From Clostridia bacterium (GTDB lineage Bacteria > Bacillota > Clostridia > Oscillospirales > CAG-272): a DNA stretch of 64,000 nucleotides. The stretch covers positions 22,187 through 86,186 of the forward strand of contig JAFUOQ010000010.1 of the NCBI GenBank assembly GCA_017472695.1, read 5' to 3'. The notes beneath the pieces were generated by a model. The model was not told the DNA's origin, did not search any database, and saw only the letters and a program-made list of their open reading frames with translations. A program made the translations under genes and the position numbers. Shown piece by piece: positions 1 through 64,000 of the stretch (positions are counted from its first letter, which is position 1; each line of letters starts with the position of its first letter).

Positions 1-1
1 G

Positions 2-400
2 GCACTTTTGGCGACACTCGCAGCTATAAAGAAATCGCTTTCCTCAATTGGCGAAGCAAAGGAAACCTTTAAAAAGGAATCAAAATCAAGAGAGGAGAGC
101 TTTAAAAAAGAGAGTGAGCTACTTGCTAAAAAGGCAGAGGAGTTAGAAAAGGTTGCTTCCCTTGTGCCAAAGCTTCAGGAGGAGATTTTGGTGCTTGAAA
201 GGAACACCCAGTCACTAATTTCTGAATGTGCTAATTTGGGCAAAATGATTTCCCTCGGCTTTAGTCAGGACGAAAGAGTGGTTTCAAGTGGAAACGGAAA
301 GAAAATAAGCAAGCTACTAAAAAGCTGTCAGCTCCTTTCCTCAAATGGGACAGAAAAGATAGAAAACGACGAGCAAGCAACAGAGGAAGCACTTATTTAA
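2..400 (+). CDS. Hypothetical coiled-coil protein, 5' end outside window
   Basis: Frame is open from position 2 with no stop before the listed TTG at 8. K/E-rich heptad-like sequence (KESKSREESFKKESELLAKKAEELEK). No catalytic motif recognised. Confidence 0.4.
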   Translation, partial: ALLATLAAIKKSLSSIGEAKETFKKESKSREESFKKESELLAKKAEELEKVASLVPKLQEEILVLERNTQSLISECANLGKMISLGFSQDERVVSSGNGKKISKLLKSCQLLSSNGTEKIENDEQATEEALI

Positions 401-412
401 GGAGGAAAAAAT

Positions 413-820
413 ATGAAAAAAATCAAATTGCCACTCCTTTATATGGCTTCATTTTTGTGTAGCATTCTGCCTGTTTTAGTTTATTTTCTTGTAAATTTCG
501 ACACATATGTAAATACAACGCCCGAAAGATTTAAATTACTTTTTGGCGCTGTATTGGTTGCTGGAATTTTAATTGTCAAGGCGGTAGGGGCTTTGAAAAT
601 CAAGTCGGGCATTGTCTTTTTTGGTGTCGCCTTTATTCTTGCTTACCTACTAGAGAGCGTGGTTAACGATATTTTAATTTTTTCTTTCCTTGCTTTAGTT
701 GGAGAAATTTTATCAGTTATAGTTAGAATTTTTATCAAGCGCGAGAAGGAAAAAATAGCCACACAAAAGGGTGAGGAGCTAATCGAACGCGCGCTTAATA
801 AATCAAGCGGAAGGGTATAA
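413..820 (+). CDS. Small integral membrane protein, unknown function
   Basis: 135-aa ORF with GGAGG at 401-405 upstream of the ATG. Three or four hydrophobic helices followed by a charged tail. Confidence 0.5.
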   Translation: MKKIKLPLLYMASFLCSILPVLVYFLVNFDTYVNTTPERFKLLFGAVLVAGILIVKAVGALKIKSGIVFFGVAFILAYLLESVVNDILIFSFLALVGEILSVIVRIFIKREKEKIATQKGEELIERALNKSSGRV

Positions 821-821
821 A

Positions 822-1697
822 ATGAAAAAGACCAATTTTTTAGAGCTCTTTTATAAAAACGCGGGCTATGTCGCTGTAATTTTAATATCTCTCGCTTATA
901 TAGCGGGTAGCTTTATTATGATTTCCGCAACAGGAAAAACAGTTTATGAAATAATTGCCGGTGGCATTATCAGTATGATTGTAGGGCTACTTATAAACGG
1001 AGTTTTTCGCTCGGTAGGGCTTCGACGAGGGGAAGAGGACGAAAAGACCGTTTCAACAGCTAACCTCTACGCAGAAACTCTTGATGGCGTTGTCCCCCAC
1101 ATAGATAAGCTACAGGATTTTTGTGATGTAGAAAATGTGCGCGCCTTGTCCACTATAAGAAAAAAGATTTTGGCGCGAGCAGGTATGAAATATGATGATT
1201 GCTTTGATGAAAACGGAGTTGTAAGGTGCTTTGACTATGAGCTATATCGCGATGAGCAAATTGAAAATGCAAGCAAAAGGCAAAGACGAAAATACCTAAA
1301 AATAAACAGGCAGAGAAGGCGCGCCTATAATAAAGCGGTAGGGGTGAAAATCAAACAGCTTTCCCCAGCTATTTTAACCTCTGACAATGTCAAGGAAAAT
1401 GACCCCTTTGACTTTGGAAAAAGCAAAAAGGAGTATAGCTCCCAGCAGAATATATCCGATATTGCATCGCGCGTTGTTATGGCAATAATCTTTGGATATT
1501 TCGGTGTTTCCTTGGCTAGTGAAATCAATTTAGCGGTGCTCATTTGGAACACAATGCAAATTGTAATGTACATAGCCTCGGGTGTTGTTCAAATGTATAC
1601 AACCTATACGTGGATAGTCAATGACCACCGAATAGGCGTGATTAAAAAAATCGACTGTTTGCAAAAATTCAAGCTGTGGTCTGAAAAAAGGCTATAA
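822..1697 (+). CDS. Membrane protein with long basic central loop, unknown function
   Basis: 291-aa ORF abutting the previous stop. N-terminal and C-terminal TM pairs flank an R/K-rich soluble segment (KRQRRKYLKINRQRRRAYNK). Confidence 0.5.
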   Translation: MKKTNFLELFYKNAGYVAVILISLAYIAGSFIMISATGKTVYEIIAGGIISMIVGLLINGVFRSVGLRRGEEDEKTVSTANLYAETLDGVVPHIDKLQDFCDVENVRALSTIRKKILARAGMKYDDCFDENGVVRCFDYELYRDEQIENASKRQRRKYLKINRQRRRAYNKAVGVKIKQLSPAILTSDNVKENDPFDFGKSKKEYSSQQNISDIASRVVMAIIFGYFGVSLASEINLAVLIWNTMQIVMYIASGVVQMYTTYTWIVNDHRIGVIKKIDCLQKFKLWSEKRL

Positions 1698-1807
1698 TAC
1701 AAGGGTAAAACCAATAAATAACATTCACTTTATATATAAATAATATTGACATTTTTTTCGCCAAGTGTTAAAATAAATCATATATAATCATCACTCGGAG
1801 GCGGAAG

Positions 1808-2656
1808 ATGGAAAACGAGAAAATTTTAGCCCTTCAAAAAATTGCAACAGAGATTAGGCTCGGCATTGTTGAAGCGGTATTTAATGCAAAATCAGGTCAC
1901 CCAGGTGGAGCACTTTCAAGTGCAGATATTTTGGCGTGCCTATATTTTTCAGAACTAAATGTTGATGTTAATAACCCAAAGGACGAGAATCGTGACCGCT
2001 TTGTTATGTCAAAGGGACATTCCTGCCCAGGACTTTATTCAGCTCTTGCTCTAAAGGGCTATTTCCCAGCCACGGAATTGAAGTCATTTAGACATACAGG
2101 CGCTCTTTTACAGGGTCACCCTGATATGAAGGCGATTAGTGGCGTTGATATGTCAGCAGGCTCACTAGGACAAGGCTTTTCTTGCGCTTGCGGTATGGCA
2201 CTTGCAGCAAAATTAAATGGCAAGGATTATAGAACCTATGCTCTTGTTGGTGATGGTGAGAGCCAAGAGGGACAGGTTTGGGAGGCGATTATGTTCGCAG
2301 CTCACTACAAGCTTGATAACCTCTGCTTGATAATTGATAATAACGGGCTCCAAATCGACGGACGTGTCTCTGATGTTATGAACACAATGCCTTATGAAAG
2401 CAAGCTAGAGGCGTTCGGCTGGAATGTTATTACAATTGACGGACACAATATTGAAGAAATTTTAGACGCATTCAAAAAGGCAAAGCGGGTAAAGGGTAAG
2501 CCAACTGCAATAGTTGCAAAAACTGTAAAGGGTAAGGGCGTTTCCTTTATGGAGGACCAAGCATCCTGGCATGGTAAAGCACCTAACGAGGAGCAATATA
2601 ACCAAGCAATGGCAGAGCTTACTGCCTACAAAAATTCTTTAGGGGGTAACAACTAA
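1808..2656 (+). CDS. Transketolase, N-terminal (TPP-binding) subunit
   Basis: 282 aa with GHPGGALSSADIL and GDGESQEG motifs. RBS GGAGG lies upstream. The gene abuts the C-terminal subunit gene (split tkt). Confidence 0.9.
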   Translation: MENEKILALQKIATEIRLGIVEAVFNAKSGHPGGALSSADILACLYFSELNVDVNNPKDENRDRFVMSKGHSCPGLYSALALKGYFPATELKSFRHTGALLQGHPDMKAISGVDMSAGSLGQGFSCACGMALAAKLNGKDYRTYALVGDGESQEGQVWEAIMFAAHYKLDNLCLIIDNNGLQIDGRVSDVMNTMPYESKLEAFGWNVITIDGHNIEEILDAFKKAKRVKGKPTAIVAKTVKGKGVSFMEDQASWHGKAPNEEQYNQAMAELTAYKNSLGGNN

Positions 2657-3600
2657 TGGCAGATAAGATAGCAACAAGAGAAGCCTATGGCAATGCCTTG
2701 GCAGAGCTGGGCGAGATAAATAAGGACATTGTTGTTTTGGATGCGGACTTGGCAGAGGCAACAAAAACCTGTATCTTTAAAAAGAAATTTCCCGAGAGAT
2801 TTATTGACTGTGGTATTGCAGAAAATAATATGTTTTCAGTAGCTGCAGGTCTTTCTACCTGTGGTAAAATTCCTTTTGCAAGCACATTTGCTATGTTTGC
2901 AGCAGGACGTAGCTTTGACCAAGTTAGAAACTCAATAGGTTACCCACACTTAAACGTTAAAATTTGTGCAACTCACGCAGGTATTTCAGTAGGCGAGGAC
3001 GGTGCAACCCACCAATGCAACGAGGATATCGCGCTTATGCGTACAATTCCAGGTATGGTTGTTATCAACCCAAGTGATGGTGTTGAGGCTCGTGCAGCAG
3101 TTATGGCAGCGGTTGAATATAACGGCCCTGTATATATTCGCTTTGGCAGACTTGCACTTCCTATTATCAACAATAACGAGGGCTATAAATTTGAAATTGG
3201 CAAGGCTATTAAAATGGCAGAGGGCACAGATGTTACTATTGTTGCTAACGGTATGATGGTATCAGAAGCACTTGAGGCTAAAAAAATCCTTGCTGAGGAG
3301 GGTATCTCCGCTTCAGTTATCAACGCGCATACAGTTAAGCCACTTGATGTCGAAACCATAGTAAGCGACGCAAAGAAAACAGGCGCAGTAGTGGTTAGTG
3401 AGGAGCACAATATTATCGGAGGCCTATGCTCAGCAGTTGCCGAGGCAATAGGCGAAAATTATCCGGTTCCTGTTGTGCGCCACGGCGTTGAGGATGTATT
3501 CGGTAAGAGCGGCCCTGCAAAGGAGCTTATCGAATACTACGGACTAAACGCAAAGGGAATAGTAGAGAAGGCAAAGAAGGCAATAAGCTTAAAGAAATAA
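2656..3600 (+). CDS. Transketolase, C-terminal (pyrimidine-binding) subunit
   Basis: 314 aa. The start overlaps the upstream stop (TAATG). Typical tkt C-half sequence (GIAENNM, THAGISVGEDGATHQ). Confidence 0.9.
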   Translation: MADKIATREAYGNALAELGEINKDIVVLDADLAEATKTCIFKKKFPERFIDCGIAENNMFSVAAGLSTCGKIPFASTFAMFAAGRSFDQVRNSIGYPHLNVKICATHAGISVGEDGATHQCNEDIALMRTIPGMVVINPSDGVEARAAVMAAVEYNGPVYIRFGRLALPIINNNEGYKFEIGKAIKMAEGTDVTIVANGMMVSEALEAKKILAEEGISASVINAHTVKPLDVETIVSDAKKTGAVVVSEEHNIIGGLCSAVAEAIGENYPVPVVRHGVEDVFGKSGPAKELIEYYGLNAKGIVEKAKKAISLKK

Positions 3601-3610
3601 CATAATTAAA

Positions 3611-3640
3611 GGGTGCACCAAATAGGCGCACCCTTTGTTG
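3611..3640 (+). terminator. Intrinsic terminator of the tkt operon
   Basis: GGGTGC-N10-GCACCC hairpin followed by TTTGTTG. Confidence 0.7.
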
Positions 3641-3961
3641 TAAATGTAGGGGACACATTGACACTCGAAAACTTGTTTTCGTTAGTGGAAAGCGTACAAG
3701 GGAGTACGGCGACTCGTAGGGGCTGCTCCTCCCAAAAGCTTTTTAGATCCATTCGACTCGCGTTCGCTCGCTCAGGATGACGTAACTTACAACGTCATTC
3801 CGAGCCTGTCGAGGAATCTAAAAAGGGAAAATAATATAATAAATTGTAGGAGAGGGCTTGCTCCTTTCGAAAATAATGAAACAATCAAACAAAACGGGAG
3901 GATGATATCCTCCCCTACAAAAAACACAAAAGAATGTAGGGGAGGCAATCTGCCTCCCTTT
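3641..3961. repeat. REP/BIME-like cluster of hairpin modules (C, D, A+B palindromic unit, E, F, G)
   Basis: Seven modules make up this cluster, each with a copy at 21545-21950:
- C: GTAGGGGACACATTGACACTC at 3647
- D: CGTTAGTGGAAAGCGTACAAGGGAG at 3680
- A: TAGATCCATTCGACTCGC..CTCAGGATGACGTA at 3744-3784
- B: ACGTCATTCCGAGCCTGTCGAGGAATCT at 3792-3819
- E: ATTGTAGGAGAGGGCTTGCTCC at 3843
- F: GGGAGGATGATATCCTCCCCTACA at 3896-3919
- G: GTAGGGGAGGCAATCTGCCTCCC at 3936-3958. Confidence 0.9.
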
Positions 3962-4456
3962 TTAATTCAATTTTATCGCCTCTATCACAATATCAAACTC
4001 GTATTTATCAGAGAAGATTTCTATTCTTTTTGGTAAATCGTTTTCACCTATTGTGATTTTATATGTGCCGAGTGTATTATTAAATTCCATACAGGCGCTG
4101 GATTTGTCAGGGGTGGCAGAGGCAAGGCTACTTTCCTCCAAGGAAAACATAGCAAGGATTGCCGAAACCCCGCTTAAATTATCGCTATCAAACGGAATTT
4201 CAACCTCGCCTGCACGCCCAATGATTTTTCCGTCAGTCTCTATAAAGGAAACAGAAGAAAGCTCCTCGGGATATAAAAACTGCAAGGAGCGAACACCCTC
4301 TTTTTTTGATACTGCCAGCTTATATTCGCCATTGAGAGAGCACTCTGCGTAAATGTCACCCTCTTGATACGATAAAATTCCATAGCTTTGTCCATGGCAC
4401 GAGGAAAGCACCAAGGAAAAAAGCAAAATAGACATAAAAATAGCAACCTTTTTCAT
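3962..4456 (-). CDS. Putative lipoprotein, unknown function
   Basis: 164 aa. Signal peptide with lipobox-like LSSC (MKKVAIFMSILLFSLVLSSCHG). Confidence 0.6.
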   Translation of the reverse strand: MKKVAIFMSILLFSLVLSSCHGQSYGILSYQEGDIYAECSLNGEYKLAVSKKEGVRSLQFLYPEELSSVSFIETDGKIIGRAGEVEIPFDSDNLSGVSAILAMFSLEESSLASATPDKSSACMEFNNTLGTYKITIGENDLPKRIEIFSDKYEFDIVIEAIKLN

Positions 4457-4496
4457 ATTTTCACCTCATAAAAACTATATGAGGCAAAAAATAGAT

Positions 4497-6806
4497 TTAT
4501 TCAAAAAGAATAACTATAACGCTTGTATCATCATTTGATTTATTATGAATTTTTGCAAGCTCTAAAATCTCGTTAGCAATTTTCTCGGTGTCTTGTGACT
4601 CTGTTTCCATCAGATAATTGTTTAGCCAATGGGTGTCACCCTTGCCGGATGCCACACCATCACTTAACATAACGCAAATATCCCCCTTTTCAAAATAGAA
4701 CGAGAGTCTTTCTGCATCTAGGCTTCTCATAATTCCGATAGGTGCAGTTTTGGAAAGGAGCTTAAATACCTTTTCGCCTCGTTTAATAAACGATGGAGAT
4801 GCGCCACTCTTTAAAAAGCTTGCACCCCTGCCGATAAGGTCAATTTCTAATAGGTCAACACTTGACGAGCACTCCATATTTTTTGAGCGCACAAAGTTAT
4901 TAAGGATAGAGAGGGCAACCTCCTTTTCACTTGAAACCTTTAATATTTTTTCAAGGAAGCTGGTACACATTTCCGAGGTTAATCGCGCCTCGTCACCTGT
5001 GCCCATACCGTCGCAAATTAAGAAGTATTCCTTATCATTTATTCCCTTAAAGGTTATAACGCTATCTCCGTTTGGCTCCTTGCCGGCAGAGAGGGATTTT
5101 ATGGTGCTTTTTGTTTTATATGCGGCTGTGCCATTTATTTCAAGAGAGTAGTGTCCTAAATGCTCGCTAATAATTGGACTTTCTAAAGGAATACCAAGCT
5201 CGCTTTCTAATTTTGCGCGTAGCTCCTCCTTTGTACAGCCTGTCCTTTTTGTGTCAACGCCTGTTGCTATAATATGCTTTTTAGCCCCACCCTTGACCTC
5301 AATTTTTTCATAAACAAGACCAAGCGAGGAGGCAACACGCATAGCTGTGTCGCAATACCTTGAATTTTCCTCGTCGTTTTCCTCGTTTCCTGCAAAAATT
5401 GCATTTAGCATTTTGGAGGTCAATTCAAAATTGCTTGCGCTAATGCTTAAACGGTCGTTTTTAATGCTATCTCTCACTATATTTTTTGATTTTTTAGAAA
5501 TGTCCTCGGTGATTTTTTCGACGTTTGGACAACGGTGTATAAACTTTTCCTCAAGTGCGCGATATTCTACCTCGTTTTTTAAAAGTGCCTCGTCGCTCAT
5601 TTTTAAAATGTTTGTTTTTGTCGTTTCAACATCACGCGTCCAGCATATTTCGTTTTTTGGACAGGAGTAGCAATAGCCCTCGCATACCTCAAAGCACATT
5701 TTTTCAAAGCCCTTTCTTGTTGGATTTTTTGTTTTGCTTGCAATCTCGTAAAGCATTTTTGAAATATCCTCAAACGATTCAGACATATTCTTTAGGCTTG
5801 TTCTCGTTTTTTCGTCTTGTCGTTCGAGCACTATTTCGCTAACTGTTTTTGATTTGCTTTCAAGCCTTAAAAATGAAGGGCGTGGCAAAAGCTCAAATCT
5901 CAAGACAGGATACATAATGAGTGAAGCACCCAGAATTTCTGGTGCTAAATATGCTATTGCCTCGTATCCGCTTGTGAAAATTCCGTATCCCATAACCACG
6001 ATAAAAGCGCACATAATGGCAAGATATGAGGATAATTTAAAAATAAGCCCTGCCACAATTCCCCCAAGTGCAAAAACAGGAGCAAAGGTGACATTAGCGC
6101 AAAGCCCTAAAATAGCGCCCAAGGTGGCAGATGCACCAAGCGAAAGATTTTTAGATGCGTACAAAACCAGCGCATAGGAAATGACTATTGAAAAATCAAT
6201 ACCACCAATTTCTTTGCCTCTTAAAAGATATATAATAGCAAACGCGAAGGTGCAAAAGGAAATTAAATATCCCTTGTCACGCTTGCCCTCAAAGGCACCG
6301 GAAAAGCCGTAGGAAATAAGGGGCGAAATAGCAGAGAAGAAAACAAGTGCGAAAATGTCATAAAACATATATCCATTTACAATTACATAATAAATCCCAA
6401 CGCCAAAGGAAACAGCCAAGGAAATAAAAATACGTGCGCTGATGTTTTCTTCAAACAAGCCATTGAAAATATTTCGGTGCTGGCGCTGATCGAGTAGTGG
6501 TGCACCCTCGTTTTCTGGCTTTTTAATTAAAGAGGCAATAAGCCTTAAAACTAAAATTACCGATAATGCAATGATATAAACGAGGTCGCTATCCATAAAA
6601 AAGAAAACAGATAAAATAGCGCCCGCGTATGCAAAAATTGTGTATTTTGTAGTTGCACACAAAAGCGCAATCCCAAAGGGATAAATTCCAAGGGCAAAGC
6701 GCAACGGGGTTAAGAAAAAGCCCAGAGCAAAGCAGAGGCACTCCCATAAAACCATTTTAACCTCGTTTGTTAATTTAATCTTTTTAAGTATGTTTATTTT
6801 TTGCAT
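4497..6806 (-). CDS. spoIIE: Stage II sporulation protein E (PP2C-type phosphatase with polytopic N-terminus)
   Basis: 769 aa with about 10 N-terminal TM helices. C-terminal PP2C block (FLICDGMGTGDEA ... MLSDGV ... NDDTSVIV). Confidence 0.85.
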   Translation of the reverse strand: MQKINILKKIKLTNEVKMVLWECLCFALGFFLTPLRFALGIYPFGIALLCATTKYTIFAYAGAILSVFFFMDSDLVYIIALSVILVLRLIASLIKKPENEGAPLLDQRQHRNIFNGLFEENISARIFISLAVSFGVGIYYVIVNGYMFYDIFALVFFSAISPLISYGFSGAFEGKRDKGYLISFCTFAFAIIYLLRGKEIGGIDFSIVISYALVLYASKNLSLGASATLGAILGLCANVTFAPVFALGGIVAGLIFKLSSYLAIMCAFIVVMGYGIFTSGYEAIAYLAPEILGASLIMYPVLRFELLPRPSFLRLESKSKTVSEIVLERQDEKTRTSLKNMSESFEDISKMLYEIASKTKNPTRKGFEKMCFEVCEGYCYSCPKNEICWTRDVETTKTNILKMSDEALLKNEVEYRALEEKFIHRCPNVEKITEDISKKSKNIVRDSIKNDRLSISASNFELTSKMLNAIFAGNEENDEENSRYCDTAMRVASSLGLVYEKIEVKGGAKKHIIATGVDTKRTGCTKEELRAKLESELGIPLESPIISEHLGHYSLEINGTAAYKTKSTIKSLSAGKEPNGDSVITFKGINDKEYFLICDGMGTGDEARLTSEMCTSFLEKILKVSSEKEVALSILNNFVRSKNMECSSSVDLLEIDLIGRGASFLKSGASPSFIKRGEKVFKLLSKTAPIGIMRSLDAERLSFYFEKGDICVMLSDGVASGKGDTHWLNNYLMETESQDTEKIANEILELAKIHNKSNDDTSVIVILFE

Positions 6807-6860
6807 AATACCTCCCTAAAGTATTTTTCTTTCATTATAGCTACTTTAAATGGAGCATTT

Positions 6861-6960
6861 TGTCACTGTGTAGTGTCAAAAAAGAGTGAAAAACAAAGCA
6901 AAATGCGAGTATTGGCAAAAAGAAATATTTTAAGGTGTCAAAATGTCAAGACAGGTCGAT
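6861..6960. promoter_or_regulatory. Cluster of TGTCA(A/C)-type boxes upstream of spoIIE (possible Spo0A boxes)
   Basis: TGTCACT at 6861, TGTCAAA at 6874, TGTCAAA at 6936, TGTCAAG at 6944, GGTCGAT at 6954. They resemble the 0A box TGNCGAA. spoIIE is Spo0A-dependent in Bacillus. Confidence 0.25.
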
Positions 6961-7075
6961 GAAAAAATACATAAATTATATGAAATACGCATAGATTATT
7001 TCGATATTTTTATTGTATTTGGATTTTAAAGATGATATAATTTAATTGTTGCATATAGCACCAAAGGAGAAATCA

Positions 7076-7561
7076 ATGTCAAGAGAAATTACATGCTGCT
7101 TCACAGGTCACAGGCATCTAGGGAGCGATTTTAAAAAAGAAAATTTAAAGGGCGCAATAGAAAATTTGATTGAAAAGGGCGTCAAGATTTTTATAGCAGG
7201 TGGTGCGCTTGGGTTTGATACCGAGGCTGCGCTTGAGGTCCTTCGCCAAAAAAAGGCAGGCAAGGACGTTGCGCTTCATATATATGCACCCTGTAATAAT
7301 CAGGCAGTGCGCTTTTCGTTTAAAGAAAAGTGGATATATAAAAAGATTTTAAAGCATGCCGACTATGTGGATATGCCACCTCAACCATATTTCAATGGCT
7401 GTATGAAGATAAGAAACTATAAAATGGTAGATGCTTCCAGCTATGTAATTGCTTATTACACAGGAGAATTTAAAAGTGGCACAGGTCAAACAGTGAGATA
7501 CGCACAAAGGTCTGGGCTTGAAATAACCAATCTTTGTACTAACCTAAAAGAGGATTTTTAA
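7076..7561 (+). CDS. DUF1273/YpsA-like SLOG-family protein
   Basis: ATG at 7076 is preceded by AAAGGAGA; the listed TTG at 7046 is rejected. Motifs ITCCFTGHR and FIAGGALGFDT. Confidence 0.6.
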   Translation: MSREITCCFTGHRHLGSDFKKENLKGAIENLIEKGVKIFIAGGALGFDTEAALEVLRQKKAGKDVALHIYAPCNNQAVRFSFKEKWIYKKILKHADYVDMPPQPYFNGCMKIRNYKMVDASSYVIAYYTGEFKSGTGQTVRYAQRSGLEITNLCTNLKEDF

Positions 7562-7562
7562 T

Positions 7563-8153
7563 ATGGAAAAAATCAGTTGGCGCGGTGGGGCTTTGGTTGC
7601 TCCTGTCCCTGCTGTTATGGTGTCACTTGGAGATATGGAAAGGTCGAATATAATTACTGTTGCGTGGTGTGGTATTACTAATACTGTTCCACCAAAAACA
7701 TATATTTCCGTTCGTCCCGAAAGGCATTCATATAATATACTAAAGGAAAGAAAGGAATTTGTTATAAATCTGACACCTGCTAATTTAACTAAAAAAGCAG
7801 ACTTTTGTGGAATGTACACAGGCAGAAGGATTGACAAATTCAAGGAGTGTGGCTTTACAAAGGAAAAGGCGACAAAAATAGATGCCCCAATGATAGGGGA
7901 GTGCCCAATTTCAATAGAGTGTAGGGTTACTGATATAATCAAGCTCGGCTCACACGATATGTTCCTTGCCGACATTTTGGCAGTCAATGTTGAAAAAGCA
8001 CTTTTAGAGGGCAACAAGCTTTGTATAAATCGCGCACACCTATGTGCATTTGCTCACGGTGAGTATTATAAATTAGGCGAAAGAATAGGCAAATTTGGAT
8101 TTTCAGTAAAAAAGAAAAAACCTATAAACAAAAAGCAATCCCCCACCTACTAA
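7563..8153 (+). CDS. Flavin reductase-like FMN-binding protein; C-terminus rewritten by repeat insertion
   Basis: 196 aa. Split-barrel flavin reductase-like N-terminus (NIITVAWCGITNTVPPKTYISVRPERHSY..EFVINL). The last 10 codons are encoded by an inserted element (8123-8153). Confidence 0.7.
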   Translation: MEKISWRGGALVAPVPAVMVSLGDMERSNIITVAWCGITNTVPPKTYISVRPERHSYNILKERKEFVINLTPANLTKKADFCGMYTGRRIDKFKECGFTKEKATKIDAPMIGECPISIECRVTDIIKLGSHDMFLADILAVNVEKALLEGNKLCINRAHLCAFAHGEYYKLGERIGKFGFSVKKKKPINKKQSPTY

Positions 8154-8231
8154 CGTAGGAGCCCCCTTTGCACAAGGGAGCCAAGGCGAAAGAATAGGCA
8201 AATTTGGATTTTCAGTAAAAAAGAAAAAACC
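8075..8231 (+). repeat. 61-bp double-hairpin element (8123-8183) flanked by a perfect ~48-bp direct duplication of the host CDS 3' end (8075-8122 and 8184-8231)
   Basis: AGGCGAAAGAATAGGCAAATTTGGATTTTCAGTAAAAAAGAAAAAACC occurs twice. Between the copies lies TATAAACAAAAAG-CAATCCC-CCACCTAC TAAC GTAGG-AGCCCCCTTTGCACAAGGGAGCCA. Reading through the second copy gives an alternative end ..KKKKPQQKKK-TAA at 8250. Confidence 0.9.
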
Positions 8232-8255
8232 ACAACAAAAGAAAAAATAAAATAA

Positions 8256-8365
8256 GCCTTCTCCAGTGGGCGATTCCCCTGCGAGGGGAAATGTCGCAAT
8301 GCGACAAAAGGGTTGCCGTCCTGCAAGGAAAGGTGGATTTTGCAAAGCAAAAGACGGATGAGGTG
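8256..8365. repeat. REP-like hairpin modules (includes module H)
   Basis: TTCCCCT-GCG-AGGGGAA at 8274-8290. TGTCGCA-A-TGCGACA at 8292-8306. GGTGGATTTTGCAAAGCAAAAGACGGATGAGG at 8332-8363 matches 21787-21815. Confidence 0.8.
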
Positions 8366-8404
8366 TCTTGTCCGTTAAAAATAATAAACAAGGAGAAAAC
8401 AAAA

Positions 8405-9058
8405 ATGATTTTTCAAAATGGAGAAACAATAGTATTTGCAGGAGATTCAGTTACTGACTGTGGTAGAAAGCGCCCATATGGTATGGGACTTTGGGAGGGA
8501 CTTGGCAACGGATACGTTCGTATGGTTGATACAAGCCTTGCAATTGACTATCCCGAAAGAATGCTTCGCATTATAAACGTAGGTGAGAGCGGTGCTGCCA
8601 GCAAGGACATGCTTGCACATTGGGAGCAAAATGTTGAAAAGTGCAATCCTGACTGGGTGTTTGTTATGATAGGCGCAAATGACGTTTGGCGCCAATTTGA
8701 TGAGCCAAATCTTGATAATAGTCTTTTAATGCCCGACTGCTATCGCGCAAACTTAGAGGCTGTTTGTGAAAGAACACTTCCAAACGTAAAGGGTATGTTT
8801 ATTATCAGCCCATTCTATATGGAAGCAAACGATAACGACCCAATGAAAAAGCGTATGGTAGAGTACGCAGGTATCTGTAAAGAAGTAGTAGAAAAGTACG
8901 CAGAGAAATACAACATTAAATACATAGACGTACAAGAGGACTTCGATAACCACCTAAAATATCGCTATCCATCATATATCTCATGGGATAGAGTTCATCC
9001 AAACTGGGTGGGTGGAATGATGATTGCACGTAAGATTTTAAAGGCAATAGAGGCATAA
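8405..9058 (+). CDS. SGNH/GDSL-family hydrolase
   Basis: ATG at 8405 follows AAGGAGAAAAC. GDS block (VFAGDSVTDCG) and C-terminal DRVHPN block. The listed upstream extension (8291-8404) only translates repeat modules. Confidence 0.75.
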   Translation: MIFQNGETIVFAGDSVTDCGRKRPYGMGLWEGLGNGYVRMVDTSLAIDYPERMLRIINVGESGAASKDMLAHWEQNVEKCNPDWVFVMIGANDVWRQFDEPNLDNSLLMPDCYRANLEAVCERTLPNVKGMFIISPFYMEANDNDPMKKRMVEYAGICKEVVEKYAEKYNIKYIDVQEDFDNHLKYRYPSYISWDRVHPNWVGGMMIARKILKAIEA

Positions 9059-9065
9059 AAAACAA

Positions 9066-9099
9066 GAAAAAGTCTGAATTTTTTCAGACTTTTTCTTTT
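9066..9099 (+). terminator. Intrinsic terminator
   Basis: AGTCTGA-ATTTTT-TCAGACT hairpin followed by TTTTCTTTT. Confidence 0.8.
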
Positions 9100-9172
9100 G
9101 GATCTTGATTTTATTCGAGAAATAGAATATAATGAAAAAAGAGAATATAATTGAAATTAAAGAGGATTGATT

Positions 9173-10255
9173 ATGATTCAATATATGTCTGCGCGTCAAG
9201 CTGCCGAAAAATGGAATATATCACAACGTAGAGTATCTGTTTTGTGTGCTGAAAACCGTATACCAGAAGCTGCAATGCTTGGTAATATGTGGATTATTCC
9301 TATAGATGCAACAAAGCCTGACGATGCTCGTAAAAACAATGGAGCTAAGATGAAAGAAAATGCACGTCCGTTTGTTAAATGGGCTGGAGGAAAAGGGCAA
9401 CTTGTGGATGTTTTAAAAATGAGTTTGCCCATTGGCTTTGGAAAAACAATAACTAAATATGCGGAGCCGTTTGTTGGTGGTGGCGCATTTCTTTTTACTA
9501 TACTAAACGAATATGAATTACAAGAGGTTTACATAAGCGATAACAACAAAGAATTAATAAACGTTTACGAGATAATAAAAAGAGATGTTGTTCTTTTAGT
9601 AAATTCATTGCAACTTTTGCAGGTTGAATATGACATGTGCAATATGGATGAAAAAGAACAGTATTATTATCATAAAAGAGAATTGTTTAATAATATGTCG
9701 CTTTGCAAAGAGACAAAAATTGAAAAGGCGGCACTATTTATCTTTCTAAACAAGACGTGTTTTAATGGACTTTATCGAGTAAATAAAAAAGGAAAATTCA
9801 ATGTTCCATTTGGTAAGCAGTCAACACCTACGATTTGCGACCAAGATAACTTGTTGAAAATTTCAAGAAAATTGCAAAATGTTAGTATTAATGCTTGTGA
9901 TTATCACAATGTAATTGATTTCGCAGATGACTCTACGTTGGTTTATTTTGATCCTCCGTATAGACCGTTAAATGCCACATCGGCTTTTACCTCTTATACA
10001 GAAAATCAATTCAATGATAATGATCAAATTGAGCTTGCTAACTTTTATAAGACGCTTTCTAGCAAGGGTGCAAAATTAATGCTAAGCAATTCCGATCCTC
10101 AAAATGTAAATCCAAACGACAAATTCTTTGAAGAATTATATTGGGATTTTGAAATCCATCATATTAAAGCATATCGAATGATTAATAGTAAGGGTTCATC
10201 AAGAGGAGCAATTCAAGAACTTTTAATTACAAATTATAAGGAGTGTATAAAATGA
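9173..10255 (+). CDS. Type II DNA adenine-N6 methyltransferase, Dam/D12 class, with N-terminal HTH domain
   Basis: ATG at 9173 lies 7 nt after AGAGGA. N-terminal HTH-like segment (SARQAAEKWNISQRRVSVLCAENRIPEA). Then FVKWAGGKGQL, FVGGGAFLF and VYFDPPYRP motifs. Confidence 0.85.
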   Translation: MIQYMSARQAAEKWNISQRRVSVLCAENRIPEAAMLGNMWIIPIDATKPDDARKNNGAKMKENARPFVKWAGGKGQLVDVLKMSLPIGFGKTITKYAEPFVGGGAFLFTILNEYELQEVYISDNNKELINVYEIIKRDVVLLVNSLQLLQVEYDMCNMDEKEQYYYHKRELFNNMSLCKETKIEKAALFIFLNKTCFNGLYRVNKKGKFNVPFGKQSTPTICDQDNLLKISRKLQNVSINACDYHNVIDFADDSTLVYFDPPYRPLNATSAFTSYTENQFNDNDQIELANFYKTLSSKGAKLMLSNSDPQNVNPNDKFFEELYWDFEIHHIKAYRMINSKGSSRGAIQELLITNYKECIK

Positions 10256-10791
10256 TAAAAAGTGGAAAAGGTGGAGGCAACACAAGAACAGGACTTGTGT
10301 TTGAAGGAAAAACCGATTTGTCAACATTTTTAGCAGAACAACCACACTATAGTTTGGTCGGAAATGATGTGTATTATGATAACAAAAAGGTAGCCGAGGT
10401 TTATAAAAAGTATAAGTTTTATAGTGTTTTTCTTGCCAAGCTTGGAATAGATTGGAAACAATATATTTCTAAAAGATTACTGCCTGATGATAGTATTTTT
10501 GTTTTGCTTAACAACGTGCTATTTATTATTGAATGTAAGCACCAAGAGGTTGCCGGTTCAGTAGATGAAAAGTTGCAAACATGCGATTTTAAAAAGAAAC
10601 AATACAAAAAGCTTATGGCTTCTGCAAATATTGATGTTGAGTATATATATTTGCTCGATGATTGGTTTAGACAAGAGCAATATACAGATGTTTTGAATTA
10701 CATACATTCTGTTGGATGTGACTATTATTTTGAATATATTCCGCTGCATAGATTAGGATTGCCAGTTCCACCAGAGCTTGTAAAAGATTAA
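10252..10791 (+). CDS. Putative type II restriction endonuclease (PD-(D/E)XK fold)
   Basis: ATGA overlap with the MTase stop, and AGGAG upstream. Candidate catalytic motif LPDDSIFV..(13)..IIECKHQ. The gene is sandwiched between two MTase genes. Confidence 0.55.
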   Translation: MIKSGKGGGNTRTGLVFEGKTDLSTFLAEQPHYSLVGNDVYYDNKKVAEVYKKYKFYSVFLAKLGIDWKQYISKRLLPDDSIFVLLNNVLFIIECKHQEVAGSVDEKLQTCDFKKKQYKKLMASANIDVEYIYLLDDWFRQEQYTDVLNYIHSVGCDYYFEYIPLHRLGLPVPPELVKD

Positions 10792-10792
10792 G

Positions 10793-11530
10793 ATGACGAA
10801 GAAAATACCATTACAACCAGAAAATTTTGAACTTGAAACAAACACTGTTTGGAGCTTTCCAAACAGAGGGAAATGGGCAACACACGATGCTAAATATCGT
10901 GGAAATTGGTCGCCATACATTCCAAGAAATGTGATTTTAAGATATTCAAACGAAGGAGACACGATTCTCGATCAGTTCGTTGGCGGTGGCACAACCATGG
11001 TTGAAGCCAAACTTACAAACAGAAATGCAATAGGAGTTGATATAAATCCTGTCGCGATAGAATTGACAAAGAAAAAATGCGAATTTTCTTGTGAAACAAA
11101 CTCAAAAATTGAAATTGTTCAAGGCGATGCTCGTTATCTTGACATTGAAGATGAGTTTGTTGACCTTATATGTACTCACCCCCCATATGCAGATATTATT
11201 CAGTATAGTGAAGATATTAAAGGGGATTTGTCGCATTTAAAAATCAAAGATTTTCTAACTGAGATGGACAAGGTCGCGCAAGAATGTTATAGAGTTTTAA
11301 AAAAAGATAAATTTTGCGCTGTATTAATGGGCGACACGCGTAAAAAAGGAATGGTTCAGCCACTTGCTTTTGAAACGATGCGATTGTTTGAATTGGTTGG
11401 ATTTAAAACCAAAGAAATAATAATAAAAGAACAACACAACTGTAAAGCCACAGGCTTTTGGAAAACAAATAGTGTAAAACATAATTTTTTGTTGTTGGCA
11501 CATGAATATTTGTTCATTTTTAAAAAATAG
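10793..11530 (+). CDS. Second DNA methyltransferase (N6A/N4C type, motif I before motif IV, unusual T-H-P-P-Y)
   Basis: 245 aa. TVWSFPN..HDAKYRGNWSPYIPRNVILRYSNEGDTILDQFVGGGTT (AdoMet motif) followed by LICTHPPYADII. The start lies 1 nt after the nuclease stop. Confidence 0.75.
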   Translation: MTKKIPLQPENFELETNTVWSFPNRGKWATHDAKYRGNWSPYIPRNVILRYSNEGDTILDQFVGGGTTMVEAKLTNRNAIGVDINPVAIELTKKKCEFSCETNSKIEIVQGDARYLDIEDEFVDLICTHPPYADIIQYSEDIKGDLSHLKIKDFLTEMDKVAQECYRVLKKDKFCAVLMGDTRKKGMVQPLAFETMRLFELVGFKTKEIIIKEQHNCKATGFWKTNSVKHNFLLLAHEYLFIFKK

Positions 11531-11549
11531 TATAACATTGAGGTAAATT

Positions 11550-13097
11550 ATGGTAAGCATAGCATACAGTGCGGGGCTTTTTGGCATTGACGGATATTTG
11601 GTGACAGTTGAGTGCCACTCGGCTAGGCGCTTGTCCCTTTTTGAGATAGTGGGACTTCCTGACAATGCAATAAAAGAGGCAAAGGAGAGGGTTAGGGCGG
11701 CTGCTATTAACTCGGGCTTGCCATTTCCACAAAATGAAATAATAGTAAATTTAGCCCCTGCTGACAAAAGAAAAGAGGGCTCGTCCTTTGACCTTGCAAT
11801 TCTTATCAGTATTCTTTTAAGTGGCGAGGTGTTTGCAAAGCCACAAGAGCTTGAGGATGCTTGCTTTATAGGGGAATTATCGCTATCCGGAGAGGTGCGC
11901 CGAGTAAACGGTGCACTTTGTATGGCAGTTGCCGCAAAAAACGCAGGTAAAAAGAAGCTTTTTGTACCCTTTGAAAATGCAAAGGAAGCAAGTGTAGTTG
12001 AGGGACTTACAGTTTATGGAGTTAAGAATGTAAACGAAATAGTTAACCACTTTAACGGAGTTAAGGTGCTAGAACCACAAGCTCCAGTGCCTTTTGAAAG
12101 AGAAGAAAATTTAAATTATCCGGATTTTGCAGATGTTATGGGGCAATTTGCCGTGAAGCGTGCAGTTGAAATTGCAGCAGCTGGTGGACACAATATTTTG
12201 CTAATAGGCCCACCGGGTACAGGTAAATCAATGATAGCCAAGAGAATCCCATCTATCTTGCCCGAAATGACCTTTGACGAGTCGATAGAAACAACAAAAA
12301 TTCATTCAGTTTCTGGCATTTTGCCCGACGATGTTTCACTTATAAAGGAAAGACCATTCCGTTCTCCTCACCACACAATGTCAGCGCCATCTTTAGTTGG
12401 TGGTGGCAAAATTCCACAGCCTGGAGAGGTTTCACTAGCTAACAATGGCGTTTTGTTCCTTGACGAATTGCCAGAATTTAACCGCCTAGTTACAGAGTCA
12501 CTCCGTCAACCACTTGAGGACGGAAAAATCACAATAACAAGAACAGCTGGCAGAATTACATACCCTTGCTCATTCATGCTTGTTGCCGCTATGAACCCTT
12601 GTAAATGTGGCTACTATGGTCACCCCACCCACGAGTGTACTTGTAAAAAAGAGGACATAAAGAAATATATTTCAAAAATCAGTGGGCCACTCCTTGATAG
12701 AGTAGATATTCAAATTGAGGTGCCGTCACTCAACTATTCCGAAATTGCCGAGCGTAAAAAAGCAGAGCCGTCAAGCGAAATTCGTGCCAGAGTGAATAAG
12801 GCGCGACAAATTATGCAAGCTCGCTTTGAAAATGATGAAACTGAAAACGGTGTGAAAATCACAAGAAACGCGCAAATGGAGTCAAAGCATTTGCGCAAAT
12901 ACTGCACCTTGAGCCAAGAGTGCTCAGCTCTTATGGAAAGAGCATTTAAGGCTCTTGGGCTTTCCGCACGTGGCCACGATAGAATTCTACGCCTGGCAAG
13001 AACCATTGCCGACCTTGCAGGAAGTGATGAGATAAAACCAAACCATATAGCGGAGGCAATAGGGCTTCGCTCACTCGACAAAAAATATTTTAACTAA
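11550..13097 (+). CDS. YifB/ComM-family Mg-chelatase-like AAA+ ATPase
   Basis: 515 aa. N-terminal Lon-like domain, Walker A GPPGTGKSM, Cys cluster CKCGYYGHPTHECTC. Confidence 0.85.
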   Translation: MVSIAYSAGLFGIDGYLVTVECHSARRLSLFEIVGLPDNAIKEAKERVRAAAINSGLPFPQNEIIVNLAPADKRKEGSSFDLAILISILLSGEVFAKPQELEDACFIGELSLSGEVRRVNGALCMAVAAKNAGKKKLFVPFENAKEASVVEGLTVYGVKNVNEIVNHFNGVKVLEPQAPVPFEREENLNYPDFADVMGQFAVKRAVEIAAAGGHNILLIGPPGTGKSMIAKRIPSILPEMTFDESIETTKIHSVSGILPDDVSLIKERPFRSPHHTMSAPSLVGGGKIPQPGEVSLANNGVLFLDELPEFNRLVTESLRQPLEDGKITITRTAGRITYPCSFMLVAAMNPCKCGYYGHPTHECTCKKEDIKKYISKISGPLLDRVDIQIEVPSLNYSEIAERKKAEPSSEIRARVNKARQIMQARFENDETENGVKITRNAQMESKHLRKYCTLSQECSALMERAFKALGLSARGHDRILRLARTIADLAGSDEIKPNHIAEAIGLRSLDKKYFN

Positions 13098-13318
13098 TGG
13101 TAAAAAATATGAAAAAGAACAAGATTTTAAAAATCAAATTAAGCGAGGATGTGGCAAAGAAATTTGCCATCGTCGCAGAAAACGAAAAAATGACACTCCA
13201 AAATGAAATCATTTCTATGATTCGCCAAAAAATTTCATATTACGAAAGAGTAAAGGGCAATATCAAAAGAGAAGCCCTCGACTCCGCCAATATGAGCGAA
13301 TATTCAGACGAGGAATGA
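13097..13318 (+). CDS. Small hypothetical protein (possible ribbon-helix-helix-like)
   Basis: 73 aa. TAATG overlap with the yifB-like stop. No motif recognised. Confidence 0.4.
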   Translation: MVKNMKKNKILKIKLSEDVAKKFAIVAENEKMTLQNEIISMIRQKISYYERVKGNIKREALDSANMSEYSDEE

Positions 13319-13627
13319 TGGAAAACAAGGATTTGCCAAAACGAAAACCGAATAGATTGAGATGCTTTGACTATAGCATGCCAAAAGGCTATTTTATAAC
13401 AATTTGCACAGAAAATAGAAGCAAGCCCCTCCCCTACAATATCAGATATTGTTTGTGCGTTTAAATCACAATGCGTGCGAAATTGTAGGAAAACAGGCTT
13501 TGAGGGAAAGCTTTTCCAACGCTCGTTCCACGATCACATAATAAGAAACCGAGACGACTATGAAGAAATCTCAAAATACATTTACGAAAACCCTATAAAC
13601 CGGGAGACGGATGAATTTTATAATTAA
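13315..13627 (+). pseudogene. Decayed REP-associated tyrosine transposase (RAYT/IS200-Y1-like) gene
   Basis: N-terminal piece MENKDLPKRKPNRLRCFDYSMPKGYFITICTENRSK ends in a stop at about 13460. The C-terminal piece, in another frame, is ..IVCAFKSQCVRNCRKTGFEGKLFQRSFHDHIIRNRDDYEEISKYIYENPINRE. The middle, where the HUH motif is expected, is missing. The junction carries CCCCTCCCCTACAAT, which is a GTAGGGGAGGGG REP head on the other strand. Confidence 0.6.
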
Positions 13628-13655
13628 AAGCCCGAGCTTGACTTGGGCTTTTTCT
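13628..13655 (+). terminator. Intrinsic terminator
   Basis: GCCCGAG-CTTGA-CTTGGGC hairpin followed by TTTTTC. Confidence 0.6.
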
Positions 13656-13854
13656 GTTTTCTACACAAAGGATGAAAAATTATGCATAAATCTATTTAAA
13701 TATTACAAAATTTTAAAAAATAAGTCATAACTATTGAAATTTTTATTAAAAAGTGATATTATTACTATGAACGTGCATACGCGCGTGGTTTTTTCGCGCC
13801 TATTTCTATTATGGCGCATCTAAGTTAGCAAAAAATAAAACTGGAGGGTTTTTT

Positions 13855-16800
13855 ATGATAACAAGAAAGAAACAGTCAATGGACGGTAATACCGCTGCCG
13901 CTACTGTCAGCTATGCGTTTACAGAGGTTGCTGCGATTTACCCAATCACACCATCAAGTGTTATGGCTGAGCTCACAGACTCATGGAGTGCTACAGGCTT
14001 AAAGAACATTTTTGGTGAACAAGTAAAGGTTACAGAGATGCAATCCGAGGCCGGTGCTGCTGGTACAGTACATGGCTCACTTGCTGCTGGTGCCCTTACA
14101 ACTACTTACACAGCATCACAAGGCTTGCTCCTTATGATTCCTAACATGTACAAGATCGCTGGTGAGCTTCTTCCAAACGTTATTCACGTTTCAGCTCGTT
14201 GCGTAGCTTCACATGCTCTTAACATTTTCGGAGACCACTCCGACGTATACGCTTGCCGTCAAACAGGTTATGCTATGATGGCTTGCACAAACCCACAAGA
14301 GGTTATGGACCTTGGTGCAGTTGCACACTTGTCCACAATCAAGGGTAGAGTTCCTGTTCTTAACTTCTTTGACGGATTCCGTACATCACACGAAATTCAA
14401 AAGATTGAGGTTTGGGATTACAAGGATCTTGAAGAAATGGTTGACAAGGATGCTATTCAAGCATTCCGTGCTCGTTCAATCAACCCAGAGCACCCAGTTC
14501 TCCGTGGCTCTGCAGAAAACGGCGACATCTTCTTCCAACACAGAGAAGCTTGTAACCAATATTATAATGCTTTCCCAGCAATCGTAGAAAACTACATGAA
14601 TAAAGTAAACGAGAAAATCGGTACTGACTATAAGCTCTTTAACTACTACGGAGCCCCTGATGCTGAAAGAGTTATCGTTGCTATGGGTTCTGTATGTGAC
14701 GTTTGTGAAGAGGTTATTGATTACCTAACAGCAAAGGGCGAAAAGGTTGGTCTTGTTAAGGTTAGACTTTACCGTCCATTCGTTGCAGACAAGTTTGTTG
14801 AGGCTATCCCTGCAACAGCAAAGAAGGTTGCAGTTCTTGATAGAACAAAGGAGCCAGGCTCACTTGGTGAACCACTTTACCTCGATGTTGTTTCATCACT
14901 CGCTATTAAGGGTGTAAACGCTAAGGTTGTTGGTGGACGTTATGGTCTTGGTTCAAAGGACACAACACCTGCATCAATCTTCGCAGTATATGAGAACTTG
15001 AATCTCGATGAACCAAAGGCTAACTTCACAATCGGTATCGTTGACGACGTTACAGGTCTTTCACTTCCTGAAACCACAAACGTTGACACCAGTGCAAAGG
15101 GAACAATCTCTTGCAAGTTCTGGGGTCTTGGCGGTGACGGTACAGTTGGTGCTAACAAGAACTCAATCAAGATTATCGGTGACTACACAGATAAGTTTAT
15201 TCAAGCTTATTTCCAATATGACTCAAAGAAAACAGGAGGTATTACAATTTCTCACCTTCGTTTCGGCGATTCAGTTATTAAGAGCCCATACTACATAACA
15301 AAGGCTGACTTTGTTGCATGTCACAACCCTTCATACATGCTCAAGGGCTACAAGATTGTTAATGACGTTAAGCCAGGTGGTACATTCCTACTCAACTGCC
15401 AATGGACAGTAGATGAGCTTGATGCTCACTTGCCAGCAGAGGTTAAGAAGTACATCGCTGAAAACAATATTCAATTCTACATTGTAAACGCTATTGACAA
15501 GGCTATTGAAATCGGTATGGGTAAGAGAACAAACACAATTCTCCAATCCGCTTTCTTTGCTCTTGCTAACATTATGCCTATCGATGAGGCAATCGAAAAG
15601 ATGAAGTATATGGCTAAGAAGTCATACCTCAAGAAGGGCGAAGCAGTAGTTGAAATGAACTACAAGGCTATCGATGCTGGTAAGGAGGCTCTCGTTAAGG
15701 TTGAGGTTCCTGCTTCTTGGAAGAATGTAGATGTAGTAGAGGCTAAGGAAACAGTTAAGGGCAAGCGTCCAGAGCTCGTTAAGTATGTTGAAAACGTACT
15801 TCTCCCTGTATCAAAGATGGAGGGTGATAAGCTCCCAGTTTCTGCATTTGTTGATTACGTTGACGGTACATTCCCACAAGGTGCTGCTGCATACGAAAAG
15901 CGTGGTGTTGCAGTTACTGTTCCAGAGTGGATTCCAGAAAACTGTATCCAATGTAACCAATGCTCATATGTATGTCCACACGCAACAATCCGTCCATTCG
16001 CTATGAACGCTGATGAGGCAGCTAACGCTCCAGAGTCAACAAAGTTCGCAGCAAAGATGATTGGTAAGGGATGCGAGGACTACAAGTTCACAATCGCTAT
16101 CAGCCCACTTGACTGTATGGGTTGCGGTCTTTGTGTTAACGTTTGTCCAGTAGCTCTTAAGGCTAAGGCAAACGGCACTCCGGAAAAGACACCAATTAGA
16201 ATGGTATCACAAGCTAGCCAGCTCGATCAACAAGCAGCATTTGACTATGCAGTTGCTAATGTATCAAAGAAGGAGCTTCCATTCCAAGAGGTTTCCGTTA
16301 AGGGTAGCCAATTCAACCAACCATTACTTGAGTTCTCTGGCTCATGTGCAGGTTGTGCTGAAACATCATATGCACGTCTTATCACACAGCTCTTTGGTGA
16401 GAGAATGTACATTTCTAACGCAACAGGCTGTTCATCCATTTGGGGTGGTTCAGCTCCTGCAACACCATACACAGTAAACAAGGATTCTCTCCGTGGTCCA
16501 GCTTGGGCTAACTCACTATTTGAGGACAACGCAGAGCATGGTCTTGGTATGTACCTCGGTCAAAAGACTCTCCGTGAAAAGCTAATCCGAAAGGTTGCTG
16601 AAATGGCAGAGAGCGACAAGGCTTCAGACGAATTCAAGGCGGCTGCAAAGGCTTACCTTGACACAGTTGACGATGGTAAGGCAAATGAGGGCGCAACAAA
16701 GGCTCTTATCGTTGAGCTCGAAAAGGCAGAGGCACAAGGTTGCCCAGTAGCTAAAGAGGTTCTCGCTGATAAGAACTACCTCTCAAAGAAATCCGTATGG

Positions 16801-17442
16801 ATCTTCGGTGGTGACGGTTGGGCTTACGATATCGGATTTGGTGGTCTTGACCATGTACTTGCTTCTGGTGAAGATGTAAACGTAATGGTATTCGATACAG
16901 AGGTATATTCAAACACAGGTGGTCAAGCTTCAAAGGCTTCTAACCTCGGTCAGGTTGCACAATTTGCTGCAGCTGGTAAGGCTATCGGTAAGAAGAACCT
17001 TGCTGAAATTGCTATGTCTTATGGTTATGTATATGTAGCACAAATCGCTATGGGTGCAGACCCAGCTCAAACAATCAAGGCTATTGCTGAGGCTGAGGCT
17101 TATAAGGGTCCATCACTTATCATCGGTTATGCTCCATGTGAAATGCATGGTCTTAAGGGTGGTATGACAAACTGTCAAGGCGAAATGAAGAAGGCTGTTG
17201 AGGCTGGTTATTGGGATCTATTCAGATACAACCCATCACTCAAGGCAGAGGGCAAGAACCCATTCTCACTCGACTCCAAGGAGCCAACAGGCGACTACCG
17301 TGCATTCTTGACAAACGAAACACGTTACAGCCGTCTTGCTCAACAATTCCCAGACAGAGCGGAAAAGCTCTTCACAGCAAGCGAAGAGGCTGCAAAGGCT
17401 AAGTACGAAAGACTTAAGAGATTCATTGAGCTCTACAAGTGA
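13855..17442 (+). CDS. nifJ: Pyruvate:ferredoxin (flavodoxin) oxidoreductase, single-chain
   Basis: 1195 aa. MDGNTAAA..AIYPITPSS N-terminus. Two 4Fe-4S motifs (CIQCNQCSYVCPH, CMGCGLCVNVCP). TPP block GGDGWAYDIG. Confidence 0.95.
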   Translation: MITRKKQSMDGNTAAATVSYAFTEVAAIYPITPSSVMAELTDSWSATGLKNIFGEQVKVTEMQSEAGAAGTVHGSLAAGALTTTYTASQGLLLMIPNMYKIAGELLPNVIHVSARCVASHALNIFGDHSDVYACRQTGYAMMACTNPQEVMDLGAVAHLSTIKGRVPVLNFFDGFRTSHEIQKIEVWDYKDLEEMVDKDAIQAFRARSINPEHPVLRGSAENGDIFFQHREACNQYYNAFPAIVENYMNKVNEKIGTDYKLFNYYGAPDAERVIVAMGSVCDVCEEVIDYLTAKGEKVGLVKVRLYRPFVADKFVEAIPATAKKVAVLDRTKEPGSLGEPLYLDVVSSLAIKGVNAKVVGGRYGLGSKDTTPASIFAVYENLNLDEPKANFTIGIVDDVTGLSLPETTNVDTSAKGTISCKFWGLGGDGTVGANKNSIKIIGDYTDKFIQAYFQYDSKKTGGITISHLRFGDSVIKSPYYITKADFVACHNPSYMLKGYKIVNDVKPGGTFLLNCQWTVDELDAHLPAEVKKYIAENNIQFYIVNAIDKAIEIGMGKRTNTILQSAFFALANIMPIDEAIEKMKYMAKKSYLKKGEAVVEMNYKAIDAGKEALVKVEVPASWKNVDVVEAKETVKGKRPELVKYVENVLLPVSKMEGDKLPVSAFVDYVDGTFPQGAAAYEKRGVAVTVPEWIPENCIQCNQCSYVCPHATIRPFAMNADEAANAPESTKFAAKMIGKGCEDYKFTIAISPLDCMGCGLCVNVCPVALKAKANGTPEKTPIRMVSQASQLDQQAAFDYAVANVSKKELPFQEVSVKGSQFNQPLLEFSGSCAGCAETSYARLITQLFGERMYISNATGCSSIWGGSAPATPYTVNKDSLRGPAWANSLFEDNAEHGLGMYLGQKTLREKLIRKVAEMAESDKASDEFKAAAKAYLDTVDDGKANEGATKALIVELEKAEAQGCPVAKEVLADKNYLSKKSVWIFGGDGWAYDIGFGGLDHVLASGEDVNVMVFDTEVYSNTGGQASKASNLGQVAQFAAAGKAIGKKNLAEIAMSYGYVYVAQIAMGADPAQTIKAIAEAEAYKGPSLIIGYAPCEMHGLKGGMTNCQGEMKKAVEAGYWDLFRYNPSLKAEGKNPFSLDSKEPTGDYRAFLTNETRYSRLAQQFPDRAEKLFTASEEAAKAKYERLKRFIELYK

Positions 17443-17463
17443 TTTGTATAAACTAAATAAACA

Positions 17464-17491
17464 AAAAGCCACGAGCAATCGTGGCTTTTTT
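17464..17491 (+). terminator. Intrinsic terminator fused to palindromic repeat unit
   Basis: GCCACG-AGCAAT-CGTGGC hairpin followed by TTTTTT. Same design as 21516-21544, with compensatory stem changes. Confidence 0.85.
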
Positions 17492-17610
17492 AGATCCTTC
17501 GACTCGCTTCGTTCGCTCAGGATGACGTAGCGATTAGACCCATTCGACTGCGCTCAGGGTGACATGCAAATGTATCTTAATACGTCATTCCGAGCTTGCC
17601 GAGGAATCTC
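17491..17610. repeat. Palindromic unit A+B with nested extra left arm
   Basis: TAGATCCTTCGACTCGCTTCGTTCGCTCAGGATGACGTA at 17491-17529. Variant AGACCCATTCGACTGCGCTCAGGGTGACA at 17536-17564. ACGTCATTCCGAGCTTGCCGAGGAATCT at 17582-17609. Confidence 0.9.
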
Positions 17611-17960
17611 TTGTATGGAATGGCGCCCTCAATATCACGAAAACAATCAATGCGTATCGCAAAAATGTGAATCTCAGGTGTTTTTCTCAAGATTGACAAA
17701 AATAACTTTTTTTGATATAATAAAAATGTTAACGATAGTGAAATAATTTTTTCAAAATATGTAAAAGTTAAGGCTCTTTTTTGTTTTTGCGATATATAAT
17801 TAATTACATTAATACGGTTTAAAATTTATAAAATTTTATATGTCAAAATATTTGTGAAATCGGAGGATGCGCCAATGGAAAAAATCGTTTGATGTGATGC
17901 CAAGTTTTCTTGTGTTATCACAAAAATTATTCAGAATACAAATGTGAAAAGAAGAAAATT

Positions 17961-20428
17961 ATGAAAAAATTTGTGGCAATATTTTTATCAACAATATTAT
18001 TACTGACACCGATAATGTTTTTTACAGTGGGGGCAACATCAAAAGATATAAACGAACAAAAGATAACTGATGAATTAAAAAACACTATAGCCAAAAAAAT
18101 GATAATGACTATATTTCTATATACATATGGCTTTATGATTTAGGCGAAGATGCTGTATATTCTCACCTATCAAGCAAATTAGGCGTAACTTTAAATAAAA
18201 ATAACGAAGATTTATTCATTGAAGAAAAAACAAGGAGTAAGGTTGAAAAATATAACAAGAAGCAAAATGATAAAAATCAAAAAAGTCAACATTTTGATGT
18301 TTCAATATTTAGAAGTAAAGCAGAAATATCTGAAATTTTAACAGATCAAGAGATAAAAGATTGTATTGATGAAGGCAAGACACCGAAGCAGGTCATAAAA
18401 CTGTCAGAACAATATCAATATTTATCGGATTTTCGCGATAGTAGAGCATATGTTAATATGGCTGTAAATGATTTGTTTGAAAAAAGTTTAGATAAAAATA
18501 GATGTAAAAATGTAAAAATTGATCCATTGTTGACTTATGTCACAATGGATTGTGAAAAAAACTATATTTTTATGCTTTCTTCGATGGATATAGTTAAGGA
18601 AATTGGGATTGTAAATACAGATAACGAAATAGAAATCCAAGAAACGATTTTTGTAGAAGAAAGTGAAACGGAACAAACAACAAACGATAAATATATCGTT
18701 CAACCGCCAAACGTATCCAATAATTCAGGAAGCGGAATAAAAATAGGTGTTATAGAAGGCGATGCATATAACCCCGATGCTACACATTTGAAAGGATTGA
18801 ATATAATAAACTATATTAGCGGAACTTCAACTTCGCATAATCATGCTACTGAGGTTTTAAGCATATTATGTGGCACATCCCAATCAAAAGATGGAATACA
18901 ATATGGGGGAATAGCGCCTGCCGCGACAATATTTTTTGTAAATACAGAAGGTTACTATCCAAAGCATGATGTGTTTCATTGGCTTATAGTAGAAAAAGAT
19001 GTATCTATAATAAATATGAGTTTTAAAAAAAATAATGAATACGGAGGATATAATGAATCGGATAGATACCTTGATTGCTTAACATTACAATATCGAGTTG
19101 CATTTGTGAAATCAGCAGGAAACACTGGCGCTAGTGTAACAGCTCCTGGAATGGCATACAATGTAATTACTGTTGGAAATATTTGCAATGAAAAAGATGA
19201 AAATGGTAGATATTTAGTTGATTCAAGCAGTTCTTATTACGAAAACTCATGGTTAACAAATAAACCAGACGTTTGCGCTTTTGGAACAAATATTTATATG
19301 TTACATAACGGCGAAGAAACCAATTTTGGTTCGGGAACAAGTTTTTCTACTCCAATGGTATCAGGTGCGATTGCTCTTATGATGGCAGAGAATAATAATT
19401 TAATAGGTAAACCAGATGCAATAAAAGCAATTTTAATTAATACTGCTAATTCCGAAATTGTTTCACAAGATGGTAATAATAGTGTCTATGATGATCTTAA
19501 TTTAGCATCAGTCTGCCAAATGAGAGAGAAAAGTGGAGCAGGACTTTTGAATATTGAGGGCGCGGTTAGTATGGCGAGATCCAATTTGATACATAGATAC
19601 GCTATACCACGCACAAGTACTCTTGCAAATGCAACAAAAACTACCGGTGAATACTATTTTGAAGAAGGACAAGTGATTGAATTTACATTGGTTTTTGAAA
19701 AGCCGTTTGATAATAAAATAGCTTCGCTTGATGATGTTAATGTGGATTTTGAAATAGAATTATATAGATATGATGAGTGCGTAATGTCAAGTGAATCAGA
19801 TGTAAACAATGTTGAGTCATTTAAAGTAACCATCGAAGAAAGCGGATATTATTATTTTAGAATAAGGTGCGACAAATTGAATTCAGCAACAGAATCGGAC
19901 TTTAAGGATGAAAATGAAAATTCTTTGCCTCATACGTCACACAATTACTTCTATGTTTCTTTTGTGTTATCTTGCGGTTGTGATTTGCCTAGTGTTGAAT
20001 TTGATGAAGCCTATGCACATAGTAAATATGGACATAATTTAAAATGTGGTAATTGCAACAGTAGATTTTATGAAGAGCATGATTATAAATCAATAACACA
20101 ACACTATGACGAGGCAGATGTGACTTATGGTGTTTATTACAAGGTGCATCCACTTAGTGTTAGCAATAGTGAAAGTTATCCTGTATCGGTTTGTGTCTAC
20201 AGAGATGATTTAACACCAACAGTAGAGACAACCAATTCTGAAAATACAGCAATAGCTATTTTAAATTCCAGTTATATAGAATATCAAAATGAGAAGTATT
20301 GGGAGCTTTTAAGTTATGAAATAATAGTGTTGTCTCCTACAAATGAGACAGTTGCAAGCTACATTTCAACTGTATATGTAAATATTTACTACGAAACAGG
20401 AGATTGTAATTTTGATCCATCTGTATAA
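17961..20428 (+). pseudogene. Secreted subtilisin-like (S8) serine protease, reading frame broken at an A7 tract
   Basis: Signal peptide ORF (MKKFVAIFLSTILLLTPIMFF) runs in frame 0 from 17961. The rest runs in frame 2, open from 18074 through the listed ORF 18458..20428. Frames are joined by one extra A in CCAAAAAAAT (A7 at 18093-18099). Catalytic D (IGVIEGD), H (HNHATEV) and S (GSGTSFSTPMVSG) are present. Confidence 0.65.
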
Positions 20429-20449
20429 TTAATGAAAGGAGTTGTTTAT

Positions 20450-21496
20450 ATGAAAAAGAGATTGTTAATTATTTTAACAGCGGTGCTTTTAATCTTCATG
20501 CTCTTTTCTTGTGGGAAAACAAGCACGGAAACTGACACACAGAGAGCGACAGACACAAAAACCGACATACAGAGCGAAACAAATACAGAAACTGACACAC
20601 AAACTACTGATACAAATGTGAGCGAGGATAAAGAAAACAATAACGTAATAACAGATTCCATCGCCAATATGACCATTGTAAGCAAGGAGCATAGCTACTA
20701 TACAACTCTAAATGAGATGGAATATAAAGGTGAGGATTTCCCGAACGAGCGTGGCACATATATCAAGTTGATAAAAACGGCAGAAGAATTTAAGACTTGC
20801 TTTGAATGTGAAAATGTTGAAAAAACAGTTCTTGAAAACAACTATATTCTTGCTTTAAAAATACACGAGGATATCACACTTTATAGCTACAAAATGATAG
20901 GATGTCATAATTTGGAATATAAAGACGGAGAATATCAAATAAGCTTGGATTATTACAGACAAGTGGTTGGAGATAATGAAAAAGATAGAATATATCCAGA
21001 AATTGCAGAAGAAATAAGTGTTGTTAAATTTTTTGTTTTACCAAAAACGGAAGTTGAAGCCTTTGATAACGTCCAAAATGTAAAAATCAATAAAAATTTA
21101 ATTGATAATACATTTTCATCAAGGAGCTATGCCAAGCATTACGGTTGTTCAGATGCTCCTAAAAGCTCAACAGCTTGGCTCATAACGGAAGAAAACAGAA
21201 CAAATTTGATTGAATCATTTAATCTACATAAAAACATTGAAAAAGGGGATTTGTTAGTGTATTTTCCGTTTGAAATGCGTGGAGATATAAGTCTTGTCAA
21301 AGCGGAAATGAATGGAAGTATGTTAAATGTGGTATTTGAAAATTATACGCATGTTGAAAATGAATATGTAGCAAAAAATGATGCAAGATATTTTTTGATA
21401 GACAATTTTCAAGCTTATCAAAATGTACCTGATGATTATGAAGTAAGTATTACGATAAATGTCATATATATTCCTTGTATAACCATATACGAATGA
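20450..21496 (+). CDS. Lipoprotein with T/D/Q-rich linker, unknown function
   Basis: ATG at 20450 lies 8 nt after AGGAG. Lipobox LFSCGK. TETDTQ-type low-complexity linker. Confidence 0.6.
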   Translation: MKKRLLIILTAVLLIFMLFSCGKTSTETDTQRATDTKTDIQSETNTETDTQTTDTNVSEDKENNNVITDSIANMTIVSKEHSYYTTLNEMEYKGEDFPNERGTYIKLIKTAEEFKTCFECENVEKTVLENNYILALKIHEDITLYSYKMIGCHNLEYKDGEYQISLDYYRQVVGDNEKDRIYPEIAEEISVVKFFVLPKTEVEAFDNVQNVKINKNLIDNTFSSRSYAKHYGCSDAPKSSTAWLITEENRTNLIESFNLHKNIEKGDLLVYFPFEMRGDISLVKAEMNGSMLNVVFENYTHVENEYVAKNDARYFLIDNFQAYQNVPDDYEVSITINVIYIPCITIYE

Positions 21497-21515
21497 TATT
21501 ATTTAAAATCAATGC

Positions 21516-21544
21516 AAAAATCCCCGAGCAATCGGGGATTTTTT
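21516..21544 (+). terminator. Intrinsic terminator fused to palindromic repeat unit
   Basis: TCCCCG-AGCAAT-CGGGGA hairpin followed by TTTTTT. Confidence 0.85.
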
Positions 21545-21950
21545 AGATCCTTCGACTCGCATTCGCTCGCTCAGGATGACGTAGCTTTTGCGCTTCACAA
21601 CGTCATTCCGAGCTTGTCGAGGAATCTATTAGCAGGAGGATTTAAAATTGTAGAGGAAGGGCTTGCTCCTCCCGAAAAATAAAGGATGAAGCAAACGGGA
21701 GGATGATATCCTCCCCTACATAGAACAATATTGATACATCGTAGGGGACACATTGACACTCAAAAACTGCCTCCATCCTTGAGGGAGGTGGATTTTGCGG
21801 AGCAAAAGACGGAAGGAGTATCGTTAGTGGAAAGCGTACAAGGGAGCGTAGCGAGTCGTAGGCAATCTGCCTCCCGAAAATATTTTTAGATCCATTCGAC
21901 TCGCTTTGCTTCGCTCAGGATGACGTAGGGGCGAACATTGTTCGTCCGCC
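21545..21950. repeat. Large REP/BIME-like cluster (modules A, B, E, F, C, H, D, G, A, I)
   Basis: Same module set as 3641-3961 but in a different order, with module H (also at 8332) inserted between C and D. It ends with GTAGGGGCGAACATTGTTCGTCCGCC, which is also present at 54663. Confidence 0.9.
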
Positions 21951-22116
21951 AAAATAATACGACAAAACAGGAGGGTTTTCCCCACCCGTTATTTTTAAAA
22001 ATTTACACATTTTTAATAAAAAAGTGATATACTAAAATTTAGGTTACTTAATATACAGTTAATATTTAAGTATTAATATAATATGATGTATTAGATTCAA
22101 AGGAGGGCAGAGAGGT

Positions 22117-25100
22117 ATGGAATTTTATCGTGTTGGTATTGACATTGGTTCAACTACTGTAAAAATAGTAGCTATTGACAAAAATGACGAAATAGTTTTT
22201 GGCAAATATGAAAGACACCTTTCTCACACTAAAGAGAAGCTCTGTCAGCTTTTGGGCGAGCTTAAAAATGAGCTTGGCGAGATTAAAATAAAGGCGAAAA
22301 TCACAGGCTCTGGCTCTATTAACTTGGGCAAAGCGCTTGGTATTGGCTTTGTGCAGGAGGTTAGTGCCGTTGCCGAGGCACTAAAAAAATTAGCACCAAA
22401 AACCGACGTGGCTATTGAGCTTGGTGGCGAGGATGCGAAAATAATCTACTTCGATGGTAACAATATCGAAGAGAGAATGAATGGTATTTGTGCGGGAGGA
22501 ACCGGCTCATTTATTGACCAAATGGCAGCGCTTTTGCAGACAGATGCCAAGGGCTTAAATGAGGAAGCCAAGAATTACGAAAGAATTTACCCAATTGCGG
22601 CGCGCTGTGGCGTGTTTGCAAAAACTGATATTCAACCGCTTATAAACGAGGGCGCAACAAGGGCAGACCTGTCAGCCTCAATTTTCCAAGCGGTAGTAAA
22701 CCAAACGGTTTCTGGTCTTGCTTGTGGTAAGCCAATACGCGGTACGGTTGCATTCCTTGGTGGTCCACTCCATTTTTTGACCGAGCTAAAGGCTTCATTT
22801 ATTAGAACCTTAAAATTAACACCCGAAACAACTGTTGACCCAGACAACTCACACCTTTTTGCCGCATTTGGCTCGGCTCTTGAGTCGGATGATGCCGAGG
22901 AGCTTCTTTTGAGCGCGCTTCTTGCTAAACTAGACGCAGGGGTAGAGATGCGCTTTGAATTAAAAAGACTCCCAGCACTCTTTGAAAATGAAGAGGAGTA
23001 TAAAGAGTTCTCATCTCGTCACGAAAAGGCAAAGGTAAAAAGAGCAGAGATAAAGGATTACAGGGGAAATACATATTTAGGAATTGACGCAGGCTCAACA
23101 ACCACAAAATTGGCGCTTATCGGCGAAAATGGTGAGCTTTTATATTCCTTCTACTCAAATAATCAAGGCTCACCCATAAACACGGCAAAAAGAGCTATAA
23201 AAGAGCTTTCCTTGGTTATGCCAAAGGAAGCAACTATTAAATATGCTTGCTCCACAGGATATGGAGAAAAGCTTTTAAAATCAGCATTCAATTTAGATAT
23301 GGGCGAGGTTGAAACCATTGCCCACTGTACCGCCGCATCATTCTTTGACCCACAGGTTGACTGTGTTCTTGATATTGGTGGACAGGATATGAAATGCATA
23401 AAAATCAAAAACGGCTCGGTAGATAACATTCTTTTAAATGAGGCTTGTTCATCTGGTTGTGGCTCGTTTATTGAGTCCTTTGCAAATTCTCTTGGTTATC
23501 AAGCAAAGGATTTTGCACGCGAGGCAATTTACGCAAAGAATCCAATTGACCTTGGCACTCGCTGTACTGTTTTTATGAACTCAAATGTTAAGCAAGCGCA
23601 AAAGGAAGGCGCATCCGTGCCCGATATTTCCGCAGGTCTTGCGTATTCTGTCATTAAAAACGCAATGTTTAAGGTAATTAAATTAAATACCGCCTCTGAC
23701 CTTGGTAGCCATGTGGTTGTACAGGGCGGAACATTCTATAACCACGCAGTTTTGCGCGCACTTGAAAAAATTTCGGGTGTACTTGTTACTTGCCCTGATA
23801 TTTCAGGCATTATGGGTGCTTTCGGCGCTGCACTTTTGGCGCGCCAAAACGCAATAGGCACAAAAAGCTCTATGCTCTCGTTTGAGGAGATTGAGGCACT
23901 CACCTACACAAGCGCAACAGTGAGATGCAAGGGCTGTTCAAATAGCTGTATTTTGACTGTAAATACCTTTGAGGGTGGCAGAAGATACATAACAGGCAAC
24001 AGATGTGAAAAGGGCGGAGAGGAAAAAGGCTCAACCCCAAAGGGAGAGAACCTTGTCGCTTACAAGCTAGAAAGAATTTTCGGCTATGAGCCACTCTCCG
24101 AGGGAAAAGCAAAATTTGGAAAAATTGGTATTCCAAGAGTGCTTAATATTTATGAAAATTATCCATTTTGGGCGACCTTCTTCCGTGAGCTAGGCTTTAG
24201 CGTAGTTCTTTCACCTAAATCGACCAAAAAAATATACGAGCTTGGTATGGAAACAATCCCGTCAGAATCGGAATGCTATCCTGCCAAAATGGCGCACGGC
24301 CACATAAAATGGCTAATTGAAAACGGAGTAGACACAATATTCTACCCCTGTATTTTCCTAGAAAATCAAGAATCATGCGTGGCACAAAACCACTATAACT
24401 GCCCAATTGTTGTTTCCTGCTCGGAAAATATTAAAAACAATGTAGAGGAAATAGTTGAGGGCAAAATCAATTATTTAAGACCTTTTATCGCATTCACAAG
24501 CGAAAAAACAGTTGCCGACCGCTTGGCTAGATATTTCTGCCACGAAAAGGGATATGACCTAACTGAAAAAGCGGTTAGACGCGCAGTTAAACTCGCATGG
24601 CGCGAGCAAAAGGAAGCAAAAGAGGATATAAGACGCAAGGGCAAAGAGGTTTTAGAGGAGCTTGAAAAGACAGGTGGACGTGGCATTGTTTTGGCGGGTA
24701 GACCTTACCATATCGACCCTGAAATTAACCACGGAATACCAGAGCTAATAGCATCTTATGGCTTTGCAGTCCTCACCGAGGACTCGCTCCCAGAGGTTTA
24801 TGAGGAGATTGAGAATTTAAGGGTTAACGACCAATGGGTTTACCACTCACGTCTATATAATGCCGCTGCTTACGTGCGCTCACGTGAGCACTTGGAGCTA
24901 ATTCAGTTAAACTCCTTTGGCTGTGGAATTGACGCAGTAACAACCGACCAAGTGTCTGAAATTTTAGATGGCTCGGGCAAATTATATACTGCACTTAAAA
25001 TTGACGAGGTTAACAACCTAGGTGCAATTAGAATTCGTGTTCGCAGTCTTATTAGCGCTATGAATATGCGTAGGAAAAAATGCATAGCCCCTCACGAAGC

Positions 25101-26379
25101 GCCTATAAATTACAAGCGCACAGAATTTACAAAGAAAATGTACGACGAGAAATATACAATTTTAGCACCACAAATGTCGCCTATACATTTTGACCTTATT
25201 GAGCCACTCTTTAAATTCTATGGCTTTAATTTGGAGATTCTTTCAAATGCAACAAAGGATGCAATCGACACAGGCTTGAAATATGTAAATAACGATGCGT
25301 GTTTCCCATCTATCACTATGGTAGGACAGATTATGGAGGCGGTCTTGTCGGGCAGATACGACACTCATAAGCTAGCAATTATAATGACTCAAACAGGTGG
25401 CTGTTGCCGTGCTAGTAACTATGTCGGCTTTATCCGTCGCGCACTTGACAAGGTTGGTATGTCATATATTCCTGTAATTTCCCTTAATATGTCAGGAATG
25501 GAGAAGAATGAGGGCTTTAAAATCCCACTCCCTGCGCTCTTTAAGGCTGTAAAGGCTGTTGTATATGGCGATCTTATGATGAAATGTCTATATCGCACCC
25601 GTCCTTACGAAAAGGAAAAGGGCTCGGCAGAGGCATTATGGCAAAAATGGAAAAATATATGCGTTGCAAGCCTTCTTGGCAAAAAAGGCAAAATGTCATA
25701 CAAGAAAATTTGTCGTGGAATTGTCGAGGATTTTGACAATTTACCACTGAACGAGGAGCTAAAAAAGCCTCGTGTTGGAATAGTTGGAGAGATTCTTGTT
25801 AAGTATATGCCTTTAGCCAACAATCACCTTGTTGACCTCTTGGAAAGTGAGGGTGCAGAGGTAAAAGTTCCAGATTTCCTTGACTTTTTCAGCTACTGCG
25901 TGTATAATTCAGAGTATAAGCATAAATTCTTTGGCTTTAAGCTAACCAGTCTTTTAATTGCCAAGGTCGGTGTCGGCGCTATCGAAAAATTGCGTTCTCC
26001 TGCCACAAAGGCACTCAAAAGGAGTAAGCACTTTGATGCACCAACCGATATAAGAAAGGTGGCAAAAATGGCAAAGCCGTTTTTGTCAATCGGCAACCAA
26101 TATGGTGAGGGATGGTTCCTAGCAGGCGAAATGCTTGAGCTTATCGAGCAAGGCGCTCCAAATATAGTTTGCATTCAGCCGTTTGCTTGCTTACCTAACC
26201 ACGTTGTTGGTAAGGGAGTAATCAAGCGTATCCGTGGAGCACATCCAGAGGCAAATATAGTAGCTATTGACTACGACCCTGGCGCATCCGAGGTAAATCA
26301 GCTCAACAGAATTAAGCTTATGCTATCAGTGGCAAAGAAAAATATAAAGGATGATGAAAAATCCGAACAATTAAAATAA
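22117..26379 (+). CDS. Fusion protein: two BcrAD/BadFG-type activase ATPase domains + 2-hydroxyacyl-CoA-dehydratase-like domains
   Basis: 1420 aa. Two acetate/sugar-kinase-fold ATPase starts (GIDIGSTTVKIV at aa 8, GIDAGSTTTKLAL at about aa 322). A long C-terminal region follows, typical of 'CoA-substrate-specific enzyme activase' fusions. Confidence 0.75.
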   Translation: MEFYRVGIDIGSTTVKIVAIDKNDEIVFGKYERHLSHTKEKLCQLLGELKNELGEIKIKAKITGSGSINLGKALGIGFVQEVSAVAEALKKLAPKTDVAIELGGEDAKIIYFDGNNIEERMNGICAGGTGSFIDQMAALLQTDAKGLNEEAKNYERIYPIAARCGVFAKTDIQPLINEGATRADLSASIFQAVVNQTVSGLACGKPIRGTVAFLGGPLHFLTELKASFIRTLKLTPETTVDPDNSHLFAAFGSALESDDAEELLLSALLAKLDAGVEMRFELKRLPALFENEEEYKEFSSRHEKAKVKRAEIKDYRGNTYLGIDAGSTTTKLALIGENGELLYSFYSNNQGSPINTAKRAIKELSLVMPKEATIKYACSTGYGEKLLKSAFNLDMGEVETIAHCTAASFFDPQVDCVLDIGGQDMKCIKIKNGSVDNILLNEACSSGCGSFIESFANSLGYQAKDFAREAIYAKNPIDLGTRCTVFMNSNVKQAQKEGASVPDISAGLAYSVIKNAMFKVIKLNTASDLGSHVVVQGGTFYNHAVLRALEKISGVLVTCPDISGIMGAFGAALLARQNAIGTKSSMLSFEEIEALTYTSATVRCKGCSNSCILTVNTFEGGRRYITGNRCEKGGEEKGSTPKGENLVAYKLERIFGYEPLSEGKAKFGKIGIPRVLNIYENYPFWATFFRELGFSVVLSPKSTKKIYELGMETIPSESECYPAKMAHGHIKWLIENGVDTIFYPCIFLENQESCVAQNHYNCPIVVSCSENIKNNVEEIVEGKINYLRPFIAFTSEKTVADRLARYFCHEKGYDLTEKAVRRAVKLAWREQKEAKEDIRRKGKEVLEELEKTGGRGIVLAGRPYHIDPEINHGIPELIASYGFAVLTEDSLPEVYEEIENLRVNDQWVYHSRLYNAAAYVRSREHLELIQLNSFGCGIDAVTTDQVSEILDGSGKLYTALKIDEVNNLGAIRIRVRSLISAMNMRRKKCIAPHEAPINYKRTEFTKKMYDEKYTILAPQMSPIHFDLIEPLFKFYGFNLEILSNATKDAIDTGLKYVNNDACFPSITMVGQIMEAVLSGRYDTHKLAIIMTQTGGCCRASNYVGFIRRALDKVGMSYIPVISLNMSGMEKNEGFKIPLPALFKAVKAVVYGDLMMKCLYRTRPYEKEKGSAEALWQKWKNICVASLLGKKGKMSYKKICRGIVEDFDNLPLNEELKKPRVGIVGEILVKYMPLANNHLVDLLESEGAEVKVPDFLDFFSYCVYNSEYKHKFFGFKLTSLLIAKVGVGAIEKLRSPATKALKRSKHFDAPTDIRKVAKMAKPFLSIGNQYGEGWFLAGEMLELIEQGAPNIVCIQPFACLPNHVVGKGVIKRIRGAHPEANIVAIDYDPGASEVNQLNRIKLMLSVAKKNIKDDEKSEQLK

Positions 26380-26388
26380 GGAGAATTT

Positions 26389-27441
26389 ATGAAAAACAAG
26401 GCATTAAAAATCTCACTTGTAATTTTAGTATCGCTTGTGCTTTTTGTAGTATTAGTTCTTTCCTTGGTTAAGATAGGAGAAAGGGCAATTTTTGCACCAT
26501 TCTTTGCAAATTCAGAAACAGAATTTAAGGTTCCCGGCATTGCGGATGGCTTTATTCAACAGGGCTTTGATTATTACGAGGGTGACACGACAACCGACGA
26601 GGACGATAGGTTCTTGGTTTCTGGCTATATGAAGGATGACTCCTCATCAAGAGTTTATGTTCTTGATAAGGATGGCAATGCTTTGAGCTTTATCAAGTTG
26701 AGAGATAAAAATGGCAAACGATACACAGGTCACTGTGGTGGAATTGCGCACAACGGTAGCTATGTGTATATTTCAAACGACAATGAAAAAAATGAAGATG
26801 GCTCAATAGATGTATTTTCTCTTAACGAAATTCTAGCGGGAGAAAGCTATACAACAAATATGCTCGGCTCTATTTATGTATATTTGAAGCCAGCCTTTTG
26901 TTATGTAAATGGAGGCAAGCTATATACAGGAAACTTCCATAAGGATGAACACGAGCAGTATAAATCACCAGAGGATTTTATAATTGGTGAAAATAATACC
27001 GCTATTATGCTATCATTCGATTTGATTACTGACGAAACCAATTTTGGCGTGGCTACCGAGCCAAGCTCTGCTTATTCAATCACAAGCCAAGTACAGGGCA
27101 TGTGCATAGCAGACGATAAGCTAGTTCTTTCCACCTCTTGGGGATTAAGTCCATCACATCTATATATTTATGATTGGGAAAAGTCAAATAAGGAGTTTGT
27201 TTACTCTGCTATCTTCACAAATAAAGAAGTATATGGCGACAAGGCTATGAGCAAGCCTATTCCTCTTTATATAATCAACGACGAGGCACTGCAGAAGAAT
27301 GTTACAGCACCACCAATGGCTGAGGAGCTTGTGTATATAGACGGCAAGGTGCTCGTTATGAATGAGTCCGCCTCTGCAAAATACATATTTGGTAGATTTA
27401 CCAGTGGTAATAATGTTTACGGATATATAGTTAATGACTAA
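26389..27441 (+). CDS. Membrane-anchored extracytoplasmic protein, unknown function
   Basis: 350 aa. Single N-terminal TM. The start lies 9 nt after the fusion-protein stop, with GGAG RBS. No motif recognised. Confidence 0.5.
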   Translation: MKNKALKISLVILVSLVLFVVLVLSLVKIGERAIFAPFFANSETEFKVPGIADGFIQQGFDYYEGDTTTDEDDRFLVSGYMKDDSSSRVYVLDKDGNALSFIKLRDKNGKRYTGHCGGIAHNGSYVYISNDNEKNEDGSIDVFSLNEILAGESYTTNMLGSIYVYLKPAFCYVNGGKLYTGNFHKDEHEQYKSPEDFIIGENNTAIMLSFDLITDETNFGVATEPSSAYSITSQVQGMCIADDKLVLSTSWGLSPSHLYIYDWEKSNKEFVYSAIFTNKEVYGDKAMSKPIPLYIINDEALQKNVTAPPMAEELVYIDGKVLVMNESASAKYIFGRFTSGNNVYGYIVND

Positions 27442-27442
27442 C

Positions 27443-27477
27443 AAAAAAGGTGTACCATTTCGGTACACCTTTTGCTT
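27443..27477. terminator. Bidirectional terminator between convergent genes
   Basis: AAAAAA-GGTGTACC-ATTTC-GGTACACC-TTTTGCTTTT. Confidence 0.8.
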
Positions 27478-27487
27478 TTAAGTCAAT

Positions 27488-27883
27488 TTATACACTTAAA
27501 GCAATAGTCTTTATTATTTTGCTGACCTTTTTACGAATACTCTCCTCGCTAAAGCCAAGCTCAAGCCCTATTTTCCAATAAGGCTCGCCGTTTATGTAGG
27601 TATCTAAAATAATGCTCTTGTCGACAGGATCAAGGGCTAAAATTGCGTGCATATATTTTTCTTCTATATGTCTTGCATTGTCAATTTCCTCACATAGCTT
27701 AATAGAGTCAAGCAGTGATTCCTCTTTTTTAATAAGCTCTCTTGTTTTTTCGGAGTCCTTCATTCTTTTGAGCATTTTGATTCTAGCCTCATGAGTCGAT
27801 ACTACCTTTTGTAGGCGCTCTATTGCGTGTGCGTGCTTTTTTAAATTCTTTAAGTCCTTTTTTACCTCGTTTAATTCCTTCAT
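27488..27883 (-). CDS. Small sigma-70 region-4-like HTH protein (DUF1492/ArpU-like, phage-type regulator)
   Basis: 131 aa. N-terminal coiled coil. C-terminal HTH (DKSIILDTYINGEPYWKIGLELGFSEESIRKKVSKIIKTI). Confidence 0.4.
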   Translation of the reverse strand: MKELNEVKKDLKNLKKHAHAIERLQKVVSTHEARIKMLKRMKDSEKTRELIKKEESLLDSIKLCEEIDNARHIEEKYMHAILALDPVDKSIILDTYINGEPYWKIGLELGFSEESIRKKVSKIIKTIALSV

Positions 27884-27961
27884 TTTCTCGCTTCCTATTT
27901 AAATGCATCCGTGTGAATATAAATAGCTGATGATAAAAGTCAAGGTGGAGAAGAATTACGC

Positions 27962-27990
27962 TTGACTTTTCTTAAATTCAACCCTATAAT
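27962..27990 (+). promoter_or_regulatory. Sigma-A-type promoter for the ybaK-like gene
   Basis: TTGACT (27962-27967), 17-nt spacer, TATAAT (27985-27990). The leader before the ATG at 28224 is about 230 nt. Confidence 0.6.
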
Positions 27991-28223
27991 AATTATTATA
28001 AGGCGAGTCGTGGGAATATTTTGTCAAAATCTGTCAGTAAATCAAATAAATTTGGAAAATTTGACAAAAAAGGGCTAACGGGGGAGCGCCCTATAAAAAA
28101 TCGCCCTTGCGACACTTATATTTTAATATAAGTGAGGGCTTGTGTCAATCGCGTTTGACCTCAAAAAGATACTCACGAGCCAATCGTCACAAATTTTGCA
28201 CAAAAGAAAAGGATTTTAAAAAA

Positions 28224-28778
28224 ATGCAGGTATATATAGGACGTCCAAAAAATGAAGAGGGTAGACTTCCAAAGGAAATAAGAGTTTACGACTTTTTAGA
28301 TAAGCTAGGGGTTGAATATTATCGCATTGACCATAACGAGGCTGATACAATGGAGGAATGTGAGAAGATAGAGAAGGAATTGAATACAGTAATTTGCAAG
28401 AATCTATTCCTTTGCAACAGGCAAAAAACAGCCTTTTATCTTCTTATGATGCCAGGAAACAAGACCTTCAAAACCAAGGATTTTTCGCCACTTGTCGGCT
28501 CGTCTCGTCTTTCCTTTGCCGGGGAGGACGATATGAAAAAATATCTAGATGTCACACCTGGCTCGGTTAGTATAATGGGATTGATCAACGACAAGGATTC
28601 AGTTGTCCACCTCGCTATTGACGAGGAGGTTTTAAAGCCTGATTTTATAGGCTGTCACCCTTGCATTAATACATCAAGCCTAAAAATCAAAACAAGTGAT
28701 TTACTTGAGAAGTATCTGCCAGCGACAAAGCACAAACTACAAATTGTATCCTTGCCAAGATACGAAGAAAATAATTAA
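28224..28778 (+). CDS. YbaK/ProX-type aminoacyl-tRNA deacylase (prolyl-tRNA-synthetase-associated domain)
   Basis: ATG at 28224; the listed upstream extension is rejected. VICKNLFLCNRQKTAFYLLMMPGNKTFKTKD ... TPGSVSIMGLIND pattern. Confidence 0.65.
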   Translation: MQVYIGRPKNEEGRLPKEIRVYDFLDKLGVEYYRIDHNEADTMEECEKIEKELNTVICKNLFLCNRQKTAFYLLMMPGNKTFKTKDFSPLVGSSRLSFAGEDDMKKYLDVTPGSVSIMGLINDKDSVVHLAIDEEVLKPDFIGCHPCINTSSLKIKTSDLLEKYLPATKHKLQIVSLPRYEENN

Positions 28779-28790
28779 TTGGAGCAAAAA

Positions 28791-29009
28791 ATGTCAGTAT
28801 TTGAGAAAGCAAAATGGATATGGATAGATGATAAAAGCGAGATAAATACATATGGTGAGTTTTATTCTAGCCTTTTTGCCGATTCAAGCGCAAAAATAAA
28901 TATAAGCTGTGATGGAGATTACACGCTTTTTGTGAACGGAAAATATGTTGGTAGCCTTTGCCATGGATGGAGTGCGATACCAATATATTACTATTGGGAG
29001 CTACTTTAG
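28791..29009 (+). pseudogene. N-terminal fragment of a glycoside-hydrolase-like protein (rhamnosidase-type N-terminal sandwich), truncated
   Basis: MSVFEKAKWIWIDD..NTYGEFYSSLF..AKINISCDGDYTLFVNGKYVG, then unrelated residues and a stop after about 72 aa. No continuation in any frame. Confidence 0.4.
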
Positions 29010-29089
29010 GGCTGTTGCAATGGCACAGACCAAAAACAGACAATTTTTAAATAGCAATTAACCTATTTAAGCTTATAACCGTTAATGTT

Positions 29090-29127
29090 GAGAACTTGCA
29101 ATATAACTGCAAGCTCTCTTCTTTTTT
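29090..29127 (+). terminator. Terminator-like hairpin
   Basis: GAGAACTTGCA-ATATAA-CTGCAAGCTCTC followed by TTCTTTTTT. Confidence 0.55.
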
Positions 29128-29176
29128 GTGTCTGTTTTTGAAAATTAAGAACTACGAGCATAGCGAAGGCGAAGGA

Positions 29177-29210
29177 AAATACGAGAACATTTCGGTGTTT
29201 CTCGTATTTT
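29177..29210 (+). terminator. Terminator-like hairpin
   Basis: AAAATACGAGAACA-TTTCGG-TGTTTCTCGTATTTTT. Confidence 0.6.
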
Positions 29211-29221
29211 TCTTTGCAAAA

Positions 29222-29297
29222 TTCACAAAGATTTCACAAATTCGGAACGAGGATGGAACAGTTGTGGAACAGATGCGGAACATGGTGTGAGTATAAT
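29222..29297 (+). promoter_or_regulatory. Six 11-bp-phased direct repeats ending 4 nt before a TATAAT -10; activator-type promoter of the FAS operon
   Basis: Six repeat units, each 11 bp:
- TTCACAAAGAT at 29222
- TTCACAAATTC at 29233
- GGAACGAGGAT at 29244
- GGAACAGTTGT at 29255
- GGAACAGATGC at 29266
- GGAACATGGTG at 29277
These are followed by TGAG and then TATAAT at 29292-29297. There is no TTGACA-like -35. Confidence 0.6.
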
Positions 29298-29360
29298 AAA
29301 TGCCAACGGACAACGTGCGAGTTAAGCACGCTGTTCAAAAATTTTTGGAGGTATTTTACC

Positions 29361-29585
29361 ATGTATTTTAACGCTATTGCAAAAGTTATCGCAGAAAGAA
29401 CCGATTGCGACATTTCCACCATCAAGCCCGAGAGCACATTCGTAGAGCTTGGTATCGATTCTCTTGATACCGTAGAGCTTCTGATGAGTCTTGAGGACGA
29501 GATCGGCGTGGAGATTGAGCTTGACAAGAAGGTTGAGACGGTTGGCGATCTTGACAAATTTATTCAAAGCAAGGTTCAGGGCTAA
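29361..29585 (+). CDS. acpP: Acyl carrier protein
   Basis: 74 aa from the ATG at 29361, with GGAGG at 29347-29351. Phosphopantetheine site LGIDSLDTVEL. Confidence 0.85.
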   Translation: MYFNAIAKVIAERTDCDISTIKPESTFVELGIDSLDTVELLMSLEDEIGVEIELDKKVETVGDLDKFIQSKVQG

Positions 29586-29588
29586 AAG

Positions 29589-30533
29589 ATGATTAAATCG
29601 AAGATCTGTGAGATACTTGGCATCAAGTATCCCGTATTTCAAGGCGGTATGGCTTGGATCGCGGATGGAAGATTGGCGGCGGCTGTATCTGAGGGCGGTG
29701 GTCTTGGCATTATTGCCGCAGGAAACGCGCCTGCCTCCTATGTTCGTGAGCAGATAGGAATCGCACGCTCGCTGACTTCGAAGCCCATCGGGGTCAACAT
29801 TATGCTTATGAGCCCGTATGCAGATGAAGTTGCTGCTGTTGTCGTAGAAGAAAATGTGGAAGTTGTTACAACAGGTGCGGGCAATCCGTCCAAGTATATG
29901 AAGGAGTGGAAAGCTGCCGATATCAAGGTCATTCCCGTTGTAGCATCTGTGGCTATGGCGAAGATCATGACAAGGTCAGGCGCGACCGCACTGATTGCGG
30001 AAGGCGGCGAGAGTGGTGGACACGTGGGTGAGCTTACCACAATGGTGCTCGTTCCGCAGGTGTGCGATGCTACCGAGCTTCCCGTAATTGCCGCAGGCGG
30101 TATTGCCGATGGACGTGGTGTTGCGGCGGCATTGATGCTTGGAGCCGAGGGAGTTCAACTTGGAACACGCTTCCTTTCCGCTTGTGAGTGTTCTATACAC
30201 CCCACTTATAAGGAAAAGATACTGAAGGCGACAGATCTTTGCACGATGGTGACGGGTAAAAGGCTTGGTCACCCCGTTCGTAGCCTGCGCACCAAATTCG
30301 CGCAAAATTATTCCAAAGCCGAATACAGCGGTATGCCCGACGAGGAGCTTGAAAATCTTGCGGTCGGCGCACTCCGTCTTGCCGTCAAGGAGGGTGACCT
30401 TGAAAAGGGCTGCTTCCTTGCAGGTCAGATCGCGGCAATGGTCAAAAAAGAACAGAGCGCCGCAGAGATCGTAAAAGAGATTATGGATGAGGCGGAGCCT
30501 ATCCTGAAAGGAGCATCAAGATGGGTAGAATAG
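29589..30533 (+). CDS. fabK: Enoyl-ACP reductase II (FMN-dependent, FabK/NMO family)
   Basis: 314 aa. YPVFQGGMAWI, GGESGGHVG and AAGGIADGRG motifs. Confidence 0.85.
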   Translation: MIKSKICEILGIKYPVFQGGMAWIADGRLAAAVSEGGGLGIIAAGNAPASYVREQIGIARSLTSKPIGVNIMLMSPYADEVAAVVVEENVEVVTTGAGNPSKYMKEWKAADIKVIPVVASVAMAKIMTRSGATALIAEGGESGGHVGELTTMVLVPQVCDATELPVIAAGGIADGRGVAAALMLGAEGVQLGTRFLSACECSIHPTYKEKILKATDLCTMVTGKRLGHPVRSLRTKFAQNYSKAEYSGMPDEELENLAVGALRLAVKEGDLEKGCFLAGQIAAMVKKEQSAAEIVKEIMDEAEPILKGASRWVE

Positions 30534-31429
30534 CATTTGTTTTTTCCGGGCAGGGAGACCAATTTTCCGGAATGGGAAAGGAACTGTATGAAAATTACAT
30601 ATGGGCAAAAAAGATATTTGATGCCTGTGATGAGATTCGTCCCAACACCTCCCGTCAATGCTTTGAGGGAACAGAAGAAGAATTAAAGGAAACCAAAAAT
30701 ACACAGCCCTGCCTTTTTGCTATGGAGCTTGCCGCCGCAAACGTTCTTGTGGAACGCGGTATCAAGCCATATGCGGTCGCGGGATTTTCTCTCGGAGAGG
30801 TTGTGGCTTGTGCGTTTTCAGGCATTGTTGATTGGGAAACGGGCTTTCGTTTGGTATGCCGTCGCGGTGAGTTGATGCAGGAAGCGGCAGAAAAGCAGGA
30901 TACGTCAATGGTGGCGGTAGTAAAGCTCGACAATGAAATAGTAAAGGGGATTTGCGCAAAATATTCTGCCGTATATCCCGTAAACTTCAATTGTCCGGGA
31001 CAGGTTTCCGTTGCAGGTCTTACCTCGCAGATGGCGGATTTTTCCGCAGACGTAAAGGCTGCGGGCGGCAGAGCGCTTCCCATCAAGGTTAAGGGTGGTT
31101 TTCATTCTCCTTTCATGAATGAAGCAGCTGCACTATTTGCAAAGGAGCTTTCAAAGGTTCAGTTCAATCAAGGAAATGCCGTTCTCTATTCCAACAAAAC
31201 TGCAAAGCCTTATACAAATGGAACTGTCGATCTTCTTTCGTCACAGATATGCAATCCTGTTTTGTGGGAGGAGCTGATACGAAATATGATCGCAGAAGGA
31301 ATTGATACCTTTATCGAAATCGGCCCCGGTAAAACGCTGACCAATATGATCAAAAAAATTAGTAACGAGGTGAACGTATATTCGGTCTTCGATCTTGATA
31401 CGGTGCTTTCGGAGGTGGCTGAATGTTGA
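30521..31429 (+). CDS. fabD: Malonyl-CoA:ACP transacylase
   Basis: 302 aa. FVFSGQGDQ and GFSLGE active-site serine motifs. Confidence 0.9.
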   Translation: MGRIAFVFSGQGDQFSGMGKELYENYIWAKKIFDACDEIRPNTSRQCFEGTEEELKETKNTQPCLFAMELAAANVLVERGIKPYAVAGFSLGEVVACAFSGIVDWETGFRLVCRRGELMQEAAEKQDTSMVAVVKLDNEIVKGICAKYSAVYPVNFNCPGQVSVAGLTSQMADFSADVKAAGGRALPIKVKGGFHSPFMNEAAALFAKELSKVQFNQGNAVLYSNKTAKPYTNGTVDLLSSQICNPVLWEELIRNMIAEGIDTFIEIGPGKTLTNMIKKISNEVNVYSVFDLDTVLSEVAEC

Positions 31430-32151
31430 ACGGAAAAGTAGCCATCATCACGGGCGGCTCACGTGGGATCGGTGCGGCGATTACATATAAGCTTGCCTCT
31501 CTCGGTGCTGACGTTGCTGTGATTTACGCAGGCAACAAGGACGCAGCTGAAGCGGTATGTGACAGATGCAAAGCAGAATTCGGAGTTAAAGCCGAAGCCT
31601 ATCTTTGTGACGTGTCCGATTTTGGTGCCGTAAAGGAAACCGTTGTTAGGATAAAAGCAGACTTTGGCGCGGCTCATATCCTTGTAAACAATGCGGGTGT
31701 AACGCGTGACGGGCTTGCGGCGATGATGAGGGAAGAGGATTTTGACAAGGTCGTTGATACAAACCTAAAGGGCGCATTCAATATGATCCGCCACGTCACC
31801 CCCTTGCTTTTAAGAAGTAAAGAGGGTTGTATTATCAATATCAGCTCGGTTTCGGGTTTGATGGGAAATGCAGGTCAAAGCAATTATTCTGCTTCAAAGG
31901 CGGGATTGATCGGACTGACAAAGTCGGTCGCCAAGGAGTATGCTGCCAAGGGAATTCGCTGTAATGCGATTGCTCCCGGTTTTATTAAGACCGATATGAC
32001 CGAAGCACACGCTGATAATCCGCTTCTATCCATGATTCCTCTTGGAAAAATGGGGGACGTTGAGGATGTTGCTGAAGCGGTTGCCTATTTGATAGGCGCA
32101 AAATACGTAACAGGCGAGGTCCTCCGAGTTGACGGCGGGATCGCCATGTAA
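31423..32151 (+). CDS. fabG: 3-oxoacyl-ACP reductase (SDR)
   Basis: 242 aa. TGGSRGIG, NNAG and YSASKAG motifs. Confidence 0.9.
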   Translation: MLNGKVAIITGGSRGIGAAITYKLASLGADVAVIYAGNKDAAEAVCDRCKAEFGVKAEAYLCDVSDFGAVKETVVRIKADFGAAHILVNNAGVTRDGLAAMMREEDFDKVVDTNLKGAFNMIRHVTPLLLRSKEGCIINISSVSGLMGNAGQSNYSASKAGLIGLTKSVAKEYAAKGIRCNAIAPGFIKTDMTEAHADNPLLSMIPLGKMGDVEDVAEAVAYLIGAKYVTGEVLRVDGGIAM

Positions 32152-32162
32152 GGAGAAAAAAG

Positions 32163-33410
32163 ATGAATGAGAATACAAAGCGTGTCGTAGTAACGGGAAT
32201 CGGCGCGATCACACCTGTTGGAAAGACGACAGCCGAGACTTGGGGAGCGCTCAAGTCTGGCAAAAACGGAATCGCGCCGATCACCTTATTTGATACGACC
32301 GATTATAAAGCAAAGCTTGGGGCACAGGTCAAGGACTTTAACGCTCTTGATTATATGGAAAAATCCGAAACGCTCCGTACCGACCGTTACACACAGTTTG
32401 CGCTCATCGCCGCACAGCAGGCGGTGGAGGAAAGCGGTATTGTGGGCAATGTCACCCCCGAGCGCTTCGGCGTTTATTTGGGGGTCGGTATTGGCGGTAT
32501 CGGTACGTTAGAGACCGAGCATACGAAGCTGATGGAAAAAGGTCCTCGCAGAGTTTCCTCTCTGCTTGTGCCTATGATGATCCCAAATATGGCGGCAGGC
32601 ATGATCGCCATAAAATATGATTGCAGAGGTTCTGCTATGCCTGCGGTTACGGCTTGTGCATCGGGCTCTAACGCCATTGGTGAAGCTATGCGACTGATAC
32701 GCCACGGATACGCCGATGCTGTGATAACAGGTGGAGCAGAAGCGGCAATCTGTCCCTCTGCCGTTGCGGGCTTTGTTAATATGCACGCGCTTTCCACAGC
32801 CGAGGATGCAAATGCGGCATCCTTGCCCTTTGACAGCAGACGCACAGGCTTTGTGATCGGTGAGGGCGCAGTTTGCCTTGTGCTTGAGGAATACGAGCAC
32901 GCAAAGGCGCGCGGTGCAAAGATCTATGCCGAGGTATGCGGATATGGCTCTACCTGCGACGCAAATCACATCACAGCCCCACATCCCGAGGCGCGCGGAG
33001 GAGCACAGGCAATGATGGATGCGATGCGTGAGGCGAGGTACACCGAAAAGGATACCGTGTATATTAACGCTCACGGTACGGGAACGCCGATGAACGATAA
33101 GCTGGAGACTATGGCAATCAAAAAAGCACTTGGTGAGGAGGCGGCAAGACGCGCCTTTGTCAGCTCCACAAAGTCTATGACGGGTCATATGCTTGGAGCA
33201 GCGGGCGCTATTGAAGCCCTTGCATGTATTTTTGCGTTGAACGAAGATATCATTCCCCCTACCATCAATCTTAACGAGCAGGATGCAGAATGCGATTTGA
33301 ACTATGTTCCCGAAGTTGCCATTCAGCAAAAGATCGACCTAGCTCTTTCCAATTCTCTTGGGTTTGGCGGACACAATGCGTGTCTTGCATTCAGAAAGGT
33401 GTCAACATGA
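32163..33410 (+). CDS. fabF: 3-oxoacyl-ACP synthase II
   Basis: 415 aa. Active-site ACASGS, HGTGTP and GFGGHNA motifs. Confidence 0.9.
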
Positions 33411-33841
33411 ACGAGAAGGATATTCGCAAATATGCACAGCTTATGAAGGAGCTTGATCTGACTGGTCTTGAGATCACGGAAGACAATAAGGTGGTTCGCT
33501 TGGAACGTACACAGCCTATAACCACCCGCGAGCCGATGGTCATTCAAACTGCCGTTGCCCCTGTTTCGGCGGAGCAATCGCAGGTAAGTGAAGCAAACGA
33601 CGGCTGTATCAGAATTACTTCCTCCATTGTTGGCGTGTTTTACGCTGCCCCTGCCGAAAATGCAGAGCCCTTTGTAAAGATTGGTGACCGTGTGGAAAAG
33701 GGACAGACACTTTGTATTATTGAGGCAATGAAGCTGATGAACGAGATTGCAGCAGAGGAAAGCGGCATCATTGAAAAAATTGGAGTAACAAACGGTCAGG
33801 TCGTTGAATTCGGAACCGAGCTGTTTCGTATCAGGAGATGA
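33407..33841 (+). CDS. accB: Biotin carboxyl carrier protein
   Basis: ATGA overlap with the fabF stop; the listed start 33290 is rejected. Biotinylation motif EAMKLMNEI. Confidence 0.85.
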
Positions 33842-33844
33842 GCT

Positions 33845-34261
33845 ATGATAAAAGAAGAAATCAAAAATATGTTGCCTCACAGAGAGCCAATGCTTCTGCT
33901 CGATGACGTGGAAAACAGGGACGGCTGTGCCATTGGGCATTATAAGGTCAAGGGAGATGAATTTTTTTTACAGGGACATTTTCCAAATAACCCAATCGTC
34001 CCCGGTGTGATCCTTTGTGAGATTTTGGCACAATCGGCTTGCATTTTGATGGTTGACGTGATGACGGACGGTAAGCTTCCCGTATATACGGGACTCAATA
34101 ATGTAAAGTTTCGTCATTCCGTCCGCCCCGGAGATCTGATCGAAACCAAATGCTCAATCAAAAGGGCGAAGCATCCCTTCTATTTTGCAGAAGGAACAGT
34201 AAATGTGGATGGCAAGGTCTGTGTCAGCGCAGAATTTTCCTTTGCCATCGTTGGAGAATGA
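33845..34261 (+). CDS. fabZ: 3-hydroxyacyl-ACP dehydratase
   Basis: 138 aa. LPHREPMLLLD and GHFPNNPIVPGV motifs. Confidence 0.9.
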   Translation: MIKEEIKNMLPHREPMLLLDDVENRDGCAIGHYKVKGDEFFLQGHFPNNPIVPGVILCEILAQSACILMVDVMTDGKLPVYTGLNNVKFRHSVRPGDLIETKCSIKRAKHPFYFAEGTVNVDGKVCVSAEFSFAIVGE

Positions 34262-34264
34262 TCT

Positions 34265-35572
34265 ATGTTTTCAAAGATATTGATTGCCAATCGCGGCGAG
34301 ATTGCCGTTAGAATTATCAGAGCCTGCAAGGAAATGGGTGTTGCTACCGTAGCGGTATATTCGGAAGCCGATAAAAACGCACTTCACGTGGCACTTGCCG
34401 ACGAAAGCTACTGCATTGGACGCGCGGAAGCCTCGGAAAGCTACCTGAATGAAAATCAGATCATCAGCACAGCTCTTCTTGCAGGAGCGCAGGCGATCCA
34501 TCCCGGGTATGGCTTTTTGTCAGAAAATGCTCATTTTGCAAGAGCGTGTCGCAAGAACGGCATCGTATTTATAGGTCCCGATCCCGAGGATATGGAACGT
34601 TTGAGTGATAAAGCCATATTAAAAGAGTTGATGAGCAATGCAGGGCTTACCGTGATTCCGGGTACCAAAGCCGTAGCATCGCTCACAGAAGCAAAAAAAG
34701 CAGCCGAAAGGATCGGATATCCCGTGATGATGAAGGCGTGCGCGGGTGGTGGCGGACGAGGAATTCGTCTGATCAGACAAGAAAATGAAATCGACGATGC
34801 ATATATGCAAGCAACAGCCGAGGCGTTAAGCGCCTTCGGTGACGGCTCGGTATATCTCGAAAAATATATTTTCCCTGCAAAACATATTGAATTGCAGATC
34901 CTCGCTGATGAGGCAGGAAACGTAGTATGCCTTGGCGAAAGAGATTGCTCCTTACAGAGAAGAAATCAAAAATTGATCGAGGAAACACCTTCCCCTGCCG
35001 TATCGGAGAATCAGCGTAATAAAATTATGGAAACAGCCATCAAGGCGGTGAAAAAGATCGGTTATGTTGGCGCCGGAACGCTTGAATTTCTCTATGATCA
35101 GCAAGGTAATTTCTGGTTTATGGAAATGAATGTGCGTCTTCAGGTGGAGCATTGTGTGACAGAGATGCTGACAGGCTTTGATCTTGTTAAATGGCAAATT
35201 CGTATTGCCGCAGGCATTCCGCTGAACTTCACGCAGAGCGACGTCAGGATCGTAGGGGCGGCGATCGAGTGCAGAATCAATGCGTCAAGCTGCGGAACGC
35301 TGAAAATGCTTCACGTTTCCGGCGGTCCCGCGGTACGTTTTGATACTTGCCTTGTGGAAGGAACTGTTGTTTCGCCTTATTATGATTCCTTGCTTGGAAA
35401 GCTGATTGTGTATGCGAAAACAAGGGAGGAGACCTTGCGCAAGCTCAGAGCGGCTCTTTGCGAGCTTGTGATCGACGGCATCCCCACAAACGTGGAGGAG
35501 CAGCTTCGTATCGTTTCCGATAAGCGCTTTGCATCGGGCGATTATGATTTAACTTTTATGGGTAGTAGGTGA
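34265..35572 (+). CDS. accC: Biotin carboxylase
   Basis: 435 aa. ATP-grasp fold (KILIANRGEIAVRIIRA, GGGGRGIR, EMNVRLQVEH). Confidence 0.9.
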   Translation: MFSKILIANRGEIAVRIIRACKEMGVATVAVYSEADKNALHVALADESYCIGRAEASESYLNENQIISTALLAGAQAIHPGYGFLSENAHFARACRKNGIVFIGPDPEDMERLSDKAILKELMSNAGLTVIPGTKAVASLTEAKKAAERIGYPVMMKACAGGGGRGIRLIRQENEIDDAYMQATAEALSAFGDGSVYLEKYIFPAKHIELQILADEAGNVVCLGERDCSLQRRNQKLIEETPSPAVSENQRNKIMETAIKAVKKIGYVGAGTLEFLYDQQGNFWFMEMNVRLQVEHCVTEMLTGFDLVKWQIRIAAGIPLNFTQSDVRIVGAAIECRINASSCGTLKMLHVSGGPAVRFDTCLVEGTVVSPYYDSLLGKLIVYAKTREETLRKLRAALCELVIDGIPTNVEEQLRIVSDKRFASGDYDLTFMGSR

Positions 35573-35576
35573 TACG

Positions 35577-36437
35577 ATGGCATTACTGAATTTCTTAAAA
35601 CCTAAAAACAATCTGGAGGAGGGCGGTCGCACGTCCGCTCCTGTTCATAGTGATGTGGGCGAGCCCGAAAAAAACTGTCCCAATTGTCACAAGGATATTC
35701 CCATGAGCCGTCTGTGGGCAAATCAGTTGGTCTGTTCTTGCGGATATCATTTCAGAATGAAAGCGCGTCAGCGTATCAGCATGATAAGCGACAAAAACAG
35801 CTTTCGGGAATTGTTTGTGAGCGTGAGGTCATGTAATCCTCTCGGATTTCCCGGCTACCGTGAAAAGCTTGAAACCTCAAAGACCGCAAGCGAGGAAGAA
35901 GAAGCTGTTGTTTGCGGTACCGCCTCTATCGGTAAACAACAGTGCTGTATTTTTGCTATGGAGTCCACATTTATGATGGGCAGTATGGGAAGCGCGGTCG
36001 GAGAGAAGATCACATCACTTTTTGAATACGCTACGCAACATCGCTTGCCTGTCATCGGCTTTACCGTATCGGGAGGTGCCAGAATGCAGGAAGGACTGCT
36101 GTCTCTTATGCAAATGGCAAAAACAAGCGCTGCTGTGAAGCAACATAGCGACGTGGGGCTTTTGTATATCGCCGTCCTGACAGATCCTACGACAGGAGGC
36201 GTAACGGCAAGCTTTGCAATGGAAGCCGATATCATTTTGGCAGAGCCGAGTGCTACGGTTGGATTCGCAGGCAAGCGTGTGATTGAACAAACAACAAAGC
36301 AGAGCTTACCGAAGGAATTTCAATCTGCCGAATTTGTGTTGGAGCACGGATTTATTGACAAAATTGCTGTCAGAAAGGATCAGAGAAAGCTTCTGGCAGA
36401 GCTTCTTAAAATGCATAACGGAGGAGAAAGCGTATGA
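35577..36437 (+). CDS. accD: Acetyl-CoA carboxylase carboxyltransferase beta subunit
   Basis: 286 aa. N-terminal Zn ribbon CPNC..CSCG, then a carboxyltransferase domain. Confidence 0.85.
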   Translation: MALLNFLKPKNNLEEGGRTSAPVHSDVGEPEKNCPNCHKDIPMSRLWANQLVCSCGYHFRMKARQRISMISDKNSFRELFVSVRSCNPLGFPGYREKLETSKTASEEEEAVVCGTASIGKQQCCIFAMESTFMMGSMGSAVGEKITSLFEYATQHRLPVIGFTVSGGARMQEGLLSLMQMAKTSAAVKQHSDVGLLYIAVLTDPTTGGVTASFAMEADIILAEPSATVGFAGKRVIEQTTKQSLPKEFQSAEFVLEHGFIDKIAVRKDQRKLLAELLKMHNGGESV

Positions 36438-37228
36438 GTGAGATGCCCTATGACAGAGTAAAGCTTGCAAGAGACAACAAGCGTCCCACGGGACAGGACT
36501 ATATCAAAAACATTTTCAAGAATTTTATCGAGCTTCACGGAGACAGACGATATGCAGATGATAAAGCCGTTATTGCCGGTATCGCGCGTCTCGACGGTTT
36601 ACCCGTAACGGTCATTGCTATTGAAAAAGGACATTCCTCCAAAGAGCGTGTGGAGCGTAATTTCGGCGCACCTCACCCCGAGGGTTATCGAAAAGCATTG
36701 CGTTTGATGAAGCAAGCCGAGAAATTCGGCAGACCGATTATTTGTTTTGTGGACACGTCGGGTGCATATTGCGGCATTGGTGCGGAGGAGCGCGGGCAAG
36801 GTCAGGCGATTGCCGAGAATTTGATGGAAATGAGCACGCTTTGCGTTCCCGTTATCTCGATTTTGATCGGAGAAGGAGGGAGCGGAGGTGCGTTGGCACT
36901 TGCCGTGGCAGACCGCGTTTGGATGCTTGAGAATGCGGTGTATTCCGTGATCTCTCCCGAGGGATGCGCAAGTATTTTATGGAAGGATTCCGGCAAGGCA
37001 GACATTGCGGCGGCAAGTCTAAAGCTGACTGCCGAGGATGCCAAAAGTCTCGGCGTGATTGAGCGAATCCTTTCTGAGAATGAAATGGGTCAAAAGGAAT
37101 ATTACGAGCGTATTCGCACATTACTCGGCGAGGAAATTCAAGCACTTACGAAGGATCCCGATCTTTTGCAAAAACGATACGACCGTTTCCGCAGGATCGG
37201 AATGACCGATACAGAGCAGATGCTTTAA
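36434..37228 (+). CDS. accA: Acetyl-CoA carboxylase carboxyltransferase alpha subunit
   Basis: 264 aa. Overlaps the accD stop. FVDTSGAYCG and GEGGSGGALA motifs. Confidence 0.85.
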   Translation: MSEMPYDRVKLARDNKRPTGQDYIKNIFKNFIELHGDRRYADDKAVIAGIARLDGLPVTVIAIEKGHSSKERVERNFGAPHPEGYRKALRLMKQAEKFGRPIICFVDTSGAYCGIGAEERGQGQAIAENLMEMSTLCVPVISILIGEGGSGGALALAVADRVWMLENAVYSVISPEGCASILWKDSGKADIAAASLKLTAEDAKSLGVIERILSENEMGQKEYYERIRTLLGEEIQALTKDPDLLQKRYDRFRRIGMTDTEQML

Positions 37229-37242
37229 CAAAGGAAGAATCT

Positions 37243-38880
37243 ATGAGTATATATAAAAAATATTGCCGTGAGTCTTTTGACAAGGACGGCAAGCTGATCA
37301 ATTTTGAAATAGAATATCCGAAGGACTTCAATTTTGGTTACGATGTGGTGGACGTATATGCGGAAACCGAACCGAATAAAAAGGCTCTCGTTTGGTGTAA
37401 CACTAAAAACGAGGAGCACATTTTTACCTTTGCGGATATCAAAAAATACAGTAACCGAATTGCGAATACGCTTGCAGATGCGGGTGTAACAAAAGGCAGC
37501 CGTGTGCTGGTGATATTAAAGCGGCACTACGAGTATTGGTTTGTTGCGGTTGCCTTGCACAAGCTTGGTGCTGTGATGATTCCTGCCACGCATATGTTGA
37601 CGGTTAAGGACTTGGAATACCGCATAAATGTCTCACACGCCGATGCGATCATTTGCACACCGCAGGATGATGTACCAAGCAATATCAAAGCTGCTTTAGA
37701 ATCGACAGAGACAGTTCCCATGCTTTGGTGCGTGCAGGAGAGCGTGGAGGGCTTTTGCAATCTGACTGAAGAAATGAAGCTTGCAAACGAAGAATTGGAG
37801 CGTATCCCAACGCTCGCCACCGATCATATGCTGATGTACTTTACCTCAGGCACAACGGGAAATCCCAAAGGCGTGATTCATGATTTTACTTATCCCTTGG
37901 CACATATTGTAACAGCAAAATATTGGCAACAAGCCGAGGAGGATGGACTGCATTTTACGGTTGCCGAAACGGGATGGGCTAAGGCTTCTTGGGGAAAGAT
38001 CTACGGTCAGTGGCTTGTCGGCTCCGCCGTAATGGTATATGACTTTGATAATTTTGAACCGAAACAGTTGACGAATATTATCAACCGTTACGGAGTGACC
38101 TCGTTTTGCGCGCCGCCAACCGTTTACCGATATCTTGTCCGCAAGGGCGTTCCTAAAATGCCGAAGCTTCGCCATGCATCGACTGCGGGAGAAAAGCTTG
38201 CTCCAGATGTGTTTCAAACATTTACCGAGCAAACGGGACTTGTGCTTTGCGAGGGTTACGGACAAACTGAAACGACCTTGCTGATGGGAAATATGAAGAA
38301 CTATACACCCGTCGAGGGCTCTATGGGGATCGTATCTCCGATGTATCACATCGAGCTTCAGGATAAAAAAGGAAACGCAGTACCCCAAGGAGAAATCGGA
38401 GAGGTTGTCATCGTTCCGCCTGAAAACGGAAAACAGATCGGCGTTTTCTGCGGTTATCTCGATAACGAAAAGCAATACGAGCACGTATGGCGCGGAGGCG
38501 TGTATCATACGGGAGACGCGGCTTGGCAGGATGAAAACGGACTGTATTGGTTTCACGGTCGCTTTGACGATATTATCAAAACGGGAGGCTTTCGTGTTGG
38601 TCCCTATGAGATCGAAAACGTGCTGATGGAACATCCTGCAGTCACCGAATGCAGTGTGATTGGCGTCCCCGATGCTTTGCGCGGTCAAGCAATCAAAGCC
38701 GTTGTGATCCTTCAAAATGGCTTTGTTCCAACCAAAGAGCTTGAAAAGGATATCAAGGATTTCTGTAACGCAAAGCTCGCGGAATATAAATGGATCCGTA
38801 TCGTTGAATTTGTCACAGAAATGCCCAAAACCATCATCAGCGGTAAGATCAAGAAAACAGAGCTTCGCAAAAGAGCTTGA
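37243..38880 (+). CDS. AMP-forming acyl-CoA synthetase (medium-chain ACSM/MACS-like)
   Basis: 545 aa, starting 14 nt after the accA stop. AMP-binding motifs YFTSGTTGNPKG, GYGQTET, YHTGD and ISGKIKK. Confidence 0.8.
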   Translation: MSIYKKYCRESFDKDGKLINFEIEYPKDFNFGYDVVDVYAETEPNKKALVWCNTKNEEHIFTFADIKKYSNRIANTLADAGVTKGSRVLVILKRHYEYWFVAVALHKLGAVMIPATHMLTVKDLEYRINVSHADAIICTPQDDVPSNIKAALESTETVPMLWCVQESVEGFCNLTEEMKLANEELERIPTLATDHMLMYFTSGTTGNPKGVIHDFTYPLAHIVTAKYWQQAEEDGLHFTVAETGWAKASWGKIYGQWLVGSAVMVYDFDNFEPKQLTNIINRYGVTSFCAPPTVYRYLVRKGVPKMPKLRHASTAGEKLAPDVFQTFTEQTGLVLCEGYGQTETTLLMGNMKNYTPVEGSMGIVSPMYHIELQDKKGNAVPQGEIGEVVIVPPENGKQIGVFCGYLDNEKQYEHVWRGGVYHTGDAAWQDENGLYWFHGRFDDIIKTGGFRVGPYEIENVLMEHPAVTECSVIGVPDALRGQAIKAVVILQNGFVPTKELEKDIKDFCNAKLAEYKWIRIVEFVTEMPKTIISGKIKKTELRKRA

Positions 38881-38883
38881 AGA

Positions 38884-39230
38884 TGCTATGAGCGGCGACA
38901 ATGCACCTTCCAAAATTCTTCGTGGGGTGCTTTGTGCTGTTGAAGAAACAGATGTTCACTTCACCTTGCTGGAAATAAGAGTGAAATTGCAAGAATCTCT
39001 AAAGAAATAGGGTTAAGCTTGGAAAGCATTGAGATCATTCATGCGTTATAGAAATGGAGGATGATCCAATCTCTGCTTTTGATCGAAAGAAGGACTCGTC
39101 CATGATGACGGGGCTTAAATTGCTTGCTGACGGACAGGGCGATGCTTCAAGCGGTTCAATATGTACAAAGCGGTGTCTCAAACAAAATCAGGCACGTAGA
39201 GTAGGCAACGGTTACATCCGAACATACACG
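38884..39230 (+). pseudogene. plsX: Remnant of plsX (phosphate:acyl-ACP acyltransferase), frameshifted and truncated
   Basis: DAMSGDNAPSKILRGVLCAVEETDVHFTLL..KLQESLKK (frame of listed ORF 38717..39010). Then, in another frame, MEDDPISAFDRKKDSSMMTGLKLLADGQGDA (listed ORF 39054..39326). These match the PlsX N-terminal pattern DAMGGDNAP...KKDSSM...G.ADA. The remaining two thirds or so of the gene are absent. Confidence 0.55.
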
Positions 39231-39252
39231 GTATTCATTCGGCTCGAATCGA

Positions 39253-39281
39253 TTGACGAAGGTGAAAATATATGGTATAAT
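39253..39281 (+). promoter_or_regulatory. Sigma-A-type promoter of the PAS-wHTH regulator gene
   Basis: TTGACG (39253-39258), 17-nt spacer, TATAAT (39276-39281). Confidence 0.6.
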
Positions 39282-39347
39282 ATATTGTCAATGATGTATT
39301 TCTATGGAGAGCGAGATTGGATATGAGAGGTATATAGAGGAGATAGA

Positions 39348-41345
39348 ATGAACTTTCAATTAGAAAACAATACGGAAATACTGGATCAGTATATCAGCGG
39401 TTTCCGTCAATATATATTCGGAGAGTCGGTATTGCCGACCTTCATCAGTAGCAATTTTTGTAATATGGTGGGATATACCAAGGAAGAACTGGAGAGTAGC
39501 ACTGCTGATCTTTATGCGGAATTGGTGTATCAGGCAGATAGACATACATACGAGGATTTTTTGAACGGGATTGCACAGAACCGAGCATCTGACACTACGG
39601 AGTACAGACTCGTAAAAAAGGACGGTTCTGTTGTATTCGTCAGAGATACTATGACGGTGAAAGAATCCGAAGATCACAGCTTGGTCGGTTATTCCGTACT
39701 AACTGACATTACGGCAGTAAAAGCCGAAAATGAAAACCTTCGTTTTTTAAATGATACCGTTCCTTGCGGTATGCTCAAATACACCTGTGAGAAAAATCCC
39801 AAAATCACGTTTGTGAATAGGCAAATGCTTGAAATGATGCGCTTTCCCGATTCAAAGGACGGAGAGATCGATTACTTGGAGCTCTATAAGGACAATATCT
39901 ATTTGATGATTCCCATGGAGGAGCGGCGTAAGTTCTCACATTTTTTGAATCAGGTCTATACAAGCGGTTCACCAATTGCCGGAGAACTATCTGTACTCCG
40001 TTGCGACGGAACAAAAGCGCATTTGTACGGTTGGGTGACAAAGGTCACGAATACCGACGGTACAGAGGAATTTCAAAGCGTATGTATGGATGTGACCAAG
40101 CGGTATTATACCAAGAGAGCAACTGCTACCGAGCGGTATCTGAAAGCTCTTTCGGATGTATATGAAAAGATATTTGAGTACGATTTTGCAAACGGAACGG
40201 TAAAATACGTTTCGGGCGGTTCTGATACGTTCAGCAGAATTCGAAATCTGCCGATGCACATGGAGGAGGCGACCGAACAATGGATTGAGCATAGCGTATA
40301 CTCCGATGACCGCACTCTCATGCATGAATTCTTCTCAAACGTCTTTATGCAAAACACATCAAGCGGAATCCGCCCGCCGCAGATACAATACAGGGTAATA
40401 AAGAACGGCAAAATTCAGTATTATGCAGGTATCTTTTTGAAAATCGATTCCGGTGTTTCCTTGTTCTGCTGTCGAAAGTTACAGAACGATGGCGAGTCGG
40501 AGGCGTTGCGCAACGAAAACATTTCCTTGAAGAACAGAAATGAGAATATACAGGAAATGATCATGCGATATACAGACGGTCTCGCCGCATTTGAGATTAC
40601 CGATGACTGCGTTACTCCTTTGTATGCAAGTGATAATGTTTGCGAATTTTTTGGCTTTACAAAGGAAGAGTGGCTGCCGCTGATGAAGCAAAGCACCACG
40701 ATCAGAGAATTCGTTTCAAGAAGCGCGGTTGATTACGAAAAGTTCTCTGAGCTTCTGCGAACAGGAGAAGCTGAATTTACCTATTACGACATCGATGCAG
40801 ATACTGAAAAGCGTATTAAGGCGATCTGCTCACAGAAGCAGGCAGACATAACATCCCCTCGTTATGTTATGCTTTACAAAATGGATTCTTCGGAGCAGAA
40901 AAACGCAAATGTAGAGCAACCGAAGATCTATATCCGTACTTTTGGATATTTTGATATTTTTGTAAATGACAAGCCAATTGCTTTCCGCAATAAAAAAGCA
41001 AAGGAGCTATTGGCTTTGCTTGTTGACCGTCGTGGAGGATATGTGACGAGCGAGCAAGCCATTGGATATTTGTGGGAAAACGACTCAGCCAACACGGTAA
41101 CCTTGGCAAGATACCGTAAGGAGGCACTCCGCCTCAAAAACACTTTGGAGGAATACGGTATCGGGCATATTATAGAATCGGTGGACGGAAAGAGACGCAT
41201 CATTCCCGAACACATTGAATGTGATCTTTATAATTACCTTTCGGGTAAGGAGGAATTTACGGGACTTTTCAAAGGAAGCTATCTTACCGATTATGCTTGG
41301 GGGGAAATGACACTTGGTGAGCTTATGAATGATGCTATGAATTGA
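39348..41345 (+). CDS. One-component regulator: multiple PAS-like sensor domains + C-terminal SARP/OmpR-type winged-helix DNA-binding domain
   Basis: 665 aa. PAS-like blocks (e.g. FCNMVGYTKEELES..EYRLVKKDGSVVFVRD; MLEMMRFPDS..VLRCDGTKAHLYG). The C-terminus IYIRTFGYFDIFVNDKPIAFRNKKAKELLALLVDRRGGYVTSEQAIGYLW..CDLYNYL matches the SARP/BTAD N-terminal wHTH pattern. No receiver domain. Confidence 0.65.
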   Translation: MNFQLENNTEILDQYISGFRQYIFGESVLPTFISSNFCNMVGYTKEELESSTADLYAELVYQADRHTYEDFLNGIAQNRASDTTEYRLVKKDGSVVFVRDTMTVKESEDHSLVGYSVLTDITAVKAENENLRFLNDTVPCGMLKYTCEKNPKITFVNRQMLEMMRFPDSKDGEIDYLELYKDNIYLMIPMEERRKFSHFLNQVYTSGSPIAGELSVLRCDGTKAHLYGWVTKVTNTDGTEEFQSVCMDVTKRYYTKRATATERYLKALSDVYEKIFEYDFANGTVKYVSGGSDTFSRIRNLPMHMEEATEQWIEHSVYSDDRTLMHEFFSNVFMQNTSSGIRPPQIQYRVIKNGKIQYYAGIFLKIDSGVSLFCCRKLQNDGESEALRNENISLKNRNENIQEMIMRYTDGLAAFEITDDCVTPLYASDNVCEFFGFTKEEWLPLMKQSTTIREFVSRSAVDYEKFSELLRTGEAEFTYYDIDADTEKRIKAICSQKQADITSPRYVMLYKMDSSEQKNANVEQPKIYIRTFGYFDIFVNDKPIAFRNKKAKELLALLVDRRGGYVTSEQAIGYLWENDSANTVTLARYRKEALRLKNTLEEYGIGHIIESVDGKRRIIPEHIECDLYNYLSGKEEFTGLFKGSYLTDYAWGEMTLGELMNDAMN

Positions 41346-41353
41346 GAAAAAAT

Positions 41354-41791
41354 ATGGAAACAAGAACATACGATTATATTCGAAAAGTAAACTATTATGA
41401 AACCGATAAAATGGGGATCACACACCACTCCAACTATGTTCGTTGGATGGAAGAGGCTCGCACTGCGTTCCTTAATCATTTCGGTTGTGGGTATGCCAAA
41501 TTTGAAGAATACGGTGTTATATCCCCTGTTCTGTCCGTTAATTGTGAGTATAAGCACACAACCACATTTGAAGATGAGATTATCATTCACGTTGCTGTAG
41601 AGAAATACACAGGGGTCAAGCTGACATTCAGATATATTATGGAAAATTTTAAAACGGGTTCAACAGTTATGCTTGGTAAAAGCGAGCATTGCTTTCTTGA
41701 TGAAAAGCATATTCCCGTTATTGTGAGAAAGAGATTCCCAAAATTTGATGCAATACTCAAAGGCTTGGTTGCTAAAATTGACGAAAACTAA
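41354..41791 (+). CDS. Acyl-CoA thioesterase, 4HBT/YbgC family (hot-dog fold)
   Basis: ATG at 41354. VNYYETDKMGITHHSNYVRWMEEAR motif. Confidence 0.75.
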   Translation: METRTYDYIRKVNYYETDKMGITHHSNYVRWMEEARTAFLNHFGCGYAKFEEYGVISPVLSVNCEYKHTTTFEDEIIIHVAVEKYTGVKLTFRYIMENFKTGSTVMLGKSEHCFLDEKHIPVIVRKRFPKFDAILKGLVAKIDEN

Positions 41792-41804
41792 GAAGCGGTA
41801 TAGT

Positions 41805-41850
41805 AAAAAACAAAGAGGGTTCGTGCACTTACGAATCCTCTTTGTTTTAT
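41805..41850. terminator. Bidirectional terminator (thioesterase / MATE convergent pair)
   Basis: AAAAAA-CAAAGAGGGTTCGT-GCACTT-ACGAATCCTCTTTG-TTTTATTTT. Confidence 0.8.
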
Positions 41851-41864
41851 TTTATGAATTCACC

Positions 41865-43280
41865 TTACTGAACCGCCTTCTCTTGCTTGGCGTGGTCGAG
41901 CTGTCTATATGTTCTTACAATCAAAATAGCAGATATCACCGCCGTGAGAATATCCGATACGGGCATCGAGTAAAGCACACCGTCAAGACCGAAGAACAGA
42001 GGAAGGATCAACGCAAAACCCACTCCAAACACGATCTCACGCACCATAGATAGCATTGTGGATTCCACCGCCTTACCCATAGCCTGCAAGAAAATGAAGG
42101 TCGCCTTGTTCACACAGGCAAAGATCATCATACAGAGATAAATGCGGAATGCTTTAATTGCAAAATCTGTGTAATATACGCTCTCGTTTGACGCACCGAA
42201 GATTTGGATCAGCAGGTTCGGGAAGAACTCCACGATGACAAGTGCTACAGCACCAACGATTGCCTCAGCAATAATGAGCTTTGAAAAGAGCTTCTTTACT
42301 CGGTCAAACATCTTTGCTCCCATATTGAATCCAACTATTGGAATACAGCCTGCCGCCATACCGATGACGATAGAAATAACGATCTGGAAGAACTTCATGA
42401 CAATGCCGACCACCGCCATAGGAATCTGCGCAAATTGCTCTTGTCCAAAGATGGCATCCATTGCACCGTACTTGCGGATCATATTGTTGATTGCCGCCAT
42501 TGCAGCTACAAGAGAGATTTGAGCAAGAAAGCTACACAGACCAAGCGAAAGCGTTTTGCCAACGATCTTGCCTTTGAGTTTAAAATCGAGCTTTGTGGGC
42601 TTGATGATCTTGGCACGGAGCAGATACCACACTGCCAAAACCGCCGTTGCGATCTGCCCGATAACGGTAGCAACTGCCGCACCCATCATCCCCCATTTGC
42701 ATCCGAAAATAAAGATAGGGTCGAGGATAATATTGATTACTGCACCCGTAAGCGTGGAAATCATAGCAAATTTAGGATTTCCATCCGCGCGGATAATGGG
42801 ATTCATTGCCTGACCGAACATATAAAACGGAATACCAAGCGTAATCCAAAAGAAATATTCCTTAGAGAGCGCAAAAGTCTCGGCGTTGACCTTGCCGCCG
42901 AAAGCAGTAAGGATCGGATCGGCAAAGATCAGATAGATAACCGTAAGTACGATACTTGAAATTACACAGAGAAGAACCGAGTTGCCCACGCTCCTTGTGG
43001 CATTTTCGGGCTTCTTTTCTCCAAGCGAGATGCTAACAAACGCACAGCAGCCGTCACCAATCATAACGGCAATACCGAGAGCGATGACAGTTAAAGGAAA
43101 CACAACGGTGTTGGCGGCATTTCCGTATGAGCCGAGATAGTCGGCGTTTGCAATAAATATCTGGTCAACGATGTTATATAAAGCACCGACCAAAAGTGAG
43201 ATGATACAGGGCACTGCGTACTTGCCCATGAGCTTGCCAACGTTCTCCGTGGCAAGATAGCTTTGATTTTCTTTTTCCAT
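41865..43280 (-). CDS. MATE-family efflux transporter
   Basis: 471 aa with about 12 TM helices. MATE-like N-terminus (GKLMGKYAVPCIISLLVGALYNIVDQIFI). Confidence 0.8.
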   Translation of the reverse strand: MEKENQSYLATENVGKLMGKYAVPCIISLLVGALYNIVDQIFIANADYLGSYGNAANTVVFPLTVIALGIAVMIGDGCCAFVSISLGEKKPENATRSVGNSVLLCVISSIVLTVIYLIFADPILTAFGGKVNAETFALSKEYFFWITLGIPFYMFGQAMNPIIRADGNPKFAMISTLTGAVINIILDPIFIFGCKWGMMGAAVATVIGQIATAVLAVWYLLRAKIIKPTKLDFKLKGKIVGKTLSLGLCSFLAQISLVAAMAAINNMIRKYGAMDAIFGQEQFAQIPMAVVGIVMKFFQIVISIVIGMAAGCIPIVGFNMGAKMFDRVKKLFSKLIIAEAIVGAVALVIVEFFPNLLIQIFGASNESVYYTDFAIKAFRIYLCMMIFACVNKATFIFLQAMGKAVESTMLSMVREIVFGVGFALILPLFFGLDGVLYSMPVSDILTAVISAILIVRTYRQLDHAKQEKAVQ

Positions 43281-43590
43281 TTCTAATACCTCCTATAAAG
43301 CAAAGAAAAGGCGTAAGTCCTTCAAGCTGGACTTACGCCTTTTGGCTACGCACTATTGATATTATACCACAAAATTTTAAAAATTGCAAGTGGATTTTTT
43401 GCCGAAAAATCCTCTGACGAAGCAGCCATCTTCGAATACACCTTCCGCATCGGAGTGCGTTTAACAGTCGAAGCACTTAACGAATAAGCCTTGGATGGCA
43501 AGTACTCCAAAATGCTTGCCATCCTATATTATTTCAAACTGATTTCACGTTCGCCACCTATAATACCTACGATAAAATGGAGGGCTGCTT

Positions 43591-43686
43591 ATGATAAAAT
43601 GCAATACTCAATTTTACATAGGCATACTTTCCCATTATGAAAACAAGCTCCGTGAAATGATGGAAGAAATCCGTAGATCCGCGTAA
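43591..43686 (+). CDS. Candidate 31-aa small ORF
   Basis: GGAGGG lies 7 nt upstream of the ATG, and TATAAT at about 43557 upstream. Sequence MIKCNTQFYIGILSHYENKLREMMEEIRRSA. No homology can be judged. Confidence 0.2.
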   Translation: MIKCNTQFYIGILSHYENKLREMMEEIRRSA

Positions 43687-43691
43687 GGAGT

Positions 43692-43736
43692 AAAAAAGCA
43701 AAAATACGGCATACCTCTTTCAAGATATGCCGTATT
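43692..43736 (-). terminator. Intrinsic terminator of the 43795..45501 gene
   Basis: AATACGGCATA-N12-TATGCCGTATT hairpin with a T-run on the minus strand (plus-strand AAAAAAGCAAAA at 43692-43703). Confidence 0.7.
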
Positions 43737-43794
43737 CTTGCAGAACTATCCTTTAGGGTAGACCCTAATGCAACAGTCTTTTTTAGTGATTTAA

Positions 43795-45501
43795 TTATTC
43801 CTCGTCGTCCTTTGCCTTTGAAGACTTAACGATAACTGAGCTATCAGCCTCGAGAGCCTTAACAAGCTTGCGAGCGAGAAGGTCCTCTGTTTCTGCATAT
43901 GGATATTCAGCCACATAGTCAACCTTTTTAGCCTTTGGATCTGGCTCAATACCAAATTTAGCCATTACGATATCAACGATTTCCTTTGCCTTACGTAGAC
44001 CAAGACCACTCTTAATCTTTAGGAGCATTGGAACCTCTGCGAAAATCTTTGCATCGATAGCATCGTGGTGGTATTTTGACTTGTCAAATTCTTCTGGATT
44101 AAGTGCGCAGTATACACAAACAGTCTTACCACGGAGCTTAATCTTAAAGAGCTGATCCCTACCTCTGTTGTAGCTATCAAACTTCCAGCTAATCTTCGAT
44201 TTAGTACCCTTATATGAAAGAATATGGTTCTTCAATTGACTGTAGTAATCCTTAACTGTTTCGTCACTTTGGATTAGGTTAGCAGTAAAGCTACGGCTGT
44301 ACTTGATTTCAATCTTGTTACCTTCGTTATCAAAGTATGTAGGAATGATAGTAGGAACAACCTCGCCAACCTCTTCAACAACAGTTTCCTCAACTGGAGC
44401 ATCGTCCTCAACGATAGGAGCAACCTCGTCAGCTACATCCTCAACAACTGCCTCTTCAACAGCTACGTCCTCAACAGCTGCTTCCTCAACAACTGTTTCT
44501 TCAACAGCTACGTCTTCAGCAACTGTTTCTTCAACAGCTACGTCTTCAGCAACTGTTTCTTCGGTAGCCTTTGGCATTGGCTCTTCAATGATTTCCTCTT
44601 GAATGTATACCTCGGTAGCTTCAACAGGAGCTTCGGTTTCATCTTCAACGGCAGGAGCAACCTCGTCAGCTATCTCTTCGTTATTTTCAATAGCGGAGTA
44701 AAGTTGAATTGTAAATACGGAATCTGTATCGCCCCTTTCGATAATAGCCTCACCGTTTGGCTCTACACCCCAACCAACAAAGGATTGGTTACCTGCGTAG
44801 GTGTCTGGTGCACAAAGGTTAACATAATGAGATTCCTTGTAGATGAATTTATCTGTGTTACTGTCAAGGAAGAGAAGCTCAACAACAGCAGTTTCATTAA
44901 ATTCCTCGTTGCTTGGCTTTGCGTTTTCGTCAAAAATAGGATATAGATTAATAGCAAATACTGCGCTAACCTCGTCACCCTCAAGAACAATCTCGCCACC
45001 CTTTTCAAAGCTCCATCCGCTTGCTTTTACTGGAACATCTTGGTTTTCTGGCAAAATAGCATTAATTTTAGTTGTATTAGCTTTAATGATGTTTTCACAT
45101 TCAGCATCTAAATAATTGAGCTGAACAAAAACACCCTCTGCCTTCTTCTTTGCCTCTGCAATCTCATCCTCGTCTGCCCAAACAGCATAGAGAACAACTG
45201 TGTGAGTGAGAAGAAATTCAGGCTCGGAGATAATGTTTTCACCTTCTGGATCTAGACTCCAGCCGATAAACACTCTGCCTTCCTTAATTGCTGGGCGAAC
45301 AACTGCTTTTGAGAGCCAAGGCTTTTTCTCATACTCAATTTCATAATCGCCCTCGGTGTCAACGTAAACAACTTGACAACGAATAACAGCTGCGAGAATA
45401 GCACAGATGATACAAACCGCTGCAACTATAGCGCAACCAACGACGCTAACATTGAAAATATCAAATCCAGCGCCAAAAAGAATTGTGTTTACAAATTCCA
45501 T
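43795..45501 (-). CDS. Membrane-anchored surface protein with Listeria/Bacteroides-type repeats, acidic V/E/A linker and conserved C-terminal domain
   Basis: 568 aa with an N-terminal TM. Three repeats of the F(I/V)GW..(P/E).G..I pattern. Linker VAEDVAVEETVAEDVAVEETVVEE. Confidence 0.55.
   Translation of the reverse strand: MEFVNTILFGAGFDIFNVSVVGCAIVAAVCIICAILAAVIRCQVVYVDTEGDYEIEYEKKPWLSKAVVRPAIKEGRVFIGWSLDPEGENIISEPEFLLTHTVVLYAVWADEDEIAEAKKKAEGVFVQLNYLDAECENIIKANTTKINAILPENQDVPVKASGWSFEKGGEIVLEGDEVSAVFAINLYPIFDENAKPSNEEFNETAVVELLFLDSNTDKFIYKESHYVNLCAPDTYAGNQSFVGWGVEPNGEAIIERGDTDSVFTIQLYSAIENNEEIADEVAPAVEDETEAPVEATEVYIQEEIIEEPMPKATEETVAEDVAVEETVAEDVAVEETVVEEAAVEDVAVEEAVVEDVADEVAPIVEDDAPVEETVVEEVGEVVPTIIPTYFDNEGNKIEIKYSRSFTANLIQSDETVKDYYSQLKNHILSYKGTKSKISWKFDSYNRGRDQLFKIKLRGKTVCVYCALNPEEFDKSKYHHDAIDAKIFAEVPMLLKIKSGLGLRKAKEIVDIVMAKFGIEPDPKAKKVDYVAEYPYAETEDLLARKLVKALEADSSVIVKSSKAKDDEE
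44431..44565 (-). repeat. In-frame 30-bp tandem repeat encoding the acidic linker
   Basis: AACTGTTTCTTCAACAGCTACGTCTTCAGC is perfect at 44491-44520 and 44521-44550. Degenerate copies lie on both sides. Confidence 0.85.
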
Positions 45502-45694
45502 TCAAAAATCCTCCGTATGTAATTATATTTTGATAACTTTATTATACAGTAGTAATTTTTTTTTGTCAATGATTTTTTTCCTTTTTTTGAAAAAAATCGT
45601 ACACTCTGTGGCACTTTTTACACTTTTTCAGCCCAATAACAAAAAAATTAGCGCTGGGGAGTGTCAAAAATTCTTTAGCGCGATAAAATTTATG

Positions 45695-45739
45695 TTGATT
45701 TTAATCGCAAATTAATGTATAATTGAAATATGAATTTCA
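45695..45739 (+). promoter_or_regulatory. glyA promoter with abutting 6-4-6 palindrome
   Basis: TTGATT (45695-45700), 17-nt spacer, TATAAT (45718-45723). TGAAAT-ATGA-ATTTCA follows immediately at 45724-45739. Confidence 0.5.
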
Positions 45740-45755
45740 TATTTTGGAGGCAAAA

Positions 45756-46997
45756 ATGGTAAATAGTATTATTGAAAAGCTTGGCACATATGATAAGGAC
45801 GTTGCTGATGCAGTAGCTGCCGAGCTAAAAAGACAAAGACGCGGACTTGAGCTTATCGCATCTGAAAACCTAGTTTCAGAGGCTGTAATGATAGCAATGG
45901 GCACTCCTCTTACAAACAAATATGCAGAGGGATATCCAGGAAAAAGATATTATGGTGGATGTGAGTGCGTTGACGTGGTTGAAAAAATCGCAATTGAGCG
46001 GGCGTGTAAGCTTTTCGGTGCTGACCATGCAAATGTTCAGCCACACAGTGGTGCACAAGCAAACACAGCAGTGTATTTTGCACTTTTAAAGCCAGGTGAT
46101 ACTGTTCTTGGTATGAATCTTGCTCATGGTGGACACTTAACACACGGTAGCCCAGTTAATATGTCAGGCTCATACTTTAACTTCGTTCCTTATGGAGTTA
46201 ATGACGACGGCTTTATTGATTATGACGAGCTTGAGAAAATCGCAAAGGAAGCAAATCCAAAGCTCATAGTTGCCGGCGCTTCTGCTTATCCAAGAGTGAT
46301 TGATTTTGAGAGAATTTCTAAAATCGCAAAAGAGGTTGGCGCTATCTTTATGGTAGATATGGCTCATATTGCAGGCTTGGTTGCTACAGGACTTCACCCA
46401 TCTCCAGTGCCATATGCAGATATCGTTACAACAACCACACATAAAACCTTGAGAGGGCCTCGTGGTGGACTTATCCTTTGCCGTGAGGAATATGCAAAGG
46501 CAATTGATAAGGCGATCTTCCCAGGTACACAGGGTGGACCGCTTATGCACACAATTGCATCAAAGGCTGTTTGCTTTGGTGAGGCATTAAAGCCGGAATT
46601 CAAGGCATATCAAGAACAAATTGTTAAGAATGCAAAGGCTCTTGCTGATACTCTCTTGGCAGAGGGCTTTGACCTCGTTTCCGGTGGAACAGATAACCAC
46701 CTTATGCTTCTTGACCTTCGCCCATTTAAAATTACAGGTAAGGAGCTTGAAAAGCGCCTTGACGAATGCTATATCACAGTTAATAAAAACGCAATTCCTA
46801 ACGACCCGGAGAAGCCATTTGTTACAAGCGGTGTAAGAATCGGTACTCCGGCGGTTACATCACGTGGACTTGTTGAAGAGGATATGGTTAAGCTGGGCAA
46901 GCTCATTAAGCTTTGCGCAACAGAATTTGAAGCAAAGGCTGACTACATTCGCGAGGAAGTTACAAAAATCTGCGAGAAGTATCCAATTTACGAATAA
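45756..46997 (+). CDS. glyA: Serine hydroxymethyltransferase
   Basis: ATG at 45756 follows [13 protein letters not shown] and PLP-lysine block [14 protein letters not shown]. Confidence 0.95.
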
Positions 46998-47446
46998 TGA
47001 AGCAGGAATATTCTACAAAGCAGAGAGGTGTTATTCTCGAATTTCTGCGTGAAAGCTCGACACACACCTCTGCCAAGGATATTTTAGCTTACCTTAATAG
47101 CAAAAATATCAAAATTTCGACTGCCACAGTTTATAGAACTCTTGATAAGTTTGAAAAAGAGGGATTAATCAAAAAAATGACAATCGGTGAAGGGGTTGGT
47201 GCATGCTATCAGTATGTTGACAGTGCCTCGTGCCAGGGGCATTTTCACCTGAAATGCATTGAATGTGGCGAGCTTATCCATTTGAGCTGTGAATTTCTTG
47301 ACAAAATGGAAAAGCATATTTTTGACGAGCACTCGTTTACTATCAGCTCTGGAAAAACTGTGATTTATGGCAGATGTGCCAAATGCTCTGGCATAAAAGA
47401 GGATGGCTGTAAATGCCACGGTCACAAGGAGCACGATTGTAAGTAA
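46997..47446 (+). CDS. Fur-family metalloregulator (Fur/Zur/PerR type)
   Basis: 149 aa. TAATG overlap with the glyA stop. wHTH (ISTATVYRTLDKFEKEGLI), HFHLKCIECG and CAKC metal sites. Confidence 0.8.
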   Translation: MKQEYSTKQRGVILEFLRESSTHTSAKDILAYLNSKNIKISTATVYRTLDKFEKEGLIKKMTIGEGVGACYQYVDSASCQGHFHLKCIECGELIHLSCEFLDKMEKHIFDEHSFTISSGKTVIYGRCAKCSGIKEDGCKCHGHKEHDCK

Positions 47447-47609
47447 GAAAAAAAGAGCCTTAAAAACATTTTTTAAAAAAATTATTTTTAGTATTGATTT
47501 TTTGAAATGTTTATGTTATAATGTCATTCGCTTATGATTATAACAAATATTTAAAAATTTGCTTTTATGCCTGTTTTCTTGGCGTTTTGGCAAATGATAG
47601 GAGGATTTT

Positions 47610-47909
47610 ATGGAAGGAATGGATATATTCTACCTAGTTGCTAGTATAGTATTACTTATTGGCGCTATTGTTCTAGTGGTTATTATTCTTATTCAAAGCA
47701 ATGCTTCAAAGGGCTTGTCGGGTACTATTGCGGGAGGCGCTGAAACCTTCTATGGCAAAAACAAGAAAAAGTCGGCAGAGAAGAAGCTTTTGGTTGCTAC
47801 AATAGTAGTTACTGTTATTTTCGCAATTTTGGCTCTCGTTGTTTATGCAATGACAGCAACTGACAGTATGTATGGCTTGTATAAGCAAATTTTCGAGCTC
47901 TATAACTAA
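47610..47909 (+). CDS. secG: Preprotein translocase subunit SecG
   Basis: 99 aa with two TM helices. LIQSNASKGLSGTIAGGAE motif. Confidence 0.8.
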   Translation: MEGMDIFYLVASIVLLIGAIVLVVIILIQSNASKGLSGTIAGGAETFYGKNKKKSAEKKLLVATIVVTVIFAILALVVYAMTATDSMYGLYKQIFELYN

Positions 47910-47931
47910 TTTTAGCATTTAATAATACATC

Positions 47932-47969
47932 AAACCGCTTTGGAAATACTAATCCAAGGCGGTTTTTTG
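47932..47969 (+). terminator. Intrinsic terminator
   Basis: AACCGCTTTGGA-N8-TCCAAGGCGGTT hairpin followed by TTTTTG. Confidence 0.8.
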
Positions 47970-48047
47970 TAAATATACTATAAATTGAAATCATTTTGTG
48001 CTATAATATTAATGTAAATGAATGTGTACGAAGGGAGGCTCTCCAAA

Positions 48048-50324
48048 ATGGATATAAAAAGGCTTGTTATAGACGAAATAAATTCGCAAAATTATGTTCC
48101 ACTTTTACCTTATGAGCTTTTTGAATGCTTGTCCTCACATGGGATAGAGGAGGGCGACTTTTGGCGCGCAATCTCTACACTTGAGAGTGAATATGATATT
48201 CAATTTACCAAAAAAGGTAAAATTGCAAGCGCAAGAGAAATGGGATACCTAAAGGGAGAGTTTTCTGCCTCCTCAAAGGGTGGCTTTGGCTTTGTTATGA
48301 CCGAGGATGGTGACTTTTTCATTCCTCCTAAATTTACAAACGGAGCATACCACGGCGATAAGGTGGTAATCAAAAGAATAGATTGCTTCTCAAAATACTA
48401 CGGCAAGGGCAACGAGGCGGAAATAGTTGCTATAACGGAGTTTGGCATAAAAACACTGATAGGCACGCTCACCATTTATTTAAATGGACGCAGACCTGTT
48501 GCATATGTCACCCCAGACAACGAAAGAATTCATTTTAAGGTAAAAATACCATATAAAGCTCTGGGAGATGCCACAGACGGCGACAAGGTTGCCTGCAAGG
48601 TTAACCTCTATCCAAAGGATGATAACGATTTTGCAAGTGGAGAAATTCTGGAGGTGCTTGGCAGAGCTGATTCCTTGGAGGGCAACTATAAGGCGATTCT
48701 CCATTCTAACGGGATAAGCGTTTCCTTCCCACAGGCGGTGCTTGACGAGGCGGATGCTGTTAGCCAAGAGAAAATAGATATATCAGGCAGAGCTGATTTA
48801 AGAGATGAAATAATATTTACAATAGATTCAGCCGATGCAAAGGACCTCGACGATGCAATATCCTTAAGGGTGACAGAGAATGGTTATGTTTTAGGCGTTC
48901 ATATTGCTGATGTTTCACACTATGTCCGTCAAGGCTCGCTTCTTGATAAGGAAGCAATTGAAAGAGGAACAAGCATATATTTCACCGACAAGGTGGTTCC
49001 AATGCTACCAAAGGCTCTTTCAAACGGTATCTGCTCACTGAATGGTGGCGTTGACCGCTTGACTCTTTCTGCGTTTGTCACTCTTGATAAAAGTGGAACT
49101 ATATTGTCCTGTGAAATTAAGGAGTCGGTTATTAACTCCAAAATGCGCGGAGTGTATGCTGAATTTAACGATATTTTAGAAAAAGGCGAGGGTAGTGAAT
49201 TTTATACAAAATACAGACACGTTCTCGACGATTTCTATCAAATGATGGAGCTATACAGAATCTTAAAGCAAAAGAGTGAGCAAAAGGGCGCGATGGAGCT
49301 TGAGAGTGAGGAGCCCAAAATCATTTTAGATAGTGACGGACACCCAATTGAAATTATTAAGCGTGAACGAGGAGAAAGCGAAAGACTTATTGAGCAGTTT
49401 ATGCTCACCGCTAACGAGGGCGTTGCCACTTATATGTACAATGCAGGCATCCCTTGTGTATATCGTGTGCACGAGGAGCCGGACAAGGATAAAATTGATA
49501 GCTTTGCCTTGTTTGCAAGAAATTTAGGAGTTGATACAAGCCCTTTAAGAGCCAAAAATACAATAACTCCAATGCAGCTATCAAAAATACTTGAAAGCTC
49601 AAAGGAAAAGGGGCATTTTTCCATAGTTTCAAGTATACTTTTACGTTCACTTATGAAGGCAAAATATTCGTCACTTCAAAGGTCACACTTTGGCTTGAAC
49701 ACCGAGTATTATTGTCACTTTACATCTCCTATTAGAAGATATCCGGACCTTTCTGTTCACCGAATTTTAAAAGCGTTTTTACACGGCGAAGTTTCCGAGA
49801 AATCTATTGAGAAGTATGAGAGATTTGCAAATTTATCGGCAGAGCTTTCGAGCGAAAATGAGATAAAGGCAGTTCACGCAGAGAGGGACATTGAGGAGCT
49901 TTATAAGTGCGTTTATATGGCTGACCGTATAGGCGAGGAATATGACGCAGTTATATGCTCGGTTACCTCATTTGGATTTTTTGCAAAAACGGACAACCTA
50001 TGTGAGGGCTTGGTTTCACTTGATTCTCTTGGCAGTGGCTTTTACTATGATAAGGATAATTACACCTTGTCACGCGGAAGGACAAGCTATCGCCTTGGAA
50101 TGAATGTCAAAATCCGAGTTAGTGACGTTGATATCGCTTTAAGACAGGTTAATTTTGAGCTTGTAAGAGAGGGCAAGGAGCGAAAGAACGAGACCTTTGA
50201 TAGCGGAAGCGAGCAACCAAAAGGAAAAGAAGGCACACGCTCGCTTGAAAAAGCTCTAGGCAAAAGGCGCAAGCATAGCCGTGACAAATATCAACGAAAA
50301 ACTCATTCAAAGAGAAGAAGATAA
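48048..50324 (+). CDS. rnr: Ribonuclease R
   Basis: ATG at 48048 lies 9 nt after GGAGG. RNB catalytic block (FTIDSADAKDLDDAIS), C-terminal S1 domain and basic tail. Confidence 0.9.
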   Translation: MDIKRLVIDEINSQNYVPLLPYELFECLSSHGIEEGDFWRAISTLESEYDIQFTKKGKIASAREMGYLKGEFSASSKGGFGFVMTEDGDFFIPPKFTNGAYHGDKVVIKRIDCFSKYYGKGNEAEIVAITEFGIKTLIGTLTIYLNGRRPVAYVTPDNERIHFKVKIPYKALGDATDGDKVACKVNLYPKDDNDFASGEILEVLGRADSLEGNYKAILHSNGISVSFPQAVLDEADAVSQEKIDISGRADLRDEIIFTIDSADAKDLDDAISLRVTENGYVLGVHIADVSHYVRQGSLLDKEAIERGTSIYFTDKVVPMLPKALSNGICSLNGGVDRLTLSAFVTLDKSGTILSCEIKESVINSKMRGVYAEFNDILEKGEGSEFYTKYRHVLDDFYQMMELYRILKQKSEQKGAMELESEEPKIILDSDGHPIEIIKRERGESERLIEQFMLTANEGVATYMYNAGIPCVYRVHEEPDKDKIDSFALFARNLGVDTSPLRAKNTITPMQLSKILESSKEKGHFSIVSSILLRSLMKAKYSSLQRSHFGLNTEYYCHFTSPIRRYPDLSVHRILKAFLHGEVSEKSIEKYERFANLSAELSSENEIKAVHAERDIEELYKCVYMADRIGEEYDAVICSVTSFGFFAKTDNLCEGLVSLDSLGSGFYYDKDNYTLSRGRTSYRLGMNVKIRVSDVDIALRQVNFELVREGKERKNETFDSGSEQPKGKEGTRSLEKALGKRRKHSRDKYQRKTHSKRRR

Positions 50325-50333
50325 GGGGTATAT

Positions 50334-51389
50334 ATGATAAAAACTAAAAAAGGATTGATTTTCTCACTTACTATTGCTCTTGCCCTGTGCTTTAGCTTGG
50401 CTTTTGCTATTTGTGTGGAGGCAACACAAACAACAGTTGAAAAACCAGCGCAGGACACAACCTCGTTTGTATATAGCGGAGAGGAGCAGGTTTATACCAT
50501 CGCAGAAAGTGAATATTATACTGTATCAAACAATAAAAGAACTAATTTTGGCGTTCAAACTGTTAAAATTTCGCTAAACGATAAAGAAAAGTATGCGTGG
50601 TCTGACGGTACAACAGACGATTTAGAATATACCTTTAATATCCAAAAGGCGACATATTCAATGAAGGATGTTTCGTTTAAGAGCCAAGCTGTTATTTACG
50701 ATGGAAATGAGCATTCCTTGGAAATAGAGGGCGAGCTCCCCGAGGGAATAACCGTTTCTTATAATCAAAACGTGTTTACCGAGCCGGGAATATATACAAT
50801 AATTGCTTCCTTCGTTGGTGGAAACGAAAATTATAATTCCATTGCCCCAAAGCAGGCACAGCTGACTATAAGAAAAGCATCTCTTTCCTTTGATATTGAT
50901 GAGGACGAGAAGGACGATGTAATAATTTCTTCAAGCGAGGGAATTAAGCCTACAATCAATCTTTCTGTCAAGGAGACTGATGTATCGGACAACGACGAGG
51001 TGCTTGAGCTACTAGAAAAATACGATAAAATAGCTTATGCGTATGACATAAAGCTTATGATAAACGAGGTTTCTGTTCAGCCCGAGAATACAATAGAGAT
51101 AAAAATAAGGCTCTCAAAGGATATAAAAGGCAAGGATATCAGAGTTTTACATATAGGCAGTGAGTCAATAGATGAGCTTGATGCTGAAAAGAATGGGGAA
51201 TATATAACTGTCGAGGTTGAGCATCTTTCAAGCTTTGTCGTAGTTTATGATGATTCTCCTGTGTTCCTTTGGCTTTGGATTGTGCTTATTGCTGTTGCGG
51301 TATTAGGAGTTGGTGGAGTAATATTAATTATGATGCTAAAGGTAGGCAAGGGCGAAATGGTTGAACAAGAGGAGCAGGAAAAGAAATAA
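50334..51389 (+). CDS. Surface protein with MBG-like repeats and C-terminal TM anchor
   Basis: 351 aa with a signal peptide. Repeats of the pattern ..YTFNIQKATY..VIYDGNEHS.. . C-terminal hydrophobic anchor VFLWLWIVLIAVAVLGVGGVILIMML. Confidence 0.5.
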   Translation: MIKTKKGLIFSLTIALALCFSLAFAICVEATQTTVEKPAQDTTSFVYSGEEQVYTIAESEYYTVSNNKRTNFGVQTVKISLNDKEKYAWSDGTTDDLEYTFNIQKATYSMKDVSFKSQAVIYDGNEHSLEIEGELPEGITVSYNQNVFTEPGIYTIIASFVGGNENYNSIAPKQAQLTIRKASLSFDIDEDEKDDVIISSSEGIKPTINLSVKETDVSDNDEVLELLEKYDKIAYAYDIKLMINEVSVQPENTIEIKIRLSKDIKGKDIRVLHIGSESIDELDAEKNGEYITVEVEHLSSFVVVYDDSPVFLWLWIVLIAVAVLGVGGVILIMMLKVGKGEMVEQEEQEKK

Positions 51390-51393
51390 AATT

Positions 51394-51428
51394 TAGCGAG
51401 CGAAGCATAAAAATTCGCTCGCTTTTTA
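51394..51428 (+). terminator. Intrinsic terminator
   Basis: AGCGAGCGAA-N9-TTCGCTCGCT hairpin followed by TTTTTAAT. Confidence 0.8.
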
Positions 51429-51634
51429 ATTAAACTATACAAAAAAGAATCAAAACAATTTTCAATTATAAGTAAAATCATAAAAAAATTAAATAATTAG
51501 AAAAAAATTCAAAAAAATATTCCATTTTTTTAATTATTATGTTATAATAACAATGTGCGCGCTTAAGACGCGTAAACAATTGTGCGCCATTGCGCACCCC
51601 AAAGATAGTCAAATTATTTATGGAGGTACCTTAA

Positions 51635-54271
51635 ATGAGTACAAAGAAGTATGTTTACCTTTTCTCAGAGGGTAACGCAAAAATGAGAGAAATTCTCGGT
51701 GGTAAGGGTGCTAACCTTGCTGAAATGACAAGCATTGGACTTCCAGTTCCACAAGGCTTTACAATTTCAACAGAGGCTTGCACACAATACTACGAGGACG
51801 GCAGACAAATCAACGATGAAATCCAAGCACAAATCATGGAATACATCGGTAAAATGGAAGAAATCACAGGTAAAAAGTTTGGCGATAAGGAGAATCCACT
51901 CCTCGTTTCCGTTCGTTCAGGTGCTCGTGCATCAATGCCTGGTATGATGGACACAATTCTTAACCTCGGTCTTAACGAAGAGGTTGTTAACGTAATCGCT
52001 GAAAAGTCCGGTAACGCTCGTTGGGCTTGGGACTGCTACAGAAGATTTATCCAAATGTACTCCGACGTTGTTATGGAGGTTGGTAAGAAGTACTTTGAAG
52101 AGCTTATCGACAAAATGAAGGAAGAAAAGGGAGTTACACTTGACGTTGAGCTTTCAGCTGAAGACTTAAAGGAACTCGCTTCTCAATTCAAGGCAGAGTA
52201 CAAGGGCAAGATTGGTAAGGACTTCCCAACCGATCCAAAGGAACAGCTCATGGGCGCTGTAAAGGCAGTATTCCGTTCATGGGATAACCCACGTGCTAAC
52301 TACTACAGAATGCAAAATGAAATCCCTTACTCATGGGGTACAGCCGTAAACGTACAAGCTATGGCGTTCGGTAACATGGGTGATGACTGTGGTACTGGTG
52401 TTGCATTTACTCGTGACCCAGCTACAGGTGAAAAGAAGCTTATGGGTGAATTCCTTACAAACGCACAAGGTGAAGACGTTGTTGCTGGTGTTCGTACTCC
52501 AATGCCAATCGCTCAAATGGAAGAAAAGTTCCCAGAGGCTTACAAGCAATTCGTAGAGGTTTGCGGTATTCTTGAGAACCACTACAGAGATATGCAGGAT
52601 ATGGAATTTACTGTTGAACACGGTAAGCTCTATATGCTCCAAACAAGAAACGGTAAGAGAACAGCAGCTGCTGCTCTTAAGATTGCTGTTGACCTTGTTA
52701 ACGAGGGTATGATCACAAAGGAGCAAGCTATCCTTATGATCGATCCAAAGCAACTTGACGCACTCCTTCACCCACAATTCGACGCAAAGGCACTTAAGGC
52801 TGCTAAGCCAGTTGCTCATGCTCTTCCAGCATCTCCTGGAGCTGCTTGTGGTAAGGTTGTATTCACAGCTGAAGACGCAGTTGAGCAAGGTAAGAAGGGC
52901 GAGAAGGTTATCCTTGTTCGTCTTGAAACATCACCAGAGGATATTGAGGGTATGCACTATGCACAAGGTATCCTTACAGTTCGTGGCGGTATGACATCAC
53001 ACGCAGCCGTTGTTGCTCGTGGTATGGGTACATGCTGTGTATCTGGTTGTGGCGACATTAAGATGGACGAAGAAAACAAGAAGTTCGTTCTCGCTGGCAA
53101 AACATACGTTGAGGGTGATTACATCTCACTTGACGGTTCAACAGGTAACATCTATGGCGAGGCTATTCCTACTGTTCCTGCTACTATCGGTGGCGAGTTC
53201 GGTACAATCATGGCTTGGGCTGATGAATATAGACAACTAAAGGTAAGAACAAATGCAGATACACCAAAGGATGCAAAGCAAGCAAGAGCATTCGGTGCTG
53301 AGGGTATCGGTCTTTGCCGTACAGAGCATATGTTCTTCGAGCCAGAAAGAATTGGCGCATTCCGTGAAATGATCTGTGCTGACACAGTTGAGGAAAGAGA
53401 AGCTGCACTTGAGAAGATTCTTCCAATGCAACAAGGTGACTTTGAGAAGCTTTATGAGGCTCTTGAGGGTAACCCTGTTACAATTCGTTTCCTTGATCCA
53501 CCACTTCACGAGTTCGTTCCAACAACTGAAGAGGATATCGCTGCACTTGCAGAAGCACAAGGCAAGACAGTTGACGATATTAAGAATATCATCGCTTCAC
53601 TTCACGAGTTCAACCCAATGATGGGTCACCGTGGATGCCGTCTAACAGTAACATATCCTGAAATTGCAGTAATGCAAACAAGAGCTGTTATTCGTGCGGC
53701 TATCGCAGTTAAAAAGAACCATCCAGACTGGGACATCGTTCCTGAAATTATGATTCCACTTGTTGGTGAATCTAAAGAGTTTGTATTCTGCAAGAAGCTC
53801 GTTGTTGCAGCTGCTGATGAGGAAATCTCAAATGCAGGCGTTGAGCTCAAGTATGAAGTAGGTACAATGATGGAAATTCCACGTGCTTGCTTAACAGCTG
53901 ACGAAATTGCAAAGGATGCTGAATTCTTCTGCTTCGGTACAAACGACCTTACACAAATGACATTCGGCTTCAGCCGTGATGACGCTGGTAAGTTCCTAAC
54001 AGCTTACTATGAGAGCAAGATTTATGAAAACGATCCATTTGCTAGAATTGACCAAAACGGCGTTGGTAAGCTTATGGATATGGCAGTTGGTATGGGTAAG
54101 ACAGTTCGTCCTGACATGCACATCGGTATCTGCGGTGAGCACGGCGGTGACCCAACATCTGTTGAATTCTGCCACAGAATCGGCCTTTCCTACGTATCAT
54201 GCTCACCATTCAGAGTTCCAATTGCTAGACTTGCTGCTGCGCAAGCTGCTATTAAGAACCCACGCAGATAA
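51635..54271 (+). CDS. ppdK: Pyruvate, phosphate dikinase
   Basis: 878 aa. ATP-grasp N-terminus, phosphohistidine motif GGMTSHAAVVARG, PEP-utilising C-terminal CRTEHMF. Confidence 0.95.
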   Translation: MSTKKYVYLFSEGNAKMREILGGKGANLAEMTSIGLPVPQGFTISTEACTQYYEDGRQINDEIQAQIMEYIGKMEEITGKKFGDKENPLLVSVRSGARASMPGMMDTILNLGLNEEVVNVIAEKSGNARWAWDCYRRFIQMYSDVVMEVGKKYFEELIDKMKEEKGVTLDVELSAEDLKELASQFKAEYKGKIGKDFPTDPKEQLMGAVKAVFRSWDNPRANYYRMQNEIPYSWGTAVNVQAMAFGNMGDDCGTGVAFTRDPATGEKKLMGEFLTNAQGEDVVAGVRTPMPIAQMEEKFPEAYKQFVEVCGILENHYRDMQDMEFTVEHGKLYMLQTRNGKRTAAAALKIAVDLVNEGMITKEQAILMIDPKQLDALLHPQFDAKALKAAKPVAHALPASPGAACGKVVFTAEDAVEQGKKGEKVILVRLETSPEDIEGMHYAQGILTVRGGMTSHAAVVARGMGTCCVSGCGDIKMDEENKKFVLAGKTYVEGDYISLDGSTGNIYGEAIPTVPATIGGEFGTIMAWADEYRQLKVRTNADTPKDAKQARAFGAEGIGLCRTEHMFFEPERIGAFREMICADTVEEREAALEKILPMQQGDFEKLYEALEGNPVTIRFLDPPLHEFVPTTEEDIAALAEAQGKTVDDIKNIIASLHEFNPMMGHRGCRLTVTYPEIAVMQTRAVIRAAIAVKKNHPDWDIVPEIMIPLVGESKEFVFCKKLVVAAADEEISNAGVELKYEVGTMMEIPRACLTADEIAKDAEFFCFGTNDLTQMTFGFSRDDAGKFLTAYYESKIYENDPFARIDQNGVGKLMDMAVGMGKTVRPDMHIGICGEHGGDPTSVEFCHRIGLSYVSCSPFRVPIARLAAAQAAIKNPRR

Positions 54272-54326
54272 TAGTAGAGCCTGTCAATAGCTGTGAAACC
54301 AAAATCACACGATAAAGTTTAATAAA

Positions 54327-54357
54327 ATAAGGAGAGGACTTGTTCCTCTCCTTTTTC
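54327..54357 (+). terminator. Intrinsic terminator
   Basis: AGGAGAGGA-CTTGT-TCCTCTCCT hairpin followed by TTTTTC. Confidence 0.85.
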
Positions 54358-54538
54358 AATGCAGTAAATTTTTAAGGAAGAAAAGAGGGCATTACCCACT
54401 TTTCAATGTGTGATTTTTACACACGACCGAGTCCTCTGTCGTACACCAGTACGCCGACGTTGACTCGCTCGTGCATTTTCCCTACCTCTTGAAGGCTCTA
54501 ATCAAAATTGGTGCGTATTGTCAGAAATAGTAATATTT

Positions 54539-54712
54539 TAGGGGGGAGGCTTGCTCCTCCCGATTTTATGTCAGGTGTAAAATTGTACGTGTGACCATTG
54601 ATCACCATAAAAAAGAGACTCGGTAAGGCGGACTTCTCATAAGGATGTTTACCTGACACACGGTAGGGGCGAACTGCGTTCGCCCGCGTGAGACCACAGT
54701 TCCCCCTACGAA
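54539..54712. repeat. REP-like module cluster
   Basis: TAGGGGGGAGGCTTGCTCCTCCC at 54539 (module E type). AAAAAAGAGACTCGGTAAGG..CTTCTCATAAGGA at 54609, related to 56127-56170 on the opposite strand. GTAGGGGCGAACTGCGTTCGCCC at 54663 (module I). An inverted head GTTCCCCCTAC at 54699. Confidence 0.8.
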
Positions 54713-54734
54713 CAAGAAAAAATTGTTCCGCAGA

Positions 54735-54780
54735 AAACAAATAATTATCCCCGACAGACTTTAAAAAATCTGTCGGGGAT
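54735..54780 (-). terminator. Terminator of the GNAT gene
   Basis: ATCCCCGACAGA-N10-TCTGTCGGGGAT hairpin with T-rich flanks on both strands. Confidence 0.7.
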
Positions 54781-54790
54781 TATTATATTT

Positions 54791-55318
54791 TTATAACAAA
54801 AACTCCATATATCTGTCTTGTTTGGTATCTACATATTCAGGAATGATTTCCAAGGCATCTTTACACCCAATATTAAAATAAAAACTCACTGTTTCAACAG
54901 AGGGTATTGCAGAAATGAAAATTTTGTCTGCCTTCAATAGCCTTGCACAGTTACAAATTTCAAAAAACAGTTTTTTTCCAATACCTTTTCTTTTATATCT
55001 ATCATCTACAAACAGCATGGTCATATTGGCATATTTTGCTGTTTTCCCTAATAAGCATCCATCTATAGAACAGAACCCAATTAAAATATCTTCATCAAAC
55101 GCCGCAACAACAAAGCCGCCTCGTTCGATTTGTTGTTGCAAATATTGCGATATCCATTTCTTTTTTTCGAGGCTCCATTCACGCAGAATATGTGTATCGG
55201 TCGTTTTCCACTCGTTGTTGTCATGTATATATGTTTTCGTTATTACTTGATGATGACAAAAATCAAATAACAGTTCAGACACAATATTTTCAATAGTTAA
55301 AGTTATAATCTTTACCAT
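54791..55318 (-). CDS. GNAT-family N-acetyltransferase
   Basis: 175 aa. Acetyl-CoA motif A: VDDRYKRKGIGKKLF. Confidence 0.75.
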   Translation of the reverse strand: MVKIITLTIENIVSELLFDFCHHQVITKTYIHDNNEWKTTDTHILREWSLEKKKWISQYLQQQIERGGFVVAAFDEDILIGFCSIDGCLLGKTAKYANMTMLFVDDRYKRKGIGKKLFFEICNCARLLKADKIFISAIPSVETVSFYFNIGCKDALEIIPEYVDTKQDRYMEFLL

Positions 55319-55379
55319 ATATGCATCCTTCGAATAAGTTGTTTTATCGCCAGTTTCGCCTTTGTATTACAAAGGCATA

Positions 55380-55550
55380 GGGCAAAGCCCATACCCCTAA
55401 AGATGCACGAGCCCTGAGGCTCCCTCCGGGAGGGAGCTGGCGCCGTAGGCGACTGAGGGAGAGCGCGTTACAATGAAGTTAGCGCAAAACTAAAGTCACG
55501 CAGGCTCCTTCCACCGCTAACGCGGTCCCCCTCCCTCTCGGAGGGAGGCT
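55380..55550. repeat. GC-rich hairpin repeat cluster overlapping the DUF559 gene 3' end
   Basis: Perfect palindrome GCTCCCTCC-G-GGAGGGAGC at 55419-55437. GTAGGCGACTGAGGGAGAGCG at 55444. CCTCCCTCTCGGAGGGAGG at 55528-55548, inside the last 14 codons of the DUF559 ORF. Confidence 0.8.
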
Positions 55551-55894
55551 TTTACGGTGGCATCAATATACTCGCAGACACCCCGAAAATTCGTGTTGAT
55601 TTGTTGGTTTGTAAACCGCAAGATTTTCAGATCATACCCTTCAAGTATTTCCGTGCGGAATTCATCCTTTTGCCTGCCTTCTTCGGTATAATGCTGTGAC
55701 CCATCAATTTCTATGATTAGTTTGGCTTTGTGACAGTAAAAATCCGCAATAAAATTGTCTATGGCTTTTTGCCTTTGAAATCTAATTTCATATTTTGATA
55801 GGAAATCGTACCACAAATGATTTTCCTGCGGTGTTGCATTTTTACGAAGATTTCTTGCAAGAGTAATATTCTTTTCGTTGTAATCCAGCGACAT
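55517..55894 (-). CDS. DUF559 (Vsr-like endonuclease fold) domain protein
   Basis: 125 aa. ARNLRKNATPQENHLWYDFL..RFQRQKAIDNFIADFYCHKAKLIIEIDGSQH pattern typical of DUF559. The C-terminal tail (ASLREGGGPR) is encoded by a repeat hairpin. Confidence 0.75.
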   Translation of the reverse strand: MSLDYNEKNITLARNLRKNATPQENHLWYDFLSKYEIRFQRQKAIDNFIADFYCHKAKLIIEIDGSQHYTEEGRQKDEFRTEILEGYDLKILRFTNQQINTNFRGVCEYIDATVKASLREGGGPR

Positions 55895-55953
55895 ACTTAC
55901 TCCTCCAAAATTTTATCGTTTCCATTATATCACAAATCGGCAGAGAAAGCAAA

Positions 55954-56153
55954 AGTTATATTCCGACTGCGTCGGAGTGATATTATCGCTTACGCAATAG
56001 TGATATTGAAGCCTTACGGCTTCAGTGATATTTTATTCGCCTTCAAAACTCGCGAAGCGAATACCACTCGGCGCAAGCCGAATATCACTGCGAAGCAATA
56101 TCACTCGCCGCAAGGCGAATAAAACTGCCCAACTTCCTTATGAGAAGTTGGGC
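55954..56153. repeat. Mirror-symmetric array of eight 9-mer boxes (AGTGATATT x4 then AATATCACT x4) separated by mini-hairpins
   Basis: Left boxes at 55954 (AGTTATATT), 55976, 55999 and 56024. Right boxes at 56060 (AATACCACT), 56081, 56097 and 56118 (AATAAAACT). The hairpin spacers are:
- CCGAC-TGC-GTCGG
- GAAGCC-TTAC-GGCTTC
- CGGC-GCAA-GCCG
- GC-GAA-GC
- CGCC-GCAA-GGCG
- final GCCCAACTTC-N7-GAAGTTGGGC at 56127-56153. Confidence 0.85.
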
Positions 56154-56172
56154 AAACGAGTCTCTTTTTTTA

Positions 56173-56424
56173 TTATTTAACAGTAACAACCTTATAGTCT
56201 TTCCATCCTTAAAGTCTTAAGCCTCCTTTGTGCAAAGGGAGGTGGGTTGCGATAGCAACTCGGAGGGATTGATTATTTAACTACTACAGATACCTTGTGT
56301 GTCTTTCGATCCTTAAAGTCTTAAGCCTCCTTTGTGCAAAGGGAGGTGGGTTGCGATAGCAACTCGGAGGGATTGATTATTTAACTACTACAGATACCTT
56401 GTGTGTCTTTCCATCCTTAAAGTC
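56173..56424 (-). repeat. 104-bp tandem unit: 48-bp copy of the GH94-like CDS 3' end + 56-bp double-hairpin element; 2 units plus a diverged third CDS-end copy
   Basis: CDS-end copies at 56377-56424 (functional), 56273-56320 (1 mismatch) and 56173-56216 (diverged, 4 nt shorter). Identical elements at 56321-56376 and 56217-56272 (TTAAGCCTCCTTTGTGCAAAGGGAGGTGGGTTGCGATAGCAACTCGGAGGGATTGA). Confidence 0.9.
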
Positions 56425-58716
56425 AGGAACGATAGTGCCATCAATTGCTTTTCCATCAACAGTAATATCAAGAGCGTCAGCCTTATATTTGCCGTTTGGA
56501 TTTGAAATTGAAATTTCGTATGTAGCACCACGGAACTCACGTGTCATTGATGCCTTATCAAATGGAAGATGTGGGTCAACTTGAAGTCCCTCATATGTTG
56601 GACGAAGACCAACAAGATAGTTTTCCATAGTGTTTGTGTACCAAGCAACAGAGCCTGTAATCCAGCTGTATTCCATTTGATAAGCACTGTTTTTGTGCTC
56701 TGGACCAAAGTAACAGTTAGAGAACATATATGGTAGGCACTTGTTTTTAATTTCTGTATTATCGCCGATGATGTAGCCAGGTGCAATCTTCTTAAATAGC
56801 TCATAAGCCAGGTCAGCCTTGCCGTACTTAAGAAGTCCTAGAATCATCCAAATATTTGTGTGCGAGTAGATTGTTCCGTTTTCGCAAATACCTGGCTCCA
56901 TAGAGGAGATACGACCGATGGTTGGGTCGAATTCCTTATAGGAAGGAGTGAGTAGTAGGTAACCAACAGGAGTTGCCATATGCTCATTCATAGCATTAAT
57001 AATTGTATTAGCGCGTTCTTCAGATGCAACACCGGAAATAAGTGACCAGCATTGTGGCTCCATAAACATCTTTGCATACTTGTTTTCCTTTGAGCCAAGA
57101 GGTGAGCCGTTGTCTGTGTAACAGCGTCTGTACCATTCGCCATCCCAAGCATTATCGTTGATAGCTGTTTTTATAGCCTCTCTACGTGCAAGATAGTTTT
57201 GCTCCTTTTCGGGCATACCAAGGAATTTAGCAAGCTCAGCCATTTCAAGTAGTGCTTGAGCATAAGCGATAGAGAGCCATACACTCTCTCCGCGACCTTC
57301 CTTACCAACGCCGGTTAGTGAGTCATTCCAGTCACCAAACTTGATAAGAAGAAGGTTGTGCTCGCCCTTGTTTGATTCTAGGAAGTCAAGGGCTCTGTCC
57401 ATATGACCAAGAACAGTAGCCTCGCCCTCGTCTCTAAATGGATATACCTCATTTAGGAACTCAACATCGCCTGTCTCGCGGAGATATGCGGTCAATGTAA
57501 ACTCAAGCCAAAGAGCAGAGTCGGAGTATGCCTTTGTATCAACCGGGTTCCAACCACGAACAGCCATACCACTTGCGTATTGGTTTTGAATAGCCTCCTT
57601 TAGAATTTGCTTTGTTCTTTCATTCTTGAAGGAAACAACACCGAAGCCATGTTGAACAATATCGCGATAACCATTATAACCCCAACGGCACCAGGTAGCA
57701 CCAAAGTGTGTTGCGTGCTTGCCCCAGAAGTTGATAAGACGGTCAAAATGCTCGTCATTAGTTGTAATGTGGTTCTTTGAATATAAGTCCTTATAGTATT
57801 TTTTTGTAGCCTCAAAGTACTCGTCTTGTGTGCCGAGGTATTTTTCAGCCATTTTTACGCTATCGTCCTCACATTCGCCTGCACCTAAGATGAGTGAAAT
57901 ATCCTTGTTCTCACCTGCATCAAGTGTAATATCAAAGCGAAGAGAGCAGATTGTAGCATTTGCAGAGCCGATGGAGTTGTAGCTAACGCCATCGCGAACT
58001 ACTTGAGGAGATGCGATTGTGCCGTATTCACCAATAAATACGTTTTGGCAGCCCTCGCTACCTGTAATCTTTTCGTCAGCAACCATAAATGCAGTTAGGT
58101 AGTTGTGAGGCTTAATGAATGGGTGCTTGTTCATATAGAAGGTGTTTCTTCCCTCGTCAAAGCGAGTGCCACGATACATAGTGTCGCCATAGCTATCGAA
58201 GCCCCATTTGAATTTGAATTGGATTTGGCTATATGTAAAGATGGAGTAGGAGCGCTTCTTTGAGCCTTCGTTCTTTACTGATAATTTCCAAATTTCGCAA
58301 GCATCGTTGCCGGTTGGCACAAATAGACGCAATTTTGCCATAGTGTCACAGGTTTTATTCTCAACTATTGTGTAGCCAAGACCTTGTGTACATTTGTAGC
58401 TTTGGTATGGGTGGCAAACAGGCTCCCAGTTGAGAGTCCAAAATTCGCCAGTTTCGTTGTCACGAATAAAAACAAGGCGGTTGTAAAGGTGGTTCTTGCC
58501 AAAAACATCGTAGTCGCAGATACGACCAACGCCTGTGTAAAGCTGAATGCCCTCCGTGCCGTTGATTTGGTAGTCGAAGCAGCCTATACCCGTTTGGTGA
58601 ACATTTGCATAGCACGCATCGTTAAATAAAAAGTTGTCAAATGGACGAGGAGTGTTAGGGGATGTAATTATAAACTCGTCGCCACTTTCGTTAAAATAAC
58701 CGTATTTGTATTCCAT
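56377..58716 (-). CDS. GH94-like glycoside phosphorylase (cellobiose/chitobiose phosphorylase family)
   Basis: 779 aa. (alpha/alpha)6-type catalytic region with KFGDWNDSL and EPGICENGTIYSHTN blocks, resembling GH94 signatures. Confidence 0.6.
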   Translation of the reverse strand: MEYKYGYFNESGDEFIITSPNTPRPFDNFLFNDACYANVHQTGIGCFDYQINGTEGIQLYTGVGRICDYDVFGKNHLYNRLVFIRDNETGEFWTLNWEPVCHPYQSYKCTQGLGYTIVENKTCDTMAKLRLFVPTGNDACEIWKLSVKNEGSKKRSYSIFTYSQIQFKFKWGFDSYGDTMYRGTRFDEGRNTFYMNKHPFIKPHNYLTAFMVADEKITGSEGCQNVFIGEYGTIASPQVVRDGVSYNSIGSANATICSLRFDITLDAGENKDISLILGAGECEDDSVKMAEKYLGTQDEYFEATKKYYKDLYSKNHITTNDEHFDRLINFWGKHATHFGATWCRWGYNGYRDIVQHGFGVVSFKNERTKQILKEAIQNQYASGMAVRGWNPVDTKAYSDSALWLEFTLTAYLRETGDVEFLNEVYPFRDEGEATVLGHMDRALDFLESNKGEHNLLLIKFGDWNDSLTGVGKEGRGESVWLSIAYAQALLEMAELAKFLGMPEKEQNYLARREAIKTAINDNAWDGEWYRRCYTDNGSPLGSKENKYAKMFMEPQCWSLISGVASEERANTIINAMNEHMATPVGYLLLTPSYKEFDPTIGRISSMEPGICENGTIYSHTNIWMILGLLKYGKADLAYELFKKIAPGYIIGDNTEIKNKCLPYMFSNCYFGPEHKNSAYQMEYSWITGSVAWYTNTMENYLVGLRPTYEGLQVDPHLPFDKASMTREFRGATYEISISNPNGKYKADALDITVDGKAIDGTIVPDFKDGKTHKVSVVVK

Positions 58717-58733
58717 AATAAAGGTCCTTCCTT

Positions 58734-60518
58734 TTATAATAGTTGATCATCAGGTGTTACTCTCTCGCCAGAAAGCAACTTGTCAATAGCTAAATAAACC
58801 TTGCGGAGCTGGGTCATTGATGCGGTGTAGTCATAAATTGGCTCCTTCCAAGTAACGCTTCCGTCCTCGTTTAGATTACCGCTTTCAGCCTTCTCAAAGG
58901 CAAAGTTTACATCAATTTTATAATATGTGTATCGCACTACAACACCATCATTTCTAAATGCGGTAATTGAGTACACTATATTATCGTCTTTTTCGTAGAC
59001 TGCCATTTCCTCACTCGTCATAGTATTAAAATCGTCTATGAATGGGTAGTAAAGGAAATAAACATACAGGTTTCTGAACCAGTTTTTGTCATAAGAAATT
59101 TCAGCATTAGGATTATCTACAAATGAAAGCCCAGAATTTTGTGCCTTGACAGACAAAATCTCGTCAGTTTCGTTGTAGGTGAGAATAAAGGTTTCTTCAT
59201 TGTGTTCGCCTGTGTCCTCATTCTTTAAAGACTTTATAATGATTTTATTAAGACCGGGCGCATCCTCCTTTGCGTTTTTACAAAGGGTTTCATAAAAGCC
59301 CGAGGTAATAGAGGCTTTATCTGTCCATTTTATAAGAGAATAGGAGTCCTCCTTTAAAAATGGCATATTATCTCCCTTAACCTTAACTATTAAGTCGTCG
59401 CTGAAGTACTTGGATAAAACATAATAGTAGCCGTCAATCTCTTGACTGACGTAAAGTGCAGGCTCCTTTTGCTTGTATGCAGGAGAGGCAAAGGCTGCGT
59501 TTTCTGCAAATTTTGCGTTGATTAGATATTTTCTATCGCCATCGCTAAGACCAAATTTAGCCAAGTCCTCTGCAGTTGGAGATATAGCCACAACCTCGTC
59601 GCCGGAAAAAGCGGTGTAGAGGAGTGTGAAAACATCATTTATATAAGAGGTGGATGCAACGGTTGTCATAACCTTGCCAGCCTCATTTTTGGGATAAACA
59701 GCCTCAAAGCTTACCTCTGTGCCCTCCTTTTCCTTTACCCTAATTGTAATAATAGAAGAAAGGAGCGAGTCCTTTGAAGAATAAATTTCAAAGCTATCTA
59801 TTCCTAAAAGTGCCGCAGTTGAATCAACAAAAAATGTGTTTATAGAAGGGGAGAGATATTGAAGCATCGACATTGTAGAATAGGACTGCAAGTCGGAGGC
59901 GAGCTTATAAACGTGGTTGCGCCCCTCAATATATGCGTAGTATGTGTTGTCGGAGGAGTTGGTTTTATTACCAATCCTTACAGTATAGGATTTTTCCTCA
60001 CCCTTTTCTTTGAAATGAAGAGTGTATTTGGTTTTACAGCTACTGTCAACGCCATAATCAGCTAGCTCCTCATCGGGCACCTCTCTTATAGGGTCCTTTG
60101 TCGTTACAGTACATAGATACATACGAAGCATTTCAAAGCTAGTTGCGTTTATGGAAATATTTTTGTGCCCATCAATGCGCCAAACGTATTTTGCATTGCC
60201 CTCATCCCATACAGGCGTAAAGGAATAGCTACCTGTTTCGTTTTGAATATCTATTCTTAAAACATCTTGGTTTTCTATGAGAGGATAGGCAAGATGTGCA
60301 GCATTTCCAAAGACATCCTCGCCTTCCCAAACGTCGAAAGCGGGCTCATCCTCGTCGTCGCGAGAGGTCAGTATAACAATAAGCACAAGGCTGCCGATAA
60401 GCGACAGTAGAACCACACCTAAAATTACAAATGTGACAATTGTTTTTGTTGCGACCGAAGAGCCGGACTTGACGGTGGCTTTTGCATCTGTGGTTTTTAT
60501 TTGTTGGTTTTTACTCAT
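58734..60518 (-). CDS. DUF4340-like membrane-anchored protein (partner of GldG-type ABC systems)
   Basis: 594 aa with a single N-terminal TM. The call is positional: the gene directly follows a GldG-like gene, the usual arrangement for DUF4340. Confidence 0.45.
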   Translation of the reverse strand: MSKNQQIKTTDAKATVKSGSSVATKTIVTFVILGVVLLSLIGSLVLIVILTSRDDEDEPAFDVWEGEDVFGNAAHLAYPLIENQDVLRIDIQNETGSYSFTPVWDEGNAKYVWRIDGHKNISINATSFEMLRMYLCTVTTKDPIREVPDEELADYGVDSSCKTKYTLHFKEKGEEKSYTVRIGNKTNSSDNTYYAYIEGRNHVYKLASDLQSYSTMSMLQYLSPSINTFFVDSTAALLGIDSFEIYSSKDSLLSSIITIRVKEKEGTEVSFEAVYPKNEAGKVMTTVASTSYINDVFTLLYTAFSGDEVVAISPTAEDLAKFGLSDGDRKYLINAKFAENAAFASPAYKQKEPALYVSQEIDGYYYVLSKYFSDDLIVKVKGDNMPFLKEDSYSLIKWTDKASITSGFYETLCKNAKEDAPGLNKIIIKSLKNEDTGEHNEETFILTYNETDEILSVKAQNSGLSFVDNPNAEISYDKNWFRNLYVYFLYYPFIDDFNTMTSEEMAVYEKDDNIVYSITAFRNDGVVVRYTYYKIDVNFAFEKAESGNLNEDGSVTWKEPIYDYTASMTQLRKVYLAIDKLLSGERVTPDDQLL

Positions 60519-62275
60519 CTGCGCTTTCTCCTAAATATAACGATAAAGCCGATAATAAGAGAGATAGCAGGTAGGATAGTCATAGAAGAGACGAAAATAG
60601 AGATTGATTCCGAGGAGTTGATATCTAGGTCATAGCTATTAAACACCTTGAATTCAACATCAGTAGGATAAATCTGCTGACTTGTAGTTGCGCGAATTAG
60701 TGAACGTAAAATTTGAGTGTTTACAGAGCAGTTGACAATATGGTCGTCATCTGCAAAATCACCACCGGCACAAACCATAAGGTATGAGCTGAAGTCGACA
60801 TTACCTTGGTTTCCACCACCTTGGTTAGCAACAGTATTAACCGTGTTTGTAACAGACATTAAGGTCGCATTTTTAACGGATGCAAGGTTGGTGGTTTTGA
60901 TTATTGATTCGGTTTGAGTAAAGGTTTGGTCACCGGTATTTGCGTTTTCTGGTAGCTTTTCTGCATCTATTGTCAAGTAGATGGAATTATTATATACAGG
61001 CTTGTTGCTTGATGCGGGAAGAGAAGGGAAATATGCGCTTGTAGCCTCGTTGCTTGGTACACTTGCCTCATATCCGTCGGAAACTGAATTATATGCATCA
61101 GTAACTCTTTGCGTGTGAACATTTACACCGCCCCAGTTCTTCAAAAAGCCGTAGAAATTGTTCATTTCACCATATGAAAGGTTGGAATCAAGGAAGGTCA
61201 TAATAGTTCCATCCGTTGAAAGATAGCCCTCAAGCAAACGAATTTCGCTCTCCTCAAAATCAAATTGTGGCTCGTAGATAACAAGAGCACGAGCGTCAGA
61301 TGGGAGCTTCACTCTCTTTTCTAGCTGGCTCAAGTATACATTTGAAGCTTTATTATCGCAATCAAGAGCACTGCATTCAAAGCTGATAGGCAAGCGTATT
61401 TGTTTGTTGCCAAACGCATCTACAACCTCGGTGAGCTTTGTCTGCTCGCTATTTATATCAATGCCCCAATCCCACATAGGACTGTATTGCTCTCCACATT
61501 CATTACAAATATATATTTTTTCAGAAAGGTCAATTGCACGATATTTGTAGCCTGCATTTATGTATAGCTGTGCAAGATTTGTAATAGTAACTGCTTGAGC
61601 TGGCTCGCCCTCACTGGTTATAACATTGTCAAAGCCCTCGTCGTGGTTTACAACAAAATAAACAGTAGGCTCGTCGTCAGAGGTTAAACGGATTGACGCC
61701 TCGACTAGCTTCACCTCTCCATTATAAGCAAAAAGTGAGTAGTTGGAGTCGGCAATATAAAAGTCACCAGCCTTTAAAAGCTCGAATTGAGTGAGCTTCT
61801 CACCCTCTGGCACCTCAACGTCAGTACGCATAACGATAACGCAATTGTCAGTGATTCGTTGGTCGCCTGAAGCTAGCTTGAATTGGTTCAAGAATTTATT
61901 ATCGTCGCTTGAATGGTAGGAAACAGTGATATTGTCTAGCTTTTCTGCAAGCTGTGTTGCAGTTTGGTGAACATAAGCAAGACCAACTGCACCATCGACA
62001 GAGGAGTAGTCGCTCTCTATCTTATCCTTTGCCGCTAAAAAGACGATTTCAATTTCAGCATTTTTGTTTATTTGCTCCATAGCTGAAATAAACTCGTCAG
62101 ATGCAGAGTAAATTTGCTCGTCAGTCATATCGAAATACCAGTTAAAGCGCTCGGCAAGAACTGAAACTAGCGCATTAAATACAAGAATGATAGCAATAAG
62201 AATTGCTAAAAAGCCCGCTAAAACTGCACCGTATTTCATTTTTCTTTTGTTTGAAAATTTCTTTAAAAAGTCCAT
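60515..62275 (-). CDS. GldG-like ABC-transporter auxiliary protein
   Basis: 586 aa. TM helices at both termini with a large extracytoplasmic domain. Overlaps the downstream gene by 4 nt and follows an ABC-2 permease gene. Confidence 0.55.
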   Translation of the reverse strand: MDFLKKFSNKRKMKYGAVLAGFLAILIAIILVFNALVSVLAERFNWYFDMTDEQIYSASDEFISAMEQINKNAEIEIVFLAAKDKIESDYSSVDGAVGLAYVHQTATQLAEKLDNITVSYHSSDDNKFLNQFKLASGDQRITDNCVIVMRTDVEVPEGEKLTQFELLKAGDFYIADSNYSLFAYNGEVKLVEASIRLTSDDEPTVYFVVNHDEGFDNVITSEGEPAQAVTITNLAQLYINAGYKYRAIDLSEKIYICNECGEQYSPMWDWGIDINSEQTKLTEVVDAFGNKQIRLPISFECSALDCDNKASNVYLSQLEKRVKLPSDARALVIYEPQFDFEESEIRLLEGYLSTDGTIMTFLDSNLSYGEMNNFYGFLKNWGGVNVHTQRVTDAYNSVSDGYEASVPSNEATSAYFPSLPASSNKPVYNNSIYLTIDAEKLPENANTGDQTFTQTESIIKTTNLASVKNATLMSVTNTVNTVANQGGGNQGNVDFSSYLMVCAGGDFADDDHIVNCSVNTQILRSLIRATTSQQIYPTDVEFKVFNSYDLDINSSESISIFVSSMTILPAISLIIGFIVIFRRKRR

Positions 62276-62289
62276 TGTAGCACCCCCTT

Positions 62290-63030
62290 TTATGATAGAC
62301 GGCGCGCTTGGAACACACGCTCGCTCAAAAATAGGAAAATGCCTGTTACGGAGATATAATAGATTAGTGCGCTTATGTCAAAATATCCGTAAACAAACGC
62401 ATCAAATCTAGAAAAAATTGATAGCCAGTCGATTATGTATCTCACAGCATAAAGGCTGTCTGCATTTAAAAGATTGCCAATACCATTTATAACAAGAAGA
62501 CCAAATAAAGCACCAACAGTTAAAACGGCAGAGGCAAACATATTTTCAGTCAATGTGGAAATAAATATGCCTATCGCAATAAAGCACATGCCAACCAAAA
62601 TTAGAGCAATTAGGTTACCTATAAGCATAGCAACATTAGGCCCACTTGCACCATCTGGAGTGAAGGTAGGCAAGAAAAGAATGATAAAGTTAAGGCAGGA
62701 GAGGGCAAGATAAATAATAAACATAGTGAAAGCGCCCAAGAACTTGCCTATAACTATTGAAAATATCGAGTTAGGAGATGTCAAAATAAGCTGATCAGTC
62801 TTTGTCCTTCTTTCATCGCTAAAGCTGCGCATAGTAAGAATAGGTAAAAAGATTATCATAAGGAAAAGAATGATAGAGAAGTAGCTTGACGTGTCAGAGG
62901 TTGGCTCGTCCGCTAAAATTGTAGTGATGGAAAAAACAAAGCTCGATATAACAAGTGCAACAGCAAGAAAAATATAGCCTGTTACAGTTGTAAAATATGA
63001 GTGCATTTCCTTTTTGTATATTGCAAGCAC
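62290..63030 (-). CDS. ABC-2-type transporter permease (GldF-like)
   Basis: 246 aa with about 6 TM helices. The start overlaps the ATPase stop. Confidence 0.7.
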   Translation of the reverse strand: MLAIYKKEMHSYFTTVTGYIFLAVALVISSFVFSITTILADEPTSDTSSYFSIILFLMIIFLPILTMRSFSDERRTKTDQLILTSPNSIFSIVIGKFLGAFTMFIIYLALSCLNFIILFLPTFTPDGASGPNVAMLIGNLIALILVGMCFIAIGIFISTLTENMFASAVLTVGALFGLLVINGIGNLLNADSLYAVRYIIDWLSIFSRFDAFVYGYFDISALIYYISVTGIFLFLSERVFQARRLS

Positions 63031-63977
63031 TACTTGTTTTCTCCTTTCTGTTCGTCAATAAGCTTGATAAATAGATCCTCAAGTGTAATTTCAACGCCCT
63101 CCATAGCCATAATAGGCCAGCCCTTTTCAGCGAGAGCACGGAAAAGCATTTTTCTTATGTCAACCGAGCCTGAATACTCAATTATGTAGTTGAAGGCATC
63201 GCCCTCGCGTGTGCCATCCTGCGTTACGCGAGTAACACTGTGAATACTCTTTAATAGATTTATAACCTCCTTGTTAGGACCGGAAATCTTAACACGGAAG
63301 CGATTGTTTTGACCAAGAGTTTGGTTGATTTGAGAGGTTTTTTGGTCTGCGATAATTTTACCCTCATTAATTATAAGGATTCTGTCACAAATAGCTTGAA
63401 CCTCTGGCAAAATGTGAGTTGAAAGAATAACCGTATGCTCCTTACCAAGAGAACGGATAAGGTTTCTCATCTCAATTATTTGCTTTGGGTCAAGTCCGAC
63501 AGTTGGCTCGTCAAAAATAATAACCTCGGGGTTGCCAATGATAGCACCAGCAATTCCAACCCTTTGCTTATAACCCTTTGAAAGATTTTTTATAAGACGA
63601 TTTTTAACATCGTAAATCTTTACAAGCTCACAAATTTCTGTAAGGTGTGCCTTTTTGTTGAAGTCACAGCCCTTTAAATCAAAAACAAAGGAAAGATATT
63701 CCCAAACGGTCATATCAATATATAATGGTGGTTGCTCCGGCAAAAAGCCTATTTTCCTTTTCACCTTCATAGGCTCTAAAAACACATCAATTCCGTCAAC
63801 TAAAACAGTACCGGAGGTTGGGGAGATATAGCCTGTTATAATGTTCATTGTAGTCGATTTACCGGCACCGTTAGGGCCAAGAAAGCCGACTATCTCTCCT
63901 TTTTTGATAGAAAAGGAAACATCGTCAAGAGCATATTTGTCACCGAATTTTCTAACTAAATTATTGATTTCTATCAT
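63030..63977 (-). CDS. ABC transporter ATP-binding protein
   Basis: 315 aa. Walker A GPNGAGKSTT, signature LSKGYKQRVGIA, Walker B IIFDEPTVGLD. Confidence 0.9.
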   Translation of the reverse strand: MIEINNLVRKFGDKYALDDVSFSIKKGEIVGFLGPNGAGKSTTMNIITGYISPTSGTVLVDGIDVFLEPMKVKRKIGFLPEQPPLYIDMTVWEYLSFVFDLKGCDFNKKAHLTEICELVKIYDVKNRLIKNLSKGYKQRVGIAGAIIGNPEVIIFDEPTVGLDPKQIIEMRNLIRSLGKEHTVILSTHILPEVQAICDRILIINEGKIIADQKTSQINQTLGQNNRFRVKISGPNKEVINLLKSIHSVTRVTQDGTREGDAFNYIIEYSGSVDIRKMLFRALAEKGWPIMAMEGVEITLEDLFIKLIDEQKGENK

Positions 63978-64000
63978 GATTTCTCCTAAATCATGCGTAT

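Follow-up and report, generated by a model that had tools for sequence, protein, structure and literature searches.

The closest described counterparts of the repeat analysed here, which we refer to as E, are the REP/RAYT systems (REPtrons and REPINs). Both comprise short structured extragenic repeats that lie at gene ends in high copy number, often as head-to-head pairs, and in both a small single-domain nuclease gene is found between inverted repeat copies, ordinary copies lack a target duplication and stems show compensatory changes. E differs in that the gene it flanks encodes a DUF559/Vsr-like PD-(D/E)XK nuclease rather than a Y1 HUH transposase, in that it has two hairpins and a 5′ CAATCC where REP has GTAG and one palindrome, and in that a subset of its insertions (the copy studied here and about eight others) carries direct duplications of 17–87 bp. 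Islands and prophages at gene 3′ ends (tRNA, tmRNA and rlmH-type att sites) resemble E in another respect: a direct repeat of the gene 3′ end stands on both sides, the proximal copy keeps the gene intact, the displaced original end becomes a relic and the two copies can be different alleles. The cargo of E, however, is 47 nt long without an integrase, and E occurs at many unrelated genes and at intergenic sites with no fixed att core.

Small non-coding repeats such as the Rickettsia RPE, the Neisseria Correia and the pneumococcal BOX, RUP and SPRITE elements join open reading frames and give them new C-terminal residues and a stop codon. To our knowledge, these repeats have short target duplications or none, and none of them leaves a duplicated gene end; the coding change at E differs from theirs in being a secondary stop loss. 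Homing endonucleases include selfish nucleases of the Vsr/DUF559 fold and, as we propose for E, their mobility would depend on host repair after cutting. I-Bth0305I (EDxHD family) is a multidomain enzyme located within a group I intron, with a single cognate site as its homing target (PMC3239194), whereas the candidate partner of E is a bare nuclease domain of about 115 amino acids between hairpin repeats. Variable, long target duplications that abut a copied segment are also characteristic of TPRT by non-LTR elements and SINEs and of microhomology-mediated break-induced replication (PMC2621351), but E has no reverse transcriptase, poly(A) tail or 5′ truncation, and its ends are precise. E appears to be a new variant among REP/MITE-type repeats, of specialist note for its candidate DUF559 partner and for its very long, variable target duplications.

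The flavin reductase locus and its alleles

The window, by which we mean the whole 64,000-nucleotide stretch of a Clostridia bacterium contig that was analysed, contains a flavin reductase gene (Pfam PF01613) that is now read from the list of open reading frames as a protein of 196 amino acids (7563–8153, + strand). Its C-terminus is ..KKKKPINKKQSPTY, and its TAA (8151–8153) lies inside the loop of a hairpin, CCTAC-TAAC-GTAGG. The initial annotation had called attention to a perfect 48-bp repeat around 61 bp, and the repeat search recovers exactly this: 8075–8122 and 8184–8231 are identical, with 61 nt between the perfect parts. They are the first 48 nt of a longer direct repeat (8075–8139 and 8184–8248; 65 nt, 88% identity). 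The duplicated gene end has an upstream copy A (8075–8135, +), delimited by the repeat search and by allele comparison, and a downstream relic copy B (8184–8256, +), delimited by the repeat search and by the element-free allele L185, which carries the same downstream sequence as the window. Between the two stands a solo E (8136–8182, +), defined by its fold, a covariance model (CM) hit, and family alignment with covariation. It begins with CAATCC, continues through two hairpins predicted by folding, hairpin 1 (stem 8146–8150/8155–8159, +; loop TAAC, containing the stop codon) and hairpin 2 (8161–8181, +), and ends in GGGAGCC. The last six codons of the flavin reductase reading frame (QSPTY and the stop) are supplied by E.

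In copy A, positions 8123–8135 represent a PINKK-type allele end whose own stop codon is gone. Copy B reads on after 8231 as ..KKKKPQQKKK and TAA (8248–8250), followed by the native post-stop AATAAG and then by the native downstream hairpin region. PQQKKK had been taken as the end that the reading frame would have without the insert, whereas the upstream copy has a different natural end (PINKK-); the two ends together indicate that this is not a simple fresh duplication. The 48-bp repeat in the window is better read as the part that is still, or again, identical within a duplication of about 65–74 bp of the gene 3′ end, stop codon included. Mismatches between 8123–8139 and 8232–8248 involve every base type and fall in both copies.

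The genes called around the locus are SpoIIE, YpsA, flavin reductase, GDSL lipase and D12 methyltransferase; there is no reverse transcriptase among these five. We considered and rejected a DGR (VR/TR pair), since the repeat differences are not confined to adenines and other alleles differ by synonymous codons. An integrase/att element was also rejected, given that only 61 nt separate the repeats and encode nothing, and that the unit at another locus, L063, has a DUF559 gene only. A weaker relative of the E family lies in the opposite orientation at 8266–8318 (−; CM score of 20 bits, E about 1e-3); no duplication surrounds this copy, and its site is empty in L185.

The protein encoded in the window (P0001) was found in identical form on 7 contigs. 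Among the 120 closest orthologues, most C-termini are ..KKKKPINKKK, ..KKKKPQQKKK or similar Lys-rich tails, and alignment places the ends of the element-free relatives at ..PQQKKK or ..PINKKK followed by a stop. Remodelling of the C-terminus by E, as first suggested, is borne out, because QSPTY is encoded by the element and recurs as QSPTH or QSSTH in related lineages (element-encoded tails in 6 of the 120).

We compared the DNA around 20 flavin reductase alleles. The element-bearing lineages, which share 85–100% protein identity and come from several independent assemblies, all have the same right junction, GGGAGCC(A/G) joined to (A/G)GG(C/T)GA. This common junction indicates a single origin for the flavin reductase element alleles, so that mixtures of alleles postdate the event. 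In L188–L190 the upstream copy retains its stop and reads ..AAAAAATAA-AGAAG-CAATCC (TAA and AGAAG, then E), which indicates that E was inserted 5 nt past the stop codon and that read-through tails came later. Insertion inside the coding sequence, as originally claimed, does not survive this comparison, as every other event also keeps its stop; the QSPTY tail appears to be a secondary stop loss in an A-rich tract. The end of the relic differs by lineage (PQQKKK, PQRKK, PPQRKK or RINKNK, each followed by a stop), and relic and active copy are often distinguished by synonymous changes only (for example, GAA AGA ATC versus GAG CGC ATC). In L123, 6–7 differences separate the copies, almost all of them synonymous. 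Two tandem units of gene end and E are present in L130 and L189. The element-free allele L184 consists of the proximal A and the distal B of L123 with an identical downstream region, and looks like the expected product of a deletion between the repeats of L123.

The repeat family and its duplicated insertions

E is a 47-nt two-hairpin repeat with precise ends, CAATCC...GGAG(G/C)C. A pattern scan that used one genome per species returned at least 120 matching stretches, and the resulting family of at least 120 loci comes nearly entirely from Oscillospiraceae/Clostridia MAGs. The family alignment contains 134 distinct copies, from which we built the CM. It has a conserved 5′ (A)CAATCCCTC, a helix 1 in which the stem sequence is free and pairing is kept (double changes in 6 of 6 pairs) and a conserved hairpin 2 (CTCCCTT-TGCAC-AAGGGAG). 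The closing pair covaries (G-C 74, C-G 57), and helix pairing holds in 92% of alignment cells compared with 43–54% in slid controls. Covariation supports both hairpins. The CM scores of the three copies in the window are 52.8 bits (flavin reductase) and 60.7 and 60.7 bits (GH94 locus), and the window contains three matches at ≤3 mismatches to CCCTTTGCACAAGGGAG, the hairpin 2 17-mer, where 0.16 would be expected; the view that the repeats at the flavin reductase gene and at 56.3 kb belong to the same family is thereby upheld. Copies with identical cores at non-orthologous loci have flanks that are alike for only 0–2 nt on the left and 2–5 nt on the right, and this rapid divergence of the flanks establishes E as a discrete unit.

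Copies of E lie mainly behind gene ends. The left neighbour is co-oriented with E in 86 of 113 cases and the right neighbour convergent in 70 of 110; within 100 nt of gene ends, 22 copies are co-oriented and 23 convergent. E often occurs in head-to-head pairs, and inverted ends are found only in such doublets. MITE features were sought and rejected: the solo E of the window (8136–8182) has unlike ends (CAATCC and GGGAGCC) without terminal inverted repeats, and there is no fixed short target duplication, the duplications being long and variable. Matches of 2–12 nt between the flanks, as short target duplications would produce, were no commoner than in shuffled pairs. Rfam contains no E family at the gathering threshold and gave nothing credible in 8000–8420 at E ≤ 10. 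The sole match in the window at the Rfam gathering threshold is Gut-1 (56056–56127). About 95% of E copies lack a flanking duplication of any length, among them two copies with identical cores from different sites in the same genome (L062 and L107). A long duplication is therefore not obligatory in E mobility.

The second duplicated locus in the window is a cellobiose-phosphorylase-like GH94 gene (56377–58716, −) that ends in ..DFKDGKTHKVSVVVK and a stop. One nucleotide past this stop is E copy 1 (56325–56375, −), and it is followed by a second copy of the gene end (56272–56324, −), which differs from the first by 1 nt and belongs to a 104-nt tandem unit. An identical E copy 2 (56221–56271, −; CM) comes next, then a decayed relic (56172–56220, −) and the native intrinsic terminator. 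The 104-nt unit is present 2.2 times (56197–56424), and this tandem contains both E copies of the locus. Natural orthologue ends such as ..KTHKVVVTVK allow the relic to be recognized as a KTHKVVVTVK-type gene end, stop included, with 1-nt and 3-nt deletions. The duplication here measures 49–53 nt. In a GH94 orthologue that is 86% identical (L193), E occupies the corresponding position, the relic is shorter, and hairpin 1 of this E is unlike that of the window and identical to that of L066, which lies at a different gene; the same E is thus present at two different genes. Two orthologues that are 94% identical (L191 and L192) are without E.

Direct repeats adjoin both ends of E at about nine loci, most of them of low GC content. 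The arrangement recurs at other genes in other genomes (L066, L094, L083 and L193), in line with the initial annotation. The genes at which it occurs are not related to one another (flavin reductase, GH94, ABC ATPase and a membrane protein). L066 is an ABC ATPase gene ending in YTGAFELE and a stop, with two units and a relic; 6 of 6 differences are synonymous, and the relic departs from the active copy at the fourth base. L094 is an event in the same MAG. In L083, the gene ends in ..LDYLGYLEDK and a stop, and 5–6 of 6 differences are synonymous. L039 is a further event with a duplication, and L139, L182 and L144 are intergenic cases. Because copy differences are almost all synonymous, the relic was recently a working gene end elsewhere or has been refreshed by conversion. 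None of the events found has two fully identical copies, and each has already been reshaped by recombination. A direct repeat at 53502/53598 was rejected as an event because it is an internal motif of a long open reading frame; six other loci with high flank similarity (L112, L004, L056, L007, L036 and L111) were also discarded, their similarity being due to other repeats nearby.

Local alignments define a consistent geometry. At both window loci and in L066, L130, L189 and L144, copy A ends 0–2 nt before CAATCC and copy B begins 0–2 nt after GGAG(G/C)C. L094, L083 and L039 come near to this arrangement, and additional bases lie between repeat and element in L094, L139 and L182. The initial annotation had taken the duplication length to be the same at the two window loci, but it is about 65–74 nt at the flavin reductase gene, 49–53 nt at GH94 and 17–87 nt across events, and the shared figure of 48 bp is a coincidence. 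In the gene-end events, the distance from the retained stop codon to the start of E is 0–37 nt, E lies immediately 5′ of the hairpin or terminator of the host, and it is always co-oriented with the gene, in keeping with the orientation first noted for the two window loci. GC skew is positive throughout the window, where the two loci are on opposite strands; given that the skew does not flip between them, the orientation of E would follow transcription rather than replication.

Targeting of gene 3′ ends had also been suggested. Most of the at least 120 copies have no flanking duplication, and L139 and L182 are intergenic, so such targeting is no family-wide rule. Duplications were found in 3 of 26 low-GC loci versus 1 of 94 others, and the events seem to stem largely from one low-GC clade, in which nearly every E copy seen has the duplicated arrangement. 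The number of independent events is accordingly small (about 6–9). The CACAAAGGAG variant of E was present in 4 of 12 duplication events versus 2 of 122 other copies, and a metagenome scan for it returned 49 stretches, about half of which are one redundant locus. Its apparent enrichment among the events probably reflects the host clade and not the variant.

The DUF559 nuclease gene

The window also encodes a DUF559 (Vsr-like PD-(D/E)XK) nuclease (55517–55894, −; Pfam PF04480, 98 bits; PDB 3HRL, E = 4e-9), with two E-like copies arranged head to head at its gene's 3′ end (55412–55466, −, 32.8 bits; 55502–55555, +, 14.9 bits by CM). The tail of the protein, ASLREGGGPR, is the product of a repeat hairpin. 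The claim that this tail is repeat-encoded was right, and it has proved more significant than was apparent at the time, as nearly all of the 120 closest DUF559 homologues have such a tail (..VK-ASLREGGGPR). A search by tblastn detected DUF559 genes in 13 of the 194 loci compared. Every 115-aa DUF559 gene in these loci has inverted E copies on its two sides, both in loci from the pattern scan and, at weak CM scores, in flavin reductase loci. In seven loci (L120, L119, L060, L067, L063, L055 and L057), the order is a reverse-complemented E, the ATG of the DUF559 gene and a second E that contains the stop. The unit consists of a reverse-complemented E running from GCCTCCC to GGGATTG, 2–3 nt, ATG and about 115 codons, and then an E running from CAATCC to GGGAGCC. 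The same unit of about 460 bp occurs in unrelated contexts (L120 versus L067), and in L063 the complete unit is bracketed by a direct repeat of 78–87 nt. DUF559 homologues number more than 6,000, and for many the contig is less than 2 kb long. As a side effect for genome annotation, the repeat puts spurious peptide tails into MAG gene predictions and breaks assemblies.

These associations make the DUF559 nuclease a candidate family partner of E by position. DUF559 has been assigned to the Vsr clade, whose members include a homing endonuclease (PMC3424549 and PMC3239194), and DUF559 genes were enriched beside inverted repeats in a survey (PMC9881135). Our search of the literature on DUF559 or Vsr proteins with repeats or REP found no description of this repeat/nuclease pairing, and that on duplicated 3′ ends around repeats returned nothing relevant. 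A Y1 HUH transposase gave no tblastn match in 1.2 Mb of loci with approximate IS200 TnpA and Escherichia coli RAYT queries, which is a weak negative as RAYTs are single-copy genes.

Origin of the duplications

We give roughly an even chance to the explanation that E is a REP-like mobile repeat that inserted after the stop codon and ahead of the terminator, with a long, staggered duplication of the target, and was later reshaped by homologous exchange. E would have landed in sense orientation between the flavin reductase stop codon and the downstream hairpin, leaving a direct duplication of the last 65–74 bp or so, with one copy abutting each end of E, as in a target-site duplication. Of the two, the upstream copy would remain the working gene end, and the downstream copy would become a relic that is no longer translated and precedes the native downstream region. 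In some lineages, including that of the window, the upstream stop was then lost in the A-rich Lys tract, so that translation runs into E and terminates in the loop of hairpin 1. Homologous exchange between strains, and conversion or unequal crossing-over between the two copies, have since swapped natural alleles into parts of either copy, built tandem arrays of gene end and E and deleted E again. We infer that the duplication formed at insertion, a reading favoured by the geometry, by the DUF559-unit and intergenic cases and by the presence of the same E at unrelated genes.

The upstream and downstream copies represent distinct natural alleles that differ only by synonymous changes, and this is what would be expected if a donor segment of gene end and E had been joined ahead of the recipient's own gene end by inter-allelic, homology-facilitated illegitimate recombination. 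Under this alternative, which we consider rather unlikely, homology would reside inside the gene and a free end just past hairpin 2 would be joined to the recipient sequence a few tens of bases further upstream. The L066 relic, different from the active copy from its fourth base, fits such a join. Intergenic regions differ strongly between alleles, so that a homologous right arm would often be absent, and breakage could favour the E-type ends, which lie 2–5 nt past hairpin 2. However, donor ends would be needed within 0–2 nt of the 3′ end of E in at least 6 events, and the intergenic duplications (L139 and L182), the whole DUF559 unit (L063) and the arrival of the same E at unrelated genes (L066 versus L193) would be unexplained. 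The single flavin reductase junction places the allele mixtures after the event, and it would be unexpected of a rare by-product that nearly every copy in the clade has the arrangement. Local replication slippage or template switching around a pre-existing E, provoked by its hairpins and separate from mobility, seems improbable. It would account for variable duplication lengths and, by repetition, for the frequent tandem arrays (window 56.2–56.4 kb, L066, L130, L189 and L144), and hairpins are known to stall replication. Yet tandem duplication yields E, gene end, E and then downstream sequence, and never the E-less last gene end before the native downstream region that is found at every locus; unequal crossing-over between pre-existing repeats better explains the arrays.

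The 48 identical base pairs, 109 bp apart, could recombine to restore the ..PQQKKK allele with its stop, the element-free L184 resembles such a deletion product and element-encoded tails persist in several lineages. A programmed arrangement that switches C-termini, or a regulatory 3′ UTR that controls mRNA fate, is nevertheless very unlikely: the C-termini between which it would choose differ only trivially within a Lys-rich tail that is variable in any case, a deletion works in one direction only, the GH94 relic is decaying, no relationship links the host genes and no recombinase is nearby. The window comes from an assembly of metagenome type and PINKK and PQQKKK ends both exist in the population, from which two strain variants could conceivably have been collapsed into one contig. 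We regard such an artefact as extremely improbable, because the junction of the element with AGG(C/T)GA needs spanning reads and because the gene-end/E/gene-end structure recurs, with different sequences and at other genes, in contigs of several independent assemblies, studies and assemblers.

Returning to insertion with a long target duplication, two routes could produce the repeats. The nicks could be offset by tens of bases; alternatively, a strand that has been nicked and unwound could copy E from a donor copy and re-prime at the base of the gap. PD-(D/E)XK nucleases have no strand-transfer activity, which counts against this reading; as the nuclease would only cut, host repair synthesis must do the rest. 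Also against it, we know of no bacterial transposition chemistry that yields 50–90-bp duplications, which are several-fold longer than any target duplication known to us for bacterial elements. More tentatively, as a possibility that we hold with considerable doubt, E and the DUF559 gene may constitute an undescribed repeat/nuclease mobile system: a REP/RAYT analogue in which a Vsr-like nicking nuclease replaces the HUH transposase and, in some hosts, nicking, unwinding, copying and re-priming give rise to 50–90-bp duplications. Placement would be between stop codon and terminator along the direction of transcription, and insertion would be reversible by homologous deletion.

If the reading is right, a very abundant repeat family that has no name yet and is found in Clostridia of gut and rumen would gain ends, a structure and a candidate enzyme, and DUF559, a large family of 'unknown function', would acquire a role that can be tested, that of nuclease partner to a hairpin repeat. 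Long gene-end duplications around a small element would be a new signature for annotation pipelines, as they would give rise to spurious 3′ gene fragments, changed C-termini and direct repeats prone to recombination. The duplications would also provide a natural assay, through junction sequencing, for cut-only, repair-dependent insertion, and the system would be a second way, independent of the first, of arriving at the REP/RAYT lifestyle.

Related elements at the flavin reductase locus

At the flavin reductase locus, an element related to E (the two-hairpin mobile repeat with ends CAATCC...GGAG(G/C)C) lies on the minus strand at window positions 8266–8318, 3′ of the relic, the untranslated downstream copy of the duplicated gene end. 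Comparison with L185, a flavin reductase allele without E, shows that this allele is an empty site for the related element, which is present in the window without a target duplication. It appears to be located within a host hairpin (CCTTCTCC-AGTGGG-AGAAGG), in the region of the loop.

Other tails were observed among the flavin reductase homologues; those of P0039, P0044, P0050 and P0061 end in ..KKQGEKK. The open reading frame in these homologues seemingly extends into the following gene's ribosome-binding region (CAAGGAGAAAA), which suggests that they may be alleles from which the intergenic region was deleted.

E and other repeats in the window

In the window (56221–56375) and in L193, the locus of an orthologous GH94 gene, E occurs at the same point past the stop codon. 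The two loci agree exactly in the conserved parts of E, and their first hairpins are entirely unlike. Either this one site was hit independently in the two genes, or E copies have undergone conversion with one another.

The stretch from the GH94 terminator to the DUF559 gene contains a series of tandem hairpin units of 21/37 nt, and a match to the Gut-1 RNA (RF01706; 56045–56128, minus strand, 56.3 bits) lies among them. A further repeat family (..GATCCTTCGACTCGC..CTCAGGATGACG..) is present at 21538–21584 and 21882–21928, with a weak E-like match between these copies (21763–21823, minus strand), and also at L083, another gene-end E locus, 3′ of the relic. A 15-nt (5-codon) tandem array of about 8 copies (73–86% matches) spans 44352–44562, in surroundings that look like coding sequence.

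DUF559 nuclease units

Genes for DUF559 (Vsr-like) nucleases of about 115 amino acids have inverted copies of the hairpin repeat on both sides, and their stop codon falls within the right-hand repeat (window 55412–55894; L120, L119, L060, L067, L063, L055, L057 and L182). The unit of about 460 bp recurs in contexts that are unrelated to each other; no description of this arrangement was found in the literature searched. At L063, a 78–87-nt direct repeat (5002–5079 and 5609–5686; 83% identical) occurs on both sides of the complete unit. Both copies resemble a gene end (..ESAIVAELMKMYQELTQ* and ..QNLTS*, with * for the stop codon), and neither is preceded by a long open reading frame.

Several of the 90%-identity clusters among the DUF559 homologues listed comprise from hundreds to more than 1600 sequences, most of them carried on contigs of <2 kb. 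These cluster sizes and short contigs are consistent with a multicopy element at which short-read assemblies break.

Follow-up and report, generated by a model that had tools for sequence, protein, structure and literature searches.

Window positions 13318-13627 very probably hold a pseudogene of a clostridial Y1 (HUH) transposase of the RAYT/TnpA-REP type, which lost its core through a single 191-nt deletion. Judged by its sequence, the gene descends from, and in kind works like, a TnpA-REP/RAYT gene. The window is the whole 64,000-nt stretch of DNA that we analysed (G000:C3:22187-86186; a window coordinate is the C3 coordinate minus 22186), and the host genome is a MAG of 1.78 Mb in 43 contigs. 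Intact relatives carry a pair of inverted REPs inside the reading frame, one on either side of the HUH motif, and the window deletion has left half of one of them at its junction.

The broken gene and its neighbours

An earlier reading of this DNA, made from the letters alone (hereafter the sequence-only reading), had noted that no ORF of 60 aa or more is listed at this locus. Indeed, the window ORF list is empty at that size between a 73-aa ORF (13097-13318) and a terminator (13626-13652). The pieces of the transposase gene span 13318-13627 and amount to 34 N-terminal and 68 C-terminal codons in different frames, both without internal stops. Frame 1 (13315-13464, 49 aa) reads MMENKDLPKRKPNRLRCFDYSMPKGYFITICTENR and thereafter carries residues foreign to the family. 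From the ATG at 13318 the N-terminal piece translates as MENKDLPKRKPNRLRCFDYSMPKGYFITICTENR, and there is a further ATG at 13315. The second frame is open over 13400-13627, reads ..ASPSPTISDIVCAFKSQCVRNCRKTGFEGKLFQRSFHDHIIRNRDDYEEISKYIYENPINRETDEFYN* and keeps the region of the catalytic-Tyr motif.

The features of the locus are as follows.

11550..13097, plus strand: YifB/ComM-type Mg-chelatase-like ATPase, 515 aa, first gene of the host operon (Pfam)
13097..13318, plus strand: 73-aa host ORF (ORF list)
13318..13419, plus strand: N-terminal RAYT/TnpA-REP fragment, codons 1-34, MENKDLPKRKPNRLRCFDYSMPKGYFITICTENR (translation; aligned to intact homologues and the G031 orthologue)
13418..13423, no strand: deletion junction, with a shared 'AG' that makes the breakpoint ambiguous by 2 nt (global alignments to G031:C9 and G016:C43)
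13420..13437, minus strand: surviving half of the right-hand in-ORF REP, GTAGGGGAGGGGCTTGCT (pattern search; compared with the complete REP GTAGGGGAGGGGCTTGCTCCTCCCG)
13421..13627, plus strand: C-terminal fragment in a shifted frame, ASPSPTISDIV..FQRSFHDHIIRN..YIYENP..DEFYN, stop at 13625-13627 (translation, NF047646)
13626..13652, plus strand: host intrinsic terminator, AAAAGCCCGAG..CTTGGGCTTTT plus a T-run (terminator scan, empty-site sequences)
13855..17442, plus strand: pyruvate:ferredoxin oxidoreductase (PFOR) gene, downstream (Pfam POR_N, POR, EKR, PFOR_II, TPP_enzyme_C)

The product of the first gene matches Pfam Mg_chelatase (E=3e-94) together with ChlI and Mg_chelatase_C. The ATG of the 73-aa ORF overlaps the yifB stop (TAATG), and the TGA of the same ORF (13316-13318) overlaps the transposase ATG at 13315 and abuts the one at 13318, so that the overlap behind the yifB-like gene stands as the sequence-only reading described it. 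The 73-aa ORF has no match in Pfam or NCBIfam. It is kept at 87-95% nucleotide identity in G015, G005, G016, G001 and G031, whether the transposase gene lies downstream or not. The terminator, too, occurs in congeners that have no transposase gene, and it therefore lies outside the inserted unit.

Family identity of the transposase

The two frames had been taken for the N- and C-terminal pieces of a transposase, and each piece is identified by its own line of evidence. In NCBIfam the C-terminal piece is recognised by NF047646 (REP_Tyr_transpos; E=3.4e-10, profile positions 71-133 of 146); its score is 40 bits against a curated cut-off of 80, a shortfall expected of a fragment. It matches Pfam Y1_Tnp (PF01797) weakly (E=0.07), and it shares 81% amino-acid identity with the homologue in G016. 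The N-terminal piece alone, which is too short for HMMs, has no match in Pfam or NCBIfam. It aligns codon for codon with intact homologues (their first 35 columns) and with the G031 orthologue. The HMM search that had been proposed as a check on both fragments thus finds the C-terminal one, at a score below the curated cut-off, and returns nothing for the N-terminal one.

The host genome also encodes an intact 165-aa paralogue (C15:6614-7105) with MPNHIH and YIYENP, as the sequence-only reading had thought worth looking for. Even this paralogue scores below the curated cut-offs (59.7 bits against 80 on NF047646; 21.9, or 23.6 summed, against 23 on Pfam Y1_Tnp), and we therefore base the family placement on motifs, the alignment to 4ER8 and source names. 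The C15 paralogue aligns to the E. coli TnpA-REP protein 4ER8 (E=1.1e-4) with HUH, W/FQ..H.IRN and YIY.NP all in register. Its homologues number more than 3,200, mostly from Clostridia and Acutalibacteraceae MAGs, and some are named RayT or transposase. The C-terminal (W/F)Q..H.IRN + YIxxNP motif is present in the window (FQRSFHDHIIRN...KYIYENP, 13505-13597) and aligns, via the paralogue, to WQPRFWEHAIRN...DYIYINP of 4ER8.

The HUH segment is gone from the window copy, which confirms the claim that the middle of the gene is missing: about 64 residues, alignment columns 36-104, are absent. Intact copies (the G031 orthologue, C15, C43, G016 and G011) show the motif as MPNHIH or MPNHMH. Since the motif falls within the deleted block, the window copy is a remnant of a RAYT/TnpA-REP member and not a functional member.

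REPs inside the intact genes

The C15 gene has company in its genome. A second subfamily, which we call type B, is split over contig ends, where synteny with G015 joins C43 to C41 and C38 to C10. With further broken copies the genome holds at least six loci from three subfamilies. The sequence-only reading had proposed the window gene as a candidate, now dead, for the enzyme that mobilised the REP-like modules; dead it is, but it is not the sole candidate: C15 and C43 (joined to C41) are intact paralogues whose REPs have different stems.

Self-BLAST of the C15 and C43 genes reveals a perfect 27-nt inverted repeat within each ORF, with HUH between the arms (GTAGGGCGGGGGCTTGCTCCCGCCGAA in C15, GTAGGGACAGGCGTCCTCGACTGTCCG in C43). 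In C15, C43, G011, G016 and G031 alike, HUH is enclosed within the ORF by perfect, GTAGGG-headed inverted repeats 25-28 nt long, whose stem measures 8 bp. The same sequences recur as solo intergenic copies, and the arms are therefore REPs. They are translated in frame, as ..VG(R/E/T)G(L/V)(A/L)(P/D).. to the left of the core (for example ..VGEGLAPPE..) and as ..G(A/R)SP(R/S/V)PT.. to the right (for example ..GGASPSPT..). The full REP folds at -5.7 kcal/mol with its GTAG unpaired.

The arrangement recurs in diverse Clostridia. We surveyed 80 loci from other Clostridia, comprising 79 ORFs with the HUH motif. An exact inverted repeat of at least 10 nt flanks HUH in 68 of the 79, one of at least 14 nt in 54/79 and one of at least 20 nt in 33/79; in shuffled ORFs the repeat averages 7.6 nt and is never longer than 13. 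GTAGG is found in 60/79 of these ORFs, with 24 different stems. The REP arms match within each gene and vary from gene to gene. Beyond the ORF, the surroundings of the window copy, C15 and C43 contain no GTAGGG hairpin (the one closest to the window copy is ~8 kb away), and the flanks of the G031 orthologue have none either. By the evidence of these repeats, the cognate REP hairpins in this clostridial clade sit inside the gene, not beside it.

Solo REPs are scattered through the genome. A genome-wide scan for GTAGGG plus a hairpin finds ~30-40 GTAGGG-headed REPs, whose stems are of many types; the window contains five, at the following positions.

3895..3959: head-to-head REP hairpin pair of the same stem type, GTAGGGGAGGATATCATCCTCCCG on the minus strand from 3918 and GTAGGGGAGGCAATCTGCCTCCC on the plus strand from 3936 (genome scan)
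21696..21948: two REPs, GTAGGGGAGGATATCATCCTCCCG on the minus strand from 21719 and GTAGGGGCGAACATTGTTCGTCCG on the plus strand from 21925 (genome scan)
54663..54686, plus strand: solo REP GTAGGGGCGAACTGCGTTCGCCCG (genome scan)

Solo REPs with the sequence of the window junction lie at C26:29150, C35:37932, C35:42065 and C35:44599. For the GGGAGGGGCTTGCTCCTCCC REP type, both gene copies (window and C39) are dead, and five or so solo REPs persist.

The 191-nt deletion

What the window gene looked like before it broke can be seen in G031, a genome of the same genus. At the window's exact locus, G031:C9:14587-15087 holds an intact 166-aa gene in the order ORF73 stop, gene, terminator, PFOR. Window and G031 are 86.5% identical over 898 positions, interrupted by one 191-nt gap between 13419 and 13420. 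Against the closest paralogue (G016:C43:34599-35096) there is again a single gap, of 194 nt, with the same ends. Aligning the deletion endpoints, another step that the sequence-only reading had put forward, thus places them at 13419|13420 with the 2-nt 'AG' as the only ambiguity.

G031 reads ..GAAAATAGA AGTAAGATTTTATCTACCATT GTAGGGGAGGGGCTTGCTCCTCCCG (core with MPNHIH) CGGGAGG AGCAAGCCCCTCCCCTAC AATATCAGAT... and the window reads ..GAAAATAGA AGCAAGCCCCTCCCCTAC AATATCAGAT.... Lost from the window are the left REP with the 21 nt that precede it, the HUH core, and the 5' arm of the right REP with 2 nt of its loop. The left breakpoint is accordingly 21 nt away from the left REP, on its upstream side, and the right one falls within the loop of the right REP. 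The deletion amounts to 63 codons plus 2 nt, and the reading frame shifts as a result. In the intact gene an imperfect 8-nt direct repeat flanks the deleted segment (GAAGTAAG / GGAGCAAG; 6 of 8 positions match, 2 nt of them exact).

The REP head seen at the junction by the sequence-only reading, in reverse complement, is real: the whole window contains GTAGGGGAGGGG a single time, at 13426-13437 of the minus strand, where 0.08 occurrences are expected by chance. The G031, G016 and G011 genes have the complete REP, GTAGGGGAGGGGCTTGCTCCTCCCG, which the genome also carries in solo copies. The junction remnant is 18 nt long and consists of the loop, the 3' arm and the GTAG head on the minus strand; the REP from which it remains normally codes for ..GGASPSPT... 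Because its partner arm is lost, the remnant is predicted to be unstructured and to form no hairpin. Read against the orthologue, the junction motif is the gene's own right-hand REP half and not a foreign REP.

Recurrent loss, inversion and duplication of the core

The window copy is one of several core-less genes. In type B, both C38 and C32 have an in-frame core deletion of 183 nt with the identical junction AATATAAC|TGTCCCTAC. The missing block starts 1 nt ahead of the left GTAG and stops 9 nt short of the end of the right REP. The two copies are only 85% alike, and a shared junction in copies so diverged hints at a more site-specific process. Outside the deletion C38 is 95-100% identical to intact C43. 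The deletion leaves a 98-aa open frame in C38; the C32 copy has an internal stop.

Other genomes have lost cores as well. G015:C29, the orthologue of the intact C15 copy, has no core and keeps one REP. G003:C89 and G002:C100 hold pairs of N-terminal and C-terminal pieces without a core, and G031:C6 is also among the core-less copies. The C32 locus forms a decay series, with a full-length gene in G016, a core-less one in G000, ~75 nt left in G031 and ~15 nt left in G015. Counted over the genus, full-length copies number ~33, in 24/41 genomes, with 0-13 matches per genome.

Deletion is not the only outcome. The C39 remnant, compared with G015 and G011, has its core turned round between the two REPs; the identity of the core to G015 is 80% when flipped and 52% when collinear. 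We had considered C39:11350-11590 as a transposed REP-core-REP cassette and rejected the idea on finding the orthologous loci in G015 and G011, which identify it as a gene truncated in situ with an inverted core. In the homologue proteins of other genomes, tandem duplications begin at the right REP. The outcomes of an inverted REP pair within an ORF thus comprise deletion (three times) and inversion (once) in one genome and tandem duplication in relatives. This set offers a concrete, testable account of how the genes inactivate themselves and of how some REP subfamilies become orphaned.

How the core may have been lost

We propose the following course of events for the window copy. The gene lies directly behind the stop of the 73-aa ORF and before the terminator of the yifB operon, with no promoter or external repeats of its own, and was presumably expressed by read-through transcription and stop/start coupling. 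A single 191-nt deletion then took out the HUH core together with the left REP and half of the right one, and shifted the frame. Loss of the core together with the frame shift leaves this copy catalytically and translationally dead. The deletion may have arisen by replication slippage or microhomology joining at GAAGTAAG...GGAGCAAG, with the inverted, hairpin-forming REPs stalling or folding the template and so aiding slippage, and without the transposase cutting its own gene.

We give this origin by slippage or microhomology, helped by REP hairpins and not by transposase self-cutting, an even chance or slightly better. We prefer it because a short imperfect direct repeat is present, because one break falls in a hairpin loop and because the breakpoints vary among events. 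A point in its disfavour is the repeat itself, which is exact over only 2 nt and otherwise imperfect. The sequence-only reading had suggested a REP-mediated deletion inside the transposase gene. The right breakpoint, within a REP, agrees with that suggestion and the left one, away from any REP, does not; it is a plausible description as far as it goes.

A RAYT enzyme, the gene's own or a paralogue's, could instead have cut single-stranded DNA by the in-ORF REPs and rejoined the ends, in which case the core would be a REPIN-like excisable cassette. We regard this as improbable. The segment between the inverted REPs has exact REPIN geometry. TnpA-REP enzymes cleave CT/CA dinucleotides 5' or 3' of REPs under guidance by GTAG (PMC8266576), and the junction that C38 and C32 share to the nucleotide breaks on the left one nucleotide short of GTAG and on the right at a C|T step. 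It is mainly this identical junction in two diverged copies that leads us to retain the explanation. However, the window breaks, one off the left REP by 21 nt and one in the loop of the right, are neither of them at CT/CA on the REP-sense strand; the deletions as a set show no consistent pattern of CT/CA cleavage-type junctions; and breakpoints differ among the window copy, type B, G015:C29, G002 and G003. Moreover, a REP in reverse complement is no substrate in the systems studied (PMC8266576). The C39 remnant, a REP-core-REP segment without most of the gene ends, has the look of an excised cassette, but it is a gene truncated in situ with an inverted core, partly common to G015, and not a transposed unit.

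Could the deletion be an artefact of assembly, or a minority allele, with the full-length gene real and the segment bounded by inverted repeats collapsed by the assembler? The genome is a MAG in 43 contigs and other copies of the family do lie at contig ends (C43, C38, C10, C41). The window locus, by contrast, is deep within a 105.7-kb contig, its junction is asymmetric to the inverted repeat and lies at a short direct repeat as in typical biological deletions, and similar core deletions occur in independently assembled genomes. An artefact is accordingly very unlikely.

We are still less inclined to believe that the short form is functional, whether as a truncated DNA-binding regulator or through programmed frameshifting that restores the gene. 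The absence of internal stops from either window fragment and the in-frame deletion of type-B C38, with its 98-aa open frame, are what one would expect of a working short form. Against them, the window copy needs a change of frame and even then has no HUH, no slippery site is evident at 13415-13425, and C32 carries an internal stop despite having the same deletion as C38. The truncation at this locus is found in no other genome, G031 having the full gene and five others none.

Finally, solo REPs of the same sequence elsewhere in the genome might suggest that a free REP was later inserted, as a foreign motif, into an already truncated gene, but the alignments to G031 and G016 effectively rule this out: only half a REP is present, and its 18 nt match the orthologue's right REP and the ..ASPSPTISDIV.. 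codons in order and in frame, with no extra bases.

Gain and loss of the gene as a unit

The whole gene also comes and goes. At the window locus G015, G005 and G016 read GACGAGGAATGAT|AAAAAGCCC.., with no trace of the gene and no scar, and the sites in G001 and G013 are likewise uninterrupted. The filled site in the window reads GACGAGGAATGAT[GGAAAAC...TTTTATAAT]TAAAAGCCC. Comparison of filled with empty site defines the unit as the ORF to within ~2 nt.

Elsewhere the boundaries lie somewhat differently. The G017:C83 copy, which has no counterpart in a set of more than 20 genomes whose gene junction is intact, includes ~4 nt upstream and ~20 nt downstream of the ORF. The copy at G015:C10 and G031:C6 has a 15-nt leader and its own terminator hairpin, and at the G011:C22 locus the last codons of the upstream gene differ. 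The C32 locus is occupied by two different subfamilies in different species. At five loci, comparison of filled with empty sites reveals neither terminal hairpins of the unit's own nor a shared target; the boundaries lie 0-25 nt from the ORF ends, and we found no consistent target duplication, external REPs or terminal repeats for the unit that turns over. As read from these filled and empty sites, the tnpA-REP gene is gained or lost as an approximately ORF-sized unit without external REPs or terminal repeats.

In the host genome all five copies (5/5) lie close behind a co-oriented gene: their starts overlap its stop codon or follow it by 0-3 nt. Among the Clostridia loci, ~27/68 start within -4..+6 nt of a same-strand upstream stop, which is suggestive, not decisive.

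The window site may have had either of two histories. The ORF73 of gene-less congeners is 94-95% identical to that of the window genome and the ORF73 of G031 is 87% identical. The gene-less congeners are thus locally closer than G031, and there may have been one old insertion followed by clean loss, or two insertions at the same site. A third possibility, a lineage-specific insertion in which the start codon was assembled as 'AT + G', is weakened by the intact gene at this locus in G031. The boundaries of G017:C83, G011:C22 and G015:C10 lie 4-25 nt outside the ORF, unlike those in an 'AT + G' reading.

It is tempting, if speculative and on present evidence unlikely, to see clostridial RAYT genes as minimal (~0.5 kb) mobile units whose sole cis-acting hairpins are in the ORF. 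Such units would insert in the same orientation as a host gene, either at its 3' end or at a junction between cistrons, use host transcription and stop/start coupling, and exit scar-free. The in-ORF REP pair would turn the core into a built-in cassette open to deletion or inversion, limiting the lifetime of the element itself. Core-less copies such as C38 and C32, with their one junction, might still move in trans, and the window copy would be one snapshot of this life cycle.

Comparison with known systems

The nearest published relatives appear to be the TnpA-REP proteins of subclass 2.4 (equivalent to RAYT Group 4), an assignment made by motifs. Genes of that subclass contain in-frame REPs (Quentin, Siguier, Chandler & Fichant 2018, PMC6006769). 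Shared features are a small Y1 HUH protein without a C-terminal extension, the NH[IFV]H motif (here NHIH/NHMH), a YIxNNP-like motif (here YIYENP, one position off), and GTAG-headed REPs with G-C pairs at the foot of the stem that keep the frame of the ORF. The inverted in-ORF pair around HUH extends these published in-frame REPs: here two inverted REPs surround HUH, whereas the insertions in PMC6006769 generally lie between HuH and Y. The clostridial genes differ further in having no flanking REPs, a mean length of ~166 aa rather than 194, and several diverged copies per genome with presence/absence polymorphism. They come from Clostridia, and subclass 2.4 mainly from Cyanobacteria and Bacteroidetes. 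FQ often replaces WQ, with WQ in type B and G016 and FQ in the window lineage; FQ is also listed for subclass 2.1 (PMC6006769).

The E. coli REPtron (TnpA-REP YafM/RayT, 4ER8) is similar in a sequence match at the level of the fold and in a GTAG head plus hairpin as the presumed substrate. It consists of a single-copy gene with external flanking REPs and hundreds of genomic REPs. In contrast, the genes described here carry their REPs in the ORF, share a genome with ~30-40 REPs and belong to a multi-copy, decaying family; REPs do not immediately flank the gene on both sides as they do in a REPtron. As expected of RAYTs, the same 25-27-nt GTAGGG hairpins occur both in the genes and dispersed as solo copies. 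The unit also differs from REPINs (Bertels & Rainey 2011, PMC3116915; PMC3337134) in that the spacer here codes for the transposase's own HUH core. We found no evidence that a REP-core-REP unit transposes itself, the one candidate, in C39, being a remnant in situ.

Members of the IS200/IS605 family (IS608, ISDra2) are likewise small, encode a Y1 HUH transposase and come and go without target duplication or scar. Each of their ends bears a subterminal hairpin that lies outside the ORF, and their target, a tetra- or pentanucleotide 5' of the left end, is fixed; we found neither trait here. Domesticated RAYTs are reportedly kept at about one copy per genome, by vertical inheritance and with no IS-like turnover (Bertels et al. 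2017). The family described here has at least six loci in the host genome, occurs in 24/41 genomes and is present or absent at orthologous loci, which sets it apart from a domesticated single-copy RAYT.

The pseudogene itself is a case of ordinary decay in a partly described family. Its value is that of a dated, nucleotide-resolved example of how such genes break, come and go among species. For annotation, split 'hypothetical' mini-ORFs of this kind in MAGs of gut Clostridia should be called RAYT pseudogenes. Set beside the systems above, what is new is the turnover of the gene as a unit, followed to the nucleotide, and the REP-associated deletion and inversion of the core: a modest addition to what is known of TnpA-REP genes.

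Rearrangements at the in-ORF REPs

Two core-less copies of the type-B RAYT (the second subfamily of this REP-associated tyrosine transposase in the genome, split over contig ends) carry an identical in-frame deletion of 183 nt in the core. The copies are themselves 85% identical to each other, and in both the junction reads AATATAAC joined directly to TGTCCCTAC. Either the same deletion arose twice, or the two loci derive from duplication or movement of one core-less copy. These copies, and a third RAYT remnant of the same genome that lies outside the window, are as follows.

C38:24479-24740 joined to C10:1-181, core-less type-B RAYT copy
C32:48471-48797, core-less type-B RAYT copy
C39:11350-11596, truncated RAYT remnant with an inverted HUH core

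In the C39 remnant, the HUH core between the two in-ORF REPs is flipped relative to the orthologous loci of two congeners (L076, G015:C10:97900-98980; L077, G011:C18), with 80% identity to them when flipped versus 52% when collinear. The inversion apparently resulted from recombination between the 25-nt inverted REPs.

Tandem repeats that start at the right-hand in-ORF REP are a third type of REP-associated rearrangement. They are present in RAYT homologues of 185-242 aa from MAGs of other Clostridia (P0004, P0006, P0008, P0010 and P0074), each with a unit of 13 or 26 aa (NEAAGASPRPT[IMDIVCAYKSLTTRE]) present in 2-4 tandem copies.

Surrounding sequence and other hairpin elements

Several RAYT genes of other Clostridia (loci L100-L103 and L145) are preceded by a common sequence, TGTGTTATAATGG, with a TATAAT-like box that overlaps the start codon; one RAYT subfamily may have a conserved leader here, or be leaderless. 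Just upstream of yifB in the window (10243-11530), a 182-aa ORF precedes a gene for an N6/N4 DNA methylase (Pfam N6_N4_Mtase, E=4e-27), and the two possibly form a small restriction-modification pair.

The terminator after the C32 remnant (48400-48470) has a GTGAAC-N-GTTCAC palindrome inserted in the loop of GCACACC..GGTGTGC; G015, G005 and G031 have this terminator without the palindrome. In two congeners (L064, G013:C29:41300-42200; L070, G001:C19:25400-26410), operon junctions carry an insertion of a different small hairpin element, with ~45-50 nt of the upstream gene's end duplicated on its flanks.

The site of the intact paralogue in congeners

At the site of the intact 165-aa paralogue on C15, congeners (L053-L057) have no RAYT gene, only a GGGAGG..CCTCCC hairpin terminator that is similar to a REP stem and lacks the GTAG head. 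In G011 the same locus, also without a RAYT gene, holds a tandem array in which a ~62-nt unit containing two hairpins, ..GCCTTCCCCTTGAGGGGAAGGTGTCAACTCCGTTGACGGATGAGGTGTATTTAA.., is present five times (L059, G011:C20:59900-61000, positions ~400-700). The C15 locus is not a clean insertion: the RAYT gene took the place of the GGGAGG..CCTCCC hairpin, or decayed into it.

Follow-up and report, generated by a model that had tools for sequence, protein, structure and literature searches.

A composite REP cluster after an intrinsic terminator and a decayed RAYT gene in a gut Clostridia genome

The intrinsic terminator of a gene encoding a 354-aa protein (module T, 21516-21545, plus strand, 12-pair stem) is immediately followed by a dense array of short repeats at 21541-21947 in the 64-kb stretch of Clostridia DNA analyzed here, which we call the window. 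The T-run of the terminator continues into the first repeat, arm A. The repeats comprise three kinds of components, namely GTAG-tagged REPs (modules E, F, G, and I), a palindrome formed by modules A and B that resembles CGTC REPs, and linkers or other hairpins (C, D, H, and J). A spurious gene of 56 aa has been called inside this cluster. Rfam had no family over the modules and gave nothing credible in 21400-22150 at E values up to 10, and its sole match at the gathering score in the 64-kb window was Gut-1 (56056-56127). Readings of the cluster as a ribozyme, a CRISPR-like array, or tRNA-derived sequences were dropped because there was no Rfam match, the spacing was irregular, and ARAGORN found no tRNA in the window.

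A blastn comparison of the clusters with the window confirmed that the modules recur where a first-pass annotation of the sequence had placed them, with matching blocks between 3646-3958, 21541-21947, 8331-8358, and 54535-54709. The cluster at 21541-21947 and a sister cluster at 3646-3958 have three collinear blocks in common: 3740-3926 matched 21540-21727 (80% over 197 nt, modules A-B-E-F), 3679-3784 matched 21821-21927 (83% over 107 nt, D, a truncated REP, and A), and 3646-3673 matched 21741-21768 (96%, module C). Single modules appeared again at 17487-17611, 8273-8367, and 54535-54709; among these, 8331-8358 matched 21786-21813 at 93% (module H), 54548-54563 matched 21660-21675 (E-like), and 54663-54687 matched 21925-21949 (I-like). 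While the module order had been described as shuffled, the two large clusters proved to contain the same composite unit, A-B-E-F-C-(H)-D-REP', in circularly permuted form (period, 344 nt). The sister cluster reads C-D-E'(truncated)-A-B-E(degenerate)-F-G and lies between convergent genes after the terminator of a transketolase gene (3611-3636). An extra cluster at 17487-17611 (A, a nested A', and B), absent from the first-pass list, lies directly 3' of the terminator of the pyruvate:ferredoxin oxidoreductase (PFOR) gene. Modules J and H (8273-8367, plus strand) are within an insertion of approximately 250 nt at a site where L002, a syntenic relative, has only 19 nt; window positions 8134-8378 have no counterpart at L002 6865-6964. 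The region 54535-54709, between convergent genes, holds an E-like REP whose head is mutated to TTAG (54535-54561), an I-like REP that is intact (54663-54685), and a CTAC foot in opposed orientation (54706-54709). Module DNA in the window totals approximately 1.1-1.2 kb, which falls short of the first estimate of more than 1.5 kb. The conserved cyclic module order, the CGTC-like nature of A and B, and a RAYT remnant at 13318-13627 had been overlooked in the first reading.

The enrichment of GTAG heads over shuffled controls that the first-pass annotation had implied was clearly detected. The heptamer GTAGGGG occurs 14 times on both strands of the window, compared with 2.41±1.40 times in 100 dinucleotide-preserving shuffles, none of which reached 14, and is thus enriched approximately six-fold. 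Ten of the 14 are in the non-coding 12% of the window (approximately 7.4 kb outside long ORFs). Among the 4-nt heads of perfect 8-bp hairpins in the intergenic DNA of the window, GTAG was the second commonest, behind the AAAA of terminators. The original count of 15 or more GTAG(G) heads holds only when degenerate heads and plain GTAG are included. Similarly, a GTAG head followed by a hairpin, which had been ascribed to most modules, was confirmed for E, F, G, and I, whereas C was unfolded, A/B was the (C/T)GTC palindrome, and D and H were of other kinds.

The canonical modules E, F, G, and I consist of GTAG and a G+C-rich stem of 8 bp, whose foot is GGG/CCC, closed by a 3-4-nt loop, and in all four, as in the copy at 54663, the stem starts immediately after the head. 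About 13 copies of GTAG REPs are present within the 64 kb. Copies are 23-24 nt long with fold energies of -5.7 to -9.2 kcal/mol, and five intact GTAG-plus-8-bp hairpins in the intergenic DNA of the window had fold z scores of -2.3 to -4.7. Across 10 loci, 18 REP copies had 143 of their 144 stem cells paired, a count biased by ascertainment because the set was selected for folding; in this same folding-selected set, stem pairs 4-8 varied on both sides and the GGG/CCC foot was nearly invariant. The pairs were counted by script because MAFFT had aligned the difference in length to the 3' end and not to the loop.

Within the cluster, module E (21650-21673, plus strand, GTAGAGGAAGGGCTTGCTCCTCCC) is a degenerate GTAG REP of the type found inside RAYT genes and no longer folds (-2.5 kcal/mol, z 0.26). 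It matched L002 10121-10151 at 93.5% and, in inverted orientation, L002 10287-10314 at 92.9%, both of which are inside a RAYT ORF. All E copies in the window are defective, those at 21650 and 3846 being unfolded, that at 54535 lacking GTAG, and that at 3716 being truncated; the E-type copies in L002, where the RAYT gene is intact, and in L270 are perfect hairpins. Module F (21697-21719, minus strand, GTAGGGGAGGATATCATCCTCCC) is an intact REP with an 8-bp stem, a 3-nt loop, and a z score of -4.7, and has an identical copy at 3896-3918. Its translation, VGEDIILP, is the peptide found at the arm in the RAYT homologs P0190, P0227, and P0233, and the F-type REP is identical to an arm of another RAYT lineage except for one loop base. 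The adjacent spacer (21720-21740, ATAGAACAATATTGATACATC) separates two inverted GTAG heads and thereby forms a REPIN-like doublet; this spacer also separates REPs in L002, at 850-873 and 14757-14780. Derivation of this conserved spacer from the RAYT codons after arm 2 was rejected, since 39 of 500 shuffles reached the local alignment score. The G-type REP in the cluster (21858-21875, plus strand, GTAGGCAATCTGCCTCCC) is truncated, has no 5' half of the stem, and matches the 3' part of intact G (3943-3958) at 16 of 16 positions. Module I (21925-21947, plus strand, GTAGGGGCGAACATTGTTCGTCC) forms a stem of 8 bp, one of them G-T, closed by a 3-nt loop, and has a relative at 54663-54685. In the sister cluster, REPs G (3936-3958) and F (3896-3918) are intact and inverted to each other.

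Module C (21741-21768, plus strand) has a GTAGGGG head without a hairpin and gave no stable fold; no copy was found in the other loci compared. Module H (21769-21820, plus strand) comprises two hairpins (CCTCC..GGAGG, then GGTGG-ATTTTGC-GGA-GCAAAAG-ACGGA) and is inserted between C and D, a position at which it is missing in the cluster 3646-3715. Copies of H are at 8318-8367 and relatives at L201 5270-5320 and L270 2566-2600. Module D (21821-21856, plus strand) has two copies in the window and none in the other loci compared, and module J matched L002 2727-2770, a different locus, at 93%.

Rather than being GTAG hairpins, modules A and B form the two arms of one head-to-head palindrome with a (C/T)GTC head. 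Arm A, the left half (21541-21584, minus strand, CGTCATCCTGAGCG...GAAGGATCT), has four copies in the window and pairs with B in the ssDNA fold, and arm B (21600-21629, plus strand, ACGTC ATTCCGAG CTTGT CGAGGAAT CT) has three. A second arm A in the cluster (21884-21927, minus strand) lacks a B partner and shares its end with the GTAG of module I. The heads in the window are ACGTC for the B arms and, on the plus strand, GACGT for the A arms. The 25-mer core of arm B had 144 exact occurrences, spread over genomes from more than 10 phyla, and the base at -1 of the core was T in 88 and C in 53 of them (T or C in 141 of 144). Its stem consists of the five Watson-Crick pairs of ATTCC/GGAAT followed by G.A, A.G, and G-C, with CTTGT as the loop if the G.A pairs are counted. 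No RAYT was found near the arm in the 120 loci holding it. Hymenobacter is one example of a group whose complete genomes are rich in this arm. A GTAGGGG hairpin lay within 400 nt of it in three of 25 Clostridia loci and one of 95 others, numbers too small for a claim. A scan of viral contigs with a 17-mer of arm A was uninformative, giving only chance matches in phage coding sequences. The (C/T)GTC arm co-clusters with GTAG REPs in Clostridia and could have machinery in common with them; we know of no enzyme for this arm.

According to the survey by Di Nocera et al. (2013, PMC3733652), CGTC-tagged REPs such as Neisseria dRS3 and Rickettsia RPE-4/6 have a CGTC (or TGTC/CCTC) tag, an 8-9-bp stem starting with two A-T pairs, a 4-5-nt loop, and a CCA tail, are mostly head-to-head dimers, and have no dedicated transposase; the survey lists no Firmicutes for GTAG or CGTC repeats. 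As far as this description goes, A and B resemble CGTC REPs in the (C/T)GTC head, the coexistence with GTAG REPs, and the high similarity across phyla. The stem starting with two A-T pairs (ATTCC...GGAAT), the loop of arm B (5 nt if the G.A pairs are counted), the head-to-head dimer in the window, and the lack of a dedicated transposase nearby may be further common traits. They differ from the same description in several respects. Their nominal 8-bp stem contains only five Watson-Crick pairs plus tandem G.A/A.G and one G-C, and a single arm B folds weakly (nearest-neighbor energy -1.7 kcal/mol, z 0.2). Arm A has a 15-nt loop, and the tail is CTN, not CCA; the tails after GGAATC are TCG, TCT, and TTT, and CCA follows in only six of the 144 copies. 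Moreover, in other genomes, partner arms of the 144 copies are more often tail-to-tail (45) than head-to-head (10). A search of the literature for the literal arm sequence, including the supplements of the 2013 survey (PMC3733652), gave nothing relevant.

The A-B unit, approximately 85 nt long with terminal inverted sequences (TTTTTAGATCC...GGAATCTAAAAA), forms a long hairpin, and it and the other long modules might accordingly be regarded as MITEs of a classical DDE transposon unrelated to RAYT. By inspection, however, none of the three A-B copies has a target-site duplication, and 89 of the 144 B arms have no partner arm within 90 nt. The arm is also conserved exactly across more than 10 phyla, unlike lineage-specific MITEs, and the RAYT remnant is the only transposase gene in the window. 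We consider such an origin very improbable.

The RAYT (TnpA-REP) pseudogene is located at 13318-13627 (plus strand), where 34 codons from the N-terminal end run, with a change of frame, into 69 codons from the C-terminal end. A deletion of approximately 183 nt, with boundaries at window 13417-13425 versus L002 10108 and 10291, has removed the HUH motif together with REP arm 1 and half of arm 2; the Y motif is retained. The remnant matched the NCBIfam model REP_Tyr_transpos (NF047646) with an E value of 4.6e-11. It also matched P0001, an intact 166-aa protein encoded at the orthologous site of L002, at 86% over the aligned residues (alignment) or 75% over 81% of the query (BLASTP). P0001 in turn matched REP_Tyr_transpos (E = 4e-18) and E. 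coli TnpA-REP 4ER8 (E = 3.6e-5), although the homologs scored below the NCBIfam equivalog cut-off (65.7 vs 80 bits). The motifs of P0001 are PNHIHII, LFQRSFHDH, and YIYENP, and P0009 and P0011 have LWQ. These similarities point to a small HUH/Tyr nuclease, RAYT (TnpA-REP), as the putative enzyme of the E family; the window has a dead copy of it.

It had been suggested that a RAYT gene might be flanked by one specific module pair. Instead, no REPs flanked either the window remnant or the intact L002 gene, and the REPs were contained in the gene itself. The sequence GTAGGGGAGGGGCTTGCTCCTCCC is present in forward and inverted orientations, approximately 164 nt apart, inside the RAYT ORFs of L002, L141, L142, and L144, and two in-frame REP arms surround the HUH motif in these four and in L265 and L273. 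In L265 and L273, the in-gene hairpins are retained at the DNA level through compensatory changes. Among 164 homologs, the two arms were reverse-complement compatible at 5.10 of six positions, compared with 3.47±0.09 for shuffled pairing, and fully compatible pairs accounted for 13 of 63 distinct cognate pairs versus three of 2334 non-cognate pairs. The L002 RAYT gene overlaps with its upstream neighbor, and a plain terminator lies behind it. At six RAYT loci of other genomes, there were no or very few REPs within ±10 kb, so an abundance of REPs near the gene is not general, and homologs elsewhere were in unrelated gene neighborhoods. For neither G nor I did we find a cognate RAYT, the arms of which would be predicted to read VGEAICLP and VGAN[IC]VRP, respectively.

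The modules are not restricted to the window, as would be expected for a purely local duplication, but were also found in L002, L201, and L270 and as dispersed copies in metagenomes. In the first 120 metagenome stretches, with at least 129 copies of the exact E 24-mer, 113 of 129 copies were outside RAYT genes, often beside other GTAG REPs, CGTC-like arms, H-type modules, or terminators. A scan of viral contigs for the pattern GTAGGGGAGG N7-8 CCTCCC also returned E-like hairpins outside RAYT genes among the matches listed, and this is all that the scan shows because some of the matches were tRNA T-arms. In the goat-colon Clostridia MAG L201, a single cluster behind a terminator combines arms of the A/B type with E, G, and an H-like module. 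Synteny between the window and L002 is broken at four points, all of them module sites, and the interval from the PFOR gene to a gene for 1420 aa contained entirely different modules and gene cassettes in three congeneric species. L001, L268, and L269, other contigs of the same strain, were 100% identical to the window, so no insertion polymorphism within the species is visible. L002 and L003 differed by one mismatch in 20.5 kb.

Part of this pattern might be attributed to local segmental duplication or recombination that spread the clusters together with gene cassettes, with RAYT being irrelevant and the REP likeness reflecting hairpins favored by recombination or terminator function. The collinear blocks of 107-197 nt at 80-83% in the two large clusters could have been copied as whole blocks through recombination instead of one module at a time. 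In addition, 17462-17531 matched terminator T plus arm A at 91.5% over 71 nt with compensatory stem changes, and these 71-nt direct repeats (17462-17531 and 21515-21585) bracket a cassette of an S8-peptidase gene and the 354-aa gene. In L270, the 3' end of the PFOR gene and its terminator are duplicated around a module insert, and this terminator occurs again after its own cassette. The RAYT in the window is also dead. However, lone modules with different neighbors are present at unlinked loci and in other genomes, the exact E 24-mer occurs in at least 113 unrelated metagenome contexts, and recombination alone does not explain the covarying inverted 24-mer pair inside RAYT genes. Thus, duplication probably explains the copying of composite units, not the identity of the modules, and we regard it as an unlikely explanation of the whole.

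A role at the RNA level was also considered, in which the modules are functional elements derived from read-through (3'-UTR stabilizers, auxiliary terminators, or small RNAs) and are conserved for that role. All clusters are located 3' of genes, between unidirectional or convergent genes, and their ssDNA folds were far better than those of shuffles (z -5.1 and, for the sister cluster, -9.1). The hairpin of module G leads into a T-run (3936-3962), and REPs in other bacteria affect mRNA stability and termination, according to the 2013 survey (PMC3733652). On the other hand, the clusters begin past strong intrinsic terminators, several copies are truncated or unfolded, and the modules had no Rfam match even at E values up to 10. 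Because orthologous loci of congeneric species contain entirely different modules, a locus-specific RNA function is disfavored, and we judge this explanation to be improbable.

We therefore return to the reading that 21541-21947 is a BIME-like composite REP cluster just after an intrinsic terminator in gut Oscillospiraceae-like Clostridia, belonging to a REP/BIME-RAYT system, which we consider highly probable. This assignment draws on the anatomy and enrichment of the GTAG REPs, their identity with RAYT-internal arms, the covariation of these arms, the dispersal of the modules, and their turnover between species. The first-pass proposal of a multi-family REP system with RAYT-type GTAG heads in a Clostridia-like genome is upheld by the canonical anatomy, the RAYT remnant, and the occurrence of the module E type inside intact homologs. 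The finding extends a known REP system to a gut Clostridia genome and is not a new system.

TnpA-REP of E. coli is a RAYT, also called YafM (PDB 4ER8). Like the REP/BIME system of E. coli, the elements described here have GTAG immediately 5' of a G+C-rich hairpin, several REP families in one genome, mosaic clusters after genes with alternating orientation and linker motifs, and a small HUH/Tyr nuclease homologous to 4ER8. REPs facing both ways are combined with linkers, and the composite unit recurs at a 344-nt period and at a second locus, as in a BIME. Unlike the long, bulged stems of E. coli REPs, the stems here are short and perfect (8 bp), and, unlike in E. coli or a classical REPtron, the RAYT gene has no flanking REPs and the host is a Firmicute. 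As in the REPINs of Pseudomonas (Bertels & Rainey, 2011), inverted REPs are joined by a short conserved spacer into a longer hairpin. Such doublets are present at 21697-21768 (F-spacer-C), 3896-3958, where F and G pair in the fold, and L002 839-896 and 14737-14803. The RAYT is at one chromosomal site in two related species (the window and L002), as in Pseudomonas REPIN-RAYT systems; unlike in those systems, homologs elsewhere are in unrelated neighborhoods and an inverted REP pair is also inside the RAYT ORF.

Other close published counterparts are the RAYTs of subclass 2.4 (Quentin et al., 2018, PMC6006769), which have the HuH motif NH[IFV]H, WQ, and a Y motif ending in NP. Their REPs include double-foot forms, have three G-C pairs at the stem foot, and occur in frame within tnpA-REP after the HuH strand, in an insert of highly variable length and sequence. 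This subclass is found mainly in Cyanobacteria and Bacteroidetes plus scattered phyla (PMC6006769), and RAYT group 4 of Bertels et al. (2017, PMC5581495) in Cyanobacteria, Chlorobia, and Caldilineae plus scattered phyla. The Clostridial RAYT has the motifs NHIH, (F/W)Q, and YIYENP, the GGG/CCC foot, in-frame REPs, and a double-foot REP (GTAGGGGAATAACCTCCCCTAC, L002 839-860), and thus appears to fit subclass 2.4, equivalent to Bertels group 4, an assignment made from motifs. It differs in that most homologs sampled have two arms, one before and one after HuH, which covary as reverse complements.

By analogy with E. coli TnpA-REP and IS200/IS608, the REP hairpins would be extruded where DNA is single-stranded, as in the lagging-strand template, and a RAYT would recognize the hairpin with its 5' GTAG guide and cut and rejoin the strand. 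REPs, REP doublets, or larger composites would then be copied to permissive intergenic sites, often beside REPs and terminators, and recombination between repeats would reshape the clusters further. If the analogy holds, RAYT catalysis would account for the mobility of these elements, and stabilization of transcript ends or termination may be their function in the host. Since its RAYT is dead and none of the E copies in the window is free of defects, the E family has probably become a decaying fossil in this strain; the intact families F, G, and I may rely on other RAYT paralogs. More tentatively, and with some doubt, the Clostridial RAYT gene might carry its cognate REP doublet in frame around HUH under DNA- or RNA-level selection that keeps the arms reverse-complementary and hairpin-forming in many lineages whose REP sequences differ, the gene being both the source of the enzyme and a protected master copy or self-recognition site. 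If so, the in-gene doublet would serve autoregulation or guaranteed co-inheritance, and the loss of arms, as in the window, would end a REP family.

To our knowledge, nearly all descriptions of REP-RAYT systems concern Proteobacteria, Cyanobacteria, and a small number of further phyla. The present results indicate that uncultured gut Clostridia also have them, with several families and with mosaic clusters where gene content differs between species. REP clusters yield spurious small ORFs in annotation, and in the assembly and strain comparison of gut MAGs they are markers of variable islets. The paired, covarying in-gene arms amount to a clean natural experiment in the matching of a domesticated nuclease to its repeats, to which the window adds a dead RAYT and its decayed cognate REPs next to intact non-cognate REPs.

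A 354-aa gene and a 2-hydroxyacyl-CoA dehydratase/activase-type gene of 1420 aa flank the intergenic region at 21497-22116, which begins with a strong terminator hairpin (T) followed by a string of short repeated modules. By self-comparison of the window, 3740-3926 matched 21540-21727 (197 nt, 80%), 3679-3784 matched 21821-21927 (107 nt, 83%), 3646-3673 matched 21741-21768 (96%), and 8331-8358 matched 21786-21813; 54548-54563 and 54663-54687 resembled modules E and I, respectively. A cluster of A, a nested A' and B at 17487-17611 was absent from the list of the first-pass annotation. The heptamer GTAGGGG occurs 14 times in the window, against 2.41 ± 1.40 in dinucleotide-preserving shuffles (0 of 100 reached 14), and 10 of the 14 lie outside long ORFs, in the non-ORF DNA that makes up about 12% of the window. 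The single-strand folds of the clusters were also much better than those of shuffles (z = -5.1 and -9.1). The matches, the excess of GTAG heads over shuffled controls and the fold z-scores confirmed the recurrence described in the first-pass annotation, which exceeds chance. Within the cluster, gene callers had called a 56-aa ORF in two other contigs of the same strain (L001 4081-4251 and L269 5396-5566, window ~21512-21682), which is an example of a spurious protein arising from these repeats.

The first-pass annotation had described the modules as a shuffled library of GTAG-headed hairpins. Their order is not shuffled, as the three shared blocks become collinear in a circular reading of the unit, A-B-E-F-C-(H)-D-REP'-A, where REP' is a truncated REP. 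The cluster at 21541 begins at A and comprises ~1.1 units (period, 344 nt); that at 3646 begins at C and is a single unit without the 52-nt module H that is inserted between C and D. The description of a GTAG head followed by a hairpin holds for E, F, G, and I, the only modules with GTAG, an 8-bp stem, and a 3-4 nt loop, and fails for the others examined: C has a GTAGGGG-type head and no hairpin, and A and B together make up a single imperfect palindrome of ~85 nt, as its arms, with facing heads GACG and CGTC.

A remnant of a REP-associated tyrosine transposase (RAYT, or TnpA-REP) gene is present at 13318-13627 as two reading-frame fragments, one encoding MENKDLPKRKPNRLRCFDYSMPKGYFITICTENR and the other, in the next frame, EASPSPTISDIVCAFKS...LFQRSFHDHIIRNRDDYEEISKYIYENPIN; the joined fragments match NCBIfam REP_Tyr_transpos (E = 4.6e-11). 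Full-length homologs have 164-172 aa, and some carry the JGI label 'REP element-mobilizing transposase RayT'. The closest is P0001, which matches E. coli TnpA-REP (4ER8) with E = 3.6e-5 and the NCBIfam RAYT model with E = 4e-18, under the equivalog cut-off of the model. It is encoded in L002 and L003, contigs that are syntenic with the window from the transketolase gene through the 1420-aa gene (72-91% nucleotide identity), at exactly the position of the remnant, flanked by a 69-aa gene and the PFOR gene. The remnant has a deletion of ~183 nt (L002 10109-10290), and because this removed the HUH motif, the RAYT gene of the window is dead. The family is large, with 8,661 representatives (50% identity) matching at E <= 1e-10. 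In five different gene neighbourhoods (L141, L142, L144, L265, and L273), the RAYT gene overlaps an unrelated upstream gene or starts 0-12 nt after it. These loci differ from a REPtron, in which the RAYT gene is flanked by REPs, in that none or very few REPs were found within ±10 kb.

The RAYT ORF of L002 contains two matches to module E, a forward one at 10121-10151 (93.5%) and an inverted one at 10287-10314 (92.9%). The 24-mer GTAGGGGAGGGGCTTGCTCCTCCC stands forward and inverted ~164 nt apart inside the gene, encoding VGEGLAPP and, in the frame of the gene, GGASPSPT, and it is identical in L002, L141, L142, and L144 despite their unrelated RAYT gene neighbourhoods. The arms of L273 are two copies of GTAGGGCGGGGGCTTGCTCCCGCC, encoding VGRGLAPA and AGASPRPT, and those of L265 are GTAGGGGAGGATATTATCCTCCC and GTAGGGGAAGATATCATCTTCCC, each of which keeps its own hairpin via compensatory G>A and C>T changes. 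The F-type REP of the window differs in a single loop base from one arm in another RAYT lineage (VGEDIILP and G[KR]MISSPT). We then asked, for 164 homologs, whether the reverse complement of arm 1 can encode arm 2 at six positions. Mean compatibility was 5.10/6, compared with 3.47 ± 0.09 under shuffled pairing, and 111 proteins had fully compatible arms; when each distinct arm pair was counted once, 13 of 63 cognate pairs were fully compatible versus 3 of 2334 non-cognate combinations. In a single-strand DNA fold, the arms base-pair with one another (-49.2 kcal/mol, z = -8.8). Quentin et al. 2018 (PMC6006769) described TnpA-REP subclass 2.4 (Bertels group 4), with the HuH motif NH[IFV]H, a WQ motif, the Y motif YIxNNP, REPs with a stem foot of three G-C pairs, 'double-foot' REPs and, as a unique feature, REPs that interrupt the gene in frame downstream of the HuH strand. 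The motifs and features of the present family agree with this description, and thus in-gene REPs are already a known kind. Neither the paired arms around HuH nor a family-wide covariation of arms was found in the text of that paper, and these two points are incremental additions.

In the window, all E-type copies are defective. Those at 21650 and 3846 have lost the fold, that at 54535 folds with TTAG in place of GTAG, that at 3716 is truncated, and a half-arm (13418-13440) remains in the RAYT pseudogene. The intact copies are two of F, one of G, and two of the I type. In L002, where RAYT is intact, and in the congeneric L270, the E-type copies form perfect hairpins, and some of these show compensatory changes. 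In these small numbers, the pattern agrees with an inferred decay of a REP family once its enzyme is lost.

The modules are not confined to the window. A metagenome scan with the exact E 24-mer gave at least 129 copies in the 120 stretches among the matches listed, 16 in or adjoining RAYT genes and 113 elsewhere. Among these matches, dispersed copies typically lie in A+T-rich non-coding surroundings, often directly after a terminator-like hairpin or beside other GTAG REPs, CGTC-like arms, or H-like modules; a post-terminator cluster in a goat-colon Clostridia MAG (L201) combines A/B-type arms, E, G, a further GTAG REP, and an H-like module.

Between species, the interval from the PFOR gene to the 1420-aa gene differs completely among three congeners. 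The window has T-A-A'-B, a cassette of an S8 peptidase and the 354-aa protein, and T-A-B-E-F-C-H-D-G'-A-I; L002 has T, an HTH gene on the opposite strand, and F'-spacer-G; L270 has T, inverted H and J, a duplicated PFOR 3' end with a second terminator, an inverted REP, a spacer, a perfect E, a partial A, another cassette, and then T. Each of the four breaks in synteny that separate the window from L002 falls at a module site, and one of them is a ~250-nt insert at 8134-8378 where L002 has 19 nt between the same two genes. Other contigs of the window strain are identical to the window. Mobile or recombinogenic repeats would be expected to show such turnover between species. Duplications were also observed. 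Direct repeats of 71 nt (terminator and arm A; 17462-17531 and 21515-21585; 91.5% identity), whose terminator stems show compensatory changes, bracket the 4-kb S8 cassette, in whose place L002 and L270 have other cassettes. In L270, the PFOR 3' end and terminator are duplicated (2684-2767) ~185 nt downstream of the original with the inverted H and J between, and the terminator sequence appears again after the cassette (5844-5872). In the window, 8075-8139 and 8184-8248 form a direct duplication at 109-nt spacing (65 nt, 88%, identical core of 48 nt), spanning the end of ORF 7563-8153 and adjoining the J/H insert missing from L002.

Going by the established biochemistry of TnpA-REP in E. coli and of the IS200/IS608 family (PMC6006769, PMC3479197), REP hairpins would form in single-stranded DNA, and RAYT would recognise the hairpin and the GTAG guide, cut, and rejoin. 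Recombination between repeats would be a second process, because composite units are copied whole and the 71-nt direct repeats surround the S8 cassette. In transcripts, the hairpins may possibly have a role at the host level.

B has the form (A)CGTC ATTCCGAG CTTGT CGAGGAAT CT, and its partner A is inverted and has a larger loop. A single scan of a genome collection with the 25-mer arm GTCATTCCGAGCNTGNCGAGGAATC gave at least 144 exact matches, which among those listed (L145-L264) cover more than 10 phyla, including Bacteroidota, Chloroflexota, Patescibacteria, Verrucomicrobiota, Planctomycetota, Actinomycetota, Nitrospirota, WOR-3, several proteobacterial classes, and many Clostridia. Among the 144 copies listed, the arm is preceded by T or C in 141, and a partner arm lies within 90 nt tail-to-tail in 45 and head-to-head in 10, leaving 89 without a partner. 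No RAYT was found nearby in the 120 loci among the matches listed. In Coriobacteriales and Bacteroidales MAGs, the arm terminates tandem arrays of shorter GTCATTCCGAGC-like units. Three MAGs (L233 of Chloroflexia, L246 and L255 of Clostridia) have four 25-mer arms each in regular arrays with a period of ~100-130 nt, which suggests array-forming variants of the same element. Di Nocera et al. 2013 described CGTC-tagged REPs with a CGTC or TGTC tag, a stem whose first two pairs are A-T, a loop of 4-5 nt, and strong cross-phylum similarity, which 'apparently lack a dedicated transposase'. Compared by description, the A/B arms resemble these elements and are at most putative members; they differ in a stem of only five Watson-Crick pairs and tandem G.A, in the weak folding of a single arm, and in a tail that is not CCA.

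The only Rfam match in the window was a Gut-1 RNA (RF01706; 56056-56127, minus strand; 56.3 bits against a gathering score of 50), consistent with a gut origin. Beside it, a 104-nt tandem repeat (56197-56424; 2.2 copies, 99% identical) contains the hairpin CCTCCTTTGTGCAAAGGGAGG, to which GCCCCCTTTGCACAAGGGAGC at 8161-8181 is related, and these may be a further family of hairpin modules. A 15-nt periodic repeat of at least nine units at 44352-44562, inside a 568-aa ORF (43795-45501, minus strand), seems to be coding and to have no relation to the REP modules.

The evidence supports the original reading of the clusters as REP/BIME elements, here as a REP/BIME-RAYT system of a gut bacterium that is Oscillospiraceae-like, judging by the source names of the homologs and by the Gut-1 RNA. 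Two features merit following up: the covarying pair of REPs inside the RAYT gene, and the pan-bacterial (C/T)GTC arm without a known enzyme.
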